Assembly: GCA_045540775.1 (NCBI GenBank)
Contig: JAZQHU010000052.1
Location: forward strand, 10,531 to 74,530
Direction: 5' to 3'
DNA length: 64,000 nt
From: Anaerovoracaceae bacterium
Lineage (GTDB): Bacteria > Bacillota > Clostridia > Peptostreptococcales > Anaerovoracaceae
In this document: one piece after another, positions 1 through 64,000 of the stretch
How the letters are laid out: each line of letters begins with the position of its first letter
Numbering within the stretch: position 1 is the first letter of the stretch
The notes under the pieces: model-generated
Databases searched by the model: none
What the model was told of the DNA's origin: nothing
Seen by the model: the letters and a program-made list of their open reading frames with translations, nothing else
Program-made: the position numbers and the translations under genes

Positions 1-679
1 CTCCGGTATCCTTGCGGTGCCAGCCCGGCTCCAGCACGATCTCTCTTATTACAAAATGAGAAAGTCTTGCAATGTCCGAGATGTTGAAGTTACGCCCGCT
101 CGTCTCGGTGATGCGGTCAACAGACGCCATCTCTATCTTCTCGCTGCGGCATATGTATGCTGCCGCATCATAGAGCTGATTGCCCGTCTCGGTGAATACA
201 CCTGTGACTCCGCGTCTTCTGCGCGGGCTGAAAAGATCATAGATGAGCCTGAGAGACCTGTCTCTCGTCCTCTCCTGATCCATCTGTGCAGCGTATATGT
301 AGCCCTGCTCCTTGACATTCGTCAGCTCGTACTTCTCGACTACCATCTCCTCGTACGAGGTGAACTCATTCAGCTTAATACCGACGGTTTCGGCGAATCT
401 CGTCTGCATCGGCCCGGTGACTCCGCCGCTGACTGCTTCCACAGTAGCAGTGTCCATGGCCACCAGACCCATTATCCACTCACCGAGAGCCTCGGACTTA
501 TAGTGGAATCCCGGAATATAGCTGCCCGGAGCAAACTCGCCCAGCAGCATCCTGCGGCCCTTTTTGCCGTCCCTTACAGGCAGCAGAAAAACCAGCACCT
601 GCCCGTCTGTGACTCTGTAAGCAGTGCCGCCGTCTTCCGTATAATGTACGTAGCCGCCTTTAAGATGGATCTGTTCCAA
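1..679 (-). CDS. ABC transporter, third gene of an NHLM-type bacteriocin export operon (N-terminal ~226 codons only; continues past window start)
   Basis: Absent from the ORF track (TTG start, no stop inside the window). Manual minus-strand translation from TTG at 679 is open to base 1: LEQIHLKGGYVHYTEDGGTAYRVTDGQVLVFLLPVRDGKKGRRMLLGEFAPGSYIPG... An AGGAGAG sits 7 nt upstream, and the start is 12 nt after the stop of the C39-ABC gene. The beta-barrel, cNMP-binding-like N-terminus is typical of the second ABC protein in HlyD/C39-ABC/ABC operons. The + ORF 17..814 is its antisense shadow. Confidence 0.6.
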   Translation of the reverse strand, partial: MEQIHLKGGYVHYTEDGGTAYRVTDGQVLVFLLPVRDGKKGRRMLLGEFAPGSYIPGFHYKSEALGEWIMGLVAMDTATVEAVSGGVTGPMQTRFAETVGIKLNEFTSYEEMVVEKYELTNVKEQGYIYAAQMDQERTRDRSLRLIYDLFSPRRRRGVTGVFTETGNQLYDAAAYICRSEKIEMASVDRITETSGRNFNISDIARLSHFVIREIVLEPGWHRKDTG

Positions 680-691
680 GTGATGTCTCTC

Positions 692-2836
692 CTACATATT
701 GCTGATAAGTCTCTGATAGTGTCCCGGTACCTTGGCGAGCTCTTCATGGCTGCCCCTCTGCACTATCTTTCCCTGTTCCATGACGATGATCTCGTCACAG
801 TCTCTGATGGCTGACAGTCTGTGCGCTACTATGATGCACGTGCAGCCTCTTCTCTTTATATTGTCGATTATCTGTTTCTCAACTATCGGGTCAAGAGCAC
901 TGGTCGCCTCATCCATGATGAGGATGCTCGGATTGCATACGAGCGCTCTTGCTATCTCAAGCCTCTGTCTCTGTCCTCCCGACAGGTTGCTGCCGCCCTC
1001 AGACAGCTCGTAGCTGTAGGCTCCCGGCTTGGTCGTGATGAAGTCGTGGATGCACGCATCCTTGGCAGCCTTGACCATGTCTTCCTTGCTTATGTACTTG
1101 TCCCACAGGGTCATGTTGTCCTTGATGGAACCCGAGAACAGTGTGATGGTCTGGCTGACCGTCGAAATGCTCGATGAGAGTATCTCCGGCGGGATCTGTG
1201 ATACAGGCACACCGTCCATCCTTATCTCTCCTGTCCACGGAACGTATAGCCCCGAGCACAGCTTGGACACTGTTGACTTTCCGCTTCCGGATGCTCCGAC
1301 GAAAGCTATCGACTGACCAGGCTCCAGATGGAAGCTGAAGTCCGAAACGATAGGATCCTTGAGGATGTCGTATCCGAATGACAGGTTGTCGAGCTCGACT
1401 TCACCCTGAAGCTTTTCCGAGAGGTCGGTGTACTCTGTTACCGAGTATCTGCTGTCCTGCTCGTACTTCATTATGTCGTTGACCCTGGCCATGTCTGCCC
1501 TGGTCGTCTCTATCTTCTGGATGAATGCCGCAACTGCAGTTACCGGCTGTGTGAACGAAGCCTGCAGCGATGTGTAGGCAATAAGTGAACCGGCTGTCAT
1601 GCTGCCTCTGATGACGAGAACACCGCCCGCTATCAGTACTAAGACATTGATGAGATTGTTCGTGACCTCCGGTATGGCGTTCAGCATCTCCTGGCGCATA
1701 CCCATGTTCTGCTCGGTGTTGATGCTCTTGGCATAGTTGCCCTGAAGCCTGCTGATGAACTCATTCTCGGTACCTGATGCCTTGAGTGTGCTCGTTATGC
1801 GAAGTCCGCTGAACAGCACGCCGATGAGCTTACTCTGATCCTGCTGAGCCTTCATCGACATGTTCGACAGGTACTCAGAGCTCTTCTTCATGGCGATCAT
1901 GTTGGCCGCTGTTATAACTACGATCAGCATCGTCAGAAGCGGGCTGTAGATCAGCAGTATGATGAGATACAGCGGAGCTACTATCGCATTCAGCATCACA
2001 TCCGCGAGGTCAGTTGTCAGGAACGTCGTGACCTTCTCATTGTTCTGTATCCTGTTGGAGAGGTCACCTGTGTACCTCTGGTCGAAGAATGACACCGGCA
2101 GCCTCAGCATGTGCCAGAGCAGCCTGTATCCCGACAGCATCGCCATCTTGTTCTGCAGCCTGTGCATCAGTCTGCCCCTGTAGTAGGTGAGCGCCGCCTT
2201 GAACACCATGGTCCCCAGCATCGCGAACAGAAGCGCAGTTACCCAGTCGTCATTGCCTCCGAGGAGGATGTCGTCAATGAACACCTTGGAGAATACCGGC
2301 ACAACGATACCCGGTATCATGAGGAAGAACCCGAGACACACAAGAGCGTTGACCGCGCCGAACTGGCCTCTCAGTCTCTGCAGCACGAAAGTGCGCATCG
2401 TCTCGCTTTCATGGCTCTTCTCAAATGCGTCTGTAGGGGCAAAAGTCAGGACTACACCCGTAAAGCAGTCGTCGATGTCCTCAACTGTCAGCTTGCGCCT
2501 TCCCTGCGCCGGATCGTTGATGTAGCATGCGTCGCCCTTGCGGCCTTCCCATACTACGAAGTGATTGAAATTCCAGTGTATGATACAAGGAACGGGCAGC
2601 TCAAACAGGCCGTCAAGGTCCTTTCTGTATCCGTGGACCTCGAGGCCGAATTTCTTGCCTGCCCGCATTATATTCTTCATATTGCAGCCGTCTCTCGAAA
2701 CACCCGTCTCTATACGGAGCTTCTCAAGCGGCAGACTTTTGCCAAAATACCCCAGCACCATCGCAAGTGAGGCCGCTCCGCATTCGGTGGCCTCCATCTG
2801 GTATACTGTTGGGGTTTTGACGTAAGATTTGCTCAT
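692..2836 (-). CDS. Bacteriocin-processing ABC transporter with active C39 peptidase domain
   Basis: 714 aa. N-terminal C39 domain with catalytic residues intact (QMEATECGAAS Cys, IHWNFNHFVVW His, INDPA Asp). TM domain follows. Walker A GASGSGKST, signature LSGGQRQR, Walker B ILIMDEATSALD. Confidence 0.9.
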   Translation of the reverse strand: MSKSYVKTPTVYQMEATECGAASLAMVLGYFGKSLPLEKLRIETGVSRDGCNMKNIMRAGKKFGLEVHGYRKDLDGLFELPVPCIIHWNFNHFVVWEGRKGDACYINDPAQGRRKLTVEDIDDCFTGVVLTFAPTDAFEKSHESETMRTFVLQRLRGQFGAVNALVCLGFFLMIPGIVVPVFSKVFIDDILLGGNDDWVTALLFAMLGTMVFKAALTYYRGRLMHRLQNKMAMLSGYRLLWHMLRLPVSFFDQRYTGDLSNRIQNNEKVTTFLTTDLADVMLNAIVAPLYLIILLIYSPLLTMLIVVITAANMIAMKKSSEYLSNMSMKAQQDQSKLIGVLFSGLRITSTLKASGTENEFISRLQGNYAKSINTEQNMGMRQEMLNAIPEVTNNLINVLVLIAGGVLVIRGSMTAGSLIAYTSLQASFTQPVTAVAAFIQKIETTRADMARVNDIMKYEQDSRYSVTEYTDLSEKLQGEVELDNLSFGYDILKDPIVSDFSFHLEPGQSIAFVGASGSGKSTVSKLCSGLYVPWTGEIRMDGVPVSQIPPEILSSSISTVSQTITLFSGSIKDNMTLWDKYISKEDMVKAAKDACIHDFITTKPGAYSYELSEGGSNLSGGQRQRLEIARALVCNPSILIMDEATSALDPIVEKQIIDNIKRRGCTCIIVAHRLSAIRDCDEIIVMEQGKIVQRGSHEELAKVPGHYQRLISNM

Positions 2837-2911
2837 TAAGTAATATCCTTAGTGTTAGTTATCGGCAGCTGATGCCAGACGATCTGTGTTTCTGCCCTCA
2901 GATGATTTTTC

Positions 2912-4591
2912 CTAATTGGCGCCATTCTGGGCATTCTGCTGCAGCTGCTCCTGTGAGTGGTCAACAGAAAGCTTCTCCTTGATGTACGGGATCAGCATGG
3001 TTATAGGCGCCTTCTCCTCAGTGACTATATCCGCATTGATAACTGTACCTTCTTCAAGAGTAACATCTGCGCCCTTCTTGCTCGACCACTTGTATCCGCT
3101 GGCCGTGCTGCTGTCCTCTGTAAGTCTGCAGTTGACTCTTACTACCGGTCCGCTCTGCTGGAATACCTGAACGAGAGTCGGGTCTCCCAGCTGGTTCTGC
3201 ATGTCTTCAGCCGAGACTACAGTGCTTGATACCTTTACGACCTCACCTTCCATGTGGCCGTATTCCTGCTTGTTGACCGTCGACGGATATACGACGATCT
3301 TCATGCCGGCCTTGATCTTCTTGCCATCGGATACAGGTACATAGCATGTGACACCGGTATCGTCAGCTCCTGTCGAAGTGATCTTGCAGATCGTTGTGCC
3401 CTGACCGACAGCGTTGCCTTCGACAATGTTGAGTCCGCTGACCTTTCCGTTGACTCTTGATGTAAGAGTCATTGCATCTACTGCGCGGCTCTGCTTGTCT
3501 ATCTCCTGATTGAGCTGATCGAGAATGCTGCCCTTGGCTGCTACGAACTGCTCTTCGAGAGCGGACATCTGATCATTTTTGCCAGCCCTGTCTCCGGTCA
3601 CCTTCGCCTCCATCTGCGAAACGGTATCCTGAAGCTGCTTCTGAGCAGCTTTCTCATTGTTATAGACTGACAGAGCTGTGTTGTATTTCGTCTGGGCATT
3701 GCCTACTTCAAGCTCTTTCTTCTTGGCAGCCGCCTCTTTATCATCCATATTCTTCAGAGCAGAATCATATTTCTTCTTATAGCTCCGGAATCCTTCAAGG
3801 ATCTTTTCGAGTTTTTCTTTCTCTGCCTTCTGCTCCGGCACAGTTTCGTCCTGCATATTGATAAGTGTCTGCAGATTAAACTCTATCTTGTCCACATCGG
3901 TGAGATCTATCCCCGTAGGAGCGACATGATTCTGAATATAGTTGGTCAATGTCGTTTCTTCCTTGGCGAATTCTTCCTGTGCCTTCTTAAAACTCTTGCT
4001 CAGTGAAACCAGCTCGTTCTGTCTCTTCTTCATTGTACTCTCGGCAGAGTTCATGGTGCTCTTAGCGGAGCTTGTCGTCCCTCTCTGCCTGGACAGCGCC
4101 CGGTACCTTTCCCTCAGTGCTGCCTGGTCTGCCGAAAGTGCGCTTCCGGACAGCTCAGACTGCGCCTTGATGTCCAGAAGCGGCTTGGTATCTGCAGTAG
4201 CAGGATCCCCATACGAGTAGAATGTGACCACTTCCACGTCATCCCTTCGCGCGATCAGCCTGTCGAGTTCAGTCTGATACATTTCATCATCCAGCTTTGC
4301 TATCTTCTCGCCGGCAGTGACCGTGTCTCCTTCCGCAACGAATACTTCCTGAACTATTCCGTCAGCCTCAGCAACTACGGTGTGCATGCCGTCTTTTCCC
4401 ATGTAAATACCGTTCGCGTTTACATTTACCGGAAGCCTTCCGAATATAGACCATATAAGCGCAACTGCTATGATAAGTCCCCCGCCTATCGCAGCTATCC
4501 AGAATGAAGGCGAAATAATGGTTATCGCCTTATCCAGCTGCTCAGGAGATGATAATTTATCTAATGACGATTTTCTGAAAATATCCGCCAT
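2912..4591 (-). CDS. HlyD-family membrane fusion / secretion protein
   Basis: 559 aa. N-terminal TM anchor (FWIAAIGGGLIIAVALIWSIF), long coiled-coil middle, beta-rich C-terminus. First gene of the operon with the two ABC genes. Confidence 0.85.
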   Translation of the reverse strand: MADIFRKSSLDKLSSPEQLDKAITIISPSFWIAAIGGGLIIAVALIWSIFGRLPVNVNANGIYMGKDGMHTVVAEADGIVQEVFVAEGDTVTAGEKIAKLDDEMYQTELDRLIARRDDVEVVTFYSYGDPATADTKPLLDIKAQSELSGSALSADQAALRERYRALSRQRGTTSSAKSTMNSAESTMKKRQNELVSLSKSFKKAQEEFAKEETTLTNYIQNHVAPTGIDLTDVDKIEFNLQTLINMQDETVPEQKAEKEKLEKILEGFRSYKKKYDSALKNMDDKEAAAKKKELEVGNAQTKYNTALSVYNNEKAAQKQLQDTVSQMEAKVTGDRAGKNDQMSALEEQFVAAKGSILDQLNQEIDKQSRAVDAMTLTSRVNGKVSGLNIVEGNAVGQGTTICKITSTGADDTGVTCYVPVSDGKKIKAGMKIVVYPSTVNKQEYGHMEGEVVKVSSTVVSAEDMQNQLGDPTLVQVFQQSGPVVRVNCRLTEDSSTASGYKWSSKKGADVTLEEGTVINADIVTEEKAPITMLIPYIKEKLSVDHSQEQLQQNAQNGAN

Positions 4592-5074
4592 GGTTCCTCC
4601 GTGGTCCCTGTAATAATTACATACCTATACATAGTTGATTTTAACTCACACCTGCCCTTCTTTCAATCCCTGAAGGGCCTGACTGCAGGCCTTTGCAGAA
4701 TCCGGAAACAGGACACACGCTTATCCTGCAATGACCATGCGGTCATTGTTGCCGGGGAAAGCCTGTCGAGTACCAGGCGGCAGAGCATCCGGTACACAGT
4801 ATAAGATTCCGAACATATCGAGTTTCATTCTTTGCCAACGTTCGGCTTTGAGTTGCACCTTCGCCCTAATGGTCTCATTTTGCCCCGAATACTTTTCATG
4901 TTTTTATTTTTGCAATTGAGGACCTCTTACAGCCGTACTAAAATTGACATGTAAATTAAAGGAGAAGGTGTTTTTGTTAATACCTTCTCTGCTTTATTTC
5001 CCGGAGAGACTGTTGGCCCTCCGGCAGTAAAAAAAACTCAGAACTGAGCGTATTATATGGAAAGAAGGTATTTT

Positions 5075-6415
5075 ATGGAAAAGTTCTTCAAACTTCAGGA
5101 GCACGGAACTGATGTAAGGACTGAGATGATCGCAGGTGCTACCACGTTCCTGTCGATGGTCTACATCCTCGCAGTCAACCCGAGCATCCTCTCCGCATGC
5201 GGCATGGACAGCGCGTCCGTCTTCACTGCAACAGCAGTATCCGCAGCATTCGCTACACTCTGCATGGCATTCCTTGCCAATTACCCTGTAGCACTCGCAT
5301 CCGGCATGGGCCTCAATGCTTATTTTGCATTCACCGTATGCCCTATGGTAGGTACTGACAAGCCTTGGGAAGTTGCACTTGCTGCAGTACTCTGCGAAGG
5401 TATCGTTTTCATCCTGCTCTCGTTCACTAACTTCAGAGAGTCGCTCGTCAACGACATCCCGCAGAACCTCAAGTCCTCGATCTCCGTTGGTATCGGTCTC
5501 TTCATCGCTATCATCGGACTCAAGAACTCCGGCGCTGTAAGCGTTACAACTGAGAACGGCATTGCACTCGGAAACCTCGCTGACGCAGGAATCTGCCTCT
5601 CACTCGTAGGTATCCTGGTCATCGCTTTCCTTGCACACAAGGGAGCCAAGGGCGCTATCTTCTACGGCATCCTGATTACATGGGTACTCGGAATGATCGC
5701 TCAGGCTATCGGCTGGTATGTACCGGATCCTGAAGCAGGCGTATACAGCGTATATCCTAACTTTGCTATCAGCGGCGTCAAGATGGACTACTTCTTCTCA
5801 TTCGACTTTGAGTGGATCGGAGCTCACATCCTTGACTTCGTAGTAATCGTATTCTCCTTCCTGTATGTAGACATCTTCGATACAGTCGGAACGCTCATCG
5901 GAGTAGCTGCCAAGGCTGACCTCCTCGACGAGGACGGCAAGCTGCCTAACGCTAAGCAGGCTCTCCTCTCCGACGCTATCGGAACATGCGTTGGTGCTAT
6001 CTGCGGAACATCCACAGTAACATCCTTCGTTGAGTCTTCAGCAGGCGCTGCAGCAGGCGGCAAGACAGGACTGACTTCCGTAACAACAGGAATCCTCTTC
6101 CTCGTCTCCCTGATCCTGTCACCACTCTTCCTCTCCGTACCGGGCTTCGCAACAACACCTGCCCTGGTATACGTAGGATACCTGATGATGACACAGATCA
6201 AGAACGTACAGTTCGAAGGCGTACCGATGTCCGACGTCATTTCCGCATTCCTCGCGATCATCATGATGCCATTCACATCATCCATCGCAAACGGAATCAT
6301 GTTCGGAATCATCTCCTACCTCGTACTCAGAACACTCGAGGGTAAGGCTAAGGACGTTAAGCCTGTAATGTGGATCTCCGGAGTCCTCTTCGTACTCTAC
6401 ATGATCGTAGGCTAA
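5075..6415 (+). CDS. NCS2/AzgA-family purine (adenine/guanine/hypoxanthine) permease
   Basis: N-terminus MEKFFKLQEHGTDVRTEMIAGATTFLSMVYILAVNP is typical of PbuG/AzgA permeases, and the protein is polytopic. The start was moved to the ATG at 5075, which follows GGAAAGAAGG. Confidence 0.85.
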   Translation: MEKFFKLQEHGTDVRTEMIAGATTFLSMVYILAVNPSILSACGMDSASVFTATAVSAAFATLCMAFLANYPVALASGMGLNAYFAFTVCPMVGTDKPWEVALAAVLCEGIVFILLSFTNFRESLVNDIPQNLKSSISVGIGLFIAIIGLKNSGAVSVTTENGIALGNLADAGICLSLVGILVIAFLAHKGAKGAIFYGILITWVLGMIAQAIGWYVPDPEAGVYSVYPNFAISGVKMDYFFSFDFEWIGAHILDFVVIVFSFLYVDIFDTVGTLIGVAAKADLLDEDGKLPNAKQALLSDAIGTCVGAICGTSTVTSFVESSAGAAAGGKTGLTSVTTGILFLVSLILSPLFLSVPGFATTPALVYVGYLMMTQIKNVQFEGVPMSDVISAFLAIIMMPFTSSIANGIMFGIISYLVLRTLEGKAKDVKPVMWISGVLFVLYMIVG

Positions 6416-6416
6416 T

Positions 6417-6450
6417 CTGACATTGGGGACGGTTCTCATTGTCAGCTTTT
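6417..6450 (+). repeat. REP-like 27-bp hairpin element (copy 1), terminator-like
   Basis: CTGACATTGGGGACGGTTCTCATTGTCAG followed by CTTTT, 2 nt after the permease stop. Same element as at 46532, 46566, 49085 and 50906. Confidence 0.8.
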
Positions 6451-6611
6451 GTGTCAACTGAGACTGTCCTTTCTGACACACTATCGAATCAGAACAAAAC
6501 AAAACTTGCGGAATCGCTGTTCACGGTTCCGCAAGTTTTTTCTTTAGTTATTAACAGCTGCTGCCTGTCTTCTTTCCTGTCAGCTCTGCATGTAGCTTCT
6601 ATCCTGCAGCT

Positions 6612-8492
6612 CTATATGTGAGTCATAGCGGCCGTTGTTACCTCTGCTGTCAGCACTGTCTCGGCAATGACCCTCGCTACAATAGGTGTAACGTTGAACG
6701 TTTCCTGTTCCTCTTCCGGCTGTTCCTCTTCTTTCTCCAGCTCCTCTACAGGCAGTAAATCCCAGCCGCCTGAGGCTCCTCCGTCGGAAAAGCTTCCGCT
6801 GCCACCGGATGACGAAGAGATCGTAAATCCGATCAGGTACAGCCCGCTCTCAGTAATATCTGCTAACAGTGATGATCCCGTTCCGCTGGCAACGATAGAA
6901 GCATCATCCTTATCTACACGAATGAGATAGTAAGTTCTGCCGCTTTTTCTGAGATATTCCGGGATCATAATCCTGAGTCTGGAACCCGTGGCTATCTTGA
7001 AGACCTTCTCCAGCGGACCCATGTTATGACTCTTGAATAATCCGAGATCGAAGAACATACCCCTTATGATATTTTTGCTCTTCAGTGTTGAATCAGTGCT
7101 GCATATATCTGCATCTCTGTCATCCAGAGAAGCAGCACTGACATTCTTAGATATCACCCGTGTATATCCGTCTTCCCATCTTTTCAGTCTGGTTTTATCA
7201 GAGAGAAGGATCGCACTTGCCGCAGCTACAGGGTCGTCAGCAGATACCGTGATTCCATAGTTGACGAAGGTCACTATAGGCTGTCTGAAATACACATCGA
7301 TCTCTATGTCACTGTCACCTATAGTGAAAGTCTGCGGGCCTGTCACTGTCTTGCCGTTGATCTTCACGGACTGGAGCTCATAAGTGTCTAAAGGTTCATA
7401 CGAGATGGTCACCTTTTCTCCGACTCTGAGTTCCTTCTCGCCATAACGAAGATATCTTGTACTGCCACCTTCAGTAACGGCATTGATAGGCTTTCCGTTC
7501 AGAAGCACTGCTCCTCCATGAGGATGGCCTCTGTACCTTATACTCTCGTAATACTCATTGTCTTTCTGGATATAACTGTATGAGTACGTGTAGACTTCAA
7601 CCTTTACCAGGCGATGTGCGAGCCTCGCCATGTCCGGAGTCATTTCGATCGGTCCGCAGGTTCCATCTATTATCATATCGCCATTAGATGCGTTCGCAGT
7701 AACAGTGAACGTATATGCCGCTGTCCCTACGAATTCCAGAAGTTCTGCAAAAGCCTCTTTCTCGTATATGTTCAGCGATAGGCTGTCTACCTTGACCGGG
7801 AAAATACTGCCCCCGGATCCGCCTTCTTTCCTCTTGTAAGCGACTCTTACCCCGTATGTTGCAGCACCATCAATTGCATTCCAGGACAGTATTCCGGTGG
7901 ACTCGTTATACTTAACGTCCAGCTTGAGCTCCTTCTGGTCATCAGTGGTATTTCCGGTCGCCCCACTGGCATTCGCATCTGTTGCTGCGGTCAGCGCATT
8001 TGCGTTAGCGGCTCCACGCAAAACAGCTTTCTTTTCTGTTCCGGAAGGTGCTGTATCGTCGGAACCCTCCGTGTCTTCGCCGGTTACATCAGAAGGCTGC
8101 TGTCCTGATGCATCAGCACTCTGCTCCTTGGCCGCTTCGTCAGAAACATCGCTGACCTCAGGATTCTGCGTTTCAACGGCATTTTCAGAAGCAGGTGAAT
8201 CCGCTGTGCTGTCTTCTGCAGTTGCGCTGGCTGTCACGCTTGCTGGTTCGCTTGCCGGCGTACTGACTGGCGTGCTCGCAGGTGCACTTACGGGTGCGCT
8301 GTTTGACACACTTGCTGCAGTGCCGGCATCTGTGTTATTTACCTCATTTACAGTTGCCGGCTCACTGCCTGCTGCAGGTTCTGTGTCCGCCCATACATAC
8401 GGGCCCGACATGATACCGCCCAGTGTGATCACCGTAGCGAACACAAGAGCAGCTACCCACGCAGACATCCAGCTGATGTTCTTTTTTCTCAT
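6612..8492 (-). CDS. Secreted/cell-surface protein, hypothetical
   Basis: 626 aa. Signal peptide (MRKKNISWMSAWVAALVFATVITLGG), then a long Ala/Ser/Pro/Thr/Glu-rich low-complexity region, a beta-rich body, and a Ser/Gly-rich plus acidic tail. No recognisable catalytic motif. Confidence 0.6.
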   Translation of the reverse strand: MRKKNISWMSAWVAALVFATVITLGGIMSGPYVWADTEPAAGSEPATVNEVNNTDAGTAASVSNSAPVSAPASTPVSTPASEPASVTASATAEDSTADSPASENAVETQNPEVSDVSDEAAKEQSADASGQQPSDVTGEDTEGSDDTAPSGTEKKAVLRGAANANALTAATDANASGATGNTTDDQKELKLDVKYNESTGILSWNAIDGAATYGVRVAYKRKEGGSGGSIFPVKVDSLSLNIYEKEAFAELLEFVGTAAYTFTVTANASNGDMIIDGTCGPIEMTPDMARLAHRLVKVEVYTYSYSYIQKDNEYYESIRYRGHPHGGAVLLNGKPINAVTEGGSTRYLRYGEKELRVGEKVTISYEPLDTYELQSVKINGKTVTGPQTFTIGDSDIEIDVYFRQPIVTFVNYGITVSADDPVAAASAILLSDKTRLKRWEDGYTRVISKNVSAASLDDRDADICSTDSTLKSKNIIRGMFFDLGLFKSHNMGPLEKVFKIATGSRLRIMIPEYLRKSGRTYYLIRVDKDDASIVASGTGSSLLADITESGLYLIGFTISSSSGGSGSFSDGGASGGWDLLPVEELEKEEEQPEEEQETFNVTPIVARVIAETVLTAEVTTAAMTHI

Positions 8493-8604
8493 CTCTCTTC
8501 TCCTGATCTCTAAGAAGCAATACTCTTCTGTTATATATACAATATATTATGTGTTATATCGACTTCAATTCTTCCGGCTTCTGTGAACAGTATAATCCTC
8601 TGTT

Positions 8605-9174
8605 TTACGCGTCCTGGTCCTCCAGCTTCTTGCGTGCGTCCTTGACCAGCGACTGGATGTTGTCTCTGAACACCATGTTGACACCATTCTCGATACGGTC
8701 CTTCATGAAGTTGGCACGGGATTTTGCATCAGGCGTGCTGCCTGAAATGAGCACCGTCTTCATGACCTTCATGAGGAACTTGTCCATTCCCTGTACCGAT
8801 GCCGGATCATACCTGCCGCCGAGTATGTACAGGATTGAGCGGTTCTCGTTCTTAGGGTCGAGCTTGCCGATGCTGTAGCCCCACACCTGAGCGTAATTGT
8901 CCGCCGTCTCGTCAGCCATTCCGACGCCGAATACTATCAGCTTCTGCATAAGTTCAGCATCCAGCAGTTTTCCGAATTTGTCAAAATCCACGATGCCGCT
9001 GCCTCTGATCCATCCGCCGTAAATGATGCAGTCGTATTCGTACAGGTTTATGTCCTTCATGCGCGGGTCTGAGAAAGCCACCGCCTCGCATCCGAGGTCT
9101 TCTGCGATCCATTCCGCATATTGTTTTGTGCTTCCGCGCTTGGAAGTATAGATGACTATTGCTTTCTTGCTCAT
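8605..9174 (-). CDS. Flavodoxin-domain protein
   Basis: 189 aa. N-terminal KAIVIYTSKRGSTKQYAEWIAEDLG flavodoxin-type FMN loop. Tightly coupled to the dnaE stop. Confidence 0.65.
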   Translation of the reverse strand: MSKKAIVIYTSKRGSTKQYAEWIAEDLGCEAVAFSDPRMKDINLYEYDCIIYGGWIRGSGIVDFDKFGKLLDAELMQKLIVFGVGMADETADNYAQVWGYSIGKLDPKNENRSILYILGGRYDPASVQGMDKFLMKVMKTVLISGSTPDAKSRANFMKDRIENGVNMVFRDNIQSLVKDARKKLEDQDA

Positions 9175-9178
9175 TTCC

Positions 9179-12100
9179 CTAACCCTTTACATTCTCTTCG
9201 CCGAGCAGCTTCACGAGCCTTGCTCTCAGTTCGTCTGTGAAGTCGATCCGGCTCGACTGGCTGCACCTGACAGGCTTCTGGCCTGGCAGATATACAAGTA
9301 CATCCCGACTGCCCGGGAACAGGCTCATCATGTCAGTCAGGTGGTACAGCATCGCCTTCGCATCGCTGTGCCTTGCCATCACAGACTCAGTCACCCTCAG
9401 CTTGACAGGATCGTTGAGCGGCTGGGCAGCAGGTTTTCCTGCCCCGTTACCATTGCCGTTACCCTGCGGCGCGTTTCCATTCTGATAGCCGCCGCTGTAA
9501 CCGTTCTGCTGGCTGTTATAGTCATTTCCGTTATAGCCGCCATTGCTGTCGCCGCGGCCGTAACCGTTGTCGCGGTATCCGCCGCGCCTTGTATCCGCCA
9601 GCCTGCGGATGTCCTCGACCGGCACTATATCCTCGATCAGGATCTCGGCGTCGCTCTCGTCCTTGAAGCTGACACGGCCCGACATGCCGACTATCTGATC
9701 GTTCCTTATGATATTCCTCTTCCTCTCGTAGACCTTAGGGAAAGCGATCGCATCGATCACTCCGTCAAAGTCCTCGAGCGTGAGCCTTGCCATCTCCTGC
9801 GACTTGCGCGTGATCATCGTCCTCACGCCGCTCAGCATTCCGGCAAGTATGACAAAATCGCCGTCCCTGAACTTCGATGTGTTGATGACCATGCTGTCGC
9901 CGTCATCGCGTCCGGACGTGAATTCCTCACCGCCTGCAGTCAGGTCGAGAGTGCTCGCCGTCGTGTTGTCGGCTATGAGCTGCCTGTATTCATCGAGCGG
10001 GTGGCCCGACAGGTACACGCCGAGCATCTCCTTCTCCATGGCGAGCTTGGTGTCGCCCGGGAAGTCCGTTACTCTAGGCAGCGGCGGGCTCGCGAGCACG
10101 TCGTCCTCGAACCCGTCCAGCTGGAAGATGCTCATCTGCGCTCTTCCGCCTGTTTTCGCCTTTTTCTGTGCCCTGTTGACAGCGTCATCGCAGACCGCCA
10201 TCAGCACCGCCCTGTTCTTCTCTATATCGTCAAAAGCGCCCGCCTGGATGAGAGACTCTATCGCTTTGCGGTTGAGCTCGCCCGCATCCACGGCGCTTAT
10301 GAATTCGTAGAAATCATGCGTCTCAGGCACCTCATCCCTCGCGCGGATTATTGCATCGATGATGCCCGTTCCGACGTTCTTGACACTCAGAAGGCCGAAT
10401 CTTATCTTCCCGTCAGCTGCAGTAAAGTTCCTGCCGCTCTTCATGACCGACGGAGGCAGCAGCTCGATGCCCATCTCCCTGCAGTTCCTGACGTAGTCAG
10501 CCGTGTGCTTGGCGTCTCCGGCCATGCTGCTCATCAGAGCCGCCATGAACTCGGTAGGATAGTGGCACTTGAGATAAGCCGTCTCGTATGAGAGTACAGC
10601 ATAAGCAGCCGCGTGCGACTTGTTGAAGGCGTATGATGCAAAACTCACCATGTCTTCGAAGATAGTCTCCGCAGCCTGAGCAGGTACACCGTTCGCAACG
10701 CATCCCGCAATTGCAGCGCCGCTCTCGTCAGCCTTCTTGCCGTTGATGAAGTACTCCTTCTCCTCGAGCATGACACCCATCTTCTTTTTGCTCATCGCGC
10801 GGCGCACAAGATCCGAGCGCCCGAAAGAGTATCCGCCGAGGTCTCTTACTATCTGCATTACCTGCTCCTGGTAGATAAGGCAGCCATAAGTGACGTCGAG
10901 GATCGGCTTGAGATGAGGGTCAACGTATTTTATATTGTCCGGATGCTTCTTGTTCTCGATGTACTTCGGGATCGAATCCATCGGGCCCGGACGGTACAGA
11001 GCGATTCCCGCGACAATATCCTCGAAGCAGGTCGGCCTGAGGTTCTTCATGAAGTCCGTCATGCCGCCGCTCTCGAGCTGGAATACGCCCTTGGTGTTGC
11101 CGTCTGCTATCAGCTTATATACTTCAGGGTCGTCATAACCCATCTTCGCCCAGTCGATAGTGACACCGTGGTTCTCCTCGATCATGCGAAGAGCGTCCCT
11201 GATGACCGTAAGGTTGCGGAGTCCCAGGAAGTCCATCTTAAGAAGTCCGAGCTCCTCGATTGTCGTCATGTTGAACTGTGTCGAGATGCCCTTGTCCGAA
11301 GAGTAAAGCGGCACATATTCATCCAGCGGCAGCTTGGAGATGACTACGCCGGCAGCGTGCGTCGAAGCGTGGCGCGGCAGTCCTTCAAGAGCCATCGACA
11401 GGTCGAGCACCTGTTTCACAAGCGGCTCGTTCTCATATCTTCTTCTCAGCTCCGGATTAACCTCAAGCGCCTTTGCAATAGTGATGCCGAGCTCATTCGG
11501 GATGGCTTTGGCTATCTCATCACCCTCAGCGTATGATGCATCGAGAGCCCTCGCGACATCGCGGACAGCCGCTTTGGCCTTGAGAGTACCGAAAGTGATG
11601 ATCTGCGACACCTTGTCCCTGCCGTACTTTCTGTTGACGTACTCGATGACCTCCTGCCTTCTCTCGATGCAGAAGTCGACGTCTATATCCGGCATGCTGA
11701 CTCTCTCAGGATTGAGGAACCTCTCGAAAATCAGGTTGTATTTGATCGGGTCAATCTCCGTGATATCCAGGCTGTACGCAACTATGCTGCCCGCAGCCGA
11801 GCCTCTGCCCGGTCCGACGGCTATCTTGTGCGACTTGGCATAGTGGATGAAGTCCCACACGATGAGGAAGTACTCGACATACCCCATGTTCTCGATGACA
11901 GAAAGCTCCATCTCGAGGCGCTTACGGTATCCCGAATCAGGGTCCATGGCTGACTTGCCGTATCTGCCAACAAGCCCCTCATAGCAAAGCTTCCTGAGGT
12001 ACTCATCGCAGGTCATGCCTTCAGGCGGCACGTACTCCGGCAGATGGTACTGGCCAAAAGTGAATTCGACGTTGCACCTCTCCGCTATCTCGTGCGTCCT

Positions 12101-12883
12101 CTCGACAGCATCCGGGATGTCCGCGAAGAGAGCCTTCATCTCGTCCTCGGACTTGATGTAGAATTCGTCGTTCTCGAACCTGATGCGGTTCTCGTCATTT
12201 ATATTGGTCTGAGTCTGGATGCACATCAGGATGTCCTGGGCCGTTGCATCCTCGCGCCTTATGTAGTGTGCGTCGTTGGTCGCAACAAGAGGCACGCCTA
12301 TATCCGCCGAAAGCCTCTTGAGTCCGGCGATAACAGTCTTATCCTCTTCGAGGTGGTGATCCTGGATCTCAAGGAAGAAATTGTTCTCGCCGAATATGTC
12401 GAGGAGCTCAAGTGCCTCGCGTTTTGCACCTTCATAATCCCTGTTCAGGAGCATCCTCTGAGTGTTGCCGGCCAGGCAGCCCGACAGGCAGATGAGGCCT
12501 TCGCTGTACTGCCTCAGGAGGTTCTTGTCGACCCTAGGTCTGAAGTAGAAACCGTCAACATAGCTCTTCGAGACGATCTTGACCAGGTTGCTGTAACCCT
12601 GCTGATTCTCGGCAAGCAGGATCAGGTGGCCCGAGTTGCGGTCCTTGCCTGCCTCCTTGTCGTACATGGTCCTCGCCGCCGTGTACACCTCGCAGCCGAT
12701 GATCGGCTTGATGCCCGCCTTTTTGCAGGATTTATAGAAATCGACCACGCCGAACATGGCGCCATGATCAGTAATGGCGCACGAATCCATCCCCAACTCC
12801 TTCACGTATTCAGGCAGCTGGGATATCCTGCTCATGCCGTCGAGCAGGCTGTATTCAGTATGGACGTGTAAATGCGTAAACAT
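9179..12883 (-). CDS. dnaE: DNA polymerase III alpha subunit
   Basis: 1234 aa. PHP domain start MFTHLHVHTEYSLLDG, with polymerase core and OB-fold regions recognisable. Carries an unusual G/N/Y-rich insertion near the C-terminus (see findings). Confidence 0.95.
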   Translation of the reverse strand: MFTHLHVHTEYSLLDGMSRISQLPEYVKELGMDSCAITDHGAMFGVVDFYKSCKKAGIKPIIGCEVYTAARTMYDKEAGKDRNSGHLILLAENQQGYSNLVKIVSKSYVDGFYFRPRVDKNLLRQYSEGLICLSGCLAGNTQRMLLNRDYEGAKREALELLDIFGENNFFLEIQDHHLEEDKTVIAGLKRLSADIGVPLVATNDAHYIRREDATAQDILMCIQTQTNINDENRIRFENDEFYIKSEDEMKALFADIPDAVERTHEIAERCNVEFTFGQYHLPEYVPPEGMTCDEYLRKLCYEGLVGRYGKSAMDPDSGYRKRLEMELSVIENMGYVEYFLIVWDFIHYAKSHKIAVGPGRGSAAGSIVAYSLDITEIDPIKYNLIFERFLNPERVSMPDIDVDFCIERRQEVIEYVNRKYGRDKVSQIITFGTLKAKAAVRDVARALDASYAEGDEIAKAIPNELGITIAKALEVNPELRRRYENEPLVKQVLDLSMALEGLPRHASTHAAGVVISKLPLDEYVPLYSSDKGISTQFNMTTIEELGLLKMDFLGLRNLTVIRDALRMIEENHGVTIDWAKMGYDDPEVYKLIADGNTKGVFQLESGGMTDFMKNLRPTCFEDIVAGIALYRPGPMDSIPKYIENKKHPDNIKYVDPHLKPILDVTYGCLIYQEQVMQIVRDLGGYSFGRSDLVRRAMSKKKMGVMLEEKEYFINGKKADESGAAIAGCVANGVPAQAAETIFEDMVSFASYAFNKSHAAAYAVLSYETAYLKCHYPTEFMAALMSSMAGDAKHTADYVRNCREMGIELLPPSVMKSGRNFTAADGKIRFGLLSVKNVGTGIIDAIIRARDEVPETHDFYEFISAVDAGELNRKAIESLIQAGAFDDIEKNRAVLMAVCDDAVNRAQKKAKTGGRAQMSIFQLDGFEDDVLASPPLPRVTDFPGDTKLAMEKEMLGVYLSGHPLDEYRQLIADNTTASTLDLTAGGEEFTSGRDDGDSMVINTSKFRDGDFVILAGMLSGVRTMITRKSQEMARLTLEDFDGVIDAIAFPKVYERKRNIIRNDQIVGMSGRVSFKDESDAEILIEDIVPVEDIRRLADTRRGGYRDNGYGRGDSNGGYNGNDYNSQQNGYSGGYQNGNAPQGNGNGNGAGKPAAQPLNDPVKLRVTESVMARHSDAKAMLYHLTDMMSLFPGSRDVLVYLPGQKPVRCSQSSRIDFTDELRARLVKLLGEENVKG

Positions 12884-12917
12884 AGTAAAATTATACCACC
12901 GCTATATCGCAATAGAA

Positions 12918-12965
12918 ATAAAAAAGAAGAGGTTCCGCCTTCCCTTTTCCGGAAGTCGGAACCTC
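12918..12965 (-). terminator. Rho-independent terminator after prdE
   Basis: Minus strand GAGGTTCCG-N19-CGGAACCTC followed by TTCTTTTTTATTT. Confidence 0.7.
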
Positions 12966-12983
12966 GTTTTCACTCGTATTGGA

Positions 12984-13469
12984 TTAATACCACTTCTGTC
13001 CGCGCTCTTTCTTGAGCATTGCGATCTTCAGTCTCTTGACGCATTCTCTTACATCTTCTTCGGTGTAGTTGTTCTCACCTACTATGTTTGACTCGATGCC
13101 CTCAGGGTTCTTGTTGAAGTCGACTACGTTGGCGAGGAACGGGCTCTCTACTACGAAAGTGCCTGCTGTTCCGCTCCAGTTGAGACCTGCAACAGGGATG
13201 CCTCTCTCGCCGATCTCGTTGACGCAGTTGACATAGTCAACGTCCAGGTTGCCCCAGCCGTCTGTCTCTACGATAACGCCGTCAGGACGTGCGCACTCAG
13301 CAACTACTGCAGCAGTACGCGAGCATCTGATCTTCTCTTCGTTGCCCTCAGGAGAACCGAAAACGAGAACTCCCATCAGGTCGATTCCTTCGTCTTCTCC
13401 AAGTACCTCGATAAGAGGATCTCTGAAGTGATGAAGGCTTGTTTCCTTAGTCGAAGGACCTACTCCCAT
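12984..13469 (-). CDS. prdE: D-proline reductase accessory subunit PrdE (paralog of the PrdA C-terminus)
   Basis: 161 aa. DLMGVLVFGSPEGNEEKI...ETDGWGNLDVDYVNCVNEIGERGIPVAGL parallels PrdA DLVGVIFVGSPQANTDKF...TTEGFGNNHVDFTSHIEQIGKRGVPVVGF. Confidence 0.8.
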   Translation of the reverse strand: MGVGPSTKETSLHHFRDPLIEVLGEDEGIDLMGVLVFGSPEGNEEKIRCSRTAAVVAECARPDGVIVETDGWGNLDVDYVNCVNEIGERGIPVAGLNWSGTAGTFVVESPFLANVVDFNKNPEGIESNIVGENNYTEEDVRECVKRLKIAMLKKERGQKWY

Positions 13470-13481
13470 TTTTCTACCTCC

Positions 13482-14252
13482 TTAGTTCATCGCCTTGATA
13501 GCACCGTCTCTGAACTCGTTAGGAGTCAGCATGACAGGCATAGCGCCGTAATCGATAAGTGACTTTCCGCCTTCTACGCCGGATGGCTGGTTCGGGAAGA
13601 TCCATGTGTCGAGCATCGCACCATGAGCGATCATCTCCTTGATAACGAGGACCTTCTTCTGTCCCGGTCTGATCCTGTCGTAGTATTCGTGTCTCTCAGT
13701 GCACTTGGTGCCCTCGAACTTCTTGAGCTGTGCCCTGAAAGTATTCATCCACTCCTCGACCATTCTGTATGCGTCGATGATAGCATATCTCTCCTGGCCC
13801 ATTCCCTTCTTGAAGGTGATGTTGAAGGAGATGATGAAATCATCGTCAGCAGGTGTGCCGGCTCTGTTCAGGTGCAGCATCTCGCTGAGATTGCCGTCTG
13901 AAGAACCGAACTCGTGAGCCTGCTCTCCATCTACGTCCACGCCGGTAGGCATTACATATACGCCTGTGATGGTGTGGGTTATACCCTCTCCGCACTTTCC
14001 GAGAACCTTTACGGAAATAGGGATTATATCCATGATTGTGTTGGTGTGTCTGTCGTGGTCGCCCGGCTTGATGATCTCAACATCAATGTGGTCGATCACT
14101 TCACTGTACTTTTCGGCCAAAGCAGGAAGACAATCGTTGTTGATCGTCATCTTTCCGCCGGTCGTGATCTTGTTCTCGTCGCCCATCTCGACTTCTGTCA
14201 TGTGGAACGCCTTGATAACAAGTCTTCTCAGTTCAATATCATTTGCAGCCAT
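13482..14252 (-). CDS. prdD: D-proline reductase accessory subunit PrdD (paralog of the PrdA middle region)
   Basis: 256 aa. EFGSSDGNLSEM...KKVLVIKEMIAHGAMLDTWIFPNQPSGVEGG parallels PrdA EFGSSEGYIDEN...KKIVIVKEIMGQGAMHDNFLFPTEPVGVLGA. Confidence 0.8.
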   Translation of the reverse strand: MAANDIELRRLVIKAFHMTEVEMGDENKITTGGKMTINNDCLPALAEKYSEVIDHIDVEIIKPGDHDRHTNTIMDIIPISVKVLGKCGEGITHTITGVYVMPTGVDVDGEQAHEFGSSDGNLSEMLHLNRAGTPADDDFIISFNITFKKGMGQERYAIIDAYRMVEEWMNTFRAQLKKFEGTKCTERHEYYDRIRPGQKKVLVIKEMIAHGAMLDTWIFPNQPSGVEGGKSLIDYGAMPVMLTPNEFRDGAIKAMN

Positions 14253-14377
14253 TGCTATTCTGACCTCTCCTTTTTAATGAGTTTCAATGATACTTAAGTT
14301 GTATTTTCCGCATATATCATATTTCAAAATGCGGACGTTTTCAATTGAGAAAGACATTTACAATGATCTTTCTCCTG

Positions 14378-14405
14378 GAAAAAATGGGGCTGATTGCTCA
14401 GCCCC
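14378..14405 (-). terminator. Rho-independent terminator after prdB
   Basis: Minus strand GGGGCTGAGCAATCAGCCCC followed by ATTTTTTCC. Confidence 0.75.
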
Positions 14406-14459
14406 ATCTTCGATATCGTTAAATACCGATGTCCTTTTCAGTTGTGCTAGTTCAAGCGA

Positions 14460-15185
14460 CTAGATAACTGCGTGATACTCGAAAGGCAGGGAAACGATCT
14501 TTCCCGGAGTCTCGATCTCTTCGAGGAGCTCGAGGGAAGCCTTTACGATAGCAGTCTGCATCTCAACATCGTGAGGTGCTCCAGCGTTAGCTCCCATAGG
14601 TACCATAGGAGCAGCAGCTCTCGGTGTACCAGCCTGTCTTACAACTGGTGGAAGTGCTGCGATAATAACTGTAGGGATACCTGCAGCCTCGATTGCTCTC
14701 TGCACGGTTGTTGCAGAGCGGTGGCAGGTTCCTCATCCAGCAGTGAGGAGACAAGCATCTACGCCCTCCTCTTTGAGCATCTGAGCTACCTGTGGACCTG
14801 TCTCATTGGTGAACTTCTCAATGTTTCCGCCGCCGCCCATGAATCCAGCATGGTATGGTGCGCAAGCCTTGATGAATCCCTCTGCTGCGAGTTCCTTAAG
14901 TCTTGTGATAGGGAACATGCAGTTGATGTCCTTGTTAACGTCGGAGTTGTCGTAACCACCGTGTGTTACCATCAACTCTTCCTCTGTGGACTCGTTAGGG
15001 ATCTTTCTCCATGTGAAGTCTCCAGCCAGGTTGAATCTCTCCTGATCTACTCTGTGAACACCAGCAGCTGTTGCAAGAGCAACTGTCATCTCACTGAGTG
15101 GCTTTGTTACAGGAGCCCAAACTGACTTCGGAGTGATAGGTACGAATATCTCAGACTGTAATCCTTTTACAACTGTCATACTCAT
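14460..15185 (-). CDS. prdB: D-proline reductase selenoprotein PrdB (in-frame TGA = Sec at 14733..14735)
   Basis: The ORF-track fragments 14733..15185 and 14460..14705 are in the same frame. Read-through gives ...ACLLTAG-U-GTCHRSATTVQRAIEAAG..., the expected PrdB Sec context, for 241 aa in total. Confidence 0.9.
14698..14718 (-). promoter_or_regulatory. Candidate SECIS hairpin for the PrdB UGA
   Basis: CUCUGCA-ACAACCG-UGCAGAG stem-loop begins 14 nt 3' of the UGA codon. Confidence 0.55.
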
Positions 15186-15191
15186 TTCTAG

Positions 15192-15470
15192 TTAAACCTC
15201 CTGTTTGGTTCTGTTATGCATTTCGTCCTGGAGTTTATTGGCATGATCGATAGTTTCAAGATATCTCTCGTTGACTTCGGCGCTCTCCTGTTCAATGAAG
15301 CTCATATTCCAGGCGACCTCCTGACCTATCTCTAAGTCATAATCCGAAATGATCATCCTCTTAGGTATCCTGAGATGTCCCAGTCTTCCCTTGAAGTCGA
15401 TGGCTACGCTTCCGTCATGGACTTCCACGATAACGCCTTCCATTCTGATTATCTTGTCACCGTATTTCAT
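15192..15470 (-). CDS. Small conserved prd-operon protein between prdA and prdB
   Basis: 92 aa, tightly packed between prdA and prdB, as in other prd operons. No motif assigned. Confidence 0.55.
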   Translation of the reverse strand: MKYGDKIIRMEGVIVEVHDGSVAIDFKGRLGHLRIPKRMIISDYDLEIGQEVAWNMSFIEQESAEVNERYLETIDHANKLQDEMHNRTKQEV

Positions 15471-15496
15471 ATCTCGAATCTACCTCTTTCCAATAA

Positions 15497-17374
15497 TTAG
15501 TCGTATTTAGCCTTTCTCTTCTCGCTCATTGGCAGTGACTGCTCGTTGTCTACGAGTTCCATCTTTGTGCCGTAAGCCTTCTCGATCAGCTCTACGTTGC
15601 TCTCCTTAACTGCGTGTGTGTACTTTCTTTCAGGTGCCTTGATGCTCTCACCAGCCATCTTAGCCTTCAGCATAGCCAGACCTCTGATAGCGTCTTCGTG
15701 GCAGAGAGTGTTGCATGCAAGTACTTCGTTCTCGATACCGGACATGGACTTGTTGTTGTCTACCATAGCATCGCAGTACTTGTTACCTGTTACGAGAGCA
15801 CCCTGTACAGCGCAGAATGAGAATCCTACAACCGGAACGCCTCTCTTACCAATCTGCTCGATGTGGGAAGTGAAGTCTACGTGGTTGTTACCAAATCCTT
15901 CTGTTGTTACGAATGCACCGTCTACGTTCATGGACTCTACCATCTGGCCAAGTCTTCTGGATACGTAGAACTTGTCTGTGTTAGCCTGAGGTGAACCAAC
16001 GAAGATTACGCCTACCAGGTCAACGTCGTCATCGTGAATTGCTTCGTAAACCAGTGGCTCTCTCCAGTAATGTCTGGACATTTCCTTGGAAGCCGGTCCG
16101 ATGCATGTAAGAGCGTGGATGCAGCCGTCCATTACCTCGAGTGGGTTAGCAGCTACAGGAACGTTACCAAGGTCTACGTTAGGCTTAGCTCCGAGTACTC
16201 CAACTGGCTCTGTAGGGAACAGGAAGTTATCGTGCATAGCGCCCTGACCCATGATTTCCTTAACGATAACGATTTTCTTCTTACCAGGTCTTCTTACCTG
16301 CTTCATAACCTGAGTGTCAACAACCTGCTCATCTGTCAGCTGCTTCTTCATAGCATTTCTGATTTCCTGAGTTACGTGGTCAACTGCAGTATGAATAGCG
16401 ATAGGGCCCGGTCTCTCCATGTTCTTCTTGTTGTCGATAACAGCATGAGCTCTGATGATGATCTCGCCCTTGTCTACTGCGCCCGGACGGTTCCACATCA
16501 TGTTCTCATCGATGTATCCCTCGGAAGAACCGAACTCACCAACCTGTACTCCCTCTTCGGTAATACCGGTAACCATCATTACTACTCCGTCGAGAACTCT
16601 TGTAACGCCCTCACCCAGTTCATAATCGTCTTCCTTAGTAGCGATCGGCTGGATATCCATTACTGTCTCTGTATAAGTGTGATAGTTGTCAGGTGTGATT
16701 ACGTCGAGTTCGAGGCTGTGTACCAGCTTCTGAGCGTCAGCACCTTCCTGTGCTGCTGCCTTACGGACGTACAGTGTTGTTCCTTCGATCTTGGTCTCGT
16801 CACCAAGAACTACCTTATCGATCTTGTAGTGCTTACGTGTCATCTCTCTGACTACTACAGCTTCGCCTTCCTCTTCAGCTGCCGGAGCTGCTGCGCCTGC
16901 TGCTGCAGGTGCTGCTGCTACTGCTGCTGCAGGAGCTGCTGCTACACCGCCGCCGATTCCTGCAGGAATCTGGATGTCGATGTTCTTACCTTCGCCGATG
17001 TGAAGGCTGATGTAGCCGCCTGCTACTGGTGCTGCTGCTACTGCTGCTGCAGGAGCTGCTGCTGCCTCTGCAGGAGCTGCTTCCTCAGCTGCTGGAGCTG
17101 CTTCTTCAGCGCCCTCAGCTGCATCAAACTTATCAACGATGTCTGCTGTGATAGGTGTGAGAGAATCAACTGTCTTAGTAAGCTTTGAGCCGTTGAGCAC
17201 CTGGCCAATGGTCAGAGCTCCGTCAAGGTTCAGCAGTCCGGAATCTACGAGATCCGGGAAGATTGCTGGATCCTCGAAGTTTGCAGGTGTCAGTTCTGTG
17301 CCTGCCTCTGCTCTGCAGCAAAGTACTGCTGGATCGTTTGCATGTTGCTTAGCTGTTTCAGCTGTGATTGACAT
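15497..17374 (-). CDS. prdA: D-proline reductase proprotein PrdA
   Basis: Start moved to MSITAETAKQH (AAGGAGG upstream). Paralogy to PrdD and PrdE, and operon context with prdB(Sec), prdC and prdF. Contains Ala/Pro-rich linkers. Confidence 0.9.
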   Translation of the reverse strand: MSITAETAKQHANDPAVLCCRAEAGTELTPANFEDPAIFPDLVDSGLLNLDGALTIGQVLNGSKLTKTVDSLTPITADIVDKFDAAEGAEEAAPAAEEAAPAEAAAAPAAAVAAAPVAGGYISLHIGEGKNIDIQIPAGIGGGVAAAPAAAVAAAPAAAGAAAPAAEEEGEAVVVREMTRKHYKIDKVVLGDETKIEGTTLYVRKAAAQEGADAQKLVHSLELDVITPDNYHTYTETVMDIQPIATKEDDYELGEGVTRVLDGVVMMVTGITEEGVQVGEFGSSEGYIDENMMWNRPGAVDKGEIIIRAHAVIDNKKNMERPGPIAIHTAVDHVTQEIRNAMKKQLTDEQVVDTQVMKQVRRPGKKKIVIVKEIMGQGAMHDNFLFPTEPVGVLGAKPNVDLGNVPVAANPLEVMDGCIHALTCIGPASKEMSRHYWREPLVYEAIHDDDVDLVGVIFVGSPQANTDKFYVSRRLGQMVESMNVDGAFVTTEGFGNNHVDFTSHIEQIGKRGVPVVGFSFCAVQGALVTGNKYCDAMVDNNKSMSGIENEVLACNTLCHEDAIRGLAMLKAKMAGESIKAPERKYTHAVKESNVELIEKAYGTKMELVDNEQSLPMSEKRKAKYD

Positions 17375-17548
17375 ATCGATCTTCCTCCTTAAAACTTGTG
17401 CCTGGCTGCGCAATGTGCACAGTCAGTGGTTGTATATGTTCCCCTTCTCCGGGTGATTTGGGGCTCACCCGGAGAGAGGCTTATACCATTAATAAATTAT
17501 TCTATTGTATATACAGATGATTCGTTAGAAAGCGACATCAGGCAGCAA

Positions 17549-18928
17549 TTATTCTACTGTCTCGTTGTCCTCTACGTTGTCTACTACGTCGAGGTCCTGA
17601 TCTACCTTCTTGGAAACCTTCAGTGTTCTGTACAGTGGGTGTCCTACTGCCATCATTGCAAGGTCTGTCATGTGCATTACCTTGAGTCCCATCTTAGGAC
17701 CGGAAGCCATAACTGTGTTGGAGCAGTCAGAGCAGTTTCCGATGATGATGTACTCGCAGCCTGCCTTCTTGAACTCGAGGTTGTTCTTGACCTGTCCAGG
17801 GCAGTTGCCAGGACGCTCGCACTTACGTGTTCCGTTAGGCATTTCCTGAGCCTGCTTGCAGTAGCATACGTGTGCAACTGTACCATTGTACTTGGCAACG
17901 AGGTCTTCCATTCTCTCGAGGTTACCGCCGCATGCGCATACGAGGATACCGGTCTTGGCTCCGTGAAGATCTCTGAACGGACGTGTTACGAGGATAGCAC
18001 CTGTAGCCTTGGTGATAGGAGCATCAAGTGTAGTAGCCTTACCTGTGAAGGAACCGCCCATGATGATCTCGCCGTAGCCTCTTTCGTCGAATCCGCCTGC
18101 TCTGTCGATCAGAGCCTGTACGCTTGTACCTACAGGAACGTTCTCGAATACGTGAGCTTCGCTTCCGCCCTTGATCATTCCTCTTACTGTGAGGTTCTTG
18201 TCGATCAGCGGCTTCTGATCTTCGATCGCTGCTACGCAGCTGTAAACGGTCTCACTGTTGATAACAACAGCGTTAGCTGCTGATGGGAGCTTGTCCGGCT
18301 CGAGCTCGATGCCGAGGCACTCTCTTACTACAGCACGCTCTTCGCCCATCGGATAGATGTCCGGGAGAAGATGTCTCTCAATTGCAGGATCGTCCTTCAG
18401 AAGAGCGTCCAGCTTGAGGATTGTCTCTCTGTGTTTCTTCTTGATAGCGATGATTCCCTTGTCAGCTCCTGCGATCTCCATTACATAGTGGATACCTCTG
18501 AGAAGTCTTGCAGGATCCTCATCGATCTGCTGGATGTTGTGAGCAAGACCAGGCTCGCACTCGGAAGCATTTACGAGAATGTATCCGTGGTCGAGAACCG
18601 GCTTGTCATTCTTGCCGTCATAGATCTTGATGAATGTAGGGAATCCTGCACCGCCCTGTCCGAGAACGCCGGCTTCCTTGATCATCTCAAGGTTGGAGCC
18701 CTTAGCGATCTTAACGTAATCTTCAGGCTGTTCATCGTCCGGCTTGATGATGATCCTGTCGTCAGTGATCTCAATGACCTCACCGGAAACGCTGGAGTGA
18801 ACATTAACACCAAGACCTGTAGGAGTAGCGATGAGCTGACCTCTCTGTACCTTGTCGCCTACAGCAACAACAGGAGCACACGGCTTGCCTACAGCACCCT
18901 GCTTAAGCAGCATCTGAATGTTTTCCAT
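17549..18928 (-). CDS. prdC: RnfC-like electron-transfer subunit PrdC
   Basis: Start moved to MENIQMLLKQG (AAAGGAG upstream). Motif GQGGAGFPTFIK and RnfC-like architecture with C-terminal Cys clusters. Confidence 0.85.
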   Translation of the reverse strand: MENIQMLLKQGAVGKPCAPVVAVGDKVQRGQLIATPTGLGVNVHSSVSGEVIEITDDRIIIKPDDEQPEDYVKIAKGSNLEMIKEAGVLGQGGAGFPTFIKIYDGKNDKPVLDHGYILVNASECEPGLAHNIQQIDEDPARLLRGIHYVMEIAGADKGIIAIKKKHRETILKLDALLKDDPAIERHLLPDIYPMGEERAVVRECLGIELEPDKLPSAANAVVINSETVYSCVAAIEDQKPLIDKNLTVRGMIKGGSEAHVFENVPVGTSVQALIDRAGGFDERGYGEIIMGGSFTGKATTLDAPITKATGAILVTRPFRDLHGAKTGILVCACGGNLERMEDLVAKYNGTVAHVCYCKQAQEMPNGTRKCERPGNCPGQVKNNLEFKKAGCEYIIIGNCSDCSNTVMASGPKMGLKVMHMTDLAMMAVGHPLYRTLKVSKKVDQDLDVVDNVEDNETVE

Positions 18929-19369
18929 AATACGAATCTCCTTTGAACTACTTTGAAATAATGAACTGCATTTTTCATTAATTACCGACTTGAATTCGGC
19001 ACGCAAAAAATGCCCCTTTATTCATTCAAATAATAACATTATGAGCTATTTATTACAACAATGATATTGCGAATTCGTATAGATAAAATTGATAGGCAGA
19101 GGCATTATATCACAGTCCTCTTTCTATGCAAAATCCGTTGATTTTTAAGCGTTTGACATTAAATTTACATTAACGTCCGCATACATACCTTAAGTTTTGC
19201 TTAAAGCGAAATTAAGCATTTTTCATGCACCGAAAAAGCACAATTTATTCCCGTTTTGCCCGCTGACATATTATTGACACTCTTTCAGACGATGCGTTAT
19301 CATAACTGTATCTGGGAGGCAAAACTACTGCCTCTTATACAGCTATGTGTTTTAAGGAGGTAATTACCC

Positions 19370-20446
19370 ATGGCAAAATATCTTGAGCCTAAGATCAACT
19401 ATGATAATTATGACAAGAAGGTTATCAGAACTGTTGAAGCTCACACTGAGGGCGAGTACTGCAGAGTCGCTCTTGACTGCCCGGAGCTGCCGGGAAACAC
19501 AATGATCGAGAAGAAGCACTATCTCGAAGAGCATTATGACTATCTGAGAACAATGCTTATGTTCGAGACTAGTGGACACCACGACATGTTCGGTGCTTTC
19601 CTCTGCGAGCCGATCAATCCTGAAGCTGACTTCGGCGTATTCTTCATGGACGGCGGCGGATATCTGAACATGTGCGGACACTGCTCGATCGGTGCTGCTA
19701 CAGTTATCCTCGAAGCAGGCCTCAAGGAGATGAAGGAGCCTGTAACTCAGGTTGTTCTCGACGCTCCTGCAGGACTGGTCAAGCTCGACTGCAAGTGCAA
19801 GGACGGCAAGGTAACAGGCGTTACACTGACAAACGTTCCTGCATTCGTTTACAAGGAGAACCTCGAGCTCGAGTATCAGGGCAAGAAGGTCGTATATGAC
19901 ATCTGCTTCGGCGGATCATTCTTCGCACTCGTAGATACTGAGAAGAACTTCGGATTCAAGGTAACACCTGAGCACACCAAGTTCCTCACAGAGTGGTCAA
20001 GCTTCGCACTCCAGGAGATCAACAAGACTGTTGAGATCCAGCACCCAGAGCTCGACATCACAAGCGTAGACCTCATCGAGAACTACTGCACAGACGAGCT
20101 TACAGAGAGCGACAAGGAATTCTGCCCGGATGCAAAGTTCGCACTGAAGAACCAGCTGGTATTCGGCGAGCCTCATGATCCACAGATCGACAGATCCCCA
20201 TGCGGAACAGGTACATCTGCTAAGCTGTCCTGGCTCTACAAGAAGGGTGAGCTCGGCGTAGGCGAAAGCTTCGTTTACAAGTCATTCATCGACACAAGAT
20301 TCATCGGAACAGTTGCTGAAATCGGACCTAAGGTAGGCGAGTTCGACTCGATCATCCCACAGGTAACAGGCGCTGCTTATCTCTGCGGCGAGGCAAAGTG
20401 GTTCATGGATCCGGACGATCAGATGACCAAGGGATTCACAATCTAG
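19370..20446 (+). CDS. prdF: Proline racemase
   Basis: 358 aa. Two catalytic Cys motifs, NMCGHCSIG and DRSPCGTGTSAK. Divergent from prdC. Confidence 0.9.
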   Translation: MAKYLEPKINYDNYDKKVIRTVEAHTEGEYCRVALDCPELPGNTMIEKKHYLEEHYDYLRTMLMFETSGHHDMFGAFLCEPINPEADFGVFFMDGGGYLNMCGHCSIGAATVILEAGLKEMKEPVTQVVLDAPAGLVKLDCKCKDGKVTGVTLTNVPAFVYKENLELEYQGKKVVYDICFGGSFFALVDTEKNFGFKVTPEHTKFLTEWSSFALQEINKTVEIQHPELDITSVDLIENYCTDELTESDKEFCPDAKFALKNQLVFGEPHDPQIDRSPCGTGTSAKLSWLYKKGELGVGESFVYKSFIDTRFIGTVAEIGPKVGEFDSIIPQVTGAAYLCGEAKWFMDPDDQMTKGFTI

Positions 20447-20476
20447 TTGACTTAGACTCACAATCAACCTCAAAGA

Positions 20477-20505
20477 AGACCGGCTCACGCAGCCGGTCTT
20501 TTGTT
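20477..20505 (+). terminator. Rho-independent terminator after prdF
   Basis: AGACCGGCT-CACGC-AGCCGGTCT followed by TTTTGTT. Confidence 0.8.
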
Positions 20506-20566
20506 ATGACGACGGGGACGGCAAAATTGGCAACTTCTGAACAGCATTATGTGATATAATGCTCGC

Positions 20567-20971
20567 ATGAATGATGTTTTGCGCAGGAAGACCATCAACA
20601 TGATCGCGCTGCTGGTAGTAGTACTCGCGATGACAGCAGGACTTGCAAGTCCCGCTACTTGTGATGACTTCTACAACAAACTGCAGGGCATCAGCAACAC
20701 CGCGAGCGAGATCCACGCTATTACCGAGAGGTCACAGCACGACTGCATCGTGGATGAGACGACTGCACATCATTCGATCGCTTATCATCTGCAGCGGAAT
20801 GCTGGAAGCACTCTTGCAGGCACCGCTCTTCATAGCAGGACGGACACAGCCGCTCTGCATTTCTCAGGAAGAAGGCTCTCAGGTTTTCTGACGCTCCTTA
20901 CGCCGCGGAAACTCTGCAGTTCATCAGTCTTCTTCAGTTCCTACATACATCTCAAAGACGGACAAAAGTAA
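20567..20971 (+). CDS. Hypothetical small secreted protein or lipoprotein (weak)
   Basis: 134 aa with a signal-like N-terminus (INMIALLVVVLAMTAGLASPATC). No other support. Confidence 0.25.
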   Translation: MNDVLRRKTINMIALLVVVLAMTAGLASPATCDDFYNKLQGISNTASEIHAITERSQHDCIVDETTAHHSIAYHLQRNAGSTLAGTALHSRTDTAALHFSGRRLSGFLTLLTPRKLCSSSVFFSSYIHLKDGQK

Positions 20972-20999
20972 CTGAATAACGTCTGCTGCGCACAGCGCG

Positions 21000-21082
21000 T
21001 TTCTTTGCATGCTTTAGCATGCCTGTTTACGTGCATGATTTCGTGCATATTTGCGTGCTGATTTGCGTGGCGTTTTTACGTT
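21000..21082. repeat. About seven tandem 11-12 bp iteron-like repeats (consensus TGATTTGCGTGC)
   Basis: tttctttgcatgc / tttagcatgcc / tgtttacgtgca / tgatttcgtgca / tatttgcgtgc / tgatttgcgtgg / cgtttttacgtt. Confidence 0.7.
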
Positions 21083-21405
21083 ACCGGTTTTAATATACCG
21101 TCTTTTGAGGTACGCAAAATGACTTTGCCCACAGATTACCATCCGTATGTAAATATGGGATGTCTGATCGTACCTGCAGCAGGTGCGGATCTCTTTCCGT
21201 GCCTTTAAACAGGAATGCCGCGGGCCATCCCAACTCATTCAGGGTCCCGTAAACAATATAACGCATACTCAATACCTAAAACCTCTAGATGAACGGCCCG
21301 CGGCATTTCGGGATCCTGGCAGTATGCCTCTTACAATAAGTTATGTTTCTCGCGGTTGACTTTTGAATATCTCTGATGTATCATAGTGAAGTCGCGAAAC
21401 GACAT

Positions 21406-21482
21406 GCGCTCGTAGCTCAGCTGGATAGAGTGTCTGACTACGAATCAGAAGGTCTAGGGTTCGAATCCCTACGGGCGCACCA
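21406..21482 (+). tRNA. tRNA-Arg (anticodon ACG)
   Basis: Cloverleaf read by hand: acceptor GCGCTCG/CGGGCGC, D-arm GCTCAGCTGGATAGAGT, anticodon stem TCTGA/TCAGA with loop CTACGAA, T-arm TAGGGTTCGAATCCCTA, and an encoded CCA. Confidence 0.9.
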
Positions 21483-21483
21483 G

Positions 21484-21517
21484 AAAACCTTGGAATCACA
21501 TGACTCCAAGGTTTTTT
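21484..21517 (+). terminator. Terminator after tRNA-Arg
   Basis: AACCTTGGA-N9-TCCAAGGTT followed by a T-run. Confidence 0.7.
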
Positions 21518-21605
21518 CTTTTCCCAGCACCCGTCTGAAGACGGGCAATTATCACTTATTTATCATTATTGATCGATTTGGATTCGATGATACGTAGCAA
21601 CGATA

Positions 21606-23321
21606 TCAACCGACATTCTTCTCCAGTGCACGATAGTCTACCTTCCCCCTATCCGTTCGTGGCAATGCATCACAGAATTCAATTTCGTCTGGGATCTGAT
21701 AATCCGGCAGCTTGCCTTTGCAAAAGTTAATGATATCTGCTTTAAGTTCCTCTGATGGAGTACATCCCTCATTAAGCTCAATAACCGCCTTCGGATAATT
21801 GATTCGGTCTTTGTCAGGAACACCTATGACACAACTCAGGTTAACTGATGGATGCTTATTAATTGCAGATTCAATTCTGTCCGGGAACATTTTTGTAGCA
21901 ACACCATCTGTTCCTTTTGTGACAAGGATTCGCTTCATTCTACCAGTGATATACACAATTCCGTTTTTATCAATATATCCCAGGTCACCAGTATGCAACC
22001 AATACTGACCATCATCGTGAACTTTAACTATTCGGTCTGTAGCCTCGCTATTCTTATAATAGCCCAGCATGAGACTTGGTCCGGAAAAGCATATTTCACC
22101 ATGTTTTTCATAAGACAGCTCATCGTATGTGTCAGGATCGACTATTTTACAATTTGTCATTACAAGGGGAATTCCAACACTTCCGATTGGATTGCATTGT
22201 GGAAATGATTGTGTAGCCGCAGCCATTAATTCTGTAGAACCAAGGCCTTTACACAAAGGAGTTTTGGAACCACATGTAAGCAAATATGAATTAATTCTTC
22301 GCTCTATTTCTTCATTCATTCCTTCGCCGCCATAGTAGATATGTTCAAAGCATGAAAAATCATATTTACGCTCAGATTTTAATAATACTTCCCAATATGG
22401 CGGAATCGATAATACCACGGTTGGCCTATGCCTTTTAATATATTCTACGAATCGGTTAGGATCATATTTAGGTATTAGTATTACAACGTAGCCAATAGCC
22501 AACATGGCCATTGTAGCTTCTACCAAGCTATAATTTATAAACGGTGGTAACACAATTAAAGATCTGCCGTCTCTTCCGTAGTCAAAATTACATACAATCT
22601 GATGCATTAAGGCATTAAGATTATTATCCGAGCACATCACACCCTTCGGCTCTCCTGTAGTGCCTCCAGTGTGAGATATGATCGCCATAGTCGAAGGATC
22701 TTTATCAACTTTTATTAGTTCGGTATTTGCACCTCCGTGGATAAACTCTTTCCAGGTCGTATATATTCCGTTATCTACGTACTTCTTTCTATTCTTGAGA
22801 TTGTACAGTTGCTTCACTCCGAACGGCAGTGAATAACCGGCTGTTACAATGATCGCATGCTCAACAGATGTGCTCTTGATGCTTTCTTTCAGGATATCGT
22901 GTGTACCGTCAAACATTACAGCTACACGACTTTCGACCTCATTCAGATAATGTAATAATTCCTCTTTGCCAGCAAGAGGATGGATCATGTTCGCGACTGC
23001 ACCTATCTTATTAAGTGCATAAACTACATATATTGCTTCCGGGATACTTGGTAATGCTACAGTGACGATCTCACCAGGCTTTACAGACAGCGCTTGAAAA
23101 GCTGCGGCAGTTTTATCTATATTTTCGAATAGCTGACGATAAGTTATCTTTCTTCCAAGATAATTGATAGCAATGTCATCCGGATAATCTTTATTGTTGT
23201 CATACATGTACTCATAAATTGTACATTCCGGTAATGGAGCATTAATAGCTTCCTCTGAGTAATATTTCAACCACGGCTTGTCAATTGATGGGTAACCTGT
23301 AAGTTTTCTTTCTTCGTTCAA
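21606..23321 (-). CDS. AMP-binding enzyme (acyl-CoA ligase family), island cargo
   Basis: 571 aa. AMP-binding motifs ISHTGGTTGEPKG, YGGEG, GDLGYID...GRMKR. Visibly AT-rich compared with the backbone. Confidence 0.8.
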   Translation of the reverse strand: MNEERKLTGYPSIDKPWLKYYSEEAINAPLPECTIYEYMYDNNKDYPDDIAINYLGRKITYRQLFENIDKTAAAFQALSVKPGEIVTVALPSIPEAIYVVYALNKIGAVANMIHPLAGKEELLHYLNEVESRVAVMFDGTHDILKESIKSTSVEHAIIVTAGYSLPFGVKQLYNLKNRKKYVDNGIYTTWKEFIHGGANTELIKVDKDPSTMAIISHTGGTTGEPKGVMCSDNNLNALMHQIVCNFDYGRDGRSLIVLPPFINYSLVEATMAMLAIGYVVILIPKYDPNRFVEYIKRHRPTVVLSIPPYWEVLLKSERKYDFSCFEHIYYGGEGMNEEIERRINSYLLTCGSKTPLCKGLGSTELMAAATQSFPQCNPIGSVGIPLVMTNCKIVDPDTYDELSYEKHGEICFSGPSLMLGYYKNSEATDRIVKVHDDGQYWLHTGDLGYIDKNGIVYITGRMKRILVTKGTDGVATKMFPDRIESAINKHPSVNLSCVIGVPDKDRINYPKAVIELNEGCTPSEELKADIINFCKGKLPDYQIPDEIEFCDALPRTDRGKVDYRALEKNVG

Positions 23322-23343
23322 CGTGTTCTTCCTCCCTCACATA

Positions 23344-23443
23344 TAGTGATATATCACTATTATATCGAATGTTAGCGTTTTAGTGAAGTATCACTAACAT
23401 AAGGCCCCGCCCTTTCTTATCATTTTAATAGTGATATATCACT
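23344..23443. promoter_or_regulatory. Three operator-like palindromes TAGTGAtATATCACTA
   Basis: 16-bp palindromes at 23344..23359 (perfect), 23381..23396 (TAGTGAAGTATCACTA) and 23429..23443. They lie in the divergent intergenic region between the AMP-ligase and XRE genes. Confidence 0.65.
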
Positions 23444-23454
23444 TGGAGGAAAGG

Positions 23455-23697
23455 ATGGGCACAAGAGAGATCGTAGCTAAGCGAATATATGAACTGTGCG
23501 ACGAGAGAGGCTGGACGCCTAATCATCTCGCTAATGTTTCTGCTGTTCCGCAAGCTACTATCAAGAGCATTCTCAATGGAGAAAGCTCTAACCCTGGTAT
23601 AGTCACTATCAAGAAGCTGTGTGATGGGTTTGAAATAACTCTCTCAGAATTCTTTTCCACTAAGGATTTTGACGACCTCGAGCAGGAGATTCGTTAA
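23455..23697 (+). CDS. XRE-family HTH transcriptional regulator
   Basis: Start moved to ATG 23455 (GGAGGAAAGG upstream). Motif ERGWTPNHLANVSAVPQATIKSILNGES is a Cro/C1-type HTH. Confidence 0.8.
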   Translation: MGTREIVAKRIYELCDERGWTPNHLANVSAVPQATIKSILNGESSNPGIVTIKKLCDGFEITLSEFFSTKDFDDLEQEIR

Positions 23698-23699
23698 TT

Positions 23700-24755
23700 C
23701 TAGCGAGACCGATCCTGCTCTTTTCTTATGCTATTATTTCTCAGGGCCACATTTTCTACAGCCATATCCATAAGTTTGGTCAGTGCTTTTCCCCATGCTT
23801 CTGCCCAGATCTCCCGTCCCTGTTTGCTCAGCAGTCTGCACATCTCCGCAACTATCGCTATTGCTCTTACTAGTATGTTGTTGTACTTTCCAGGATCGTT
23901 CTTGTCGCCGGCTTCTTTGATAGACTCTGCTACTGGTTTGGATATCAGTTCCTTTTTCACCGTTAACAGGCTCTCCCGTGGCGCACCATTACGGTATGCT
24001 GTCCAAATGTTCTTATTCCATTCATCTTTTAATCTGTTGGTCTCTTCTATAAATTCAGCTTTAGGATTGTTCTTACCGATCTTCTTGGTCGGCAGGAATG
24101 GACTGTTCTTTGGGAATACCTGCATCTGATCTGGTTCGGACAGCTGCCTGTTCATGAGATCTGTGAAGAAAACTTTGACCTCCTCTGTGAATGATTTCTG
24201 CTTGAAGAGCGGATTCTTTTTGTCGAATAGATGCTCTTCATACACTTCACCTTTGGGTATCATGCTGTAGCCAGGGAGCAATTCCCCGTCTGCTGTCGCT
24301 TCCTTTTTCGTCCTGACATGCCTGCCTTCAGGATCAAAATACATGTTACGAGTCGCTTTCTTTCTCACCGGTTCATCCAGCTGCTGCCGCTCTGAATAAA
24401 TCAGATGGATGTGATAATTTGTCTTTTTCTTATTATGGTGGAGAGCCGCGATACATTCAGCATCATATTCTTTTCGGTATGATTCAACAAAATATCTAAG
24501 CAAGTCATCCGGGTCATAACGAGTCATTTCTTTCGGCAAAGCTATTATCAGCTCTCTGGCCTCGATGCAGTTCCCACTCGTTCCGCTTCGCCTGAAGTCC
24601 GACTGATTCTCCTTCGCAAGATCCCGCCAGTACTTCCTCGGCACTGTTTCATAGACCGCATACAGGTTCTCCTGCTTCTTCTCATCGCTGATATATCTGA
24701 TCCTACCGACTACATTAGTCAGCTTTTCGTGCTGTATGAATGTCACATTTTTCAT
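23700..24755 (-). CDS. Relaxase/mobilization-like protein (MOBQ-like His motif)
   Basis: Start moved to MKNVTFIQHEK (AAAGGAG upstream). ALHHNKKKTNYHIHLIYSER resembles the relaxase HxH histidine triad. Island context. Confidence 0.5.
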   Translation of the reverse strand: MKNVTFIQHEKLTNVVGRIRYISDEKKQENLYAVYETVPRKYWRDLAKENQSDFRRSGTSGNCIEARELIIALPKEMTRYDPDDLLRYFVESYRKEYDAECIAALHHNKKKTNYHIHLIYSERQQLDEPVRKKATRNMYFDPEGRHVRTKKEATADGELLPGYSMIPKGEVYEEHLFDKKNPLFKQKSFTEEVKVFFTDLMNRQLSEPDQMQVFPKNSPFLPTKKIGKNNPKAEFIEETNRLKDEWNKNIWTAYRNGAPRESLLTVKKELISKPVAESIKEAGDKNDPGKYNNILVRAIAIVAEMCRLLSKQGREIWAEAWGKALTKLMDMAVENVALRNNSIRKEQDRSR

Positions 24756-24970
24756 ATAATTCTTACTCCTTTCAAAACGTACGGTCACGCCCCGCGAGGC
24801 GAAATACACAGAGAACGAACCGTAAGGTTTGTACGATGGGTGTATTTCGCTCTCACTCGGCGAGGCCTCCTAAAGTGGTTGTTTGTTCGTATACTTTCTA
24901 TACTTACCGAAGAGGAGTCATAGTTACTCATGTTCAGATGCTCCCTACATACTCCTGCACAACGCTTCCG

Positions 24971-25070
24971 CCAAGATGGCAAGATGGCAACTTGGCAAGG
25001 CTGTAATGGTTTCCACGAAAGGTACCTGGCAGGCAGCAACCAGTGCGAGGTTGCCGCCTTGCCATCTTGA
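24971..25070. promoter_or_regulatory. Candidate oriT / regulatory inverted repeat
   Basis: CCAAGATGGCAAGATGGCAA (24971..24990) matches the reverse complement of 25051..25070 (TCAAGATGGCAAGGCGGCAA) at 17 of 20 positions. Lies upstream of the relaxase-like gene. Confidence 0.4.
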
Positions 25071-25086
25071 CATCTTCCTCTTAACA

Positions 25087-26064
25087 TCAGGCCTCATATC
25101 CCGTGTACCATCTGTCTGCCTCCTTATGGGCGGCAACCCCAAGTTCCTTCATCGCATTACGCAATGTCTTCTCAGCGATATTCTTTTGCTTTGCCTTCTC
25201 AAACAGCTCCGCGCTCGGGATATACTCCCCGGGAGCCGGCAGCTCTGCTACAAGAAACTCTTTTGCCTCTTTAGCCTTCTGTCCTTTGACGCTTGTATTC
25301 TGCAGCAGTTCCTCTGTAGTGATGTCATAAATGCCTTCCCATTCGAAGCCTCTCTCCTTGCTTAAACGGAACGCTACAGGATCCGGCGGATAAGTCAGTG
25401 AGCACTTTGTTGATGTGAGTACTCTTACATCCTTGTCACGAGGTGACTCTGCGCACAGGAGCACGCTGCGTGCTGCGGCAGTGAAGTCCATTGAACCGAG
25501 CCCCTTGTATTCAGGCTTAGCTGTGTCCTTCTTGTTAAGGTGTCCGACCAGCACCATGCCGCATCTGTTTTCATAAGCGATATCTCCGAGGTGCTTAAGT
25601 CTTGGTCTGACCTCATTGGCTCTGTTCATGTCGACCTTCTCTCCGAGATATGCCTGGAGCGGATCAAGTACTACAAGCCCTGCCTCTGTCTCCCGTATCG
25701 CCCACGCCAGTCTCTCATCGGTCATGCTGAGCATTTTATCTCCGTCATCTATGACTGAAACTCTGCTGCAATCCGCTCCAGCTGCAATGAGTCTTGGCTT
25801 GATGGTATCTGCGAGCCCATCCTCCGCTGTCTGGTAGATGACATTGATAGGTTCTCTGATCGCTGGACCGCCCGGTGGCTCAAGCATGCCTCTGCCTGTC
25901 GTGAATGCCGCGATCAGATTGAGCATAGCCATTGTCTTGCCTTTGCCCGGATCACCCTGAAGAATCGTCAGCTTTCCGACAGGTATAAATCCTTCCCAGA
26001 GCCATTCGACTTCTTCAGCTACGATATCTTCCATGTTTATCAGTCTGTAATTGTTTTCTGTCAT
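25087..26064 (-). CDS. AAA_25/RepA-like (RecA-fold) ATPase
   Basis: 325 aa. Walker A GDPGKGKT, and a VLDPL...VGH pattern typical of island or plasmid replication ATPases. Confidence 0.7.
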   Translation of the reverse strand: MTENNYRLINMEDIVAEEVEWLWEGFIPVGKLTILQGDPGKGKTMAMLNLIAAFTTGRGMLEPPGGPAIREPINVIYQTAEDGLADTIKPRLIAAGADCSRVSVIDDGDKMLSMTDERLAWAIRETEAGLVVLDPLQAYLGEKVDMNRANEVRPRLKHLGDIAYENRCGMVLVGHLNKKDTAKPEYKGLGSMDFTAAARSVLLCAESPRDKDVRVLTSTKCSLTYPPDPVAFRLSKERGFEWEGIYDITTEELLQNTSVKGQKAKEAKEFLVAELPAPGEYIPSAELFEKAKQKNIAEKTLRNAMKELGVAAHKEADRWYTGYEA

Positions 26065-26170
26065 TCTTTAACCTCCATAGTTATTTGCATTGTTCCGGTA
26101 CCTCTTCAAAAACTGCCTTCTCAGGGGCGTGTTTGCGAAAAAACTGCGAGCTATCTCGACTTTTCTGTTC

Positions 26171-26341
26171 TTAATTATTCTTGTCGATGTTTGCATCCTT
26201 TGGTGGACGCCTTCCCATTCTGTAGGGCCAGAGCGGGCACCATTCGATCGGACACAGCCTTACTTCTTTCTTTTCGCCGCAGCTGCAATCGATGCACTTG
26301 GCTCTGATCGCTTTTACCGGTGTTATTTTCTTTTCATCCAT
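26171..26341 (-). CDS. Small Cys-rich (zinc-binding?) protein, 56 aa
   Basis: Below the ORF-track size cutoff. Manual translation: MDEKKITPVKAIRAKCIDCSCGEKKEVRLCPIEWCPLWPYRMGRRPPKDANIDKNN. Starts 3 nt after the Xis-like gene. Confidence 0.45.
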   Translation of the reverse strand: MDEKKITPVKAIRAKCIDCSCGEKKEVRLCPIEWCPLWPYRMGRRPPKDANIDKNN

Positions 26342-26343
26342 GC

Positions 26344-26592
26344 CTATCTCTCCTCACTGTCCCATCTGCTTCTGTTGCTGCACTTGAACTCTGCCGCAGG
26401 GATCACGCCGTGTGTGGTGTCCATAAAGTACTTCTCTATCACATCGACATCTACCAGGTACTTGTTCCCCGCCTTGGCACTGGGGATGACTCCCTGCGTG
26501 ACCATCTCTCTCAGCAGGTTCTTCGTGATTGCTGTCTCAGGATCTCTCGCCCTGAGCTCCTCGTATGCTTTGTTGATTGTGCGTAACGTCAT
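26344..26592 (-). CDS. Excisionase-like / MerR-type HTH DNA-binding protein
   Basis: 82 aa. ITKNLLREMVTQGVIPSAKAGNKYLVDVDVIEKYF resembles Xis/AlpA-type HTH proteins. Confidence 0.6.
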   Translation of the reverse strand: MTLRTINKAYEELRARDPETAITKNLLREMVTQGVIPSAKAGNKYLVDVDVIEKYFMDTTHGVIPAAEFKCSNRSRWDSEER

Positions 26593-27365
26593 GTGTTTAC
26601 CTCCTTATAGTTACTGCTGGTGAAACTGATAAGGCAGACTGTTTTATAAAACGAAAAAAGCCGGCCTACACGACCGGATCTGATTCCACGACAAACCATC
26701 TGTGATAGTTCTTAGTGGACCAAAATAGGTCATGTAAGCCGGCTACAAGTTTTTGTAAACGGAAAAAGAATGATAAGTATTGCTGCTTCCCCTTATCCGG
26801 GTGTCCGGGCTCCTTCCCGGTAACGTTATCAGGCGATCGCTAACGAGGCGACCTCACAGCCAGTTACGCACTCCCGAGGGATCTCCTCGGGCCGCCCCAT
26901 GTATATATGTCAAGACGGGAGTATCATTGTCCCCTGGGATTGTCATCGCACATTGAAGTTGTCATCTTCCTTTTGGACCCATGGTGGTTATCGCTCGTAC
27001 ACTTAATGTAGTCATGGCGCCCCGGCCCTGCATGCTCACGGTTTTGGCCGCATATCCCAGAGAAGGTACCTGATAACGGCGGTATTCAATTTCACATGTT
27101 GACTTGTTACTGCAGATACTCCCCGAAGGAAGTATTGCAGGATAACACAACTGCATATATGTATCAAGCCTTGTCAAGTCCTGTTACATACATGCAGTTC
27201 AGATCTGCCATTTATCATTTGATGGTATTAAGAAAAGGTGATAAAAAATCAGCTCGGAAATCGAACATGTGTTTGCATTAATTATATGAAAGTGCTATAC
27301 TCATGTCAACACAGATTCGAACAGATTTTCTTTTATGTTCCTTTATTGATTGAGAGGTATCGAAT

Positions 27366-28229
27366 ATGGCAAAGAAGCCAATTAAAGAAACGATCCATGC
27401 AAAAGGTATCGATATCAACATCTATACTCATGATTTCAAAAACGAGTATGTATCTCTTACTGATATAGCAAAGTACCGCAGCATCCAACCTTCTATTACA
27501 GTACATAACTGGTTGCGCGGCCGTGATATTGTTGAGTTTCTCGGTCTATGGGAGACCTTGCACAATCCGGATTTTAAACTTATCGAATTCGATAAGTTTA
27601 AAGAAGACGCCGGAGCTAATGCATTCGTTTTTTCCATAAAGAAATGGAACGAGGAGCTTCATGCTATCGGACTGTTATCCAAATCAGGCCGCTACGGTGG
27701 CGGCATTTACGCACACATGGATATTGCTCTCGAGTTTGCGTCCTGGCTTTCTCCGGAATTCAAGTTATACATAATCAAAGACTATAAGCGTCTGAAAAAT
27801 GATGAGAGCAGCAGGATGTCCCTATCCTGGAATCTCAATCGTGAGATAAGCAAGCTGAATTACCGTATACATACAGATGCAATCAGAGATAATCTTATTC
27901 CTGATGATCTGACACCGGATCAAATCTCATTCACCTATGCAAACGAGGCTGATGTGCTAAACATGGCCCTCTTCGGCAAGACCGCGAAGATGTGGAGAGA
28001 TGAGAATCCAAGGAGCAAAGGAAATATCCGCGACTATGCCACAATCAGCCAATTGCTAGTGCTGTCCAACATGGAGAGCTATAACGCTATTCTGATTGAG
28101 CAGGGCAAAAGCCAGTCCGAAAGGCTGGTCTTATTAAGGAATATGGCGGTCAATCAGATGCGTACATTGACATCACTGGATATATCAAATTACCCAATGC
28201 TTGAGGACAAAGGGGATCTCGAGCGATAA
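27366..28229 (+). CDS. KilA-N domain DNA-binding protein
   Basis: 287 aa. YVSLTDIAKY...NWLRGRDIVEFLGLWE...GGIYAHMDIALEFASWLSPEFKLYI is a characteristic KilA-N domain. Confidence 0.75.
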   Translation: MAKKPIKETIHAKGIDINIYTHDFKNEYVSLTDIAKYRSIQPSITVHNWLRGRDIVEFLGLWETLHNPDFKLIEFDKFKEDAGANAFVFSIKKWNEELHAIGLLSKSGRYGGGIYAHMDIALEFASWLSPEFKLYIIKDYKRLKNDESSRMSLSWNLNREISKLNYRIHTDAIRDNLIPDDLTPDQISFTYANEADVLNMALFGKTAKMWRDENPRSKGNIRDYATISQLLVLSNMESYNAILIEQGKSQSERLVLLRNMAVNQMRTLTSLDISNYPMLEDKGDLER

Positions 28230-28401
28230 AGCATCACTGTTCATAACGGCACAGGTTTGTAACGACCTTGCCGTGATGATAAAATCAGTCACAGAATTTG
28301 GTTTCGAGGAGGTGGTCATAAACACATCTGAGCTACGTATCATCTGAATCTAACGAATTACATATACCTGCATTTTTTACTCACAGTTAGGAGATGATAC
28401 T

Positions 28402-29553
28402 ATGGCAAAGAAAACAAATTGTGTGATCAACGGAAAAGCGTATTACAGGATCTACCGCAAGGTAGGCATGAAACTTAATGATAACGGTAAATGGGTCGAT
28501 GACAGGAAGGCATTCTACGGGAGCTGCAAAGCCGAAGCAGAACAGAAATACAATGACTATATGCAGAAGCAAAAGTCAGGAGCTTGCAGAACCAATCGTT
28601 GTCTCGGCGAGATGATTGATGAATGGAAAGATGCTGTATTCAAGAATTCTTCTGACTTTGCGAATACAACTAAGGTGAAATACCTTAGTGCATATGAAAG
28701 CATTATGCAGCCATCCAGAGTGTGCGGAATGCCCGCATCAGAAGTTACTGCAATGGATATACAGAATCTGTTTAACGAGTCTGATGCATGCTATAGTTCG
28801 CTGAAAGCCCTGAACAACTTCCTGAAGCATTTCTATCGTTATGCCGAGCTCAACGGATGGTGCCGGAACATTACTGCCAGCCTTGTAGTCCCAAAACACC
28901 CACAGAATACTGATAACGTTCAGGATATTGAGATCTGGGAAGACAGAGAAGTACAGGCTCTTGCAGACGAGTTTGCTGGTACAACCATGAGATTCCTGAT
29001 AATTCTGGCAGCCAATACCGGAGCAAGGCTTGGTGAATTGCTTGCGCTGACATATGACGACATCCGTGACAATATGATGTATATAAACAAACAGTTGTCT
29101 GATGTCGCGCCTATAGGTGATGGCGTAAGTTATTCAACAAACATAACCGAAACGAAGTCATCCGGGAGCAACAGAGTCATTCCTCTCTCTCAGGCTGTTA
29201 TGAAAGAACTGGAGATCCATAAACAGGTTCGCATGGAAGAGATGGAAAAGTATGGTTATGAGACCAACTACTTATTCACCACAACAAACGGGACTTTCTA
29301 CTATAAGAGGAATATCCGCAGAGCGATCGTAAGGGCCTGTGATCGTATAGGTATCGACTATCATAAGTTTCATGCATTGAGGCACACCTTCGGGACCAAC
29401 CTCAGCAGAGCAGGAGTGCCAATAGAAGACACATCCAAGCTTATGGGGCATGCAGATGTCTCTACTACCTCAAAATACTATATCGGTGTCAGTGCTAAGA
29501 GGAAACTTGAAGCAGTAGAAAAGATTGCCGGTTATACGTTAAAAACGAGCTAA
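28402..29553 (+). CDS. Tyrosine recombinase / integrase
   Basis: 383 aa. Catalytic pattern ANTGARLGEL (Arg), HALRHTFGTNL (HxxR), GHADVSTTSKYY (His/Tyr). Adjacent to attR. Confidence 0.9.
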   Translation: MAKKTNCVINGKAYYRIYRKVGMKLNDNGKWVDDRKAFYGSCKAEAEQKYNDYMQKQKSGACRTNRCLGEMIDEWKDAVFKNSSDFANTTKVKYLSAYESIMQPSRVCGMPASEVTAMDIQNLFNESDACYSSLKALNNFLKHFYRYAELNGWCRNITASLVVPKHPQNTDNVQDIEIWEDREVQALADEFAGTTMRFLIILAANTGARLGELLALTYDDIRDNMMYINKQLSDVAPIGDGVSYSTNITETKSSGSNRVIPLSQAVMKELEIHKQVRMEEMEKYGYETNYLFTTTNGTFYYKRNIRRAIVRACDRIGIDYHKFHALRHTFGTNLSRAGVPIEDTSKLMGHADVSTTSKYYIGVSAKRKLEAVEKIAGYTLKTS

Positions 29554-29911
29554 GATTTATCACTTTTTTATCACAGAAGTAATGAATCGGGGTTCTCTGT
29601 AATACGAAACGGCCAACGATATCGGAGATTATCTGTAGTAGTAATCTCTGATATCACAGGCCGTGGTAACAGATCTGAAGATATTGGAAGTAGTTCCATG
29701 ATTCCAGGACGAGCAGAAGGTCTAGGGTTCGAATCCCTACGGGCGCACCACAGCGAGCCGTCAGGCTCGCTTTTTTCGTGCCTGTTGGGATGAGAACCCG
29801 TTGGGTTCGTCGAGACTTGTCCTGACGATTGACGAGCGCCAGCGAAGTCAGAGTCATGGAAAGTCCGATGCAAGACCTGCCCGAAGCGAAGCGAGGCTGC
29901 AGGTCACGGCT

Positions 29912-29930
29912 AATCCCTACGGGCGCACCA
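29912..29930 (+). repeat. Third, partial copy of the tRNA-Arg 3' end (relic att site)
   Basis: AATCCCTACGGGCGCACCA, 162 bp beyond attR. Confidence 0.7.
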
Positions 29931-30175
29931 AGAGAAGCTCCCCATCGATTGCCGAGCATATGCGAAGGCAGAGATGCTGGGAGCTTCTTTACGCAGTACG
30001 CCTGCGACTGGCAAGTACGAAGTACGCAGACAGAGCAGCTGCGTCTGGCGGCCTCGGATATATCAGCACGGCACGTATCAAAAAAAAGCAAGAGGGTGAT
30101 CACCTGAGTGGTCACCCTCTTTTCGTGCTTCATATTGCACCTGACTGCCCGCCGCTGATCGTCTTCGGGGCCCTG

Positions 30176-30511
30176 TCACCTTTCAACAGGTCCTTCGTAC
30201 CCTTCGTATCCGCCGATGTTCTCGGCGCGGTCGTAGCCCATCTGTCTCAGGAAGGCTGCAGCCATCCCGCTTCTCGCTCCGCTGTAGCAGTACATGCATA
30301 TATGCGCGGTCTTATCAGGCAAAACGCTTTCCACGTATGCCCGGTTCTTCCTTCCGCACAGTCCGGCCTCAAGATTGATCGCGCCCGGAACGTGCCCTTC
30401 TGCGTATTCTTCCGGTGTCCTGACATCCACGAGCACCGCATTCTTATATATCTTCATGTCCTCGAGCCCTTCGTTTATATCGAGCTCAGGGAGTTCCTCA
30501 TAATAACCCAA
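30176..30511 (-). CDS. Rhodanese-domain sulfurtransferase
   Basis: 111 aa. VLVDVRTPEEYAEGHVPGAINL and active-site loop CYSGARS. Confidence 0.8.
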   Translation of the reverse strand: MGYYEELPELDINEGLEDMKIYKNAVLVDVRTPEEYAEGHVPGAINLEAGLCGRKNRAYVESVLPDKTAHICMYCYSGARSGMAAAFLRQMGYDRAENIGGYEGYEGPVER

Positions 30512-30538
30512 TTCTTATATTCTCCGATTTCTATTATA

Positions 30539-32698
30539 TTACGCTGACTGCCTCTTCATCAGCTCATGGAAGTATCCCTTCAGCTCCATGAGTTCGTCGA
30601 ACGTGCCCTCTTCGGCTATCCCGCCGTCCTTCAGCACGATGATCCTGTCGCACTCCTTCACCGTCGACAGTCTGTGCGCGACCATGATGACCGTGCACTT
30701 TTCCTGATAAACAGCATCCAGCACCTTCTTCTGCGAGATGTTGTCGAGCGCCGAAGTCGCCTCGTCAAGGATCAGGAGCCCCGGCTTTGATGCGAAGGCC
30801 CTCGCCAGGAGCAGCCTCTGCCTCTGACCGCCCGAGAACCCGCCCGTGTTCGAGTCAGAGATCTCGGTATCGTATCCGAGCGGCAGCTTCATTATCGTAT
30901 CGTCAATGTCGGCTTTGACCGCCGCTTCCTTAGCCTCTTCCCTGCTCACAGGATGCGGGCAGAAAGCAATGTTGGAATACACCGTTCCCGGCATCACGCG
31001 GCTGAACTGGAACACGGATCCGATGTGCCGTCTGAACGACCTCAGATTGATCGTCTCAAGAGGCCTGTTGTCGATGAACACGCCGCCAGTTACAGGTCTG
31101 AGCACGCCGAGGATGATCTTGAGAAGAGTGCTCTTGCCGCACCCGCTTTCGCCGACTATCGCCACCTTCTCACCGGCAGCAATGTGCAGCGAGATATCAT
31201 TGAGGCAGCCGAAGCTGCTGTTTTCATATGCAAAATTCACGTTCTCTATGCGGATGTCTCCGCGGAATTCTCTGAGAACAGTCTGCTCGCGTCCGTTTTC
31301 CGAAGGTGCCTCGAAAATGTATCTGAGCTGCGCCATCATCGGTCTCATCAGGAAGACTTTGCGCTGAGCATCCATGAGGTCCTCCACCGCCGCGGCAATG
31401 ATCGCAAAAGCCGCGTTGAACGCGATGTAGTCTGCTTTGGTTATACCGCTTGGAACGACGAGCGCCAGCAGAATCACCGTCGTGAGCGAACTCAGGAAGC
31501 CCATTATGACAGACTCAAGCTTGAGTATCGCCGGCTGGTTCATGTCACAGGCCAGGACCGACTGGTATCTGGCCGCCCATTTTGCATACACCCTCCTGGT
31601 GGATCCGCTCTCCTTGATCCGCTGGATGCCCTTGAGAGCGCTGTACAGGAAAGACCTGTTGTCGAGCTCAGCTTCCTGGCGGCTGCGCTCGTTTTCAGCG
31701 AAGAATCCGCTCGCAATGTAGATGTATATGCACCTTACAAGGAGCACAGCGAGTGCCGGTATGAGAAGCGTCATCGAGAAGCCCGCCATCTGAGGTATGT
31801 AGACCACTGAGAACAGCGCCGTAAGCGATGCTCCCATGACAAAGCTTATGATCTGATCTGCGAGGAGCCTCGAATTGGTGATCTGCTTTGAGAGCTTGCC
31901 GGTCGAGGTCCGCAGGAAAAACGTCTGCGGCAGAGTCAGTACTTTGCTCATCACTGCAGACTGCATCTCTGAAGCCACCCTCACGCTCATCCGCGAGAGG
32001 AACAGTGACCTGACCGCTGTGATGCCGCTTCGTATAATTCCCGTCAGGAGGAAGAGGAAAAGTCCTCTTGTCAGCAGGCTGAATCCGTCATTGCCCATCG
32101 GGACTATGTCCTGCAGGATATACTTGTTCATCTTAGGTGTGACCAGCCCGAGTGCCGAGATCATGAGTGCTGCAAGTCCTATTGCCACGACGTCCCTCGG
32201 CGAGATGAGCCTCAGAACATATATCGCATAGTTAAGCAGCGTCGGCTGATCCAGCGCTATCGGCCGCTGTATCACGTATGCCCTCTCCTGCAGCCTGACC
32301 TTGTCAGTCACATGGCCCTTGGCACCGGTCGACGGGCACATGTACCTGTAGCCTACCATCGCAGGTGTCAGGACAGCGGCCGTTCCGTCCTCAAGGAACC
32401 CGAGGATGCTGCCGTTACCCCTCTTCCACGAACCGTCTGTTGTGTCAATGGCATCATATATGATCCCAAGCGGGTCAAGAACGAGATCGAGCATCTCTTC
32501 AGTGCTCTCATAGCCGTAGACCTCATCAGCATTCAGACCGAACGATTCCAGAATATGATCCAATGCCAAAAATGCGCCGTTGTCATCTCCGGCGCTTCCC
32601 GGATTGCTCTGGCGGTTCATCATCCGGTAATCGGCGTTTTTCACCATTTCCCGGTCGATCCTATCCCGTTCTCTGATTACTTCTGTGTACAGGCCCAT
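30539..32698 (-). CDS. ABC exporter (TMD-NBD) with non-catalytic N-terminal domain
   Basis: 719 aa. Walker A GESGCGKST, signature FSGGQRQR, Walker B LLILDEATSALD. Its start directly abuts the stop of the upstream ABC gene. Confidence 0.85.
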   Translation of the reverse strand: MGLYTEVIRERDRIDREMVKNADYRMMNRQSNPGSAGDDNGAFLALDHILESFGLNADEVYGYESTEEMLDLVLDPLGIIYDAIDTTDGSWKRGNGSILGFLEDGTAAVLTPAMVGYRYMCPSTGAKGHVTDKVRLQERAYVIQRPIALDQPTLLNYAIYVLRLISPRDVVAIGLAALMISALGLVTPKMNKYILQDIVPMGNDGFSLLTRGLFLFLLTGIIRSGITAVRSLFLSRMSVRVASEMQSAVMSKVLTLPQTFFLRTSTGKLSKQITNSRLLADQIISFVMGASLTALFSVVYIPQMAGFSMTLLIPALAVLLVRCIYIYIASGFFAENERSRQEAELDNRSFLYSALKGIQRIKESGSTRRVYAKWAARYQSVLACDMNQPAILKLESVIMGFLSSLTTVILLALVVPSGITKADYIAFNAAFAIIAAAVEDLMDAQRKVFLMRPMMAQLRYIFEAPSENGREQTVLREFRGDIRIENVNFAYENSSFGCLNDISLHIAAGEKVAIVGESGCGKSTLLKIILGVLRPVTGGVFIDNRPLETINLRSFRRHIGSVFQFSRVMPGTVYSNIAFCPHPVSREEAKEAAVKADIDDTIMKLPLGYDTEISDSNTGGFSGGQRQRLLLARAFASKPGLLILDEATSALDNISQKKVLDAVYQEKCTVIMVAHRLSTVKECDRIIVLKDGGIAEEGTFDELMELKGYFHELMKRQSA

Positions 32699-34882
32699 TT
32701 ATTTCTCCTCAGGCACCTGCAGCAGTTTTCTGTACAGGCCCTCGGTATTGAACAGCTCTTCGTGCGTGCCTCTCTGGACTATCTTTCCTCCGTCCATGAC
32801 GAGGATGCTGTCGCAGGAGGCGACGGTCGACAGTCTGTGGGCAACTATGATGCATGTCGTCCCCTTCTGTCTTATGGATTCAAACACCTCAGCCTCCGTG
32901 ACTGCATCAAGAGCCGAAGTGAATTCGTCCAGAAGCAGGATGGTAGGCTCGGCGGACAGCGCTCTGGCAAGTTCGATCCTCTGGAGCTCGCCGCCCGAGA
33001 AGTTCCGTCCGTTTTCAACCATCGGCGAGTAGTAGCCCTCGCTTTCCTGCATTATCCTGTCGTGTATATGTGCATCGCGGGCAGCCAGGATCATCTCGTA
33101 GTCCTCGACCGTGGAGTCCCACATGGTGAGGTTGTTCCTGATGCTGTCCTCGAATATTACGCATTCCTGATCCACCGCCGTCACAGACGAGTGGAAAACG
33201 ACGTCAGGTATCTCTTCGCGCCTGTATCCGCCGTACAGTATCTCCCCGCTTTCAGGCTGATAAAGCGACAGCAGGCACTTAAGGAGCGTACTTTTGCCGC
33301 ACCCCGAAGATCCGACGACCGCTATAAGCTGCCCCGGCTCTGCTGAGAACGAGACGTCAGTGAGAGCAAGAGGCTCACCTTCCTGATACCTGTAGCAGAG
33401 ATCCTTGACTTCAAGGCTTCCCTTCAGCTTGTCCGGCTCGTAGTCATCAGTCAGCGGGTACTCGGTGATGCTGTCCCTTTCAAGGATGTCCTCGATGCGC
33501 TCTATGTCCGTGCGCGTTCCCTGCAGCGTGTTGGTCATGTTGACACAGTTGGAGAACGCAGAGCGGAAGCTCGAAAGCACCGCCTGCAGCGCCGCCATTA
33601 TACCGAACGTGAACTGGCCGGCTATCATGAAATATGCTCCGGCAAAGAGCAGCACAGCCTGGGATATGAGTATGTGCACGCTGTCGATGGCACTTGCAAG
33701 CGCACTGGTGCCCGCGGTCTTCAGGTGGTTGTCATCATATTCCGCCTGGGTCCTCCTCCATCCGGAAAAGAACATCCTCTCCTGTCCGCCGGTCTTGATC
33801 GTCTCGATCGTGTTGATACCGTTCAGCAGGGCCGTGTTCATGTTGCCCGTGCTGACAGCTCTTCCGAGCGCCTGAAGTCTGATCCTGTCTCTCAGCATCA
33901 TGGAAACTGCCATGTATACGACCTCGACAGCAACGCACAGAAGCGCCACTTTCACGTTGTATGTGAGCATCAGCACAAAATATATGACAGTCATAACGAC
34001 GTCTATCATTCTCGGGACTATCGTCCTGACAAGCGACAGGTCGAGTTTGGAGTTATCCTCCATCCGCTGTATGATCTCGCCCGACCGGTACTGTTCGAAG
34101 AAGCTCATCGGCTGGGTCATTATCTTGCGGAAAATGCCCGAGCCCGACCCGGCAGCTACCGAATACGCAGTGCGGTATATAAGAAGAGTTCTCAGTATGT
34201 TAACGGTGACACTCAGCACCAGTATCACGCACATGGTGATCACGAGGAATCTGTACAGGGACATGCCTGAACCCGCCTTATGCATGATGATGCCCGACAG
34301 CCAGTCTGTTCCCGGCGTCCTTTCGTCAGCCACATCGAGCATGACCCTTGTCGCCCTTACCATAAGAAGGCTCAGCCCCACTCCAAGCATGTTCAGGATG
34401 CCGAGCCACAGAAGCACCCTGCCGTGTCCGTCCATGCGCCTTTTGATGAGGCTGTAAAGTGACGGCCTTTTGCCGCCCTTCGTGAATCCCGCGCCCGGCT
34501 TCATCACGAGCACGGTCCCGGTGAACATTTCAGCAAAATCCTCTTCATTCATCGTATACTCGCCCTTGGCCGGATCAGCGATATACACTTTGCCGCCCCT
34601 GACGTCCTTGACGATGCAGTAAAGAAACTTCTTCCACTTGGCAACGACCGGGAACTTCATCCCGTCGAGGCCTTTCATGTCCGTCTCTACAGTCTCGGTC
34701 TCAAGGCCGTAGCGGGCAGCCATGTCCTTCATCTGCTCAGGTGACGAGCCGCCTCTTGAGGTTATGTTGTGTGCACGCATCTCGGACAGAGGGATATACC
34801 GCCCATAGTAAGAGAGCATTGTGGCTATCGCCGCAATGGAATTCTCGCCCGTATGAGGTTGTATCACTACGGATATCTTCAC
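32699..34882 (-). CDS. ABC exporter with degenerate C39-like domain (catalytic Cys and His lost)
   Basis: The N-terminus aligns to the C39 domain, but TECG is replaced by GENS and HW..NHFVV by KWKKFLYCIV. Walker A GSSGCGKST, FSGGELQR, LLLDEFTSALD. The probable start is GTG 34882 (GGAGGAAAAGGGAAC upstream) rather than ATG 34927. Confidence 0.8.
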   Translation of the reverse strand: MKISVVIQPHTGENSIAAIATMLSYYGRYIPLSEMRAHNITSRGGSSPEQMKDMAARYGLETETVETDMKGLDGMKFPVVAKWKKFLYCIVKDVRGGKVYIADPAKGEYTMNEEDFAEMFTGTVLVMKPGAGFTKGGKRPSLYSLIKRRMDGHGRVLLWLGILNMLGVGLSLLMVRATRVMLDVADERTPGTDWLSGIIMHKAGSGMSLYRFLVITMCVILVLSVTVNILRTLLIYRTAYSVAAGSGSGIFRKIMTQPMSFFEQYRSGEIIQRMEDNSKLDLSLVRTIVPRMIDVVMTVIYFVLMLTYNVKVALLCVAVEVVYMAVSMMLRDRIRLQALGRAVSTGNMNTALLNGINTIETIKTGGQERMFFSGWRRTQAEYDDNHLKTAGTSALASAIDSVHILISQAVLLFAGAYFMIAGQFTFGIMAALQAVLSSFRSAFSNCVNMTNTLQGTRTDIERIEDILERDSITEYPLTDDYEPDKLKGSLEVKDLCYRYQEGEPLALTDVSFSAEPGQLIAVVGSSGCGKSTLLKCLLSLYQPESGEILYGGYRREEIPDVVFHSSVTAVDQECVIFEDSIRNNLTMWDSTVEDYEMILAARDAHIHDRIMQESEGYYSPMVENGRNFSGGELQRIELARALSAEPTILLLDEFTSALDAVTEAEVFESIRQKGTTCIIVAHRLSTVASCDSILVMDGGKIVQRGTHEELFNTEGLYRKLLQVPEEK

Positions 34883-34991
34883 GTTCCCTTTTCCTCCCTG
34901 CGTCTTCGCGGAATGTGCCGCACACACACCCGCAAAACCGGATTTTGCTCAATCGTAGAAATTATAGCACAGATTCTACGCTCGCGCCCTT

Positions 34992-35068
34992 ACATGATCA
35001 GGCAATTTGCTTCTTTCACATGATCAGGCGATTTGCTTCTTTTACATAATCAGAAAATCTGCCTTTTG
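34992..35068. repeat. Three tandem 25-26 bp repeats
   Basis: ACATGATCAGGCAATTTGCTTCTTTC / ACATGATCAGGCGATTTGCTTCTTTT / ACATAATCAGAAAATCTGCCTTTTG. Confidence 0.85.
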
Positions 35069-35090
35069 AAATAATAAGTTGATTTATCAC

Positions 35091-35118
35091 TTTACATGAC
35101 CGCTCAATATGTTATTAT
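35091..35118 (+). promoter_or_regulatory. SigmaA-type promoter for ncRNA copy 1
   Basis: -35 TTTACA (35091..35096), 16-nt spacer, extended -10 TGtTATTAT (35110..35118). The predicted TSS falls at the AAAGGAAGG that opens the RNA. Copy 2 has the homologous TGtTATCAT at 35314..35322. Confidence 0.55.
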
Positions 35119-35125
35119 CTTGATC

Positions 35126-35247
35126 AAAGGAAGGTGCACGTAAGTGCGTTTCAGGAAGACCGGACAGACTGCCTTTGAAAGAGCATCTGAAACTGCTGCA
35201 GAGTAAGCCGGCCTCGTAAGCAACGCTCAAAATCGCCTTCCTTTTTT
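35126..35247 (+). ncRNA. Candidate structured small RNA, RT-associated, copy 1
   Basis: 5' AAAGGAAGG pairs with 3' CCTTCCTTT and is followed by a T-run. Internal GCAC-GTAA-GTGC tetraloop hairpin, a GTTTCAG...CTGAAAC helix and a CTTT-GAA-AGAG hairpin. No conserved reading frame. Confidence 0.6.
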
Positions 35248-35328
35248 ATTGTTTTTTTGCCTTTTCCTTTTTTCTCATTCGGGTAATTTTTTCTGTTTTA
35301 TGATCGCGCACTGTGTTATCATTCGCTT

Positions 35329-35452
35329 GAGGGGAAGGTGCACGTAAGTGTGTTTCAGGAAGGCCGGACAGACTGCCTTTGATAAAGCATCTGAAACTGC
35401 TGCAGAGTAAGCCGGTCTCGTTGGCAAACCTCAAAAAAACCTCCCCTTTTTT
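35329..35452 (+). ncRNA. Candidate structured small RNA, RT-associated, copy 2
   Basis: Paralog of copy 1. Only about five substitutions over the first ~85 nt, mostly loop or pair-preserving; one gives an A-C mismatch in copy 1. The closing helix covaries (GGGGA(A)GGT / ACCTCCCC), followed by a T-run 35 nt before the RT ATG. Confidence 0.6.
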
Positions 35453-35487
35453 CATTATTAAAATCAGACGATCGCAGAGGACGAGAG

Positions 35488-36747
35488 ATGACTATTTTTG
35501 AAAAGGCGATGCAGCCTGAGACCAGGCAGGCATTTGTAGATTATAAGCTCAGGAAGAGAAGATACAGCAAAGAGGAAAACGAAGCCATGGCACAGTACGT
35601 CCTGAGCGACGACTGCGTCCGGGACATTCAGAGACTCCAGGCGGGTGACTTCTTCCTCGACTACCCGGACTACAGACTGATCCCTAAGAATTTTGACGGC
35701 CGCAAGCGCGCCATTTACCGCTTCCGCGGGACGCAGGGAGCCCTGCTCAAGCTCCTCGTCTTTGCAATGAAGGGTGTTGAGCAGCACTATTCCGACAGGC
35801 TGTTTTCATTCAGATCCGACAGGACTGCGACTGATCTTCTCGAGGACATATGCTCCTGCGAGGGTCTGGAAAACATGTACATATTCAAGACGGACGTCAC
35901 CAACTACGTCGGATCCATCGTTCCTGAGATCATCATTCCGATGCTCGCAGATATATATCTCGAGGACGATCCGGGCTTCTATAATTTCCTTGAATGGCTT
36001 CTCATGAGAAAGAAGGTCATAGACCGCGACGGCAACGTGATCGATCACTGCCCGGGCGGAATGGGCGGCATACCGGTCGCCAACTTCTTCATGAACCTCT
36101 ACCTTCACGAGATGGACGAGTATTTTGCACCGCGCGCAGCGTTCTATTCGAGATACTCCGACGACATCCTCATCTGTGCACACACGTATGAGGAGATCAA
36201 GGAGTTCGAGGCAAAATTCTTTGAGATCCTCGGAAGGCTGCAGCTGAGAGTAAACATGGAAAAGACGGAGATACAGGAGCCGGGAAGCGCTTTCGACATG
36301 CTCGGCATGGAGATCTGCGGCAGCAGCGTAACCATTTCCCGTCACTCCATGAATAAGATAAAGCGCAAGCTGCGCAAGTTCACCGACAGAGCGCTCATAA
36401 GAGCCAACAAAGGCTACGTCAGCCGCGAGCAGGCCGCAAAGGATATCATCAGCAGATTCAACAGGTTCTTCTTCGGCGCGCCTCAGAGCAACAAGCTCCT
36501 CTCGTGGGCAAAATGGGCTTACCCGGTGATCACTGATACGGCCTGTCTCGAGGAGATCGACCACTATTTCCAGAACAGTATCAGATACGTTCTCTACGGC
36601 TCGATGAAACTCAGAAACCGCACCATACCGTACGAAAAGCTCCACGAGCTGGGATACAGGTCTCTGGTGTACTACTATCACCACCAGGACAAGATCTACG
36701 AGCTGCTGGGTATCAAGCCTGATCGCAAACCGGGCAGTGAAGCCTGA
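35488..36747 (+). CDS. Reverse transcriptase, stand-alone (not intron, retron or DGR type by motif inspection)
   Basis: 419 aa. RT motifs: RKRAIYRFRG (1), FSFRSDRTATD (2a), IFKTDVTNYVGSI (3), GGMGGIPVANFFMNLYLHEMD (4), RYSDDILI (5, YxDD), LRVNMEKTEI (6), FDMLGMEI (7), plus a ~120-aa thumb-like C-terminus. Confidence 0.85.
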   Translation: MTIFEKAMQPETRQAFVDYKLRKRRYSKEENEAMAQYVLSDDCVRDIQRLQAGDFFLDYPDYRLIPKNFDGRKRAIYRFRGTQGALLKLLVFAMKGVEQHYSDRLFSFRSDRTATDLLEDICSCEGLENMYIFKTDVTNYVGSIVPEIIIPMLADIYLEDDPGFYNFLEWLLMRKKVIDRDGNVIDHCPGGMGGIPVANFFMNLYLHEMDEYFAPRAAFYSRYSDDILICAHTYEEIKEFEAKFFEILGRLQLRVNMEKTEIQEPGSAFDMLGMEICGSSVTISRHSMNKIKRKLRKFTDRALIRANKGYVSREQAAKDIISRFNRFFFGAPQSNKLLSWAKWAYPVITDTACLEEIDHYFQNSIRYVLYGSMKLRNRTIPYEKLHELGYRSLVYYYHHQDKIYELLGIKPDRKPGSEA

Positions 36748-36783
36748 TCGCAAACCGGACAGTGAAGCCTGATTGCAGGCTTC
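36715..36783. repeat. 2.7 tandem copies of a 25-bp repeat spanning the RT stop codon; the last copy forms a terminator-like hairpin
   Basis: AAGCCTGATCGCAAACCGGGCAGTG / AAGCCTGATCGCAAACCGGACAGTG / AAGCCTGATTGCAGGCTTC. Hairpin GAAGCCTG-ATTG-CAGGCTTC at 36764..36783, then TTT. Confidence 0.85.
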
Positions 36784-36879
36784 TTTGGAGGCACGATCGA
36801 ATCAATTGAACAAAATAAAAGAACCGGCATATCGTCCTTCGCTGAATGAAGGCGTGATGCCGGTTCTTATTATGTCACT

Positions 36880-38676
36880 CTATTCTCCCTCATACCTGTG
36901 ATAGATGAAGTGCGATGTAGTATCCAGATGCAGGAGCCCGTCGTTCTCAGCTGCCTCTGTTTCAAGTGCCTCGAGCACTGCATCTCTCATCACAATGTTG
37001 TTGTACAGAAGCCTGTCTGTTTCGTTGTATGCGATGAGCGGATTGTGCGTGCCGTCATCGTTCGGCCTGTCTGATATAGCAGAGAACTCGCCGACTGATA
37101 TCTTGAGTTTCTTGTCTTTCCAGCCTTCAGTCCACTGTCCGTCCCTGTAGATGACCGTCCCGTCCTTCACAAGGGCATCGACTATGCAATTTTTCCTGCC
37201 CTCTTTATTCACATTGTCCGCCGGGTCATCGTAGAAATAGCAGTCGATGCCGGTCATGCAGGTCAGAAGACTCCTGCCGCTGTGCTGCATGGAATAATGC
37301 ATCAGGTCCATGAACTCTCCGTAAGTGATCTCATAGACATAGATCGTATCGTCAAACGGCAGCATCGAGAAGATGTCGCTGTGTGTGACCACCCTCCTAT
37401 CCTTGCCCTCAGGCACATCAAGATCCGCACGCACTCCTGATGTATTGCATATGGAGACGTCCGCTCCGGTATATTTTCTTACTGCATCATTGATCCAGTT
37501 GTTTGCAATAGTGATCCTCTTCCCGCTGTCATCCAGATAACGTCTGGTGATGGACTGGGTAACATATCCTATCTCATCCTCAAGATATCCGCGGATAAGC
37601 TCCAGATACTCATCACATATCTTTATTACATCAGCGGAAAGCTCCTCTGCGTTGGCCTGAGTATTGAGCAGAATCTTCTCATCATCCAGAGTGTAGATTA
37701 TATCCGCCCTGTCGTCAGCACCGGCTTTTATCTGCGCACCGCCCTTGCCGTCATGCTCAAATACTAGCTCCGAATAAGTGTAAGCGGATGCTTTGCCTGA
37801 AGGAGACAGGTATCTGAGCCCCCAGTCTGTCGTTTCCAGATGCCTCTTGTGGACATGCCCGCCGAGCACAAGGTCGACAGCAGTTCCCTCTCCGAGGCTT
37901 TCGGCTGTATGCCCCGGATCGCCATGCACGAGAAGGATCGTCGCATCGGCCTTGCCGCTTTCTTCGAGATCCGCAGCGAGCTCATTCACTTTGTCCGTAT
38001 CCTCAACGATGCTGTAACCCAGATCGGTGAAAGACGACTGCAGCATGCTTGCCGAAAAGTCCTCATCGTAGCCTATTACGGCCACTCTGGCCTCGAGCAT
38101 TTTGCCGTCCTCTGAATACGCCTTCTTGTTCAGGATGACATAGTCCTGCGTGAACTCTGTCTTCTTGCCGTCGCGAAACAGGTTGGAGCACACGACAGGG
38201 ATCTTGTTCTCATGCTTCTCCCCGCCGAGCACATAGTCGCGCATCGTGGCATCTGAGTTGATAACGGTCTCGAGCCCCCAGTCAAATTCATGATTGCCGA
38301 CTCCGACCGCATCGTACTTCATGCAGTCATAAACAGCAGACAGCGGCTCGCCTTTCTCAAGGAGAGAAACCGTGCTTCCCTGATATATATCGCCCGTGTC
38401 CACGAGGATCGTCCGGTCCGCATCAGAACCTTCCTCAGTCCTGCGCGCGTCTTCGACCTTGTCTGCGATGTAAGCCATTCTGTACTCCGGCGGCTCAGTG
38501 TCTGAAACGATACTGCCGTGAACGTCGGACGTCTCAAAAACTGGCAGCCTGAATTCGCCGGTTCCCGCCTCAGGATATACGATCCCGATGCGCGGCCCGG
38601 TATACAGAAGCACTTCAAGCACGATGAGCGTCGCCAGCATCATTGCTATGAGGTCACGTTTGTCTGCTATTCGCAT
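36880..38676 (-). CDS. Membrane-anchored metallophosphoesterase / 5'-nucleotidase family protein
   Basis: 598 aa. N-terminal TM segment; motifs DTGDIYQG, GNHEFD and GGHVH. Confidence 0.8.
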   Translation of the reverse strand: MRIADKRDLIAMMLATLIVLEVLLYTGPRIGIVYPEAGTGEFRLPVFETSDVHGSIVSDTEPPEYRMAYIADKVEDARRTEEGSDADRTILVDTGDIYQGSTVSLLEKGEPLSAVYDCMKYDAVGVGNHEFDWGLETVINSDATMRDYVLGGEKHENKIPVVCSNLFRDGKKTEFTQDYVILNKKAYSEDGKMLEARVAVIGYDEDFSASMLQSSFTDLGYSIVEDTDKVNELAADLEESGKADATILLVHGDPGHTAESLGEGTAVDLVLGGHVHKRHLETTDWGLRYLSPSGKASAYTYSELVFEHDGKGGAQIKAGADDRADIIYTLDDEKILLNTQANAEELSADVIKICDEYLELIRGYLEDEIGYVTQSITRRYLDDSGKRITIANNWINDAVRKYTGADVSICNTSGVRADLDVPEGKDRRVVTHSDIFSMLPFDDTIYVYEITYGEFMDLMHYSMQHSGRSLLTCMTGIDCYFYDDPADNVNKEGRKNCIVDALVKDGTVIYRDGQWTEGWKDKKLKISVGEFSAISDRPNDDGTHNPLIAYNETDRLLYNNIVMRDAVLEALETEAAENDGLLHLDTTSHFIYHRYEGE

Positions 38677-38809
38677 AGTAGATTTCCTCTCTGCGTCTCT
38701 ATGTCTCTCTATCCCTTTTTATCTGTCCCGCAGTCCGCTGAAACTGTGCGAACCTTCTTCACTATACTGTCGGGTGCTGCGGTTCTCGGCTGCTTTCGCC
38801 AGTTATATG

Positions 38810-39691
38810 CTACTTAGTAGGCGCCACATGCATGGCTCCCGGGCACACGTTGCATGCGACTGCGCAGCCGCCTTTGGCAGTCTCCCTGAGTGACTCAGGC
38901 AGTGACCTGCCTACATCATAAGTTATCCTGATCATCTCATCAAGAGATATATGCACAGTCACGCCCGCCATCGCCAGCTCTGCCGCCGTGAAAGCTCCGG
39001 CTGCGCCGATCGTGTTCCTCGTCTGGCAAGGCACCTCGACCAGCCCTCTCACCGGGTCGCACACGAGTCCGAGCAGGTTGGACAGAGCTATCGCCGCCGC
39101 GTCGCAGCACTGCTGAGGCGTCCCCCCGAGCATCTCGACAAGAGCGCTCGCAGCCATCGCCGAAGCCGACCCGACCTCAGCCTGGCATCCTGCCTCGGCA
39201 CCTGAGACCGACCCGTTTCTCGTCAGCAGGTATCCTATTGCGCTCGCGTTGATGAGCCCCTTTCTCAGAGTGTCCATGCTTATGTCGCAGTTCTGGTACA
39301 CTGACAGGAGTACTGCAGGCAAAACACCTGCTGCTCCGGCCGTAGGTGCCGCAACTATGACGCCCATGCTCGCATTGGTCTCTGCGACCGCGAGCGCGTT
39401 TATAAGAGCGTTGTGCACCACCGTCCCGCAGATCTGCTTGCTGTCTTCAAGCCCGTTCAGCTTCTGCGCCTCTCCGCCGAGGAATCCGCCCATTGAAGGT
39501 GCAGGCTCGGATATCGCTTTGTCGACCGCCACGTTCATGACACGGAGGCACCTGTCGATCTCCTCCATTATCTCTTCTTCCTCCAGCTCACCAAGCTGCA
39601 TCTCTCTTTCAAGCATGATGTCTGAAATATCCATATATTTAAATGCGCAGAGCTTCAGCAGCTCTTCCGCCGTCCTGAAATCCCAGTTCAC
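38810..39691 (-). CDS. sdaAA: L-serine dehydratase, Fe-S dependent, alpha subunit
   Basis: 293 aa. Gly/Ala-rich SdaA core (GGFLGGEAQK, AAPTAGAAGVLPA), paired with the beta subunit. Confidence 0.85.
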   Translation of the reverse strand: MNWDFRTAEELLKLCAFKYMDISDIMLEREMQLGELEEEEIMEEIDRCLRVMNVAVDKAISEPAPSMGGFLGGEAQKLNGLEDSKQICGTVVHNALINALAVAETNASMGVIVAAPTAGAAGVLPAVLLSVYQNCDISMDTLRKGLINASAIGYLLTRNGSVSGAEAGCQAEVGSASAMAASALVEMLGGTPQQCCDAAAIALSNLLGLVCDPVRGLVEVPCQTRNTIGAAGAFTAAELAMAGVTVHISLDEMIRITYDVGRSLPESLRETAKGGCAVACNVCPGAMHVAPTK

Positions 39692-39764
39692 TTTGTCACT
39701 CCTTAGTTAAGATAATAGACTCCACAATTTTGCCCGTGATCTTCCGGGCGCTCATTACAGCCGC

Positions 39765-40439
39765 TTACAGCTGGATAATGTCCACGCTCGTGATGCCCTC
39801 TCTTGCATTCAGCTCATCCTGTATAAGGTCAGGGATGAAGTCATCCGTCTCGATGATGGTGAAGGCCTGTTTACCCTTAGCATTACGGAACATCCTCATG
39901 GAAGCTATGTTGATTTTGCGCTCGGCAAGGCATCCTGTCATGAATGCCGCCATTCCCGGCTCGTCCCTGTGGCCGACGATTATCGTGCTGTAGTCGCCGT
40001 TGAAGTCGACCCGGATATCGTTCATCCTGGTGATGCGGATCCTGCCGCCTCCGATGGACTCGCCGCGGATGTAGAGGGAATGCCCGTCTGCCGCCGTCAT
40101 GTCGATGCCGACCGTGTTAGGATGCGGCATATCCTCTTCCGTATCCACAATGAACTCGACCTCGAGCCCTGCCTCGCGCGCTTCCTCGAACGCCGTCCTG
40201 ATCCGCACGTCGTCAGGCCTGTAGCCGAGCATCCCGCCTATGAGGGCCCGGTCAGTTCCGTGCCCCCGGTATGTATCGGCAAAAGAGCCGTACAGGGTGA
40301 AGGTGACATGGGCCGGAGCTCCTGTGAATATCTGCCTCGCCATCCAGGCGATAGCTGCAGCTCCCGAAGTGTGGGAGCTCGACGGCCCGACCATGACCGG
40401 GCCGATTATGTCAAACATACTTATATAATTATTTCTCAT
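39765..40439 (-). CDS. sdaAB: L-serine dehydratase, beta subunit
   Basis: 224 aa. MFDIIGPVMVGPSSSHTSGA motif with a C-terminal ACT-like domain. Confidence 0.85.
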   Translation of the reverse strand: MRNNYISMFDIIGPVMVGPSSSHTSGAAAIAWMARQIFTGAPAHVTFTLYGSFADTYRGHGTDRALIGGMLGYRPDDVRIRTAFEEAREAGLEVEFIVDTEEDMPHPNTVGIDMTAADGHSLYIRGESIGGGRIRITRMNDIRVDFNGDYSTIIVGHRDEPGMAAFMTGCLAERKINIASMRMFRNAKGKQAFTIIETDDFIPDLIQDELNAREGITSVDIIQL

Positions 40440-40654
40440 TCTTATCTATACTCCTTCAGGGCATCAATGCCGGTCATGAATGCCGGCAATTATCTTAAGG
40501 CACCTGCTGTCTTTGATCGTACTATTGCGCTTCCTGCAGAACAGGCGCCGCTGCCGTCCTCCTCTCACTCTGACTATCATTATAATACAAGAACACCCTA
40601 GCCCGAAATTCACTTCTGCCTGTATGTGACGTAACAATTCAACGTTGCCCGCAT

Positions 40655-40888
40655 TTTACGCCATCAAGCACTCTTGAATTCAATCATTTTTGCCTTCTTG
40701 TTGGCGTAAACATCTTATATTCTCTCTTTTTTACGCCACACCTTCAATCAGTTTACGTCTGATTTGATCGATTACATGGCGTAAAACACATAAAAACGTA
40801 CAGATTTACGCCACCATTCTAAACTATAGCGCCCCATCCTCTCCTTTTTGATGGCGTAAAAATCATAAAAGCCGCTTCAAAAACGCCA
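40655..40888. repeat. Array of TGGCGTAAA / TTTACGCCA inverted-repeat units (three ~75-bp-spaced hairpin units plus extra half-sites)
   Basis: TGGCGTAAA-N19-TTTACGCCA (40702..40738), TGGCGTAAA-N18-TTTACGCCA (40778..40813), TGGCGTAAA-N20-AAACGCCA (40852..40888). Extra half-sites at 40655 and 40752. Confidence 0.8.
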
Positions 40889-40945
40889 CCTAGTAAGCCG
40901 CACTGACATCATCTTCAAAAAAGCCAACCAACAATAAACACATAC

Positions 40946-40975
40946 TGAAAAACGAGGCCAGGATTTCCGGCCCCG
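40946..40975 (-). terminator. Terminator after the bacteriocin precursor pair
   Basis: Minus strand CGGGGCCGG-AAAT-CCTGGCCTCG followed by TTTTTC. Confidence 0.65.
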
Positions 40976-41044
40976 TGTTCAGTCTCTTCTGTATCTGTAT
41001 TCAGATTTTATGATTGGCTTTCAGGCTCTGCAGATCTGCAGTTC

Positions 41045-41482
41045 CTAAACGATGCTTGTTGGGTCGCCCGATCCTGCACAGCTCACTTTATTACCGCCTG
41101 CGCCAATGCCAATGCATATGCCCATACCGGTGTCATAGCCGGTCGAAGTCTTCTCCACGGCTCCCCCTACACCGATTCCGTAACCGAAGAGCACGCACTT
41201 GGTCCATATCAGTCCGCCGCCTTTTCCGCCTGCAACCTGTTCAAGCTCATCTTCAGATAATTCTCCCTGAGCATCAGCGGCAAAAGCGCCTGTAAACTCT
41301 TTGAACTCATCGTATGTCGCGGAGAGTCCGTGCTTTTGCCCGAGAGGCAGCAGAAGGTTTTCAAATACAGACTTTTCGTCCTGCTCTCCTGTATATTTCT
41401 CAGCCGCTTCTCTTAACTCCTCCTGAAAATCGGAATCATTCACCAGAAGATCTCTGAATTTTATAAGATCTGCTTTTACCAT
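41045..41482 (-). CDS. Nif11-like-leader (N11P) ribosomal peptide precursor A
   Basis: 145 aa. 86-aa Nif11-type leader ending ELSEDELEQVAGG, then a 59-aa glycine-rich core KGGGLIWTKCVLFGYGIGVGG...GICIGIGAGG...SCAGSGDPTSIV with Cys at core positions 10, 37 and 49. Confidence 0.85.
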   Translation of the reverse strand: MVKADLIKFRDLLVNDSDFQEELREAAEKYTGEQDEKSVFENLLLPLGQKHGLSATYDEFKEFTGAFAADAQGELSEDELEQVAGGKGGGLIWTKCVLFGYGIGVGGAVEKTSTGYDTGMGICIGIGAGGNKVSCAGSGDPTSIV

Positions 41483-41568
41483 GATGTTAATATATCCCCT
41501 TTCTTTTCATACAAGATAATTGTCTCTGTCCATGATGCAACACAGCATCAGTTTCCCGTGTTCAGACC

Positions 41569-42027
41569 CTATAAGTCCACAAGATCGTCGGCTTCTCCGG
41601 ATCCGAAGCACTTGTAGCTTCCGGCTCCTGCACCGATGCCTATGCATATGCCCACGCCAAAGTGAGAACCGCTGCCATGCGGAGTATCTGCTCCTCCTAC
41701 ACCGATCCCGACACCAAAAATAGCGCATTTGCCAATACCTGCTCCGCCGCCTTTTCCGCCAGCGACCTGTGTCAGCTCGTCCTCTGAAAGCTCTCCGGCG
41801 AGTTCTCCGTTTTCGGCACCGCTTGCAACAGCCTCTATGTAATCTCTGAATTCATCATAGGTTGCCGAGAGCCCATGCTCTTTTCCGAGCGGAAGCACGA
41901 CCTTCTCAAATACAGCCTCCTCATCCGGCTCTCCATCATATTTTTCAGCTGCTGCTTTGAATTTTTCCTGGAATTCAGGGTCAGTGGTTATAAGTTCATG
42001 AAACTTCTTGAGATCTTCCTTAGCCAT
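41569..42027 (-). CDS. Nif11-like-leader (N11P) ribosomal peptide precursor B
   Basis: 152 aa. 91-aa leader ending ELSEDELTQVAGG, then a 61-aa core KGGGAGIGKCAIFGVGIGVGG...GICIGIGAGAGSYKCFGSGEADDLVDL with Cys at the same core positions 10, 37 and 49. Confidence 0.85.
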   Translation of the reverse strand: MAKEDLKKFHELITTDPEFQEKFKAAAEKYDGEPDEEAVFEKVVLPLGKEHGLSATYDEFRDYIEAVASGAENGELAGELSEDELTQVAGGKGGGAGIGKCAIFGVGIGVGGADTPHGSGSHFGVGICIGIGAGAGSYKCFGSGEADDLVDL

Positions 42028-42083
42028 GTTTTCCCTCCCATTGAGTTCTCAGACATGCGTACTTCTCTTATATTGATACAATT

Positions 42084-43322
42084 TTACCACATTATAGAGA
42101 CAGAATTCATTAGGTCTGTGTACGCGCTGCCGCTTGCCATCTTCTCAGGCTCCTTCACGAACGCGATTCCGGCCTTCAGGCAAAGCATCTCTGCCTGTGC
42201 CCTTGCGTGCTCATCTGTGATGGAAGTGATGTCCTTCACCTTGGAAGTTCCGACGGTGCGGCGGATGAGCTCGGTGCCTGCGTAGCCTGCCTGGTCTCTG
42301 AAAATGTCAGCCATGTAGGCATCGCGGAATGACGCGTTACTCATCATGCGGTCACCTGACTTCTCAGCCATCAGGGATTTTGCCTTGGCGTCGAACTTAT
42401 CGCAGAACTCTTCGATAACGCTGAGCACCCACGCAAGGTACGCGTCCTTCTCTGCGCCGTTCTCCATAGTATAGAGGGCGTTGGCGTATGCAAAAATCAT
42501 GTTGGCTATGAAGTTGCCTGTGTCGTAACCGACTGGTCCGTAGAAAGCGAACTCAGGATCGAGTATGCAGGTTTTCTCAGGTGTCACGAACACTGAGCCA
42601 GAATGAAGGTCGCCGTGCAGAAGAGCCTGCGCTTTGCTCTCGAAAGTCGCCTTGAGCATGCCGACCTTAGCGTGCAGTTCCTCATCGCCGTAGATGTGCT
42701 CGCGCATGAACGCATCATTCTCAGGCATGACGCTGTTGTCGTCGAGGTCGTCCCAGTACGGCTCTGTCAGCACGTGGCGCTCTGTGATCTCGCACAGCTT
42801 CGGATTGGTGTATCTCTTCACGAGCTCCTTCTTCTTCTCGGCGCCGACGATCATGTCAGTAGTGCCAATAAGGGCTTTGCCGCAGAAATCCGCAACGTCC
42901 TCAGCGAGGTTCGGGAACATCTTATGCGCGCATAGCTCGTAGCGGAGATTCTCGTACCCGCGCATGTCCTCCATCAGGATGTTGTGCTCCTCTTCATCAT
43001 AGAGGTAGACCTCCGGGATCAGGCCCGGGCAGTACTCGCGGTGCATCTTCAGCACCTCGCACTCGATGCGGCTCCGCTCGAATCCGATGTGCCTGCTCGT
43101 GTTGACTCTTAGAGTGTCCTCCGCATGCTTGACGATGAGAGACTTGCCGATTTTCTCATCCTCGACGCGGAAAACATAATTGATGTTGCCGTCGGACAGC
43201 TCGCCCGCCTTCAGCTCTGCATCGCCGCTGAAGAAGTCCGGCAGCGCCTTTCTTACATAATCGATTACAGTGGTGGTATCGTACATTTTGTTTTTCAGCT
43301 CCTTTAACGTGCTATTTATCAT
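42084..43322 (-). CDS. mtnK: S-methyl-5-thioribose kinase
   Basis: 412 aa. ELSDGNINYVFRV, NPKLCEITERHVLTEPY, LLHGDLHSGSVFV, ILDPEFAFYGPVGYDTGNFIAN and ELIRRTVG match the MtnK family pattern. Confidence 0.85.
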   Translation of the reverse strand: MINSTLKELKNKMYDTTTVIDYVRKALPDFFSGDAELKAGELSDGNINYVFRVEDEKIGKSLIVKHAEDTLRVNTSRHIGFERSRIECEVLKMHREYCPGLIPEVYLYDEEEHNILMEDMRGYENLRYELCAHKMFPNLAEDVADFCGKALIGTTDMIVGAEKKKELVKRYTNPKLCEITERHVLTEPYWDDLDDNSVMPENDAFMREHIYGDEELHAKVGMLKATFESKAQALLHGDLHSGSVFVTPEKTCILDPEFAFYGPVGYDTGNFIANMIFAYANALYTMENGAEKDAYLAWVLSVIEEFCDKFDAKAKSLMAEKSGDRMMSNASFRDAYMADIFRDQAGYAGTELIRRTVGTSKVKDITSITDEHARAQAEMLCLKAGIAFVKEPEKMASGSAYTDLMNSVSIMW

Positions 43323-43355
43323 GATGCCCGGATTGCCGGGTCAAAATTATCTGTA

Positions 43356-44414
43356 TCAGTACTTATTGTGCACCTTCTCGGCAAAGCACATGACGTCCCT
43401 GATCTCGATCTTCGTCCCGTCGTCGAGTACCGCGGTCCCGCTCATTTTGCCGAAGACCTGATGCTGGTCGGAGACGATGACCTTGAAATCGAGGTTGGCC
43501 GCCCTATCAAGGACCGGCTCGAACTCCATCTCGAACCTGCCGTCCGACGAGGTGAACGTCCACTTGTCCATGTAGCCGGTGTCAGGGATGTTGAAGGTGA
43601 CATCATCGAGCTTGTGGGCTTTGCCGTCGTAGAAGAGAATGTTCTCGGAGGCCGCGCTCGTGTCGCCGAAACCGTAGCCGATGTTCCAGCCGAACGCTTT
43701 GCCGTCGATGTCCGTGTTGCCCGAGCCCCAGAACCACGTATTGTCATAAGTCCAGACGCCGCGGCCCCAGTCCAGCGTGCCGAAGTCGGTCAGCGGGTCG
43801 AACTCGTAGCGGTGCCCGTCGAACTCAACGTAGCCCGAAGCCCTCATGCAGTTGATCTTCTGATTGTAGTAGAAAGCGTGCTCCTCAGGCCACGGGGTCG
43901 CGATGACCATCGAGTCCATCGGCGGCTGCTCGAGAGTGATGTTGGCTTCGAGCGGTTTGCCGTCGTAGAAGCGGTCAAAATGGCAGGTTATTATGCGCTT
44001 GCCCTTCTGTTCGGCGGAAAACTGCATCTGCAGGCGCTTATCGGCGAATCTGGTGATGCCTGACGCCGAGTGGTCCGGAAGCTGCAGCTTTCCCATCGGG
44101 AACGGGTTCAGCACCGTCTCTGTATGCTCCCACGGCGCGCCGGCAGGACTGTATTCATGCACCGCAGAATCCCCGCTGAATGTCAGGAGCGACACCGACT
44201 GCAGGCCGATGTACCCGTCATCCGAGACAGTGAATGCCGCGGCAAAATCCTTATTCACTACCAGGTAGTAGTCCCACTCCTTGATCCGCCATTTCGGCGC
44301 TTTGATCATCGAGCGCCTGTACTGCTGGACCATGCTCCTGGACCAGCCCGGTTCTCTCAGCTCGCCGTCGATGTCAAGGAGCAGCTGCTTCTTAGTTATC
44401 TCGTGGTTTCTCAT
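43356..44414 (-). CDS. DUF2804-like protein
   Basis: 352 aa. WRIKEWDYYLV motif and overall beta-rich pattern recalled for DUF2804. From memory only. Confidence 0.5.
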   Translation of the reverse strand: MRNHEITKKQLLLDIDGELREPGWSRSMVQQYRRSMIKAPKWRIKEWDYYLVVNKDFAAAFTVSDDGYIGLQSVSLLTFSGDSAVHEYSPAGAPWEHTETVLNPFPMGKLQLPDHSASGITRFADKRLQMQFSAEQKGKRIITCHFDRFYDGKPLEANITLEQPPMDSMVIATPWPEEHAFYYNQKINCMRASGYVEFDGHRYEFDPLTDFGTLDWGRGVWTYDNTWFWGSGNTDIDGKAFGWNIGYGFGDTSAASENILFYDGKAHKLDDVTFNIPDTGYMDKWTFTSSDGRFEMEFEPVLDRAANLDFKVIVSDQHQVFGKMSGTAVLDDGTKIEIRDVMCFAEKVHNKY

Positions 44415-44429
44415 AACGGGTTTCCTTTC

Positions 44430-45266
44430 CTATATCTCAAACGTAGTGCCTGTGCAGAAGGCATGCATCTTGTCTCCGAGCTCCTCAGATAGGATCTGCA
44501 TGGCTCTCTCGCCGGTGCAGTGGCTCGTGTAAACTGCCTCGACTCCGGTCTCAAGGACGCGGCGTGCAAAATCTCTTACATACTTGTCGGTCTTGTTGTA
44601 CAGGTGGAAGCCGCCGATCATCGCCAGTATCCGCCTGCCCGGGTAAGCCTGCATCGCTTCGTTTATGATGTTGTCTGCGCCGGCGTGTGAGCAGCTGTTG
44701 AATACAACGATGCCCTCAGGGAGCTCAAACACCAGGCTCACCTCGTGCCTGAAGTCATCAGGAATGAACCTCATAAGGCCCTGCCGGAGGTACATCCTGT
44801 CCGCGCGGCCGAGCCTGTCAAGGCCGGGCGTCGAATGCCCGAGGAGGCTGATGCCCTTGTCTATCCGGGTCATCTTTCCTGCCTTCACGATGCGGCCGGC
44901 ATGCCTCTTCATTATGCCGCGCGGCACTCCCGCATACTTCATGAATATGCCGTGCTTGTCATAGCAGTTCTCCTCGCAGCCCTCAGCCACATACAGCGGC
45001 GCATGATCATTCAGCTCAAAGAAAGTGTCCAGCCCGTTCGCATGGTCATCATGCGCATGCGACAGCACGGCATAGTCCACCGCCTTCAGATCGAGCCCGA
45101 GTTTCTCCGCATTCTCCGCAAAAAGTCCCGACAGCCCCGCATCGAGGAGGACCGTTTTGCCCTCATATTCAATATAGAACGACAGGCCCCATTCGCCCTT
45201 GAGCTGCTCGCCGTCTCTGTTGTCCACAAGTACAGTTACTCTCACTGGTCCATTCTCCCTTTTCAT
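44430..45266 (-). CDS. MBL-fold metallo-hydrolase
   Basis: 278 aa. LSHAHDDHANG (HxHxDH) motif. Confidence 0.8.
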   Translation of the reverse strand: MKRENGPVRVTVLVDNRDGEQLKGEWGLSFYIEYEGKTVLLDAGLSGLFAENAEKLGLDLKAVDYAVLSHAHDDHANGLDTFFELNDHAPLYVAEGCEENCYDKHGIFMKYAGVPRGIMKRHAGRIVKAGKMTRIDKGISLLGHSTPGLDRLGRADRMYLRQGLMRFIPDDFRHEVSLVFELPEGIVVFNSCSHAGADNIINEAMQAYPGRRILAMIGGFHLYNKTDKYVRDFARRVLETGVEAVYTSHCTGERAMQILSEELGDKMHAFCTGTTFEI

Positions 45267-45298
45267 CCTGCATCCGGCTCTTCACCCGATGCTATCAA

Positions 45299-46513
45299 TT
45301 ACCTGTGCTTCCTCATATACTCCGCCGTCCTGTACAGCGTGGTCCCGCTGAATATCTTGTCAAGATTGCCGGCAAAATCCAGGTGATACCTCTCGCCCAG
45401 CTCGGCGAGCTTGTCATCAATTATCTGCTGCTTCTCGTCGATTGATTCCTCGAGGTAGTCCTCGAGCGACATCTGCCACCCGTCATCGCCGGTCAGGTTG
45501 TAGACCCCCGCGCCGATGAGCCTCACAGGCCGCTTTTCGATCTGCCCCAGCAGATCCCTCGTCTCCTGCCATATGGTCGCAGCCGAATCACTCGACACCA
45601 CGATCCTCGATCTCGTTATATTCTTCATGTCGGCGTACGTCACTTTAAGCGTCACACCCCGGCCGTGGAGACCCTTGCGTTTTGCCCGTCGCTCGACACT
45701 CATCGCGAGCAGGAACAGCACGTCGTCGAGGAGCCCAAAATCGCTGACGTCCTCCTGGAAGGTCAGCTCGCGGCTTATCGATTTGGTGTCCAGCGGGTCG
45801 TACGGTACGACTTTGCGGTCATCGATGCCGTAAGCCATCCTCGTGATATGCGCGCCGTGCTTGCCGAGAAGCCTGACGACCTCATCCTGCCTGTCTCTGA
45901 CGTCGCGCACCGTCGCGATGCCAACGCGCTTTAGTTTTTCCGCTGTCCTCGCACCTACCGTGTAGAGCGCCCTGACGTCCCTGTCGATGATCAGGTCCAC
46001 GAACTCCTGAGGCGTGCGGATCTCAAAGTACCCGTCCGGCTTCTTCTCCTCGCTCGCGGTCTTCGCCGCAGTCTTGGAATAAGCGATACCGACCGAGCAG
46101 GTCAGGTGCACCTCTTCGCGTGTCCTCCGCTTGATCGTCTGAGCGATCTCCCTCGCGCCGGCCCAGTCACCGGCGGTTTCCGTAATGTCCAGGTAAGCCT
46201 CATCAAGAGCGATCGACTCGGCAGCCGTCGCATAGTCATTCCAGATGCCATGCAGCTGATCCGAGACCGCCCTGTATTTATCAAAATTCGGGTGCATATA
46301 GATGCCCCTCGGGCACAGGCGGTACGCTTCCTTGATATTCATCCCGGAATGCACGCCATACTTCCGCGCCTCATAGCTCGCCGTCGCAACAACACCGCGC
46401 TCAGTCGGAAGCGACCCGATGATAAGCGGCTTGCCCGCCAGCTCCGGGTTGTCCCGTATCTCCACCGAGGCGTAGAAAGCATCCATATCCACATGTAAAA
46501 TGATCTGATCCAC
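45299..46513 (-). CDS. dinB: DNA polymerase IV (Y-family)
   Basis: 404 aa. ILHVDMDAFYASVE, SVGIAYSKTAAKTAS and a little-finger region. Confidence 0.9.
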   Translation of the reverse strand: MDQIILHVDMDAFYASVEIRDNPELAGKPLIIGSLPTERGVVATASYEARKYGVHSGMNIKEAYRLCPRGIYMHPNFDKYRAVSDQLHGIWNDYATAAESIALDEAYLDITETAGDWAGAREIAQTIKRRTREEVHLTCSVGIAYSKTAAKTASEEKKPDGYFEIRTPQEFVDLIIDRDVRALYTVGARTAEKLKRVGIATVRDVRDRQDEVVRLLGKHGAHITRMAYGIDDRKVVPYDPLDTKSISRELTFQEDVSDFGLLDDVLFLLAMSVERRAKRKGLHGRGVTLKVTYADMKNITRSRIVVSSDSAATIWQETRDLLGQIEKRPVRLIGAGVYNLTGDDGWQMSLEDYLEESIDEKQQIIDDKLAELGERYHLDFAGNLDKIFSGTTLYRTAEYMRKHR

Positions 46514-46531
46514 GCTCCGCGCCTCCTGATA

Positions 46532-46592
46532 TGACAGTGGGGACGGTTCTCACTGTCAGCTTTTATGACAATGAGAACCGTCCCCATTGTCA
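46532..46592. repeat. Two inverted copies of the 27-bp REP-like hairpin element
   Basis: TGACAGTGGGGACGGTTCTCACTGTCA (46532..46558) and TGACAATGAGAACCGTCCCCATTGTCA (46566..46592). Confidence 0.85.
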
Positions 46593-46595
46593 TAT

Positions 46596-47531
46596 TTACA
46601 TATTCAGCATCAGCAGTGCAGCTGCTATCATGCCGACTGTCACCCACTGCCTTGAAGTCATCTTCTCGCGGAAGAACAGAACTCCCGCGATTCCAACCAG
46701 TACTATAGTTCCTGTGCTGTATGTCGGATACGCTATTACCGCCGGCACATACGAAAGCGACATCAGAAGGAACCTCGCCGAGTAGTAGTTCGGTATGCCT
46801 ATGAGGCAGCCGAACAGGACATCCTCGCGTGTCAGCTTCTGCCCCTTCAGCACCGCTGTCAGCGTGCACAGCACCAGAGCCATCGCAAAAGTATACAGAA
46901 GGAACTGCGAGTTGTACTTCGCGTTCCCCAGCTCTTCATATATCTTGGACATCGCGTCGCCCGATCCGCCGACCAGCAGCAGGAAGATAAGAGCCTTAGG
47001 CGCAGTGACGGTGCCCGCTGCCTGTACAGCATCCTGCACTGTCTTAAACTGACCGCCATTTTCTCCTGCAGCGTCCGCACCGGAACCGCCCTTTTTCACG
47101 CCGATAGCTTCCCCTGCGTTCATGAACACGATCGCCGCTACTGCTATCGCGATGCCCGCGACCTGCATCACTCCCGGCCTCTCGCCGAAAGCCACGATCG
47201 CTATCATCGTCGGCACCAGCACCCCGAGCTTCATGAAAGTCGACGGGAGTACGACGCCGTTTTTCCTTATATTATACTGGAGCAAAATGAACGATCCCAC
47301 GTAGAACACGCCGTTCAGAAGCCCCATCATCAACGTCAGTCTGCCGTCTTCGCCGGGAACAATGATGCTCCCGGTGCCGCCTGCCTTCACCGCATAGAGC
47401 AGCCCGAGCAGCAGGCACACGACATAGTTGACAGCCAGAGTTGAAATGTTGTTCTTGATCCTTGTCTCGCCGCACCGCATCATGATCGAGATCAGCGCGC
47501 TGCAGCACATCGCCAGTAAGAGATAGTGCAC
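46596..47531 (-). CDS. Polytopic membrane protein, DMT/EamA-like transporter (tentative)
   Basis: 311 aa. Two blocks of about 4-5 TM helices separated by a Gly/Ala-rich loop. Confidence 0.5.
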   Translation of the reverse strand: MHYLLLAMCCSALISIMMRCGETRIKNNISTLAVNYVVCLLLGLLYAVKAGGTGSIIVPGEDGRLTLMMGLLNGVFYVGSFILLQYNIRKNGVVLPSTFMKLGVLVPTMIAIVAFGERPGVMQVAGIAIAVAAIVFMNAGEAIGVKKGGSGADAAGENGGQFKTVQDAVQAAGTVTAPKALIFLLLVGGSGDAMSKIYEELGNAKYNSQFLLYTFAMALVLCTLTAVLKGQKLTREDVLFGCLIGIPNYYSARFLLMSLSYVPAVIAYPTYSTGTIVLVGIAGVLFFREKMTSRQWVTVGMIAAALLMLNM

Positions 47532-47533
47532 CG

Positions 47534-48145
47534 CTACTTCACCTCACCTGGCGCATCTTTCCCGGCAGCTGCTTTCACTGCCGCACCATCATTCGCTGGT
47601 GCCGGCTCCCATTTTCCCGGCTCTTCAAACACGCGCGCTCCGGTATCCGGCTCGCCCAGATACGACACCAGGAAATGCTCAGCCAGGCTGCCCGGCCTTA
47701 TATTCTTCGCAGCTTTCTCCCGCGAAAACCACTTGTACGAATCGATCTCGTAGTTCGCATGCATCTCGCTATCGTCCTTCACAAACGCAGTGAAATTGCA
47801 CATCAGCGTGTCCGACTTCTCGAAATACTGCGACCTGTTGAACTTCATATGATCGACCGTCATCCCGGTCTCCTCACGGATCTCGCGGCGCACCGCATCC
47901 TCCATCGATTCGCCCTTGGTCACATAACCCGCCACAAGAACATACGACGGCCTGCCATACTGCTGGATCAGCAGTATCTCATCCGTCGCCTCGTTGACCG
48001 TGATCATGCTCACCGCCACATTGTACTGCGGGAACCTGAACGCCTCACACTTCGGGCAAAATGGGATCATCCCCTCATTCTCAAGCTCCCTTATCTCAAG
48101 TTTCGTGCCGCACATCCGGCAGAAAGTTCCATTCGTATCCATCAA
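47534..48145 (-). CDS. Nudix hydrolase with N-terminal zinc ribbon (NudC-like)
   Basis: CRMCG...CPKC zinc ribbon and Nudix box GYVTKGESMEDAVRREIREETG. Confidence 0.8.
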   Translation of the reverse strand: MMDTNGTFCRMCGTKLEIRELENEGMIPFCPKCEAFRFPQYNVAVSMITVNEATDEILLIQQYGRPSYVLVAGYVTKGESMEDAVRREIREETGMTVDHMKFNRSQYFEKSDTLMCNFTAFVKDDSEMHANYEIDSYKWFSREKAAKNIRPGSLAEHFLVSYLGEPDTGARVFEEPGKWEPAPANDGAAVKAAAGKDAPGEVK

Positions 48146-48153
48146 AATTCCTC

Positions 48154-49068
48154 TTACTCAGCTCCTGAACCGGATTCGCGGTTCTTCTCGTAATACACGT
48201 TCTCCAGCTTCTCTGCTGCGGCGGTCTTGTCGAGCACCATCTGCAGCAGGCGGTCAAGCTCGGAGTCCTCGGTGTAGTCGGCCGGCGCATAGTAGCGGAT
48301 GCGGTTCTCGCGCATCATTTTCTGCACGCGTGCCTTGTTCTCAGTATCCGGGTCATAGACTCCGATCGAGTGGCCGCCGTACGAGTTGACCAGCTTCATG
48401 CACGGGATGTCCGTGTCACTGTCGCCGATGTACACCATGTTGCGGAACGGCACGCGCATCTCATCAGGGGCAAAATAGTCGTTGACCCCGTCGTCATTGA
48501 TGCCGAGAACGCCCTTGGAGATCCTGAAGAGGAACTGCGTCTTGTTTGTGAAGTTGACGACCTGCGCCGGCCACACAGCCACTCCGTCCTCGTCATAGAA
48601 GAAGGAGCTCGCGTAGATCTTCTCGAATTCGCTGGCGATCTCAGTTCCCTCGATCATCTCCCTGAGTCCTGAAGAAATGATGTAGTGCTCAACAATGATT
48701 CCGCGCTCTTCGCCGTATCTTCTCATGCGGGCGAACCAGTTGTTTTCTCCGGCAACACCCTTATACAGTTCGACGCCGGCGCCGTAGCGCTCGAGCATCT
48801 CGCGGCGGAATATCTCCTTGCCCCTCGCGCCTCTCAGCATCAGATACATCCACGCCAGAGTGGAATCCATCTCATGCGAAAGCGCGAGCTCCATTGTTTC
48901 CTTCCAGAACTCATTCTGATTCTCATAATTGATAGCCTGAAGATAGCCCTGTGCCTGCATGTTGTCAGGCGACAGGGTCTTATCAAAGTCATAGCAGATG
49001 GCTACGACCGGCTTGTCTTCTCTTGTTCTTCTCTCGTTGTCCTGCATCTTTTTTCCTGCGGATGACAA
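48154..49068 (-). CDS. HAD-superfamily hydrolase-like protein
   Basis: 304 aa. DFDKTL (DxDxT) and GDSDTD motifs. Confidence 0.7.
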   Translation of the reverse strand: MSSAGKKMQDNERRTREDKPVVAICYDFDKTLSPDNMQAQGYLQAINYENQNEFWKETMELALSHEMDSTLAWMYLMLRGARGKEIFRREMLERYGAGVELYKGVAGENNWFARMRRYGEERGIIVEHYIISSGLREMIEGTEIASEFEKIYASSFFYDEDGVAVWPAQVVNFTNKTQFLFRISKGVLGINDDGVNDYFAPDEMRVPFRNMVYIGDSDTDIPCMKLVNSYGGHSIGVYDPDTENKARVQKMMRENRIRYYAPADYTEDSELDRLLQMVLDKTAAAEKLENVYYEKNRESGSGAE

Positions 49069-49084
49069 TTATCATTTCAAAATA

Positions 49085-49111
49085 TGACAAAGAGAACCGT
49101 CCCCATTGTCA
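49085..49111. repeat. REP-like hairpin element copy
   Basis: TGACAAAGAGAACCGTCCCCATTGTCA. On the minus strand it directly follows the stop of the 49114 gene and is followed by TATTTTG. Confidence 0.8.
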
Positions 49112-49113
49112 GA

Positions 49114-50172
49114 TTATTTCTCAAGCAGCGCGAGTACTGCATCGCCGTGGATGGTCTCGTCATTCATGACCTCATTGACTTCAGGGAAGAAGTCGACGAT
49201 GTCCTTGTACTTCTCAGCTGCGTCGTACTCGCCCTTAGCGATGATCGGGTAGGTCTTGTCCCTGCCGAGCACCTTGTACATCATAGGCACGAAAATCGAT
49301 TTTGCCGGATTCACCCTGAGGTCCATGCCGGTGTACTTTTTGAATACATCAGCATGTCTCTGCTCGTCACCAGCGAGCCTCTCGAATGCAGCACGATCCT
49401 TCTCGTCCTTAACTACTCCGGCCAGCTTCTGATACATCAGCACCGCATCGACCTCACCCTGCTGAGCGGTTTTCAGAGCATCCAGGCAGTCCGGATCGAA
49501 CTCAGGAGCCGGCTCGCATACGCCTGTCTCCTCCATGATGATGTCCGCGATGCGAGTGCTGTGAACGATGTAGCTGCCGTGACCCTCGCCCGGGATGATG
49601 CGGAGTTTTGCACCGTCGATGCCCGCAGCGATTCTCTTTGTCTCTTCGAGCAAAACCAGATCCTTCTCGCCGGCGATGACGACTGTCGGCACTTTGATCT
49701 TCGCAAGATCGTCCGCCGTGATGTCAGGCTCAGCCATCATGAGATACAGCTTCGGGTCCTTTTTGACCTTGTACGCCATCTTGATGAACAGCTGAAGCGG
49801 CTTGCTGACGCCCTGCGGAGTCATGTTCGCGCCGCTCGTGATCAGCATACCGATCCTGCCCGACTTCATAGCCGCCAGAAGCCCGATGATTCCGCCATCG
49901 CTGAAGCCGTAGAAAATGACATCCTTCAAGTCGAGCTTGTCCATGAAAGCGATCATGTCATCGCGCATGTCAGTGTAGTGGAGCTCGTCCACCCTCGTGC
50001 TCGCGCCGTGGTCCCTCGAGTCTACCGTGTATACTGTGAAATGTTTTCTCAGATACGCGACCGCTTCCCGGAAGATCGTGTGATCTTCGCCGTTTCCGTG
50101 CACCATGATGAGCGGCCTTCCGCTGCCCGCAACTTCGTAATTCAGTCTGATTCCATTAACATCAATAAACAT
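49114..50172 (-). CDS. Alpha/beta hydrolase fused to a ferritin/rubrerythrin-like C-terminal domain
   Basis: 352 aa. N-terminus LIMVHGNGEDHTIF...YGFSDGG (nucleophile elbow). C-terminus QGEVDAVLMYQKLA...LAGDEQRHADVF (ExxH di-iron-like). Confidence 0.65.
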   Translation of the reverse strand: MFIDVNGIRLNYEVAGSGRPLIMVHGNGEDHTIFREAVAYLRKHFTVYTVDSRDHGASTRVDELHYTDMRDDMIAFMDKLDLKDVIFYGFSDGGIIGLLAAMKSGRIGMLITSGANMTPQGVSKPLQLFIKMAYKVKKDPKLYLMMAEPDITADDLAKIKVPTVVIAGEKDLVLLEETKRIAAGIDGAKLRIIPGEGHGSYIVHSTRIADIIMEETGVCEPAPEFDPDCLDALKTAQQGEVDAVLMYQKLAGVVKDEKDRAAFERLAGDEQRHADVFKKYTGMDLRVNPAKSIFVPMMYKVLGRDKTYPIIAKGEYDAAEKYKDIVDFFPEVNEVMNDETIHGDAVLALLEK

Positions 50173-50206
50173 TTTCAGTCTCCCCCATTGTCATCTTTCT
50201 GCACAA

Positions 50207-50578
50207 CTACTTGTCCTCAGGTATCACCTCAAGCCAGTACCCATCCGGGTCTGTGATGAAGTAGATGCCCATGTCGTGATTCTCGAATGCTATGCATCCC
50301 ATCTCTTCGTGAAGAGCGTGAGCCGCTTCGAAGTCGTCCACGTGGAATGCGAGGTGGAACTCCTCTTCGCCCAGGTCGTACTTCTGCGGATGCTCCGCAA
50401 GCCATGTCAGCTCGAGCTCAAAATCGCTCGTCCCATCAGTCAGATAGACGAGTATGAATGACCCGTCTTCCGCAGTCTTTCTCCTCTTCTCCTTCAGCCC
50501 GAGCGCCTTCTCATAGAAAGCCATCGATGCTTCCAGGTCGCTCACGTTCCAGTTAACATGCACCATTCTGTGTTTCAT
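50207..50578 (-). CDS. VOC-family protein / glyoxalase I-like
   Basis: 123 aa. HVNWNVSDLEASMAFYEKALGL...ELELTW...FEN pattern. Confidence 0.75.
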   Translation of the reverse strand: MKHRMVHVNWNVSDLEASMAFYEKALGLKEKRRKTAEDGSFILVYLTDGTSDFELELTWLAEHPQKYDLGEEEFHLAFHVDDFEAAHALHEEMGCIAFENHDMGIYFITDPDGYWLEVIPEDK

Positions 50579-50688
50579 ATTTTCTCTTCCTTCCCTTAGT
50601 CCGCCCCTCGGCTTGCACCGGTAAGTACCAGGTCAGTACTCACCATTATTATCTGAACTGACCGGCAACAGGTCAGCACTCAACATAA

Positions 50689-50871
50689 TTACCTGAACTG
50701 ATTGACAGTCTCATCGTATGCAAAACCAGCCGCGGCCAGTTCATCCACGATCTCATCCATGTCTGCATCGATCTCCGCGCACAGGTCAGACAGCGACTCT
50801 CCCCTGTCCCTCAGCATCATATTTATATAACTGTACAGGATCATCGGATCCTTAGGTGTCTTGTAACTCAT
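50689..50871 (-). CDS. DUF4250-like small protein
   Basis: 60 aa. PKDPMILYSYINMMLRD...LSDLC pattern recalled for DUF4250. Confidence 0.55.
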   Translation of the reverse strand: MSYKTPKDPMILYSYINMMLRDRGESLSDLCAEIDADMDEIVDELAAAGFAYDETVNQFR

Positions 50872-50905
50872 ATCTTTCCGACAACAGGGGCGGTTTCCCC
50901 TGTTA

Positions 50906-50932
50906 TGACAGTGGGGACGGTTCTCTTTGTCA
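50906..50932. repeat. REP-like hairpin element copy
   Basis: TGACAGTGGGGACGGTTCTCTTTGTCA followed by GCTTTT. Confidence 0.8.
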
Positions 50933-51267
50933 GCTTTTCCGGCATCGGAGGCGTCCCTGTCCCTATCTGTCAGCTTCTCCTTTTTTCTTTTACTACTACA
51001 ATAATTTTGTGGTTAATACTCCCAACATCCAGTTGGGATGTTATCCATCTTGTTGCTTAAGCTGTTAGAATGAGCAAGGCAATCGGTCTGACGTTTCCTT
51101 TCTTGGACTCCCGTCCGTAAATAAGTCTGTCAACCAGCCCTCATTCGCAGCGTTCGTTTTACGCAGGTTGAACTATCGCGTTCGTGTGAATATACCCAGT
51201 AGATTGAATAGGCAATGAGAGAAGCTGGCTTCGGCCATTGCTAATAACGATCAAAGGAGTATTTATC

Positions 51268-52491
51268 ATGTTGAACGCAGTTGGTATCGATGTTGCAAAA
51301 CGCAAAAGCACAGTCACGATCAGAAGACCTGGCGATGAGATCATTCTGCCTCCATGTGACATCCGTCATAATCGGTCCGAGATCAATGACCTTATCACCT
51401 ACATCAAAAGCCTCAAAGGCGAGACCAAGGTCTGTATGGAACACACCGGCAGATATTACGAGCCTATGGCTTATTGGCTTTCTAACGCTGGTATCTTCGT
51501 CAGTGCTGTCAATCCTATTCTGATCAAGGATTTCAAAGATGATGATTCCTTTCGGGCTCCTAAAACAGATAAGGCTGATGCAGCGAAAATCGCTCGATAC
51601 ACTCTTGACCGCTGGACCAAACTGAAGCAATATGGTCTTATGGACGAGATGCGTAACCAACTCAAGACAATGAACAGGCAATTCGGGTTCTACATGGATC
51701 AGAAGACTGCTATGAAGAACAATCTCATCTCTCTTCTCGATGAAACATATCCCGGAGCCAACAACTTCTTTGACAGCCCTGCTCGTGAAGACGGCCATCA
51801 GAAGTGGGTAGACTTTGTGTATACCTACTGGCATGTCGACTGCGTCAGGGGCAAGTCTCTTAAAGCCTTTACTGAACATTACCAGAACTGGTGCAAGCGT
51901 AAGGGCTACAATTTCAGTGTGCGAAAGGCCAAGGAAATCTATGAAAAGTCCTCCATCCTTATCGCCATGTTCCCCAAGGATGACAACACCAAGATGCTCG
52001 TACGTCAGGCTGTAGATGTCCTGAATTCAACCTCTGCTACAGTTGAACTGCTTCGCAGAGAAATGGATAAAGCAGCTTCTACACTTCCAGAATATCCTAT
52101 CGTCATGGCTATGGATGGTGTCGGTCCGACTCTTGGTCCTCAGCTCATGGCTGAGATTGGTGATGTCACCCGGTTTACCAAGAGAGGTGCCTTAACCGCC
52201 TTTGCCGGTGTTGATCCCGGTGGAGATCAGTCCGGAGATCATGAACGCAAGAGCAACCGCACCTCCAAGAAAGGATCTCCACACTTAAGAAAGACTCTTT
52301 TCGTGGTCATGGATGGCATTCTTAAACGTTCGCCAATTGACAATCCTGTCTATCTTTTCATGGACAAGAAACGCTCTCAGGGAAAGCCTTACTATGTCTA
52401 TATGACTGCCGGAGCAAATAAGTTCCTGCGCATTTACTATGGACGAGTCAAGGAATATCTCGAGAAGCTTGAACAATCCGAAGAGTCGTAG
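51268..52491 (+). CDS. IS110-family transposase/recombinase
   Basis: Start moved to MLNAVGIDVAKRKS (AAAGGAG upstream). N-terminal DEDD RuvC-like motif and C-terminal AEIGDVTRF...AGVDPGGDQSG domain. Element ends not determined. Confidence 0.9.
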   Translation: MLNAVGIDVAKRKSTVTIRRPGDEIILPPCDIRHNRSEINDLITYIKSLKGETKVCMEHTGRYYEPMAYWLSNAGIFVSAVNPILIKDFKDDDSFRAPKTDKADAAKIARYTLDRWTKLKQYGLMDEMRNQLKTMNRQFGFYMDQKTAMKNNLISLLDETYPGANNFFDSPAREDGHQKWVDFVYTYWHVDCVRGKSLKAFTEHYQNWCKRKGYNFSVRKAKEIYEKSSILIAMFPKDDNTKMLVRQAVDVLNSTSATVELLRREMDKAASTLPEYPIVMAMDGVGPTLGPQLMAEIGDVTRFTKRGALTAFAGVDPGGDQSGDHERKSNRTSKKGSPHLRKTLFVVMDGILKRSPIDNPVYLFMDKKRSQGKPYYVYMTAGANKFLRIYYGRVKEYLEKLEQSEES

Positions 52492-52573
52492 TCCCACTAA
52501 CAAATTCCCATTCCATTCCAATGTAGCGCATTGGCTTTATTCGATTGCCTGAAATCCAACCTGTATAAAATTT

Positions 52574-52999
52574 TCAAAATTCGTCAAAATCTGCTTGATT
52601 TTCTATTTGCAGACTTGTTTCCCTAAAGTCAATGCCAATTCGATTTCTGAGATATATGGGCATGTACTCCTGGCCATCCATTATTACGGGTATGAATTTT
52701 TCCTGATTGAATCGGTCATAAACCTCTGGGGTTATAATGGTTGTTTCTACGCCAACTCCACCTCGACGGTTATTTGCCTTCTCAGCATATGATTCGTCAC
52801 ACATAATAAGAACTTTATCCGCCTTCTCTATACTTTTTTCCATAAAGACGAACTTATCATATCCAGGCTTCAAATCCCACTGATCCAAAATAACATCAAT
52901 CCCATTGGATCTAAGCTTCTCAGCAAGACTTCTTATTTGATCAATATAATTATCGCATTTCCAACTGTATGAGATAAAAACAACTGGTGATGTATTCAT
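52574..52999 (-). CDS. Stand-alone TIR/SEFIR-like domain protein
   Basis: 141 aa. VFISYSW...GIDVILDQWDLKPGYDKFVFMEKSIEKADKVLIMCDESYAEKANNRRGGVGVETTII matches the bacterial SEFIR/TIR_2 pattern, including the GGVG-E motif. Confidence 0.75.
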   Translation of the reverse strand: MNTSPVVFISYSWKCDNYIDQIRSLAEKLRSNGIDVILDQWDLKPGYDKFVFMEKSIEKADKVLIMCDESYAEKANNRRGGVGVETTIITPEVYDRFNQEKFIPVIMDGQEYMPIYLRNRIGIDFRETSLQIENQADFDEF

Positions 53000-53089
53000 G
53001 TTTTAATCCATTCCTTTTTCTTTTTCAGCTTTCTATGATTTACTGCTTTATCCTTTGAATGCAAGTCAATGTGCACTATATGAATATTA

Positions 53090-56011
53090 TTATGTGTTCC
53101 AAAGTTCTTCTTTAGGTGTTAATAATCCAAATAGTATTTTTTGTTGATCTCTCGTATCTACATTATTCTTGATTGCCTCTTTTATATCTCCAATAATCTC
53201 CCTTTTATGGTCTATGAAGAAATGTTGGTATCTTTCTGTCTTAATAATATTCGTCCACATATAATTGCTGGTATCGACTTGAGAATAATCAAACTCACTC
53301 GGAGCGAGAAGGAACTGAATGCACTTGCTGTACCCAGCGTATTTTTTTAGTTCATATATGTTAAACTCCTCATATACTAAGTGTAGAATAATGAAATCAT
53401 CGATATAGGATTGTAGATAATCCGGAAAAGTTCGCATTCCAGGTTTCGTTATTCTTTCTATATGCAGCTTCTCTATCTCTGCTAAAATACGTTGCTCACA
53501 TTCTTTAGAAGGTTCAATGTATCCTTCGAAAATAAAATTAAAGATTGACTCTGTAGAAAGCATATTCACGCTTTTTGTCAATAATGCTGAAAAGCGATCC
53601 ATAGGAAGTGCCATCCTGTAAAACTCAACCGCTTCTAATCTTTCACTAACATCCTCTATCTGGCAAATTGAACTATATGCATTAGTTTTGAAGCTGTCGT
53701 CATATGCATCTCGTGTTAACCTAAAAACTTTTTGGAATGCCCATTTATTATTCGCAGGCACTTTTTTATGCAAGCCTTTAGCAATAACATTCTGTATCAA
53801 TTCTTTAGACAAGCTTGCAATTTCAGGAGATGCGGAAGGCTCAATTGATTTGAGAAGCAAAATAATCGCGTCTAATAAGTCTTTTGAGCAAATTATATCC
53901 TCAATCCAATTGTCGTTATTTTCGATTAGTTTATTAATCAGTTCTAATACTGCATTGGTCGCCTGTGTTCTTAGCTCGTTATCTACTGTTTTTGTAATAA
54001 GTATTGAAAATGAATATATATAGTTAACTATATATTTGTTGATGCATGTAACAGCACTCTCACATAGATTGCGAAATTTGCTACAAACATCAAGACCATC
54101 AACAAATTCAACATTAGAAACATGGTAATCATCAATCCATTTTTTGAGCGATTTGGGATCTGTATATTTCACAAACATATCCAAATCAGTTTCTTCAAGC
54201 GGATAATGCTCCCTATGTGTTCCTATTAATACAGTGTCTTCATCTTCAGTTACAGGAGAATATGAACATAGAATCGCCTTCAAATAATAATAGAGGTAAT
54301 TGTATACATCTTTATAATGATCTATTGGCAGGTAGTTCTCTTTAAAGAAGAAATAATACTCATATGCATATGATTGTAGTTTCCAAATATTTTGAAACGC
54401 ATGTCCGGTAATAAAGCCATTTATCTTGTACCTATAATGACTCTCTTGCTTTTCCAGCGTCTTTTGCATCGCTATTCGATCATCATTCTCAGAATGATGC
54501 AATTTATATAAGTACCCGGTAGCATTTTTATAATTAGCATTCAGCGATGCAAACAAGTCGGTAATTTCTTTTGTCAATTGCTCTGCTCGAGATAAGCCTA
54601 AGTATAGAAGTGCACTTCGTTTTCGCATTTTTGATAGCAAAACTTCAACAATATCTGCTTTGTCAGTTCCTTTATCCATCTCCGCGATTGTTTCATTTAG
54701 CGCTTCATATGTAGAGCCAAGCAGCACCATATAATACAGGCGAACCTCAGGGTTGCTGATTATTTCAAGGTCCTTTTGAAGTGAAGTAAAGTCGTTATCC
54801 AGGTATTTCTGGAACAATGTGTCGGTTTCTTTCTTCTCGAATAATGCAATACTTCGCTTACAGTGATATGCCTGTGCCTCAGTTATGCATGTTTTACCGA
54901 TAAGTTCCTGCAATGTGGAACTATTGTTATATGCTTTTTCAAAACTATTTAATGCTGCTTCATTTGAAAATACTAGTGTATTGCCCATATAATCCAGATT
55001 ATTGATGTTACAGTTCCTTTTTAAATCGATGTATGCAATGTGATTATATGCTGACAGCAGTTTATAATTGTCCTCTGTGTCTATTTCTGAAGGTATTACC
55101 TCTCTATACTTAGCATCATCAGAAATCAGTCGAAGAAAGGCATGCATTCTTCTCCCTTTATCATTTTGCAGCTTTGAGGATGCGTATTTATCTACATATG
55201 ATTCCTCTATAGTATTAGTTTCAACGACAATTATATTCTTTCGCGCCAGTCTCTCCTTTTCAAAATCAGATTCATCGTCTGAAACCAGAATAAAGCTCTT
55301 TGGGCGCTCCTCAATCTTATGTACTTCAGCAAAATAATTAATCCATCCAATTATCAAATTGAGATTATAATCACTCAAAGAATAGCCTACAAACATGAAT
55401 GTGTTATTGATAAGCAGAGATTTTATAAAAGTGCTTATAAGAATATAGTTATGTTCATAGTTAATATAGTCGCTTTCCTTCAGAACGATATTCTCTATAT
55501 CGTTAAAGTCTCCATGCATTTTAACAATATATCTGCTACTAGCTTTAGCTAACAAGTCCTGATCTTTTGCAATAACTGAATATAGTCCTGTATTAATTGA
55601 GTCGGATCTTTCAAGCAAATCATCATAATTTGTCGTGATTATATGTTGCGGTGCAATTCTTAAAATCTCATTGTCGATTTCATTAGGCTCTACATTTTTG
55701 TTAAGCACTTCGTTAACTAGTTCATAATATCCCCGCTCATCTTTCTGATAATAGTATTCAGGTATCCTAAGGAACTCCTCTTGTGTAAAGATGTTTTTTC
55801 TATTACATTCAGCCTTTTTTTGCGCATCACAGTTTTTACTATCTGCACATGTAGAACAGTGCTCATAATGAAGCTTATCCGCAAATTGAGCAATCAATCC
55901 AGACCAGGTCGGTAACCCAGAGTTTCTTGACACTCCAGCACCAACAAAAATAACTAACCGCCCACTATTTTTTGCTCTATGTATTTCTTTTAAAGAATCT
56001 GTCCAATTCAT
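53090..56011 (-). CDS. SIR2-domain defence protein, DSR2-like architecture (N-terminal SIR2_2 plus ~700-aa helical C-terminal domain)
   Basis: 973 aa. SIR2_2 motifs LVIFVGAGVS, ITTNYDDLLE, SSRYIVKMHGDF, FMFVGYSLSDYNLNLI. The long alpha-helical remainder has no other recognisable domain. Confidence 0.75.
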   Translation of the reverse strand: MNWTDSLKEIHRAKNSGRLVIFVGAGVSRNSGLPTWSGLIAQFADKLHYEHCSTCADSKNCDAQKKAECNRKNIFTQEEFLRIPEYYYQKDERGYYELVNEVLNKNVEPNEIDNEILRIAPQHIITTNYDDLLERSDSINTGLYSVIAKDQDLLAKASSRYIVKMHGDFNDIENIVLKESDYINYEHNYILISTFIKSLLINNTFMFVGYSLSDYNLNLIIGWINYFAEVHKIEERPKSFILVSDDESDFEKERLARKNIIVVETNTIEESYVDKYASSKLQNDKGRRMHAFLRLISDDAKYREVIPSEIDTEDNYKLLSAYNHIAYIDLKRNCNINNLDYMGNTLVFSNEAALNSFEKAYNNSSTLQELIGKTCITEAQAYHCKRSIALFEKKETDTLFQKYLDNDFTSLQKDLEIISNPEVRLYYMVLLGSTYEALNETIAEMDKGTDKADIVEVLLSKMRKRSALLYLGLSRAEQLTKEITDLFASLNANYKNATGYLYKLHHSENDDRIAMQKTLEKQESHYRYKINGFITGHAFQNIWKLQSYAYEYYFFFKENYLPIDHYKDVYNYLYYYLKAILCSYSPVTEDEDTVLIGTHREHYPLEETDLDMFVKYTDPKSLKKWIDDYHVSNVEFVDGLDVCSKFRNLCESAVTCINKYIVNYIYSFSILITKTVDNELRTQATNAVLELINKLIENNDNWIEDIICSKDLLDAIILLLKSIEPSASPEIASLSKELIQNVIAKGLHKKVPANNKWAFQKVFRLTRDAYDDSFKTNAYSSICQIEDVSERLEAVEFYRMALPMDRFSALLTKSVNMLSTESIFNFIFEGYIEPSKECEQRILAEIEKLHIERITKPGMRTFPDYLQSYIDDFIILHLVYEEFNIYELKKYAGYSKCIQFLLAPSEFDYSQVDTSNYMWTNIIKTERYQHFFIDHKREIIGDIKEAIKNNVDTRDQQKILFGLLTPKEELWNT

Positions 56012-56233
56012 GGTGATTATTACCTCATCAAATCAGCTTACTTTGTTTCATTCATAATATCTACAAATCTTTAGCTAAGCCTTTTTCTTTCATATTTCAC
56101 TTCGCCTTGACGGATCCTTTCTAATGATTCTATCGACACGACGAAACCCCTTGTTAAATCTTCGAATGCGGTTGATAAAAGCATCTTGTCGTCCATATTA
56201 TATTTCCAGCTTTATTTTTTAATACACTTACCG

Positions 56234-56746
56234 CTACAGGTATCTATCGAGCACTTGCAGAATATTGCTTTTATGCCTAGCATAATCTTCACTTCGAAGC
56301 TTTTGCTCTTCTACGCTTAGTATTTGTCTGCTGCTTCTAAACTTAATTGCCATTCTTGTTTTTTCATCTTTGTGTATTTGCGTTCCCCAAAATACATCTT
56401 CTACGTCTCTGCAAAACCATATCAAGTCATAACCCTGCTGTTCACAATACTGCTTGATTTCAACTAATTCCCGCATGTGAGTCGGATCTGCATCATATCG
56501 GTCTGTATCTATGCAGTAAATAACATGTGTAGGACCAATTACTTTATACTGCTTGGTCTGATCAGCAATCTTTTTCAGTATATCCTTTTTTCTGTAGTTG
56601 CCCTTTCCCTCGAAAAAGATAAAACGTATTCTAATGCTATTTCCCAAATTATAATAATTGAAAATCGTTTCGCGTATATATACTAAATCCGTTTCTGCCT
56701 TGGAATTAGTCTCTACGCAGAATAATAACTGTTTACTCATAATCAT
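56234..56746 (-). CDS. RloB-like / Toprim-like protein
   Basis: 170 aa. LLFCVETNSKAETD (Toprim Glu) and YCIDTDRYD (DxD). Its ATG overlaps the ATPase stop (ATGA). Confidence 0.6.
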   Translation of the reverse strand: MIMSKQLLFCVETNSKAETDLVYIRETIFNYYNLGNSIRIRFIFFEGKGNYRKKDILKKIADQTKQYKVIGPTHVIYCIDTDRYDADPTHMRELVEIKQYCEQQGYDLIWFCRDVEDVFWGTQIHKDEKTRMAIKFRSSRQILSVEEQKLRSEDYARHKSNILQVLDRYL

Positions 56747-58068
56747 TCACCCAGCACGCCCAAGAAATCTTCTGGCTCTATGTTGAAAGGCAAGTATTCG
56801 ATCATACCCTGTCTATACAGTTTGTCAGGAGCGAAATTGCCATTGGTTTTCCATTCTACGATTTGATTATCACTGGACAGAAAGGCTATTGACTTCTTGT
56901 TGCTCCTTAGGCTTGCCATTGGACTGGTATTGTGAGTAGTGAAGCAAAGTTGCCCTTTGCCGTATTGCATAAAGTAATCAATTATTTTGCTTAAATAGAC
57001 ATCATTAATGTTTGCGTCCATTTCATCAATAAAAGTGATTTCACCATCTGCAGCAGAATTGAGATAGTCGAATAGTTTTATAAGTTTGGTAATACCAGTA
57101 CTCTCAAAAACCGTGTCAACACGATAATCTCCGTAATTCATCAGAAGCTTACAAGCAAAGAATTCTCCTGCTTCTGTTTTATCTATGTCTATAGATTTAA
57201 GATCTCGTTTGAATAACTGAATAAATCGCTCGAGTTTTTTTATCTTCAATTTATAGTTCTCAAATAAATCCTTTGCTATCAGCTTTTCATTAGCATTTGC
57301 AAACCGCCCTACAGTGGAGACCATTCTGGTTATTTTGTCGAAAAAATCATCCGGATCTTTGGCTTCAAGAAGCTCTTTTTTCTGCAAATACAAGTCAGGA
57401 TCATCTTCACTAGCAATGCAAACGTTTATTTTTGCGGCAAAGAAATAAAGGTCAAACATCATCATTCTGAAAGGAGAAGACATATTATTTCTGAAGATAT
57501 CTTTACTATTTAGCAAGCAATTAATGGCCAAAGATTGCTTGCCCAATAGATTCAGTGACTCCCTGATAAGCCTGTCTTTAGTCTCTTCATCATCAATCAT
57601 TACGCTATTGATTTCTCCTTTAAGACATTCGAAGACTACTATTTCTTTTGCCCTTGTACCATTAAAACGACATTTAAGAGATTCCCGTTCAATTTCAAAA
57701 AGGCCCATAGGATTCAGACCGAGGCTGACCTCGTAACTATATATTCTGCTTTGAGCGTCAGTATAATAAATGAAATCGCTATTCAGCTCAATTCTCCTAG
57801 TCTTTTTATTGACCATAGCCTGAAGGTACTGCTGGTTTTTGGAGTCGTTAAGATAAGTGCTGTCTATAATAATGTTTCTGAGAACATCCATACCGACAAC
57901 TATAGCAGTCTTACCAGATCCGTTTTCACCATAAATAGCTTTGATTCTGTATTTTTCAGGATCAAACTGTTTATCTATAGTTTTTTTGTAAAAGTTAAGT
58001 TCTATAGTTTTTTCAAGGTTTTTGATTCCAGATACCTTGAAATTCAACAAATATACTTTCTCACCCAT
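56743..58068 (-). CDS. AAA_21/ABC-type ATPase, partner of the RloB-like protein (AbiL/OLD-like two-gene module)
   Basis: 441 aa. Walker A GENGSGKT, FIDEMDANI (Walker B), TTHN (H-loop). Confidence 0.7.
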   Translation of the reverse strand: MGEKVYLLNFKVSGIKNLEKTIELNFYKKTIDKQFDPEKYRIKAIYGENGSGKTAIVVGMDVLRNIIIDSTYLNDSKNQQYLQAMVNKKTRRIELNSDFIYYTDAQSRIYSYEVSLGLNPMGLFEIERESLKCRFNGTRAKEIVVFECLKGEINSVMIDDEETKDRLIRESLNLLGKQSLAINCLLNSKDIFRNNMSSPFRMMMFDLYFFAAKINVCIASEDDPDLYLQKKELLEAKDPDDFFDKITRMVSTVGRFANANEKLIAKDLFENYKLKIKKLERFIQLFKRDLKSIDIDKTEAGEFFACKLLMNYGDYRVDTVFESTGITKLIKLFDYLNSAADGEITFIDEMDANINDVYLSKIIDYFMQYGKGQLCFTTHNTSPMASLRSNKKSIAFLSSDNQIVEWKTNGNFAPDKLYRQGMIEYLPFNIEPEDFLGVLGE

Positions 58069-58203
58069 GGTTTACTCCTCCTTGATAACAATATATCAGC
58101 AGTATAAACAAAATGCAAGAAAAATACAATTTGTATTTTTCTTGCATCGATGGTTTGTTTTAACAACAATTGGAAGCTTGGCTATATTGTTTTATTTATT
58201 TCT

Positions 58204-58566
58204 TCACCAAAGCTGCCCCAACATCTGGTAAACGTCTTTTTTCCACCCTTCCTTTTTTGAACAAAATGGGCATCCATGACCTGCTTTGAGCGAATGAGGT
58301 CTCGGGTTCCATTCATAACCACATGTTTTGCATCTACATTTAATTCCAGTTTCTGTGTTTACATATTCACCAAGAATCTCGATGTTGGGATTAACGTTCT
58401 TCATAAGTTCAGTGAAGGACTTTGTATCTAGCTTTAATGTTCCCGCACATCTTGGACATCCGGAAGGTTTAGTTTTTATTATTGAAGTCGCTTTCGGATC
58501 CCAAACATAACTGCATTTTTTACACCTGCACTTTATTCTATCTTTGCTTCCTCTATAAGCCTCCAA
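58204..58566 (-). CDS. Tandem zinc-ribbon protein, probably 5'-truncated
   Basis: Two repeats: NPNIE..IKCRCKKCSYVWDP...GCPRC and NPNIE..IKCRCKTCGYEWNP...GCPFC. TTG start in the track. The same frame stays open upstream into the IS3 flank. Confidence 0.45.
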   Translation of the reverse strand: MEAYRGSKDRIKCRCKKCSYVWDPKATSIIKTKPSGCPRCAGTLKLDTKSFTELMKNVNPNIEILGEYVNTETGIKCRCKTCGYEWNPRPHSLKAGHGCPFCSKKEGWKKDVYQMLGQLW

Positions 58567-58651
58567 TGGTTCAATATTAGGATTTAACCTCTTGTCATAG
58601 TTGTTATCATAATGCTTGTTCGCAATACTTTTTTTAATGGAGGTAATGTAA

Positions 58652-59791
58652 ATGCAAAGAAAGCACTATACAGAAGAAGAAAAAAACGCAGTTATGTCTC
58701 AGTATGCTGCATGCGGCGGAGAGGTCAAAGCTATGCTGGCTGATTTAGGTATTCCTAAGAGCACCTTCAATCAATGGCTTCGCGAATACGATCTTCGCTA
58801 TGGATGTAAAAGTAAATATGATTTTAGTCCTAGAAATTTCCGCAATATTTTGCAACGAAATGACCATCTTGAGGATCTGCTTGCAGTTCTGAGCGATTCA
58901 TACTGTTCTCCTAACGCTCCTCTTAGGGAGCGTCTTAATGAAGCTGAGAAGCTATACAAAAACTATAATATTCACCTTGTATGTGAAGCGCTGAATATTT
59001 CGAGAGGCAGTTTCTACAATCACATCAAGAGGAACAAGCGCAAGCAAGCTTGGTATTATCTCAGAAGAGAAGAGCTAAAAAAAGAAATCCGCGACATCTA
59101 CTACGATACCTCAGAAATATATGGAGCAAGAAAAATGGCTGCTGCACTAAGGCAGAAGAACATAACAGTAAGCGTTCATCTTGTTCGAGAGCTGATGGCT
59201 GAAATGGATCTGATAAGCATACGAGTTTATTCTAACTACCTCTACCAGAAAGAATTTGGAAAATACAAGAATCACGTTAATCAGTTCTTCGAGGCTGATG
59301 CTCCGAATCAGATCTGGGTCAGCGATGTAACTCAGTTCAAGTACAAGGAATACTATTATTATATTTGTGTAATAATAGACCTATTCTCCCGGAAAGTCGT
59401 TGCCTGCTGTGTAGGGAGAAACAATACCACTTATCTCGTAAAAAGGACCTTCCGGGAGGCGTATAACGATCGTATCCCCGGTGAAGGTCTTATTTTTCAT
59501 AGCGACCGAGGTTCAAATTACAAAGCGGAATCATTCAGAATACTATTGGCCTCAAAGAATGTAACGCAATCCTTCTCAAGAGCACATATGCCATATGACA
59601 ATGCTGTCATGGAGAATTTCTTCGGCTCATTGAAAAAAGAGGAACTGTACAGATGGCGATATCGGTCAGAGCGTGAGCTCAAAGAGCGTATCAGGGAGTA
59701 TGTAGACTTCTACAATAACGATCGCCTGCACGAAAAACTGCAGTACAAGACACCTGCACAAGTTGAAGAAGAGTATCTCAACAGTCTGTGA
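58652..59791 (+). CDS. IS3-family transposase (single fused ORF)
   Basis: 379 aa. N-terminal HTH, then rve DDE core: WVSDVTQF, HSDRGSNY, DNAVMENFF. Element ends not determined. Confidence 0.9.
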   Translation: MQRKHYTEEEKNAVMSQYAACGGEVKAMLADLGIPKSTFNQWLREYDLRYGCKSKYDFSPRNFRNILQRNDHLEDLLAVLSDSYCSPNAPLRERLNEAEKLYKNYNIHLVCEALNISRGSFYNHIKRNKRKQAWYYLRREELKKEIRDIYYDTSEIYGARKMAAALRQKNITVSVHLVRELMAEMDLISIRVYSNYLYQKEFGKYKNHVNQFFEADAPNQIWVSDVTQFKYKEYYYYICVIIDLFSRKVVACCVGRNNTTYLVKRTFREAYNDRIPGEGLIFHSDRGSNYKAESFRILLASKNVTQSFSRAHMPYDNAVMENFFGSLKKEELYRWRYRSERELKERIREYVDFYNNDRLHEKLQYKTPAQVEEEYLNSL

Positions 59792-60200
59792 ACAGGCAAA
59801 ATGAACATCGGATATTTGTATTGATTGTTCGGTGTGATAGCCCCGTGGGTTCGAATTCCGGTTCTTTGCAGTTTTGAAACGCATTTTACGATTTTATTTG
59901 ACCCCGAAAGGTTCTCCGAATCACATGAACCCCGCTGATTGCAACGAAAAACCGGGGTCCTCACGAACTTGAGGGTTCGTATAGGTTACCCCGGTGCAGA
60001 CTCGAAGAAGTCAGGAGCGTACAAACGTTGAAATTCCAAGGAGGAAAAGCGCCGTCCACGTTTGTACCCAGCTCTGTACCCAATTAACTATTATGTAAGT
60101 AGCAATATAATTGTGTCATAATATTTCACCAGATGAACTCTCCGCTTTTACCGCCCGATTTATTGAGGAGGTGTATATCATCAAGGCAAAGGATTACATC

Positions 60201-60680
60201 CTATTTAACAGTAACTGTATTCAAATAACGAACTGCCCTCTTGCTGTTAGGGTCTCCGAAAACAACCAGTTGCGCCCCCTGGCCTCCTTCAATTCCTTCG
60301 ATCACTTCTCCGCCATCTGTGAGCGCAACGTATACTTTTCCGCTCTCAAGGATCTCTGCACCGGTAAGATCTGCAGAATAATTATCCTCTGAAGTAACAG
60401 TGACCAGAGTGTCATCAGCTATCTCGACCCCATTATCACTGAGGATGCTGCCGAGTTCAGCTCCTGTATATTCATGATGAGATATCTCGCCTTTGCCATT
60501 CACAAGATCACCTTCGAAAGATTGGGCATCAATATTATCCCAGGCAACAGTTATCTCCTTATCGCCCATCGTTATTACCATGCCGGGTTTATCTTCGCTG
60601 TTTCCTCTGTTCAATAACGCCAGTATTCCTGCAGCGATCACCAGGACCGCGATCAGCACTGCAATTATCTTCTTCTGCAT
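60201..60680 (-). CDS. Membrane-anchored molybdopterin-oxidoreductase-fold (YedY-like) domain protein (tentative)
   Basis: 159 aa. N-terminal TM/signal segment and a beta-rich domain (GAELGSIL...VTSEDNYSADL...VYVAL...LVVFGD). Confidence 0.4.
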   Translation of the reverse strand: MQKKIIAVLIAVLVIAAGILALLNRGNSEDKPGMVITMGDKEITVAWDNIDAQSFEGDLVNGKGEISHHEYTGAELGSILSDNGVEIADDTLVTVTSEDNYSADLTGAEILESGKVYVALTDGGEVIEGIEGGQGAQLVVFGDPNSKRAVRYLNTVTVK

Positions 60681-60702
60681 TTTTTATTACCTCCTATGTG
60701 TA

Positions 60703-61305
60703 CTATCCTGCTATTTCCCCATTTACATGCTCATGCGCGGGCAGATCTCTTCTCACTGCACTGTTTCCTGCAGTCGTGGTCAATATCGGTCTCAACCTGC
60801 AGGAAAGGCTGTGACCCAGGACCCCGCAAATGGCTCCGCTGACGAGAGCTACTGCTATATATAGCGCAAGCGGCACTCCGGTCAGATGAAATACTATTAT
60901 GTTGGCCGTAAATCCGGCAGCTGCCGCGGCCAGCAAGTTTGCTATTACCATTGTGATGTAACTTCCGCTGCCACTCTTTCTTCCGATCAGGAATACCAGA
61001 TCGATTATAATTCCGGGAACTATGTAACCTATTGGTGATAATGCTCCCATGCTGCCAACCATCCCCAATGATAATGCGATCATGCTCTGGACAAATCCCA
61101 TAATAGTCGCGCATCCTCTTACAGATACGATAGCAGCTGCAACTACAAGGAACATCAGTGAGAAACTCGTTCCTATACCGCCCGGTATTCTTATGAAGTC
61201 CGTAACTATGTTTGCGACCGGAGCAATGAGGCGCTTGGCGAACAGCCCCATGTCACAACAAAGGGTCAGGAAAATCAGGTTTCTGAGTCTGTAGTTATTC
61301 ATCAC
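60703..61305 (-). CDS. Small polytopic membrane protein, ECF S-component-like (tentative)
   Basis: 200 aa with about 5-6 TM helices. Overlaps the upstream gene's stop. Confidence 0.4.
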   Translation of the reverse strand: MMNNYRLRNLIFLTLCCDMGLFAKRLIAPVANIVTDFIRIPGGIGTSFSLMFLVVAAAIVSVRGCATIMGFVQSMIALSLGMVGSMGALSPIGYIVPGIIIDLVFLIGRKSGSGSYITMVIANLLAAAAAGFTANIIVFHLTGVPLALYIAVALVSGAICGVLGHSLSCRLRPILTTTAGNSAVRRDLPAHEHVNGEIAG

Positions 61306-62518
61306 GGCACTCCTTCCTTCCCGATATATCCCGCTCCCAGCCGGATACTATCGACATTACTTTCATCATCATCTGATCTCTGTTTTCTTCAGTGAGCATG
61401 ATCAGCTCTGAATTCGGATGATTCCGTATATTCTCTATATGGTCGATACTCTTGTCAGTATCCTTTATAGAAGCGAGAATGTGTATATCACCATCAAAAG
61501 CTTCAGTCACAATTTTGCGGAAATCTAATGCGCCATTTTCCATGAAGCCGATCTCATCCATCACCAGAATGCCATCCGGTCTGGCAGAGCGGATCAATTC
61601 TGTTCCAAGCAGCTCGAAAGTCTCTAATCTTACATCCAGCACTTTATCCCTGGTACTTCCGATATAGTTATCAGTTCCCCTTCTACGATTTTTACTGCCC
61701 GCGGGATACATATATACTCTGCTTATCCCGTCAGCATCATCCCGGAATATCTTAGTGCTGTATCCATATACAGTTACTTTGACATCCTGCATAACTTTTT
61801 CAATAAGAGTTGTCTTTCCTGTTTGCTTTTTCCCACATATCAGTACGTGTTTACAGCCGTGTTCAGATGTAAGATCCAGATAATCATCTGGACTGTTTAT
61901 GTTACTGAACAACTTATCTTCGATGTTCTCATCCGCAGTGTCTATTATCCTGCATCTGGTTTTATTGAGCGTTTTAGCTATCTTATATTTTGAACTATCT
62001 ATATCCGCTTTTAAGACAGGTATGCAGCGTACTGAATACCAGCCAAAGGTTGTCTGCAGCTTTCCGTCCGATGTTCTCCATAATACTGCATCAGTATCCG
62101 GTTCTATATATCCACTCAACTTACGCACTATCTCCGAAGTAAAACGCGGTGCATCGCAAGGAGCATAGAACAATCCGTCAAGTCCATCCGCTGCGGCTTG
62201 TCTCAGGCAGGAATAGATACCGCCCATTGGGCCGATATATCCACCATCCCTGCCGGTCACGTGATCCCTGACCAGCTTCCATCCTTCCGGTGTGTTCTGC
62301 CAGTAATTGGCAACAGACAGATAACACGGCAACCCCATGATGCTCATTTCAGCCATGATACATTCCATAAATGTCTTCCCGCCGTATTCAAGACTCGCCT
62401 TGTTAACGTGTCCCATGCGGCTCCCGGCGCCGCCTGCCAGTATGGCACATCCGTTTTTTCCGTTCATAGTTACATATACAAAATGACACTGCACGAAACA
62501 ATGATCATGCAGTGTCAT
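61295..62518 (-). CDS. Fusion protein: MobA-like molybdenum cofactor guanylyltransferase + P-loop NTPase
   Basis: N-terminus AILAGGAGSRMG (MobA nucleotide loop). C-terminus ICGKKQTGKTT Walker A and VMDEIG Walker B. The true start may be MNGKNG at 62467. Confidence 0.65.
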   Translation of the reverse strand: MTLHDHCFVQCHFVYVTMNGKNGCAILAGGAGSRMGHVNKASLEYGGKTFMECIMAEMSIMGLPCYLSVANYWQNTPEGWKLVRDHVTGRDGGYIGPMGGIYSCLRQAAADGLDGLFYAPCDAPRFTSEIVRKLSGYIEPDTDAVLWRTSDGKLQTTFGWYSVRCIPVLKADIDSSKYKIAKTLNKTRCRIIDTADENIEDKLFSNINSPDDYLDLTSEHGCKHVLICGKKQTGKTTLIEKVMQDVKVTVYGYSTKIFRDDADGISRVYMYPAGSKNRRRGTDNYIGSTRDKVLDVRLETFELLGTELIRSARPDGILVMDEIGFMENGALDFRKIVTEAFDGDIHILASIKDTDKSIDHIENIRNHPNSELIMLTEENRDQMMMKVMSIVSGWERDISGRKECRDE

Positions 62519-62546
62519 AATTTCATGCTCTTTTTTACGATTATTG

Positions 62547-62640
62547 GTAGGTTGGAAGGTTTCCCCGCCAGCCCCGGAGGATCAGGATCCTCGGCGCAGC
62601 CCCATGCAGCCTCACGCAGACCGTTTAGGAGCTTTTGCTC
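62547..62640 (-). promoter_or_regulatory. GC-rich structured leader upstream of the MobA-fusion operon; possible Moco/Wco riboswitch
   Basis: Minus strand contains CCGAGGAT-CCTG-ATCCTCCGG, repeated GGGGCTG blocks and a GGGGAAACC segment. The Moco link rests on context only. Confidence 0.3.
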
Positions 62641-62794
62641 AAAGAACTATATTCAATTTTGTGAGAGGGATGGGAACCTAAGCGTTATTGATAATTATGA
62701 CGCTCAGGTTCCCATATAAATATTATCATCGTGCAGCCATCTCTGTCTGTCACGGTAATCTGATGTTGTGACATATTGTCACACGTTCAGGCTA

Positions 62795-64000
62795 TTATGC
62801 CAAAAGTCTGACTACATCGTAATTCTTGTAATCTCCTTCAAGAAGCTTACGCACCTGTCCGAGATTATGTGCAACTGCGCACTTATGAGGTTTCCCATTC
62901 ACGATTATAGCGACCTCCTCAGGATCCTTATCAAGATTCCAGCCTGTTGCTCCAAGAAGTTCCTTGTATGGGAGGACTCCGTCGTTCCAGGTCTTGTCAA
63001 GAGTCTGAGCTGCCCTCTTATGCGGTGCTCCACCTGTTCTCAGGAATATCCTGTACAGCTCCCTTGCATTTATGACGTAATCCGCGTTGCCGGTTTCTTT
63101 GCCTTCTGCTCCTGCTTCCTTAACATTAGTGATATTCACCAGCTTGAGAGGCTTCTCCCCTGCAAGCTCTGCAGCACTCTTGCAGAAGCTTGTCTGCGCA
63201 GAGTCGTAGCAGTCTATCTTGTCCTTCATTCCCGGGAAGTATCTGTCAACGAAGTTCATTACAGCAGAGCTGTCCGTTATGATGACAGTCTCTTTGCCGA
63301 TCTTCTTCTCGATGATCTCTGCTGCCTGCTTTGCTGATGTATATTTTGCATGCTCATCACTTACTACAGTCTTTACACCGACCTTGTGGAGTGCAGCTGC
63401 GATCTTTCCGAGCGTGATTTCATTCTCATCCACTTTGAACAGCTTAGCAAGTTCCGGAATGACATCCGCAGATACCTGCGCTGCCACATCTGTGTCATAC
63501 GAATGTGCAAAGTAAAGCATCTCATCCTTATGCTCCTGCATATATATAGCTCCTACAGGGCATACATCAACGCAGTGTCCGCAGCGTACGCAAGCTGACT
63601 CTGCCATTGGCTTACCCATCTCAGGTACTACCATGATGTCTCTTCCTCTGTTGGCCATCGACAGGTTGTGGACTGTCTGGACCTCTCCGCAGATATCGAC
63701 GCATCTTCTGCACTTGATGCACTTGTTAGGGTTTCTGATGACGCTGTCAAGAGAGGTATCCTTCTCATAATCAGCCTCATGCTGGATGTATGGCAAAACG
63801 TCTACGTGGTACTCTCTGTTAAGTGTCTGCAGTTCGCAGAATCCGTCTCTCTCGCAGTCGCACCAGAAGCACATCTCGCAGAACTTAGGATCGAGTGACT
63901 GTTCTGATGAAGAACCTATTCTCATGCAATGGTGGCAGTCTACGGCATGATGAGCCATGATGAGCTCGAGTGTAGCCTTCCTTGCTGCCTGCAGCTTCTC
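62795..64000 (-). CDS. Fe-S protein with [FeFe]-hydrogenase/NuoG-like N-terminus (5' end beyond window)
   Basis: The frame continues upstream of the listed Met (EKLQAARKATLELIMAHHAVDCHHC). His-ligated cluster motif and two ferredoxin motifs, CIKCRRCVDIC and CVRCGHCVDVCP. Confidence 0.7.
   Translation of the reverse strand, partial: EKLQAARKATLELIMAHHAVDCHHCMRIGSSSEQSLDPKFCEMCFWCDCERDGFCELQTLNREYHVDVLPYIQHEADYEKDTSLDSVIRNPNKCIKCRRCVDICGEVQTVHNLSMANRGRDIMVVPEMGKPMAESACVRCGHCVDVCPVGAIYMQEHKDEMLYFAHSYDTDVAAQVSADVIPELAKLFKVDENEITLGKIAAALHKVGVKTVVSDEHAKYTSAKQAAEIIEKKIGKETVIITDSSAVMNFVDRYFPGMKDKIDCYDSAQTSFCKSAAELAGEKPLKLVNITNVKEAGAEGKETGNADYVINARELYRIFLRTGGAPHKRAAQTLDKTWNDGVLPYKELLGATGWNLDKDPEEVAIIVNGKPHKCAVAHNLGQVRKLLEGDYKNYDVVRLLA

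Follow-up and report, generated by a model that had tools for sequence, protein, structure and literature searches.

A reverse transcriptase (RT) of the UG26 group and, upstream of it, two tandem genes for a structured RNA were found in the window, that is, the whole 64,000-nucleotide stretch of DNA analyzed here. RNA unit 2 ends 36 nt and RNA unit 1 241 nt before the RT start, and the complete cassette occupies a compact 1.7 kb (Table 1). This arrangement probably represents a UG26-type RT with two genes for its cognate noncoding RNA (ncRNA). By analogy with the characterized members of the same RT class, this RNA would serve the RT as a scaffold and would also be copied into repetitive cDNA, with priming probably from the protein.

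Table 1. Features of the RT locus as predicted or read from the window (positions are those of the window).
Feature	Position	Strand	Remarks
Promoter of RNA gene 1: -35 TTTACA	35091-35096	+	16-nt spacer to -10
Promoter of RNA gene 1: TG-n-TATTAT	-10 at 35113-35118	+	promoter scan, 10/12 matches with TG
RNA gene 1	35125-35247	+	RT-5-like UG26 partner RNA; model R1, 114.8 bits
RNA gene 1 P1 (closing stem)	35125-35134 / 35236-35245	+	
RNA gene 1 P2 (hairpin)	35135-35139 / 35144-35148	+	
RNA gene 1 pseudoknot A	35149-35155 / 35186-35192	+	
RNA gene 1 helix B	35157-35163 / 35208-35214	+	
RNA gene 1 helix E	35169-35172 / 35198-35201	+	CUGC/GCAG
RNA gene 1 helix D	35182-35185 / 35194-35197	+	AGCA/UGCU; D loop pairs with UUUCAGG
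RNA gene 1 variable P5 region	35218-35227	+	
RNA gene 1 A-tract	35229-35232	+	T-run to 35247
Promoter of RNA gene 2: TG-n-TATCAT	35314-35322, -10 at 35317-35322	+	weak -35
RNA gene 2	35329-35452	+	paralogue of gene 1, 86% identical; R1, 110.5 bits
RNA gene 2 P1	35331-35338 / 35440-35446	+	
Shine-Dalgarno-like AGAGGA	35476-35481	+	6 nt 5' of RT ATG; read from sequence
RT ORF	35488-36747	+	419 aa; UG26 group by profile, class 2 UG/Abi
YSDD catalytic motif of RT	36154-36165	+	residues 223-226
Conserved C-terminal RT motif LGYRSLVYYYHH	residues 388-399		
25-bp tandem repeat, 2.5 copies	36715-36783	+	spans RT stop codon; Tandem Repeats Finder

The preliminary description of this locus had reported a 419-aa RT with an intact YSDD motif and a GMGGIPVANFF segment, all of which were confirmed in the ORF, and had called the protein an orphan. 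The latter view was not upheld by classification with RT profiles, which had been proposed as a check. The window RT matched PADLOC RT_UG26 with 329 bits (E = 6.5e-99), and the alignment ran from end to end (protein residues 1-401 on profile positions 1-396 of 398), followed at a distance by UG17/DRT10 (83 bits), UG27 (81 bits), and Drt9 (67 bits). On this profile evidence, the window RT is a complete UG26 protein (group of Mestre et al. 2022, PMC9226505) and is placed in class 2 of the UG/Abi RTs, alongside DRT2, DRT9, and DRT10. It resembles other UG26 proteins in its length (~400 aa), the lack of a fused domain, the YxDD motif, and its occurrence in rumen or gut Clostridia. In contrast to canonical UG26 relatives, which scored 500-540 bits on the same model, it forms a divergent branch with ~33% identity to them. 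RVT_1 was the sole Pfam domain above threshold, and no known domain was fused to it. An exact-sequence look-up of the protein found no record, and 70 homologues of it were collected. The predicted structure (pLDDT 89) showed RT-like secondary structure throughout; its best full-length fold matches were stand-alone RTs, and the fold search did not separate DRT-like from group II-like RTs. At the C-terminus, the UG26 motif LGY[RK]SLVxx[YF][YH]H was conserved (Y390 in 20/21, Y/F397 in 21/21; also Y/H398).

The earlier conclusion that the RT does not belong to a group II intron, a retron, or a diversity-generating retroelement (DGR) agreed with the results from Rfam, the RT profiles, and a repeat search. 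No group II intron RNA was matched in an Rfam scan of 34000-38000 at E <= 1, no TR/VR pair was found among the repeats of 30000-42000, and the best retron profile on the window RT, RT_I-B, reached 57 bits versus 329 bits for UG26. The only repeats beside the RT were the two RNA units, a 26-bp array, and the 25-bp array; those farther away in 30000-42000 lay between two paralogous ABC genes and in a tandem paralogue pair at 41.0-42.0 kb, and neither was TR/VR-like. The last partial copy of the 25-bp repeat can form a hairpin (GAAGCCUG/CAGGCUUC) followed by UUU, which would probably serve to terminate the RT transcript. The RNA also has the sequence CCGGACAG in common with this 25-bp repeat at the 3' end of the RT gene; the match was discarded as being at about chance level (~0.1 expected).

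The two RNA units lie in a direct repeat of 152 nt (35096-35247 and 35300-35451; 82% identity, spacing 204 nt) that takes in the promoter region. The RNA bodies (~122 nt) were 86% identical, and nhmmer with unit 1 as the query recovered unit 2 with E = 6e-26. An extended -10 element had been noted before each unit, and both elements were found; promoter 2 was missed by the consensus scan and was read from the sequence as the duplicated counterpart of promoter 1. The T-run said to end each unit was likewise seen, directly 3' of the closing stem's 3' strand. Comparison of the copies reproduced the five differences listed for the first ~85 nt, the A-C mismatch of copy 1 in GACCGG/CCGGCC, and the reported covariation of the closing stem, in which AAAGGAAGG/CCUUCCUUU in unit 1 is replaced with compensation by GGGGA(A)GG/CCUCCCC in unit 2. 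Besides this compensated P1, unit 2 differed from unit 1 mainly in the P5 region and in the A-tract, which has 7 A. The folding energies of the single sequences were unremarkable (z = -1.5 and -1.7), and support beyond chance comes from the comparison of homologous loci, not from single-sequence folding.

The RNA is conserved beside homologous RTs of rumen and gut Clostridia, and 20 units from 14 sources were aligned for this comparison. In this alignment, 95.3% of the cells were paired and double changes occurred in 24 of the 33 pairs, whereas slid controls were 41-50% paired. It supports a stem that closes the RNA by pairing its two ends, and in addition a hairpin, an arm of three helices, and a pseudoknot. 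Helices B and D covaried on an alignment that had not been fitted to them, and helix E was present in every unit with differing sequences; pseudoknot helix A was not found by RNAalifold alone. The CUUU-GAA-AGAG hairpin of the preliminary description and our first "helix C" were both dropped because their register varies, whereas E and D, the helices that take their place, are conserved. A K-turn at the B/E internal loop (ACAGA / AGUAAG) was also rejected, as the consensus does not fit. The canonical clade gave a similar picture, with 95.6% pairing and double changes in 22 of 47 pairs, P1, P2, and the pseudoknot included. In all 19 units examined, a -10 element stood at a constant distance before the closing stem, with a recognizable -35 in most, and a T-run followed the closing stem in nearly all of them, L005 having no clear run. 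The A-tract was absent from L016 and from the third unit of L082.

A homologous RNA was present in 17 of the ~26 loci of the window's subclade and in 58 of the 62 canonical UG26 loci; beside the homologous RTs L233 and L238, none was found within 3.5 kb. As controls, 476 kb of non-UG26 RT loci gave two marginal matches, and 635 kb of other viral DNA gave none. The covariance model and search of homologous RT loci called for earlier gave co-occurrence with the RT as well as covarying helices, and both support the claim that the two units are structured RNA genes, each with its own promoter and terminator, and functional partners of the RT. IMG/VR contained no UG26 relative with more than 30% identity. 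Matches to two core patterns of the RNA numbered 58 and 11 there; all of these were judged to be chance because the covariance model found none in them. The placement of the units immediately 5' of the RT on the same strand is correct for the window and does not hold as a rule, being an exception in the subclade: RNA and RT were on opposite strands in 14 of the 17 loci, and the strand and position of the RNA relative to the RT varied among loci, with the RNA up to 2 kb away. By this arrangement, and by the promoter and T-run that flank the units, the subclade to which the window belongs encodes the RNA in a free-standing gene, which favors action in trans.

The scan of both units against Rfam, another of the proposed checks, gave no match. 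The RT-5 model RF03026 (gathering threshold 45.7 bits) did not match 35100-35470 even at E <= 10, nor was it matched in 34000-38000, and a SNORD88 match (16 bits, E = 0.8) was regarded as noise. In canonical UG26 loci, however, RF03026 matched with 74-92 bits at the corresponding position, which is immediately 5' of the RT. We compared the two groups with covariance model R1, built from window-type units, and model R2, built from canonical RT-5 loci only. R1 found RT-5 sites in 36 loci at E <= 1 (best, 2.5e-7). In the other direction, window units 1 and 2 were the first and second matches of R2 in 64 kb (18.3 bits, E = 0.0065, and 14.5 bits, E = 0.068, respectively), and units of the window clade were found with E = 1e-6 (L013) and 2e-5 (L002); R2 also matched L019 with E = 2e-12. 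R2 aligned with both window units end to end, covering P1, P2, B, E, D, CGU, and UCAAAA. According to these reciprocal models, with modest scores for the window itself (18 and 14 bits), the window RNA is a divergent homologue of RT-5, which is found upstream of canonical UG26 RTs, and not a new class.

The RT-5 motif was reported by Weinberg et al. 2017 (PMC5737381). Both RNAs are associated with UG26 RTs and share the same order of elements: a B-E-D arm whose D loop of 8 nt complements the strand on the 5' side of B, then a CGU linker, P5, and CAAAA. They differ in P5, which is short and variable in the window units and a 6-bp hairpin with an AAUUUU loop in RT-5, and in the gene arrangement, since the window's subclade has a free-standing RNA gene that may lie on either strand and is often duplicated. 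P1 and P2 are missing from the RF03026 model, in which the pseudoknot is not treated as paired either, whereas all three were supported here in both clades.

Two RNA copies were detected in 6 of the 17 subclade loci (the window, L011, L013, L017, L082, and L234), whose RTs are only 40-64% identical. Within each pair the copies were mutual nearest relatives with 83-91% identity, and no pair was near-identical; this mutual kinship fits recent duplication or gene conversion. On comparison of the duplicates, both RNA copies are under constraint, with substitutions at 6.7% of paired versus 19.6% of unpaired positions. The differences between copies sat in the P5 region, the P2 loop, and the junctions, which are the least conserved parts across all units, and they therefore fit redundancy as well as specialization. 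We give an even chance to the explanation that the duplication has no mechanistic meaning, so that the copies are redundant, either by dosage or by neutral tandem duplication plus gene conversion, and the system works with one RNA per RT, as it does in the canonical UG26/RT-5 clade. That a single copy suffices in 58 canonical loci and 11 of the 17 subclade loci argues for this explanation, as do the close kinship of the pair members and the confinement of their differences to the least conserved parts. In contrast, the recurrence of two copies in six separate loci with such divergent RTs, the lack of a near-identical pair, and the retention of promoter, terminator, and base pairing in both copies argue against it. 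The more specific proposal that one RT is programmed in trans by at least two separately transcribed paralogous RNAs, with a common RT-binding core and a differing 3' junction (P5 plus A-tract), appears unlikely to us. If it were true, such programming would give two different repetitive DNA products or a mixed RNP, that is, a multi-template DRT, of which none has been described. The statement that no described system has two paralogous, separately terminated RNAs agreed with our literature search, which found no description of two separately transcribed paralogous RNAs beside one RT.

The following mechanism is proposed for the cognate pair of RT and ncRNA. Each RNA gene would be transcribed from its own sigma-70-type promoter and would end at the T-run after the closing stem, giving an RNA of ~120 nt, while the RT mRNA in the window probably arises by read-through of both RNA terminators. 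In the predicted fold, P1 pairs the ends, P2 forms a hairpin, the B-E-D arm is bent, and its apical loop forms a pseudoknot with the strand after P2; there would also be a short variable P5 segment and, immediately preceding the 3' strand of P1, a conserved single-stranded A-tract. The RNA would bind the RT in trans as scaffold and template at once, and the RT would copy a short stretch of it repeatedly into repetitive ssDNA, as in DRT9, DRT10, and DRT2. Synthesis would probably start from a hydroxyl side chain in the conserved Tyr-rich C-terminal tail of the RT. The likeliest template is the 3' junction between P5 and P1 (the variable segment plus CAAAAU), since the productive template loop of DRT10 occupies that position. 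We infer RNA binding, templating, protein priming, and the template position from analogy, and any role in phage defense would have the same basis. Neither an A-B-A' repeat nor a homopolymer template was found that could be defended statistically. Inspection of the 3' junction by eye for DRT10-style A-B-A' repeats gave several candidates (CGC-UCAAAAU-CGC in unit 1, ACCUC-AAAAAA-ACCUC in unit 2, GUG...GUG in L083, and GUC...GUC in L002), which are not claimed because repeats of 2-5 nt are expected by chance in 20-30 nt and their register is not conserved.

This lack of a clear template signature would suit an RNA that is a scaffold, activator, or regulator and is not copied, with synthesis being untemplated or protein-templated as in class 1 AbiK, DRT4, and DRT3b; for the UG/Abi family at large, protein-primed synthesis that uses no template is well documented. 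We judge this alternative unlikely. The window RT groups with class 2, with UG17, UG27, and UG28 as the next best profiles, and all characterized class 2 UG RTs copy an ncRNA template into repetitive cDNA (PMC12632851). Moreover, the 419-aa RT, in its predicted fold, has no HEAT-like repeat domain of the kind that defines class 1.

Two of these relatives were compared with the window system. DRT10 (UG17) consists of an RT, an ncRNA, and a SLATT protein and makes tandem-repeat cDNA in a telomerase-like manner (PMC12632851; bioRxiv 10.64898/2026.06.29.735271), and DRT9 (UG28) consists of an RT and an upstream ncRNA and makes protein-primed poly-dA from a conserved U-tract (PMC12483538). Priming occurs from a C-terminal Tyr or Ser in both. 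The window system resembles DRT10 in several respects: UG17 is the second-best RT profile; the DRT10 ncRNA, of 137 nt, is expressed independently and has a stem that joins its two ends; a single-stranded loop (the template loop in DRT10) separates the last hairpin from the 3' strand of this stem; and a C-terminal RT segment is conserved. In contrast to DRT10, the window has no SLATT effector and no demonstrated A-B-A' template, its RNA has a pseudoknotted arm and an unrelated sequence, and each described DRT10 locus has one ncRNA gene. With DRT9 it shares a two-component makeup of RT and ncRNA with no effector gene, C-terminal tyrosines, and a conserved single-stranded homopolymer tract (an A-tract in the window RNA, a U-tract in DRT9). 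Among DRT systems with solved structures, DRT9 also gave the longest profile match (residues 46-358, E = 2e-19; TM 0.57-0.64). The two differ in that DRT9 belongs to another RT group and has an unrelated RNA, and that the window-type A-tract is absent from two units.

The pairing of the RNA ends beside an RT gene also recalls retrons, and many RT motifs were proposed as retrons by Weinberg et al. 2017 (PMC5737381). A retron-like msr/msd, with the closing stem as a1/a2, priming by the 2'-OH of an internal G, and branched msDNA as the product, is nevertheless highly unlikely here. The RT falls outside the retron clade, with retron profiles scoring far below UG26; the RNA gene is mostly antisense to the RT or up to 2 kb distant; the locus has no retron effector gene and no sign of a branching G; and the nearest characterized relatives are protein-primed.

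The neighbors of the window RT are transporters and metabolic genes, and the locus lies outside any defense island. The association of UG26 with defense was inconclusive in Mestre et al. 2022 (PMC9226505), and the window nucleotidase had no match in PADLOC. A functional link may exist between the RT-RNA module and its neighbors, a pair of C39-peptidase ABC exporters and an ecto-5'-nucleotidase. A nucleotidase is adjacent in 8 loci and a C39 ABC exporter in at least 11, with RTs 34-64% identical; in L234/L235 and L083 the order nuc-RT-ABC-ABC is co-directional with gaps of 24-25 nt, and the genes beyond this nuc-RT-ABC block vary by locus. Together with the IMG/VR result and the inconclusive defense enrichment, these observations speak for a non-antiviral cellular role tied to the membrane-anchored 5'-nucleotidase and the exporter pair. 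Such a role nonetheless seems quite unlikely to us: the orientation of RT and RNA relative to these genes flips among loci, both neighbors are absent in many loci (L004, L005, L082, and L238), and common ancestry of the chromosomal region explains the pattern with no functional link. The canonical clade also argues against such a role, since its RT partner is instead a COG2852/Vsr-like protein of ~170 aa. This protein, which matches RTasCOG2852 weakly (E = 6e-5), is encoded upstream of the RT in 52 canonical loci and was not found by tblastn in the window or its close clade; this accessory gene was reported beside the RT in 9 of 35 UG26 members and is not obligatory.

Each class 2 UG/Abi RT studied has revealed an unexpected form of DNA synthesis: a de novo gene in DRT2, poly-dA in DRT9, and telomerase-like repeats in DRT10. 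No ncRNA was described for UG26 by Mestre et al. 2022 (PMC9226505). The present analysis adds a partner RNA for this group, ties it to the orphan Rfam motif RT-5, extends the structure of that motif by a closing stem, a hairpin, and a pseudoknot, and defines a subclade with a free-standing and frequently duplicated RNA gene. Because the duplicates differ mainly in one region, they constitute a natural experiment on the location of the template, and the same arrangement tests the use of more than one RNA by a single RT.

The reverse transcriptase (RT) of the window, called an orphan in the preliminary description, proved to be a member of UG26, a class 2 UG/Abi RT group. Among the PADLOC profiles, RT_UG26 matched it end to end (E = 6.5e-99, 329 bits), far ahead of UG17/DRT10 (83 bits), UG27 (81 bits), UG4 (75 bits) and Drt9 (67 bits), and retron and CRISPR-associated RT models scored lower still; RVT_1 was its sole Pfam domain. 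UG26 was defined with 35 members, 9 of them with a COG2852/Vsr-like neighbour; its association with defence was inconclusive and no ncRNA was described for it (Mestre et al. 2022, PMC9226505). PDB sequences were searched by profile, and a confident predicted structure of the window RT (pLDDT 89) was run through Foldseek. The nearest structures were group II intron-like RTs (TM 0.70), DRT9 (0.57-0.64) and DRT2 (0.57); the predicted model confirms a compact fingers-palm-thumb RT, and its fold matches give no finer discrimination among RTs. UG26 RTs have the C-terminal motif LGY[RK]SLVxx[YF][YH]H in common. A 25-bp tandem repeat (2.5 copies) runs across the stop codon of the window RT and codes for the last residues of its non-conserved tail; the repeat's final, incomplete copy folds into a hairpin, after which comes UUU. 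This repeat contains CCGGACAG and AAGCC, both also found in the RNA, an overlap that we judged to be chance.

Features of the window and their positions
Feature	Position	Strand	Remarks
C39-peptidase ABC exporter pair	30539-34927		
26-bp tandem array	34992-35069		
RNA unit 1	35126-35247	+	5' of RT, same strand; promoter TTTACA, 16 nt, TG-n-TATTAT
RNA unit 2	35329-35452	+	5' of RT, same strand; promoter TG-n-TATCAT, weak -35
RT ORF	35488-36747	+	419 aa, YSDD at residues 223-226
25-bp tandem repeat	36715-36783		
Metallophos/5'-nucleotidase	36880-38676		
Two adjacent paralogous small genes	41045-42027	-	about 145 and 152 aa

The sequence details listed in the preliminary description (RT, two RNA units, promoters and T-runs) were all borne out on re-inspection, and its interpretation, a new template/primer or sensor arrangement, was supported only in part. 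The two units constitute a direct repeat of 152 nt, spaced 204 nt apart, of which the promoter region is part. Their RNA bodies are 86% identical, and in both a T-run directly follows the stem that pairs the 5' and 3' ends. Because their single-sequence folding energies are unexceptional (z about -1.6), the case for the RNA rests on comparative evidence. The C39 ABC exporter and RNA gene 1 diverge from an intergenic region that holds 2.4-3 tandem copies of a 26-bp unit (ACATGATCAGGCAATTTGCTTCTTTC). The core ACATGATC is similar to the -35 region of each RNA promoter (TTTACATGACC and TTTTATGATCG), and the array may represent promoter-duplication remnants or regulator binding sites.

The homologue set comprised 70 proteins, with one locus in reference genomes and 473 metagenome loci, of which 80 were kept; nearly all homologous RT loci came from rumen or gut samples. 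Homologous units of ~120-130 nt were detected in related loci by nhmmer with unit 1 as query. R1, a covariance model built from 12 window-type units, gave 57 matches in 81 loci plus the window. In the controls, it made 2 marginal matches in 476 kb of sequence surrounding unrelated viral RTs and no match in another 635 kb of viral DNA. Extra loci were fetched by exact protein look-up and then searched with R1. Within the window's subclade (RTs 37-66% identical to the window RT), 17 of about 26 loci had the RNA: it was antisense to the RT in 14 and shared the RT strand in 3. It lay upstream of the RT, downstream or on both sides (L017), and in L002, L083 and L234 it was found beyond a neighbouring gene, about 2 kb from the RT. 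In all 19 units examined, the spacing from a -35/-10 promoter to the closing stem was constant; a T-run followed this stem in nearly all, L005 having no clear run. Its own promoter and T-run, together with the varying strand and position, indicate that the RNA is encoded by a gene of its own and must act in trans. At L010, a DDE transposase (2227-3564) occupies the place downstream of the RT that holds two RNA genes in the close relative L011; an insertion may have displaced them.

The structure was tested on an alignment of 20 units, using the closing stem P1, hairpin P2, helix B, hairpin D and helix A, a pseudoknot in which the 8-nt D loop pairs with the strand between P2 and B. In this alignment 95.3% of cells were paired, compared with 41-50% in slid controls, and changes on both sides were seen in 24 of 33 pairs. 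Since the model behind the alignment did not include B and D, their covariation owes nothing to the fit. Every unit also has a helix E between B and D, whose sequence differs widely among units, as in CUGC/GCAG, GGUCUUC/GAAGACU and GGCAUUC/GAAUGCU. Single-stranded stretches are conserved as well: ACAG follows B, (U)GAAG precedes the B 3' strand and (C/U)GU comes after it, and an A-tract, [C/G]AAAAU, stands directly before the P1 3' strand; between (C/U)GU and the A-tract lies P5, a short, poorly conserved segment. The RNA co-occurs with the RT, and its helices covary. The RT most similar to that of the window among reference genomes (L001, 64%, Anaerovoracaceae rumen MAG) has upstream only a ~73-nt RNA remnant (2897-2969). 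This remnant has the promoter, GGAAGG...GUUUCAGGA...CCUUCC and the T-run but no B-E-D arm, and represents a degraded copy or else a minimal form.

Canonical UG26 RTs, more distant at about 33% identity to the window RT, score 500-540 bits with the UG26 profile. Immediately 5' of them lies an RNA that is Rfam RF03026, RT-5 (74-92 bits). RT-5 belongs to a set of 19 candidate RNAs associated with RTs, published in 2017 (PMC5737381), and has no assigned function; in the literature searched, we found no mention of RT-5, RF03026 or any ncRNA for UG26. The RF03026 model spans B, E, D and a 6-bp P5 hairpin, and P1, P2 and the pseudoknot are also supported in 25 canonical sequences (95.6% paired, double changes in 22 of 47 pairs). 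An Rfam scan of both window units did not return RF03026 even at E <= 10. However, the window units and RT-5 share element order and conserved linkers, and R1 matches the RT-5 sites of canonical loci. Conversely, R2, a covariance model from canonical sequences only, ranked the window units as its top two matches in 64 kb (E = 0.0065 and 0.068), with end-to-end alignments. R2 scored higher on other units of the subclade (L019, 57 bits; L013, 36 bits, E = 1e-6; L002, 31 bits). On these grounds, the link of the window units to RT-5 is sound despite their failing RF03026. Of 62 canonical loci, R2 detected the RNA in 58, in each case on the strand of the RT, with the 3' end about 5-130 nt (most often about 5-10 nt) before the annotated RT-match start. 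On genuine RT-5 sites, R2 assigns 17-25 bits to the reverse strand as well (e.g., L055 2337-2488, L069 572-720) because the helices are partly symmetric; low-scoring strand calls therefore need a check of promoter, T-run and G-U pairs. Just upstream of the RT-5 RNA, 52 canonical loci carry a ~170-aa COG2852-like gene, which is absent from the window and its subclade. Within L020-L081 this gene lies about 150-700 nt upstream of the RT (e.g., L020 1785-2297); the conserved protein has no Pfam match and only a weak PADLOC RTasCOG2852 match, and its C-terminal half looks like a Vsr/DUF559-type nuclease fold.

Two RNA copies are adjacent in the window, L011, L013, L082 and L234, and flank the RT in L017; L082 has two RT genes with antisense RNA genes after each. 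The L082 RTs are in tandem (2372-3622 and 4001-5245; 28% and 64% identical to the window RT), with one RNA gene after the first and two after the second; the RNA next to the first RT has diverged much further (32 bits with R1 and 47 bits with R2). In all pairs analysed (the L234 pair was left out), the duplicates were each other's closest relatives (83-91% identity), implying that the RNA gene duplicated repeatedly and independently or that gene conversion has kept the copies of an old duplication alike. Changes between duplicates affected 6.7% of paired versus 19.6% of unpaired positions, and 11 of 20 changed pairs still pair in both copies, the breaks being mostly at helix ends. Judged from these substitutions, structural constraint persists on both copies. 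The differences are concentrated in P5, towards the 3' end of the A-tract, in the P2 loop and in the junction leading to D, which are also the least conserved regions across all units; the pattern therefore fits specialisation for different templates and relaxed constraint alike.

The RT-RNA module is flanked by an ABC exporter pair, one member with a C39 peptidase domain, and a membrane-anchored 5'-nucleotidase. Both recur beside UG26 RTs only 34-64% identical (L083, L234, L235, L236, L002, L001, L011-L019, L023-L026), and in some loci nuc-RT-ABC-ABC is co-directional and operon-like, with 24-25-nt gaps; a functional link of the module with these genes is possible. Outside this block the genes differ between loci, and the orientation of RT and RNA flips. 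The simplest explanation for the recurring neighbours is shared ancestry of the chromosomal region. No close relative was found in viral contigs. L004, L082 and L236 share a large radical SAM gene (Radical_SAM_N2), a possible sign of a RiPP or bacteriocin cluster. The two paralogous small genes of the window contain repeat families D2 and D4-D6 (71-80% identical, spacing 530-545 nt) and are unrelated to the RT-RNA finding.

Characterised class 2 UG RTs all copy a short part of a dedicated ncRNA repeatedly: DRT2 by rolling-circle copying, DRT9 as poly-dA from a U-tract and DRT10 as tandem repeats from an A-B-A' loop (PMC12632851). DNA synthesis in DRT9 and DRT10 starts on a Tyr or Ser of the RT C-terminal tail (PMC12483538; bioRxiv 10.64898/2026.06.29.735271). 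In the DRT10 ncRNA, the two ends pair with each other, and the productive template loop is placed between the closing-stem 3' strand and the last hairpin (bioRxiv 10.64898/2026.06.29.735271). UG26 RNAs follow the same overall logic, with P5 and the conserved A-tract at the template-loop position. Based on this precedent, the DRT10-like layout and the UG26 C-terminal motif, we propose that RT and RNA would form a particle making repetitive, protein-linked single-stranded DNA, with the P5/A-tract junction as template; as a whole, we consider this proposal somewhat better than an even chance. The RT family and the identity and structure of the RNA are established by the comparisons above; RNA-RT binding, templating, priming and any antiviral role are suggested by analogy. 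The window thus holds a divergent UG26 system, in which the RT-5-like partner RNA is now a free-standing, often duplicated gene. Experimental follow-up is worthwhile because UG26 has yet to be characterised, the duplicates suggest where the template may lie and the cassette is small.

What the first reader, a model, noticed from the sequence alone, without database searches (positions are those of the whole stretch)
41045..42027. Two tandem Nif11-leader precursors with long glycine-rich, 3-Cys cores and no adjacent modification enzyme
Both ORFs start with a Nif11-type leader (about 86 and 91 aa) that ends in the canonical ELSEDEL-x-QVAGG double-glycine site. The cores are 59 and 61 aa, roughly one-third glycine, with GxxxG-like runs (GIGVGG, GICIGIGAG). 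Cysteines fall at identical core positions 10, 37 and 49, and each core has an acidic tail.

The cores resemble unmodified class IIb/IIc double-glycine bacteriocins more than the lanthipeptide, TOMM or radical-SAM substrates usually attached to N11P leaders. No LanM, cyclodehydratase or rSAM gene is nearby; the neighbours are mtnK and sdaAB. A paralogous pair suggests a two-peptide bacteriocin. The odd number of Cys hints at an intermolecular disulfide or an unrecognised modification.
Basis: partly seen in the sequence, partly recalled or inferred. Interest (0 to 1): 0.7.

Follow-up and report, generated by a model that had tools for sequence, protein, structure and literature searches.

The report
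Orphan Nif11-leader peptide precursor pair

Summary
Two minus-strand ORFs (41569-42027, 152 aa; 41045-41482, 145 aa) have Nif11-type leaders ending in ELSEDELxQVAGG. Their cores are 61 and 59 aa, about 30% Gly, with Cys at core positions 10, 37 and 49. Both genes are under purifying selection.

- A canonical Nif11/NHLP export triad lies at 1-4591: HlyD-like TIGR03794, a peptidase-ABC TIGR03796 with intact Cys/His, and the start of a TIGR03797 ABC.
- A second ABC pair lies 6 kb from the precursors (30539-34927). Its C39 domain has lost the catalytic Cys and His.

The peptides belong to a family found in rumen Anaerovoracaceae, with several dispersed loci per genome. In at least four other source assemblies, same-type precursors lie inside a conserved cassette: a B12 radical-SAM C-methyltransferase (TIGR03975), and in three of them a radical-SAM/SPASM enzyme, plus an ACP-like protein, an AMP-ligase and a GNAT-like protein. 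In one lineage this cassette is linked to the ortholog of the window's degenerate ABC pair; a sister strain carries a deletion scar in its place.

Best reading: orphan precursors of a radical-SAM-tailored RiPP family, cleaved and exported by the triad. Whether this genome keeps the maturases is unknown. Class IIb membership fails. This is a new variant of a known kind, of moderate interest.

The parts
41569..42027 (-). Precursor A: 91-aa Nif11-type leader ending QVAGG, then a 61-aa Gly-rich core with 3 Cys (KGGGAGIGKC...GICIGIGAGAGSYKCFGSGEADDLVDL)
   Evidence: ORF. Pfam Nif11 31.7 bits against 23.8. TIGR03798 31.8 against 32.3. Family alignment A1. dN/dS below 1. AF2 gives a helical leader at pLDDT 70-80 and an unstructured core.
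41045..41482 (-). Precursor B: 86-aa leader, 59-aa core (KGGGLIWTKC...GICIGIGAGGNKVSCAGSGDPTSIV). Paralog of A at 58% identity.
   Evidence: 72% identical to P0004 in L001, with leader dN/dS 0.19 and core 0.32.
40952..40976 (-). Intrinsic-terminator-like hairpin (10-bp stem, 7 GC pairs, T-run) about 70 nt after the stop of precursor B. It closes the two-gene unit.
692..2836 (-). Peptidase-containing ABC exporter (PCAT) with an intact C39 catalytic Cys (QMEATECGAASL), His (HWNFNHF) and Asp (INDP). Predicted to cleave the leader after GG and export the core.
   Evidence: TIGR03796 987.7 bits against a cut-off of 853.3. Peptidase_C39 130 bits. Motifs read.
2912..4591 (-). HlyD-like secretion protein of the NHLP/N11P export system
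   Evidence: TIGR03794 244.3 bits against a cut-off of 156.2.
2..691 (-). Start of a third gene of the export operon, cut by the window edge. Residues 171-230 match the N-terminus of the TIGR03797 ABC subunit.
   Evidence: Open frame directly after the PCAT stop. TIGR03797 is the only hit, E 1.6e-6, model positions 2-61. Weak, because the gene is truncated.
32699..34927 (-). PCAT-like ABC protein (PCAT') about 6 kb downstream of the precursors on the same strand. Its C39 domain lacks the catalytic Cys (Asn29) and His (Leu), so it is a C39-like domain. Link to the precursors is inferred, not shown.
   Evidence: Pfam C39 + ABC_membrane + ABC_tran. Best NCBIfam hit TIGR03796, 599 bits, below the 853 cut-off. 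Residue-by-residue alignment to LahT150 6MPZ. The same substitutions occur in 71%-identical orthologs L023 and L030.
30539..32698 (-). ABC partner without a peptidase domain (ABC2'), adjacent to PCAT' with no intergenic gap
   Evidence: Best NCBIfam hit TIGR03797, 474.6 bits, below the 709 cut-off. 66% identical ortholog in L023, 3.5 kb from the maturase cassette.

Best explanation
The two genes encode paralogous precursors of an uncharacterised subfamily of Nif11-leader (N11P) ribosomal peptides. The subfamily has glycine-rich cores with three conserved cysteines and is found mainly in rumen Anaerovoracaceae.

**Proposed mechanism**
1. Each precursor is translated with a folded, helical leader of about 90 aa. 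*Partly shown:* HMM hit and AF2 model.
2. Radical-SAM and acyl-transfer maturases bind the leader and tailor the core. In relatives these are encoded beside same-type precursors, and they serve dispersed precursor genes in trans. *Inferred by homology.* Likely steps are C-methylation by a TIGR03975-type B12 enzyme, a Cys-dependent cross-link by the SPASM enzyme, and possibly acylation through the ACP, AMP-ligase and GNAT set. The chemistry is unknown. No maturase is visible in this window.
3. The canonical NHLP/N11P export triad at the left edge of the window removes the leader after QVAGG and exports the core. *Inferred from family membership and intact catalytic residues.*
4. The hydrophobic Gly-X-Gly-X-Gly segments suggest a membrane-active secreted peptide. 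*Inferred.*

The nearby ABC pair with a catalytically dead C39 domain belongs to the same gene neighbourhood as the maturase cassette in a related lineage. It may act as an accessory exporter or as a self-protection pump. *Speculative.*
For: **The genes are real N11P precursors.** Leader HMM hits and the GG motif. Purifying selection on the whole leader and on the core. Three nearly invariant Cys. The C2-C3 spacing of 12 recurs in many cores of a wider family of at least 200 clusters, and 52 of 101 cores have exactly 3 Cys.

**Same-type precursors sit inside a maturase cassette elsewhere.**
- L006: a precursor lies 24 bp downstream of a B12 rSAM scoring 463.9 bits on TIGR03975 (cut-off 281.85). 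A rSAM/SPASM enzyme is divergent from it, followed by ACP-like, AMP-binding and GNAT-like genes.
- L026: four tandem precursors lie next to the same cassette.
- L028: one precursor lies between the two rSAM genes.

**Precursors are dispersed.** Two Anaerovoracaceae MAGs each have four loci. In the MAG known to carry the cassette, only one of its four loci is next to it.

**The window's ABC pair is tied to the cassette in a relative.** The block 5'-nucleotidase, RT, PCAT', ABC2' is syntenic with L023, where the cassette lies 3.5 kb beyond ABC2'.

**Export triad.** Above-threshold members with intact Cys, His and Asp lie in the window. Haft et al. 2010 (PMC2887384) linked this triad to NHLP/N11P precursors by phylogenetic profiling, and noted large paralogous families.
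Against: - No rSAM, LanM, YcaO, ACP, AMP-ligase or GNAT homolog of the cassette lies anywhere in the 64-kb window.
- At the syntenic position beyond ABC2', the window has a rhodanese gene and a mobile element instead of the cassette.
- L030, whose PCAT' is 95% identical to that of L023, carries only a 71-aa scar: the ACP N-terminus fused to the GNAT C-terminus. Cassette loss therefore happens, and this genome may lack the maturases.
- The rest of the genome could not be examined. The assembly is not in the gene-position index.
- In L001 the closest B-type homolog sits beside two CPBP (Rce1-like) proteins and a His_kinase (PF06580)/response-regulator pair. That context is typical of unmodified class II bacteriocins.
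- No expression, processing or activity data exist.
- The export triad is 36-40 kb from the precursors, so their pairing is an inference.
Confidence: 0.5

Rival explanations
1. Unmodified (class II-like) double-glycine bacteriocins. The precursors are only cleaved after GG by the PCAT and exported. Two of the three Cys form a disulfide, and the Gly-zipper segments insert into target membranes. This genome has lost, or never had, the maturases.
For: - No maturase in 64 kb.
- Cassette deletion is documented in a related strain that keeps the ABC pair.
- The L001 homolog lies next to CPBP immunity-like proteins and a His_kinase (PF06580)/response-regulator two-component system.
- Sub-threshold resemblance to PF10439 and TIGR03949.
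- Haft 2010 notes that N11P occur in species without known maturases.
Against: - Class II HMMs are far below threshold.
- The 90-aa folded leader is conserved along its whole length (leader dN/dS 0.11-0.19). That exceeds what C39 recognition of the last 15 or so residues should require.
- Same-core-type relatives are co-operonic with rSAM maturases.
- No immunity-like gene lies beside the pair in the window.
- An odd, invariant Cys count fits thioether chemistry better than disulfides.
Confidence: 0.33
2. One reading: an obligate two-peptide (class IIb) bacteriocin, in which A and B act together, possibly joined by an intermolecular disulfide.
For: - Two tandem paralogs ending at one terminator.
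- GxxxG-like motifs.
- Identical Cys positions.
Against: - The A/B pairing is not conserved. The B-type homolog occurs alone in L001/L004. Other loci hold 1, 2 or 4 precursors of mixed long-core and short-core types.
- TIGR03949 scores 14.5 bits against 21.5 for A and gives no hit for B.
- No adjacent immunity gene.
Confidence: 0.1
3. Relic or silent genes. The precursors persist after loss of their maturases, and are either not expressed or yield no functional product.
For: - The maturase cassette is absent at the syntenic site.
- A deletion scar exists in L030.
- No convincing promoter was predicted upstream.
Against: - Both ORFs are intact, each with a Shine-Dalgarno-like stretch upstream and a shared terminator.
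- dN/dS is well below 1 in both leader and core, including B against its nearest homolog.
- An intact cleaving exporter is kept in the same window.
Confidence: 0.07

Closest known systems
Nif11-leader RiPP precursors (N11P, TIGR03798/PF07862) with the NHLP/N11P export triad TIGR03794/03796/03797 (Haft, Basu & Mitchell 2010, PMC2887384)
   Same: - Long Nif11-like leader ending in a double-glycine site.
- Paralogous, dispersed precursor genes.
- The three-gene HlyD / ABC-peptidase / ABC export system in the same genome region.
   Different: - The cores are Gly-rich with three conserved Cys.
- They are linked neither to LanM nor to TOMM cyclodehydratases, the partners described in that paper.
- Precursor B and TIGR03798 for A are below the curated cut-off.
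Prochlorosins (Nif11-leader lanthipeptides of Prochlorococcus; many dispersed precursors served by one LanM). Cited from Hubrich 2022 (PMC8784127) and own knowledge.
   Same: Logic: one maturase locus, many scattered precursor genes with a conserved leader and variable cores.
   Different: - No LanM here.
- No conserved Ser/Thr-Cys pairing in the cores.
- The associated enzymes in relatives are radical-SAM enzymes.
Proteusins such as polytheonamides (B12 radical-SAM C-methylation of long-leader precursors). Cited from PMC8784127 and own knowledge.
   Same: Relatives carry a TIGR03975 'RiPP maturation radical SAM C-methyltransferase' next to the precursor. The leader is long and structured.
   Different: - The leader is Nif11-type, not nitrile-hydratase-like.
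- No epimerase or other proteusin enzymes were seen.
- The window itself has no such enzyme.
Selidamides (GNAT-acylated ribosomal lipopeptides from NHLP/Nif11 clusters; Hubrich et al. 2022, PMC8784127)
   Same: - The relatives' cassette has a GNAT-like protein (Acetyltransf_1, 36 bits).
- The Anaerovoracaceae subfamily has a nearly invariant Lys at core position 1. In selidamides, acylation occurs on Lys or Orn near the core N-terminus.
   Different: - No lanthionine synthetase.
- A dedicated ACP-like protein and AMP-ligase are present.
- Lys+1 is not conserved in the wider family.
- Acylation is untested, and the window has no GNAT.
Class IIb/IIc double-glycine bacteriocins (PF10439; TIGR03949 lactobin A/cerein 7B)
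   Same: - GG processing site.
- Gly-rich hydrophobic core with GxxxG-type motifs.
- Export by a C39 ABC transporter.
   Different: - HMM scores are below threshold.
- The leader is 4-5 times longer and folded.
- The two-peptide pairing is not conserved.
- Relatives are linked to maturases.
Sactipeptides and ranthipeptides, such as thuricin CD (two peptides with three Cys thioethers each; PMC3132745, PMC12093266)
   Same: Three conserved Cys. A radical-SAM/SPASM enzyme lies in the relatives' cassette, and the StsB sactipeptide maturase model aligns over nearly its full length (93-99 bits).
   Different: - All rSAM/SPASM family hits are far below cut-off.
- The Cys spacing (10, 37, 49) is unlike the N-terminal CxxxCxxxC of sactibiotics.
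- No such enzyme is in the window.

Membership tests
N11P (Nif11-leader RiPP precursor, TIGR03798 / PF07862) | N-terminal Nif11-like domain detected by the family HMM | tested here: met
   A: PF07862 31.7 bits against GA 23.8; TIGR03798 31.8 against 32.3, marginally below. B: only 23.7 bits on TIGR03798, but full-length homology to A (58%). AF2 gives 4-5 helices at pLDDT 70-80.
N11P (Nif11-leader RiPP precursor, TIGR03798 / PF07862) | Double-glycine cleavage motif at the leader-core junction | tested here: met
   ELSEDELTQVAGG and ELSEDELEQVAGG. D83, E84, Q87 and A89 are invariant; G90 and G91 are at least 90% conserved in A1.
N11P (Nif11-leader RiPP precursor, TIGR03798 / PF07862) | Co-occurrence with the TIGR03794/03796/03797 export system | tested here: met
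   TIGR03794 244.3 against 156.2. TIGR03796 987.7 against 853.3. N-terminal fragment of a TIGR03797-type gene, E 1.6e-6. All within the window at 1-4591.
N11P (Nif11-leader RiPP precursor, TIGR03798 / PF07862) | Leader actually removed and core post-translationally modified | not testable with these tools
   Needs mass spectrometry or in-vitro cleavage.
Class IIb two-peptide bacteriocin (TIGR03949 lactobin A/cerein 7B; PF10439 Bacteriocin_IIc) | Family HMM score above the curated cut-off | tested here: not met
   PF10439: 15.5 (A) and 13.0 (B) against 27.1. TIGR03949: 14.5 (A) against 21.5, none for B.
Class IIb two-peptide bacteriocin (TIGR03949 lactobin A/cerein 7B; PF10439 Bacteriocin_IIc) | Short (about 15-30 aa) double-glycine leader | tested here: not met
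   Leaders are 91 and 86 aa with a folded Nif11 domain.
Class IIb two-peptide bacteriocin (TIGR03949 lactobin A/cerein 7B; PF10439 Bacteriocin_IIc) | Two complementary peptides conserved as a pair, with an adjacent immunity gene | tested here: not met
   The B-type homolog occurs alone in L001/L004. Loci hold 1, 2 or 4 precursors of mixed types. No CPBP or small-TM gene lies beside the window pair.
Class IIb two-peptide bacteriocin (TIGR03949 lactobin A/cerein 7B; PF10439 Bacteriocin_IIc) | No post-translational modification beyond leader removal or a disulfide | tested here: inconclusive
   No maturase in the window. Same-type relatives are co-operonic with rSAM maturases.
Radical-SAM-tailored RiPP (TIGR03975 C-methyltransferase / SPASM maturase substrate) | Precursor encoded next to the maturase | tested here: not met
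   Not met in the window. Met for homologs in L006, L026/L027 and L028. So the window genes are at best trans substrates.
Radical-SAM-tailored RiPP (TIGR03975 C-methyltransferase / SPASM maturase substrate) | Maturase genes present in the same genome | not testable with these tools
   Only 64 kb of the genome is available. The assembly is absent from the gene-position index.
Lanthipeptide (LanM/LanBC substrate) | Lanthionine synthetase nearby and conserved Ser/Thr partners for the Cys | tested here: not met
   No LANC_like or DUF4135 hit in the window's larger ORFs. No Ser/Thr column is conserved in A1 except the GSG tail, which varies.
PCAT (peptidase-containing ABC transporter), for window 32699-34927 | Catalytic Cys and His in the C39 domain | tested here: not met
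   Aligned to LahT150 (6MPZ): Cys27 is Asn29 and His101 is Leu; Asp is retained. The same loss occurs in orthologs L023 and L030. It is therefore a C39-like domain. The 692-2836 protein does meet this feature.

The most novel reading that the evidence does not exclude
The Gly-rich tri-Cys Nif11 peptides are a new RiPP class. Scattered precursor genes are served in trans by one cassette. That cassette combines B12 radical-SAM C-methylation, SPASM radical-SAM cross-linking of the three Cys, and ACP/AMP-ligase/GNAT-dependent acylation of the conserved Lys at core position 1, giving a ribosomal lipopeptide. An ABC pair with a protease-dead C39-like domain binds the leader without cutting it, acting as a chaperone-exporter or immunity pump. 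A separate canonical PCAT does the cleavage.
Probability: 0.2. Interest if true: 0.75.

Novelty: new variant of a known kind. Interest (0 to 1): 0.5.

Why it matters
- **A candidate new RiPP family.** If the family is tailored as its relatives' gene clusters suggest, it would add a chemically new group of ribosomal peptides (methylated, cross-linked, possibly lipidated) from rumen anaerobes. Rumen anaerobes remain little explored as a source of RiPPs.
- **A lesson for genome mining.** 'Orphan' precursors with no adjacent enzyme should not be read as unmodified bacteriocins. Here the decisive evidence lay in other genomes and 6-40 kb away.
- **An open question about transporters.** A degenerate C39-like ABC pair is kept next to a RiPP cassette. 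What such protease-dead domains do outside type I secretion of large toxins is unclear.
- **Natural controls.** Strain-to-strain loss of the cassette, with a scar in L030, offers a natural comparison between modified and unmodified products.

Tried and rejected
1. **Finding the source assembly, to look for maturases elsewhere in the genome.** Exact look-ups of precursor A and of sdaAB returned nothing. The cluster listing gave no accession.
2. **Metagenome scan for more family loci.** Only five contigs of 1-2 kb came back, with no usable context.
3. **Fetching the far side of the L023 contig through the 5'-nucleotidase.** The exact protein was not among the representatives. The look-up instead gave L030/L031, which proved useful because of the deletion scar.
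4. **Context for a distant family member.** P0294 lies on a 529-bp contig, so that look-up was wasted.
5. **Context for a 54%-identical rSAM homolog.** P0047 belongs to a third genome and its contig ends at the rSAM gene.
6. **AlphaFold model of the core.** pLDDT is below 40, so no structural inference was drawn.
7. **Selenocysteine read-through in the split glycine-reductase-like ORFs at 12984-14252.** Rejected: the stop codon is TAA, followed by an RBS and an ATG.
8. **TMcin-type transmembrane RiPPs (PMC13252029).** Rejected: TMcins use a different leader, and an S2P-type protease does the cleavage.
9. **Lanthipeptide and TOMM readings.** Rejected: the window has no LanM, LanC or YcaO, and the cores have no conserved Ser/Thr.
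10. **Structured RNA in the 152-nt repeat upstream of the RT.** The folding z-score is -0.62, not significant.
11. **Literature search for this family.** No paper describing it was found.
Full report
**1. Observation**

Each has a purine-rich Shine-Dalgarno-like stretch a few bases upstream of its ATG (read from the sequence). A strong terminator-like hairpin follows B at 40976-40952.

The leaders are 91 and 86 aa and end in ELSEDELTQVAGG and ELSEDELEQVAGG. The cores are 61 and 59 aa, 33% and 29% glycine, with Cys at core positions 10, 37 and 49 in both.

- A passes the Pfam Nif11 gathering score (31.7 against 23.8).
- A falls 0.5 bit short of the TIGR03798 cut-off, and B gives only a partial hit.
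- B aligns with A along its whole length (58% identity).
- The neighbours mtnK and sdaAB/sdaAA are confirmed.

**2. These are real genes in a real family**

A word-indexed search of 5.8 billion proteins found only 20 relatives. An exhaustive profile search of 1.84 billion cluster representatives found 675 at E<=1e-3, 202 at E<=1e-10 and 20 at E<=1e-30.

In the close family, the GG motif, the Lys that follows it and the three Cys are invariant or nearly so. I parsed 101 cores from the wider family. The modal Cys count is three (52 of 101). A spacing of 12 residues between the second and third Cys recurs in many of these cores, as it does in the window (37 to 49).

Pairwise Nei-Gojobori estimates give dN/dS of 0.11-0.19 for the leader, in the two comparisons where synonymous sites are not saturated, and 0.15-0.48 for the core. 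This includes B against its nearest homolog.

AlphaFold2 on the family alignment gives a helical leader of four to five helices at pLDDT 70-80. The core has no confident structure (pLDDT below 40).

**3. Where the family lives**

A scan of one genome per GTDB species found the close family in two rumen Anaerovoracaceae MAGs, RFS23 and ruminal_MAG_303. Each has four separate loci. More distant relatives occur in Lachnospiraceae, Oscillospiraceae, Blautia and Thermoclostridium.

Most loci are single genes or pairs embedded among housekeeping genes. Two core types occur:
- a long type, like the window's (K-GGG...C...GxGxGxGG...C..IGxG...C.GSGE);
- a short type (K-NS-GxGxC..GxGDLFG...YR..C..VG...C.G.G).

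**4.

*(a) A canonical export triad at the left edge.* This is the NHLP/N11P export system defined by Haft et al. 2010 (PMC2887384).
- A HlyD-like protein at 2912-4591 (TIGR03794, 244 against 156).
- A peptidase-ABC protein at 692-2836 (TIGR03796, 988 against 853). Its C39 residues are intact: QMEATECGAASL, HWNFNHF, INDP.
- An ORF that starts right after it and runs off the window. Residues 171-230 of this ORF match the first 60 positions of TIGR03797 (E 1.6e-6, the only hit).

*(b) A second ABC pair 6 kb downstream of the precursors, on the same strand.*
- PCAT' at 32699-34927 has Peptidase_C39, ABC_membrane and ABC_tran domains. ABC2' at 30539-32698 follows it. Their best matches are TIGR03796 and TIGR03797, both below cut-off.
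- I aligned the C39 domain residue by residue to LahT150 (6MPZ), its best solved relative at E 3e-18. The catalytic Cys27 is Asn and His101 is Leu. Asp and the oxyanion Gln are kept.
- Orthologs that are 71% identical (L023, L030) carry the same GEN[AS]IAAIATML motif.
- The loss is therefore a conserved trait, a C39-like domain, and not a sequencing error.

**5. The decisive evidence comes from other genomes**

*L006 (ruminal_MAG_303).* A long-type precursor lies 24 bp downstream of a 669-aa B12-binding radical-SAM protein. That protein is a bona fide TIGR03975 'RiPP maturation radical SAM C-methyltransferase' (463.9 bits against 281.85). A 468-aa radical-SAM/SPASM protein is transcribed divergently. 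All curated family hits for it are below cut-off; StsB sactipeptide maturase aligns over nearly its full length at 93 bits. An ACP-like protein, an AMP-binding ligase and a GNAT-like protein follow.

*Other contigs, found with the B12 enzyme as a probe.*
- L026/L027 has the same cassette with four tandem precursors, two long and two short. It also has a YcaO with further Nif11-type peptides.
- L028 has one precursor between the two radical-SAM genes and another beside the GNAT-like gene.
- L023/L024/L025 has the cassette without the SPASM gene.

*Link to the window.* In L023 the cassette lies 3.5 kb beyond an ABC2', PCAT', RT, 5'-nucleotidase block. That block is syntenic with window 30539-38676 at 56-71% amino-acid identity, with the RT inverted in the window. 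This ties the window's degenerate ABC pair to the RiPP cluster in at least one lineage.

*Cassette loss.* L030/L031 has a PCAT' 95% identical to L023's. Where L023 has the cassette, L030 has only a 71-aa ORF made of the ACP N-terminus fused to the GNAT C-terminus. This is a deletion scar.

*A cultured relative.* In Butyrivibrio sp. VCD2006 a 42%-identical rSAM sits in a LanM cluster with a Nif11-type precursor and an active PCAT plus ABC2 pair.

**6. What the window lacks**

No homolog of either radical-SAM enzyme, the ACP-like protein or the GNAT-like protein was found by tblastn. The only AMP-binding match is a 25-26%-identical FadD-like gene at 21606-23321. Pfam scans of most of the larger ORFs show no LanM, LanC or YcaO. 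No genuine ORF has a CxxxCxxC motif apart from serine dehydratase.

Beyond ABC2', where L023 has the cassette, the window has a rhodanese gene and then an integrase and relaxase element.

I could not inspect the rest of the genome.

**7. Interpretation**

The genes are N11P-type precursors. Three points are robust:
- the leader type;
- the double-glycine site;
- the presence, in the same 64 kb, of an intact cleaving export triad that phylogenetic profiling has tied to such precursors.

Four points favour tailoring by radical-SAM and possibly acyl-transfer enzymes:
- same-type cores are co-operonic with such enzymes in several other assemblies;
- precursor genes in this family are habitually scattered, and in ruminal_MAG_303 only one of four loci is beside the cassette;
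- the entire 90-aa leader, not just the C39-recognition helix, is under purifying selection;
- the invariant, odd Cys count suits thioether-type cross-links.

Four points count against it for this particular genome:
- the cassette is absent from the window and from the syntenic site;
- cassette loss is documented in a relative;
- the closest B-type homolog (L001) sits beside CPBP-type immunity-like proteins and a His_kinase (PF06580)/response-regulator two-component system, as unmodified class II bacteriocins do;
- there are no expression or chemistry data.

I therefore give:
- about 0.5 to 'orphan precursors of a radical-SAM-tailored family, cleaved and exported by the triad';
- about 0.33 to 'processed but otherwise unmodified';
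- below 0.1 to 'relic'.

**8. Comparison with known systems**

- *N11P.* Membership is met on leader, motif and transporter co-occurrence.
- *Class IIb/IIc.* Membership fails on HMM score, leader length and conserved pairing.
- *Proteusins, selidamides (PMC8784127), sactipeptides and ranthipeptides.* The relatives' cassette resembles parts of each, but matches none as a whole. I found no paper describing this family.
- *Selidamide-like acylation.* The Lys at core position 1 is conserved only in the Anaerovoracaceae subfamily. This tempers the idea of selidamide-like acylation.

**9. Verdict**

The finding is a new variant of a known kind. Interest is moderate (0.5). It would rise if the maturases are found in this genome, or if the products of the cassette are characterised.

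Noticed in passing
window 35488-36747 (+); L023 435-1661 and 19906-21150; L030 11787-13031: A 419-aa reverse transcriptase matches PADLOC RT_UG26 over its full length (329 bits). It lies directly beside the degenerate PCAT'/ABC2' pair in three genomes. L023 has two copies flanking the whole cluster, and the gene is inverted in the window. The conserved adjacency of an 'unknown group' RT with an ABC pair has no explanation so far.
   Followed up: partly
window 34992-35451 (between PCAT' and the RT): Two direct copies of a 152-nt element (35096-35247 and 35300-35451, 82% identical) and four tandem 26-nt repeats (34992-35119). Part of the element is similar to sequence next to an RT copy in L023 (293-420). 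One copy gave a folding z-score of only -0.62. This may be an RT-associated non-coding RNA or a duplication.
   Followed up: partly
window 32699-34927 (-), residues about 23-125: The C39 domain has the catalytic Cys replaced by Asn and the His by Leu. Orthologs that are 71% identical show the same changes. This is a C39-like domain of the kind known from HlyB-type transporters, here found next to a RiPP cassette in Gram-positive anaerobes.
   Followed up: yes
L030 17825-18040 (also L031 9483-9698): A 71-aa ORF is a fusion of the ACP-like N-terminus and the GNAT-like C-terminus of the L023 cassette. It is a clean deletion scar, showing recent loss of the maturase genes between near-identical strains.
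   Followed up: yes
window 30176-30511 (-); L010 6023-6355: A single-domain rhodanese-like gene starts 27 nt after the ABC2' stop. It is 79% identical to a gene 2 kb from a family precursor in ruminal_MAG_303. That is higher than the 55-60% identity of the precursors themselves. The L023 and L030 orthologous loci lack it.
   Followed up: no
window about 23700-29600: A probable integrated mobile element. It has a tyrosine recombinase (28402-29553, +), a MobQ/TraA-like relaxase (23700-24809, -), a P-loop protein (25087-26064) and a pemK RNA motif (26854-26930, Rfam 42.3 bits). It lies between tRNA-Arg (21406-21482) and the rhodanese/ABC2' genes, at the position where L023 has the maturase cassette.
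   Followed up: partly
window about 51200-59800 (GC 34-40% against about 52% elsewhere): A low-GC island. It holds a 973-aa SIR2_2 protein (ThsA/Dsr-like hits, 53090-56011) and an AbiLi-like AAA_21 ATPase (56743-58068) with a 170-aa partner. IS110-family (51238-52491) and IS3-family (58652-59791) transposases flank it. This is probably an anti-phage defence island.
   Followed up: partly
window 62514-62656 (-): Moco/tungsten riboswitch (RF01055, 55.1 bits) upstream of a MobA-like NTP-transferase/NTPase gene (61295-62518).
   Followed up: no
L008 4040-7785 (RFS23); L023 4947-7274; L030 18098-20393: Two conserved proteins of about 360-400 aa have N-terminal signal or anchor sequences and no Pfam or NCBIfam hit. 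They follow the GNAT-like gene in L023. In L008 they follow a separate radical-SAM/SPASM gene, 2-5 kb from a family precursor. They are candidate accessory or immunity proteins of the system.
   Followed up: no
L026 13971-16914: Beside the four family precursors, the same cluster carries a YcaO-domain protein and two further Nif11-type precursors with different hydrophobic Gly-rich cores. One locus therefore appears to serve several precursor types.
   Followed up: no

Follow-up and report, generated by a model that had tools for sequence, protein, structure and literature searches.

[quoted passage not shown] In type I Thoeris, ThsB, a TIR protein, generates a signal for ThsA, an effector that combines a SIR2 and a SLOG domain; in type II Thoeris the effector carries a Macro domain. 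A further system, bSEFIR, is a single-gene defense system of Bacillus sp. NIO-1130 (Millman et al. 2022). We have analyzed a stretch of 64,000 nucleotides from an Anaerovoracaceae bacterium (contig JAZQHU010000052.1; hereafter, the window) in which an ORF encoding a 973-aa sirtuin is followed by an ORF encoding a 141-aa SEFIR protein. We conclude that the locus is, very probably, a horizontally acquired defense island, about 7.4 kb long and made up of a stack of unrelated modules, and that it contains a self-contained DSR2-type sirtuin and the stump of a SEFIR gene instead of a two-gene system.

The locus shares features with each of these systems. The 973-aa protein is comparable in size to the 1005-aa DSR2 of B. 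subtilis strain 29R (PDB 8k98/8wy8/8z18), begins with a SIR2 NADase domain whose catalytic Asn and His are those of DSR2, and its predicted structure matches that of DSR2 along the SIR2, MID and helical C-terminal (CTD) domains; both are single-gene systems found in defense islands and mobile DNA. The structure-based identity of the 973-aa protein to DSR2 is only 18–19% overall. With bSEFIR, the small protein shares a strong match to the N-terminal SEFIR domain, including the conserved D39/D42 region and the GGVG-E motif. Nevertheless, canonical bSEFIR proteins of about 475–495 aa have a large C-terminal domain, whereas the intact allele of the small gene encodes 229 aa with a winged helix, and the copy in the window is cut at codon 129, without even the last SEFIR helix. 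As in type I Thoeris, a TIR-superfamily gene lies beside a SIR2-domain gene. Unlike in Thoeris, the sirtuin has neither a SLOG nor a Macro sensor, its non-catalytic part corresponds to the DSR2 fold, the small gene is of the bSEFIR type and not ThsB, and co-occurrence of the gene pair, the defining property of Thoeris, is absent.

Organization of the locus

The features identified are listed in Table 1. The position of both ORFs on the same strand, 90 bp apart, was confirmed exactly as given in a previous sequence-only reading, as was the AT-rich character of the block: the GC profile of the window gives values of 0.33–0.37 across ~52500–58500 and of 0.50–0.59 to the left. When two other Eubacterium pyruvativorans assemblies (L001 and L002) were compared with the window by BLASTN, the island was recovered as a single HSP (59999..52614) with 95.8% identity. 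It is bracketed by the IS110 element on the left and by the IS3-family element on the right, and the modules in it are an AbiL-like pair, a predicted NADase of the DSR2 family and a SEFIR remnant that is most likely dead.

Table 1. Features of the defense island and its borders in the window.
Feature	Coordinates	Strand	Basis
IS110-family element, ~1.62 kb (transposase 51268-52491)	50994..52615	+	Pfam DEDD_Tnp_IS110 and Transposase_20; related copies
141-aa ORF (SEFIR)	52574..52999	-	ORF list
3′ end of the 141-aa ORF contributed by IS110: codons 129-141 (SLQIENQADFDEF) and stop codon	52574..52615	-	Homology break and IS110 end
Native codons 1-128 of the SEFIR-winged-helix gene (SEFIR domain minus last helix)	52616..52999	-	Identity to L002
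Spacer, 90 bp, from sirtuin stop codon to SEFIR start codon	53000..53089	-	Coordinates and sequence
973-aa DSR2-family sirtuin gene	53090..56011	-	Pfam, PDB sequence matches, AlphaFold and Foldseek
Separate defense module upstream of the sirtuin (AbiL-like pair)	56234..58068	-	PADLOC, Pfam
170-aa partner of the AbiLi-like ATPase, 4-bp overlap	56234-56746	-	Overlap with ATPase gene
AbiLi-like ATPase, 441 aa	56743-58068	-	PADLOC AbiLi 1.6e-31; Pfam AAA_21
IS3-family element bracketing the island on the right (transposase)	58652-59791		IS3 domains
AT-rich, probably acquired island	52616..59999		Single BLASTN HSP, GC profile, IS3 domains

The 170-aa partner of the AbiLi-like ATPase has no match in PADLOC or NCBIfam and a single weak one, below threshold, in Pfam. 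An Rfam scan of positions 50000–60500 returned one match at chance level, far under its gathering score. Scanning of the gene pair for promoters gave one weak match (53102–53075), no better than those in shuffled sequence, and no terminator-like site was found on the minus strand of the spacer; these scans say nothing firm about co-transcription of the sirtuin and SEFIR ORFs.

The 973-aa protein is predicted to adopt the full-length DSR2 fold

The SIR2 NADase domain spans approximately residues 1–280 (nucleotides ~55172–56011) and the predicted MID and helical C-terminal sensor domain residues ~281–973. The SIR2_2 domain recognized in the previous reading is matched by Pfam at 2e-23 (residues 123–260). 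The closest PDB match by sequence is B. subtilis DSR2, at 3e-40 when the protein is used as query and at 1e-52 with the family profile. The AlphaFold model of the protein is a confident one (pLDDT 89.1, pTM 0.79) and the part following the SIR2 domain is mostly helical, as anticipated. When the model was compared with the PDB by Foldseek, the top 44 matches were all DSR2 chains (E 1e-26, ~1050 columns), with TM values to B. subtilis DSR2 of 0.71–0.73 both query- and target-normalized. N128 and H166, invariant in 116 homologs, align to the catalytic N133 and H171 of DSR2, mutation of which results in loss of NADase activity (PMC10981675). Judged from the modeled structure, the protein belongs to the single-gene DSR2 family, of which it is a complete if divergent representative, and the single-gene DSR-type architecture assigned from the sequence is borne out.

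By sequence, the C-terminal part shows no significant similarity to DSR2. Curated HMMs do not identify the protein as DSR2: it scores 75 bits against the DSR2 equivalog NF041819 of NCBIfam, the cut-off being 1400, with positions 8–266 of 1215 matched, and its match to the Dsr2 model of PADLOC is confined to the N-terminal ~270 residues (positions 12–272 of 1222). These curated models have about 1200 positions and may represent a lineage other than that of the 1005-aa B. subtilis DSR2. A large clade of DSR2-fold proteins from gut Clostridia (>570 clusters) misses the curated cut-offs, and a model for this clade would improve defense annotation.

ThsA models also match the protein (2e-29), in the SIR2 domain only. 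Neither Pfam nor PADLOC detected a SLOG or Macro domain beyond SIR2, in agreement with the sequence-only reading, and in the model everything C-terminal to SIR2 can be superposed on the MID and CTD of DSR2, with no extra ligand-sensing module. Residues Y71 and D188 of the DSR2 tetramer interface align to C52 and S180 and are not conserved. An insertion with four cysteines in the SIR2 domain (C52, C55, C61 and C69) is a feature of the 973-aa family that DSR2 lacks.

By analogy with B. subtilis DSR2, the 973-aa protein would be a self-contained sensor and effector. Its helical CTD would bind a structural protein of the phage (for DSR2, the tail-tube monomer), binding would allosterically turn on the N-terminal NADase through Asn128 and His166, and the resulting depletion of NAD+ would abort the infection. 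As the C-terminal similarity to DSR2 is insignificant, the trigger may be a protein other than the tail-tube protein.

When strains are compared, the C-terminal third of the sirtuin, where part of the predicted sensor domain lies, is a mosaic and differs much more than the SIR2 domain does, a pattern that fits an exchange of sensor specificities.

Gene neighborhood of the sirtuin family

More than 570 full-length homologs or clusters of ~970 aa were found in gut Clostridia. We surveyed the neighborhoods of 56 loci with full-length homologs, each from a different species; for 48 of them, the sequence available downstream extended over 600 bp or more. The neighbors were heterogeneous, with no Pfam family present in more than 4 of the 150 nearest ones; recombinases, HTH proteins and restriction–modification components were the families that recurred. 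A SEFIR gene was found beside the DSR2-like gene in none of the 56 loci. A weak match to the SEFIR HMM adjoining the DSR2-like gene at one locus (L032) was discarded, as it corresponds to a DUF4062 protein, which is neither TIR nor SEFIR. On this genomic evidence, the sirtuin family appears to be a single-gene one with no conserved partner.

The 141-aa ORF is a SEFIR gene truncated by an IS110 element

The TIR/SEFIR domain and GGVG-E motif attributed to the small protein are present. Pfam TIR_2 (2e-18, 67.5 bits) scores marginally higher than SEFIR (1e-17, 64.8 bits), the bSEFIR model of PADLOC matches at 2e-62 (profile positions 35–167 of 412), and the crystal structure of BcSEFIR (5y8e/5y8f) is matched by sequence at 3e-36. 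The motif reads RRGGVGVE, with both D39 and GGVG-E85 intact.

The proposed stand-alone architecture, by contrast, did not hold. In other E. pyruvativorans assemblies the gene encodes 229 aa (protein P0001), with the SEFIR domain followed by a linker and a winged helix. The ORF in the window is 99% identical to this protein over residues 1–128, its nucleotide identity to the corresponding sequence (L002:10001-10384) is 99.5%, and DNA homology to the intact allele, as determined by BLASTN, ends at position 52614, which corresponds to codon 129. The right end of the IS110 element abuts the gene at 52615 and, when the junction is read base by base, a CT dinucleotide is common to the IS110 end and the target. 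Residues 129–141 and the stop codon are encoded by the IS. Related IS110 copies, about 86% identical and with two or more distinct kinds of flank (L163-type and L169), align exactly to positions 50994–52615. Hence the 141-aa ORF is not native but a 3′-truncated allele, the 5′ stump of a gene for a SEFIR-winged-helix protein of 229 aa. Lost by truncation are the last SEFIR helix (127–141), a linker element conserved family-wide (GYExLLRxIY...KPxLG) and the winged helix, and coverage of the Pfam TIR_2 profile decreases from 122/122 positions in the intact allele to 111/122. As the apparently stand-alone SEFIR protein is an IS-cut stump, the locus reads as an ordinary defense island and not as a new two-gene signaling system. 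More generally, truncation by an IS can leave ORFs that consist of a single domain, look "minimal" and are easily taken for novel architectures.

The element itself is a typical member of the IS110 family, with a DEDD transposase and a Transposase_20 domain, a size of ~1.6 kb, a conserved 5′ non-coding region and no obvious terminal inverted repeats, and nothing in it is unusual for the family. A search for the lost 3′ portion of the gene, on the far side of the element and in the rest of the window, found nothing. Since the left flank of IS110 is not the remainder of the gene, either the event was not a simple insertion or a deletion or rearrangement followed it. To locate the flanks of the window in other assemblies for an empty-site comparison, exact-protein look-ups with the IS110 transposase (two start choices), the 123-aa VOC-like protein and the 159-aa protein were performed; none of them is on record. 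Plasmids searched with the DNA of this element yielded distant IS110 elements only, with 65–72% identity.

The intact allele and its SEFIR relatives

In L001 and L002, the island carries the 229-aa gene followed by two ORFs of 124 and 117 aa with no known domains, which are also absent from the window. In the model of the 229-aa protein, pLDDT values exceed 90 in the final SEFIR helix (127–141), and the winged helix (169–223) is confidently modeled. The model superposes on 5y8e/5y8f with target-normalized TM values of 0.82–0.88, and the crystallized BcSEFIR domain aligns over 143–157 columns, that is, past the point of truncation. The winged helix gives weak matches to HTH_24, MarR_2, Crp-like and CasR/Csa3-like models (E 1e-3 to 1e-5), below the curated cut-offs.

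SEFIR relatives are mostly of 475–495 aa (the canonical bSEFIR has ~480 aa), and a short subfamily has 229–316 aa. Among 12 shorter complete SEFIR ORFs, eight are frameshifted long genes, three are truncated alleles (L110–L112) and the remaining one (L130) forms a tandem with a full-length copy. A single further member of the short subfamily was found, of 316 aa (L108); it adjoins a canonical bSEFIR gene and not a sirtuin gene, and it confirms the reading frame of the winged helix in the 229-aa gene. We also considered that the 229-aa gene and the ORFs of 124 and 117 aa might represent a frameshifted 480-aa bSEFIR gene. This was rejected, as five full-length bSEFIR proteins, used as queries in tblastn and blastp, showed no similarity past residue ~210, whichever frame was read. 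Among 80 SEFIR loci, there was none with a SIR2 gene.

Relationship between the sirtuin and the SEFIR gene

The locus thus resolves into a known type of single-gene NADase defense (DSR2) and a pseudogenized bSEFIR-type gene, which adds little new biology. Of the two readings put forward from the sequence, that of independent defense genes stacked in an island was essentially right, since the 973-aa protein matches the DSR2 fold over its full length and its family has no conserved partner gene, except that the SEFIR gene is broken here. The other one, a Thoeris-like hybrid in which a nucleotide signal from the SEFIR/TIR protein, or direct contact with it, gates a DSR-type SIR2 effector, had been made to depend beforehand on conserved co-occurrence across homologs; none was found, and the pair was seen in a single E. 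pyruvativorans island only. We consider this hybrid extremely improbable. It would account for two adjacent and co-oriented genes separated by a 90-bp spacer without a terminator-like site, and both domains belong to NAD-consuming defense chemistry. Taking into account that in the strains with the intact allele the two genes are likewise adjacent and co-oriented, with no terminator-like site between them, a functional link specific to this lineage might conceivably exist. Against the hybrid stand the 0/56 sirtuin loci of other species with a SEFIR gene and the 0/80 SEFIR loci with a SIR2 gene. Moreover, the entire non-catalytic part of the sirtuin is accounted for by the MID and CTD of DSR2, and it includes neither SLOG nor Macro nor any further domain with a ligand pocket; the nearest relatives of the small gene are single-gene bSEFIR systems, which deplete NAD+ themselves and are no signal generators; and in the window the SEFIR gene has been destroyed while the sirtuin ORF is intact.

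The stump is most likely non-functional, although it may have some residual activity, taking into account that it retains both its start codon and GGVG-E and is 99.5% identical to the intact allele. That both genes are functional and independent, the truncated product still being an NADase or a ThsB-like TIR protein, is unlikely. D39 is kept as well, the near-identity of the retained part indicates a recent truncation, and TIR-only proteins exist in other systems; yet the last SEFIR helix, the linker element and the C-terminal domain have all been lost, the TIR_2 match has shrunk, and native relatives have either ~480 or 229–316 aa, short forms elsewhere being frameshifted or truncated. For the strains with the intact allele, it is very unlikely that the SEFIR-winged-helix protein acts as a transcriptional regulator of the upstream sirtuin gene or of the island, which would be a regulatory link and not a signaling one. 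The confidently modeled winged helix and its HTH-type matches would agree with such a role, but every one of these matches is below the curated cut-offs, the 316-aa relative adjoins a canonical bSEFIR gene, the sirtuin family lacks such a neighbor elsewhere, and the winged helix is deleted in the window. It is also quite unlikely that the intact gene, which encodes 229 aa in E. pyruvativorans and 316 aa in L108, represents a short type of bSEFIR, with SEFIR and winged-helix domains, that has yet to be described. Such a variant would perhaps act, in E. pyruvativorans, with the ORFs of 124 and 117 aa, and would either sense nucleic acid through its winged helix or, in that lineage, cooperate with, or regulate, the adjacent sirtuin. 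Should such a short system exist, the window would hold a naturally inactivated copy of it.

The 973-aa protein as a divergent DSR2-like sirtuin

The 973-aa and 141-aa ORFs were found where the sequence-only reading had placed them, on the same (minus) strand and separated by 90 bp. The larger protein contains a SIR2_2 domain (Pfam, 2e-23), and its closest solved relative by sequence is DSR2 of Bacillus subtilis (8k98 and many others), with E-values of 3e-40 when the protein is searched alone and 1e-52 with the family profile. Both matches span the SIR2 domain; over the C-terminal 500 residues, the alignment with DSR2 stays colinear without reaching significance. Residues N128 and H166, invariant in 116 homologs, align with DSR2 N133 and H171, mutation of which abolishes NADase activity (PMC10981675). 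An AlphaFold2 model built from these homologous sequences was confident (mean pLDDT 89.1, pTM 0.79). When the model was compared with the PDB by Foldseek, the top 44 matches were all DSR2 chains (E down to 1e-26), with TM-scores of 0.71-0.73 under either normalisation and 18-19% identity over about 1050 aligned columns. Therefore, the SIR2, middle and C-terminal sensor domains are all present, in the DSR2 order, and sequence and model together identify the protein as a predicted DSR2-family sirtuin.

Curated HMMs do not call it Dsr2: it scores 75 bits on NCBIfam NF041819 (cut-off 1400), and the PADLOC Dsr2 model covers just its first 270 residues, a SIR2 stretch also matched by the ThsA and PDC-S25 models. 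The protein belongs to a divergent clade and is not a textbook member. Unlike B. subtilis DSR2, the family has a conserved four-cysteine insertion in the SIR2 domain, which may be a zinc knuckle and is modelled with a local pLDDT of only about 60. The DSR2 tetramer-interface residues Y71 and D188 are not conserved, Y71 aligning to C52, one of the four cysteines.

Full-length relatives (961-999 aa, 34-40% identity) number more than 570, and most come from gut Clostridia. Taking one genome per species, a scan yielded 80 loci, 56 of them with a full-length homolog; at least 600 bp of flank were covered downstream in 48 of the 56 and upstream in 51. An HMM made from relatives of the small protein detected no SEFIR gene next to the sirtuin in any of the 56. 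One weak match (L032) was rejected, the protein being a DUF4062 member; this domain has been reported as an NADase ("NIR") in a 2026 preprint, and a second NAD-targeting gene is stacked by the DSR2-like gene at this single locus. No recurrent partner emerged when the neighbours were clustered or when the nearest 150 were scanned with Pfam, the commonest Pfam family being present in at most four. Recombinases, HTH proteins and integrases recur, as do, further out, type III R-M-like methylase and helicase genes, a neighbourhood typical of defence islands and mobile DNA. From gene context, the family is predicted to act alone, and the full-length DSR2 fold and missing partner bear out the single-gene DSR-type architecture first proposed.

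Two Eubacterium pyruvativorans alleles of the sirtuin were also compared (window 53090-56011 and L002:6988-9909). Whereas pS is 0.016 in residues 1-300 (SIR2), it reaches 0.26-0.30 across residues 651-973; of the 69 amino-acid differences, 53 lie within residues 651-900. This suggests that recombination has exchanged the 3′ third of the gene, which covers part of the predicted sensor domain.

Truncation of the SEFIR gene by an IS110 element

The 141-aa ORF (TIR_2, 2e-18; SEFIR, 1e-17) had been taken for a stand-alone TIR/SEFIR gene; it is instead the 5′ stump of a 229-aa gene, cut at codon 129 by IS110. Its nearest relative is the 229-aa protein P0001 of E. pyruvativorans, 99% identical over residues 1-128. 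In two assemblies (L001 and L002) the island comprises an IS3 element, a zinc-finger gene, an AbiL-like pair, the 973-aa sirtuin, the 229-aa gene and ORFs of 124 and 117 aa. BLASTN of both against the window yields a single 7.4-kb match (95.8%) that breaks off at codon 129 of the SEFIR gene (52614). The end of the IS was located independently with IS110 copies of about 86% identity, from one context (L163, L166, L167) and from another (L169), which align to 50994-52615 and then stop. On the plus strand the junction reads ...CTATTTGCAGACT/TGTTTCCC, CT being common to IS end and target. The IS110 element therefore supplies residues 129-141 (SLQIENQADFDEF) as well as the stop codon, and the small ORF is a pseudogene created by the IS. 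Neither the 101 lost codons nor the two ORFs that follow them in L001 and L002 were found in the 64-kb window, and the DNA left of IS110 is GC-rich chromosome; we infer that the present arrangement arose by deletion or IS-mediated rearrangement and not by a simple insertion.

In the AlphaFold model of the intact allele (pLDDT 84.7), residues 127-141 form the closing helix of the SEFIR fold (pLDDT >90) and a winged helix follows a linker, at 169-223. The model superposes on the BcSEFIR crystal structure (target-normalised TM 0.82-0.88, 143-157 columns) past the truncation point. The lost helix bears the family-wide GYExLLRxIY motif, KPxLG coming next, and coverage of the TIR_2 profile drops from 122/122 positions in the intact allele to 111/122. 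Thus, what the stump retains is an incomplete domain, to which 13 foreign residues are appended. It is most likely inert, and residual activity of the 141 residues is improbable.

The IS110 element carries about 270 bp of 5′ non-coding DNA (50994-51267), which presumably corresponds to the position where IS110-group elements encode a bridge/seek RNA. Distant IS110 elements on Selenomonas and Subdoligranulum plasmids (65-66% identity) begin to align at the nucleotide level at 51042, some 200 bp ahead of the transposase start, and the stretch has no Rfam match.

The SEFIR family and the proposed pairing

A metagenome scan with the SEFIR alignment yielded 80 loci, most with ORFs of 475-495 aa and the canonical bSEFIR architecture. 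Among 12 shorter complete ORFs, eight are frameshifted, the C-terminal part running on in another frame; L130 is a second SEFIR gene beside a full-length one. The other three (L110-L112, from three metagenome samples) are one allele cut at about residue 205 and 98% identical to the full-length L102 protein. The coding sequence does not resume in another frame, and the allele is a second case of a shortened SEFIR gene that has persisted in gut bacteria. The SEFIR-wHTH short form was seen at only one other locus, L108, where a 316-aa protein is encoded directly behind a canonical bSEFIR gene (492 aa) and not behind a sirtuin. It is very unlikely that the wHTH has a regulatory role in strains with the intact allele. 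Pfam and PADLOC gave no match for the 124-aa and 117-aa ORFs behind that allele, which are deleted in the window, and neither ORF resembles bSEFIR C-terminal domains; they may be part of the SEFIR-wHTH gene's system.

The sequence-only reading allowed for two unlinked defence genes or for a Thoeris-like hybrid in which a TIR product, or contact with the TIR protein, gates the sirtuin, and listed lack of conserved co-occurrence among the findings that would tell against the pairing. No SIR2 or DSR2-like gene flanks any of the 80 SEFIR loci (39 of them at least 8 kb long), matching the 0/56 on the sirtuin side, and the hybrid falls on this ground. Moreover, outside the DSR2 fold the sirtuin has no sensor module. 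[quoted passage not shown] We consider the hybrid extremely improbable; the two genes do not form a system.

The sirtuin is a new, divergent member of the known, structurally characterised DSR2 type, and very probably works as DSR2 does. Its C-terminal sensor would bind a phage protein, switching on the SIR2 NADase, and the resulting NAD+ collapse would abort infection; fold and catalytic residues come from the present analysis, and trigger, oligomeric state and activity from the DSR2 literature. What retains value is the clostridial clade of DSR2-like proteins, which is under-annotated, together with the rare SEFIR-wHTH variant of the intact allele and the mosaic C-terminal third of the sirtuin.

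Setting of the island

Coordinates of features in the window and in compared loci
Feature	Position	Strand	Remarks
973-aa ORF (sirtuin)	53090-56011	-	SIR2_2 Pfam match
Four-cysteine insertion (C52, C55, C61, C69)	55805-55858		residues 52-69 of 973-aa protein
141-aa ORF (SEFIR stump)	52574-52999	-	TIR_2 and SEFIR Pfam matches
IS110-family transposase gene	51238-52491	+	one flank of AT-rich block
IS3-family transposase gene	58652-59791	+	other flank of AT-rich block
AbiLi-like AAA ATPase (441 aa) and 170-aa partner	56234-58068	-	4-bp overlap; PADLOC AbiLi 1.6e-31 (ATPase)
120-aa CapR/DUF4379 protein	58204-58566	-	two treble-clef zinc-finger repeats (DUF4379, CapR-homology)
REP-like element copies	6412-6469; 46525-46583; 49078-49116 (inverted); 50899-50938
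DUF4062 protein gene	L032:11431-12354		downstream of sirtuin; Pfam 6e-12
Truncated bSEFIR alleles	L110:7938-8570; L111:4240-4872; L112:6852-7484
Tandem SEFIR gene pairs (metagenomic)	L108:6509-8948; L130:5500-7777
Two overlapping ORFs (124 and 117 aa)	L002:10662-11368		behind intact 229-aa SEFIR-wHTH gene

The block had been described as AT-rich, and the GC profile agrees (0.33-0.37 over about 52500-58500; the chromosome to the left has 0.50-0.59). Inside it, upstream of the sirtuin and on the same strand, lies the AbiLi-like pair, probably a separate two-gene defence module; the unclassified 170-aa partner has no PADLOC or NCBIfam match, and its single Pfam match (Phage_YunG-like, E 0.005) is weak and below threshold. 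The zinc-finger gene, annotated as 149 aa in L001, is located between this pair and the IS3 element.

Outside both IS elements (59999-60000 and 50993-50994), the window flanks are wholly unlike those of the island in L001/L002, which carry type III glutamine synthetase and asparagine synthase (compared over L001:1-3000). Either the island occupies another chromosomal context in the window, or rearrangement of the chromosome took place at the IS copies. The window also contains at least four copies of an intergenic, REP-like element that is about 40-60 nt long and has ACAGGGG...CCCCTGT as its internal hairpin; the rightmost copy is 55 bp from the IS110 left end.
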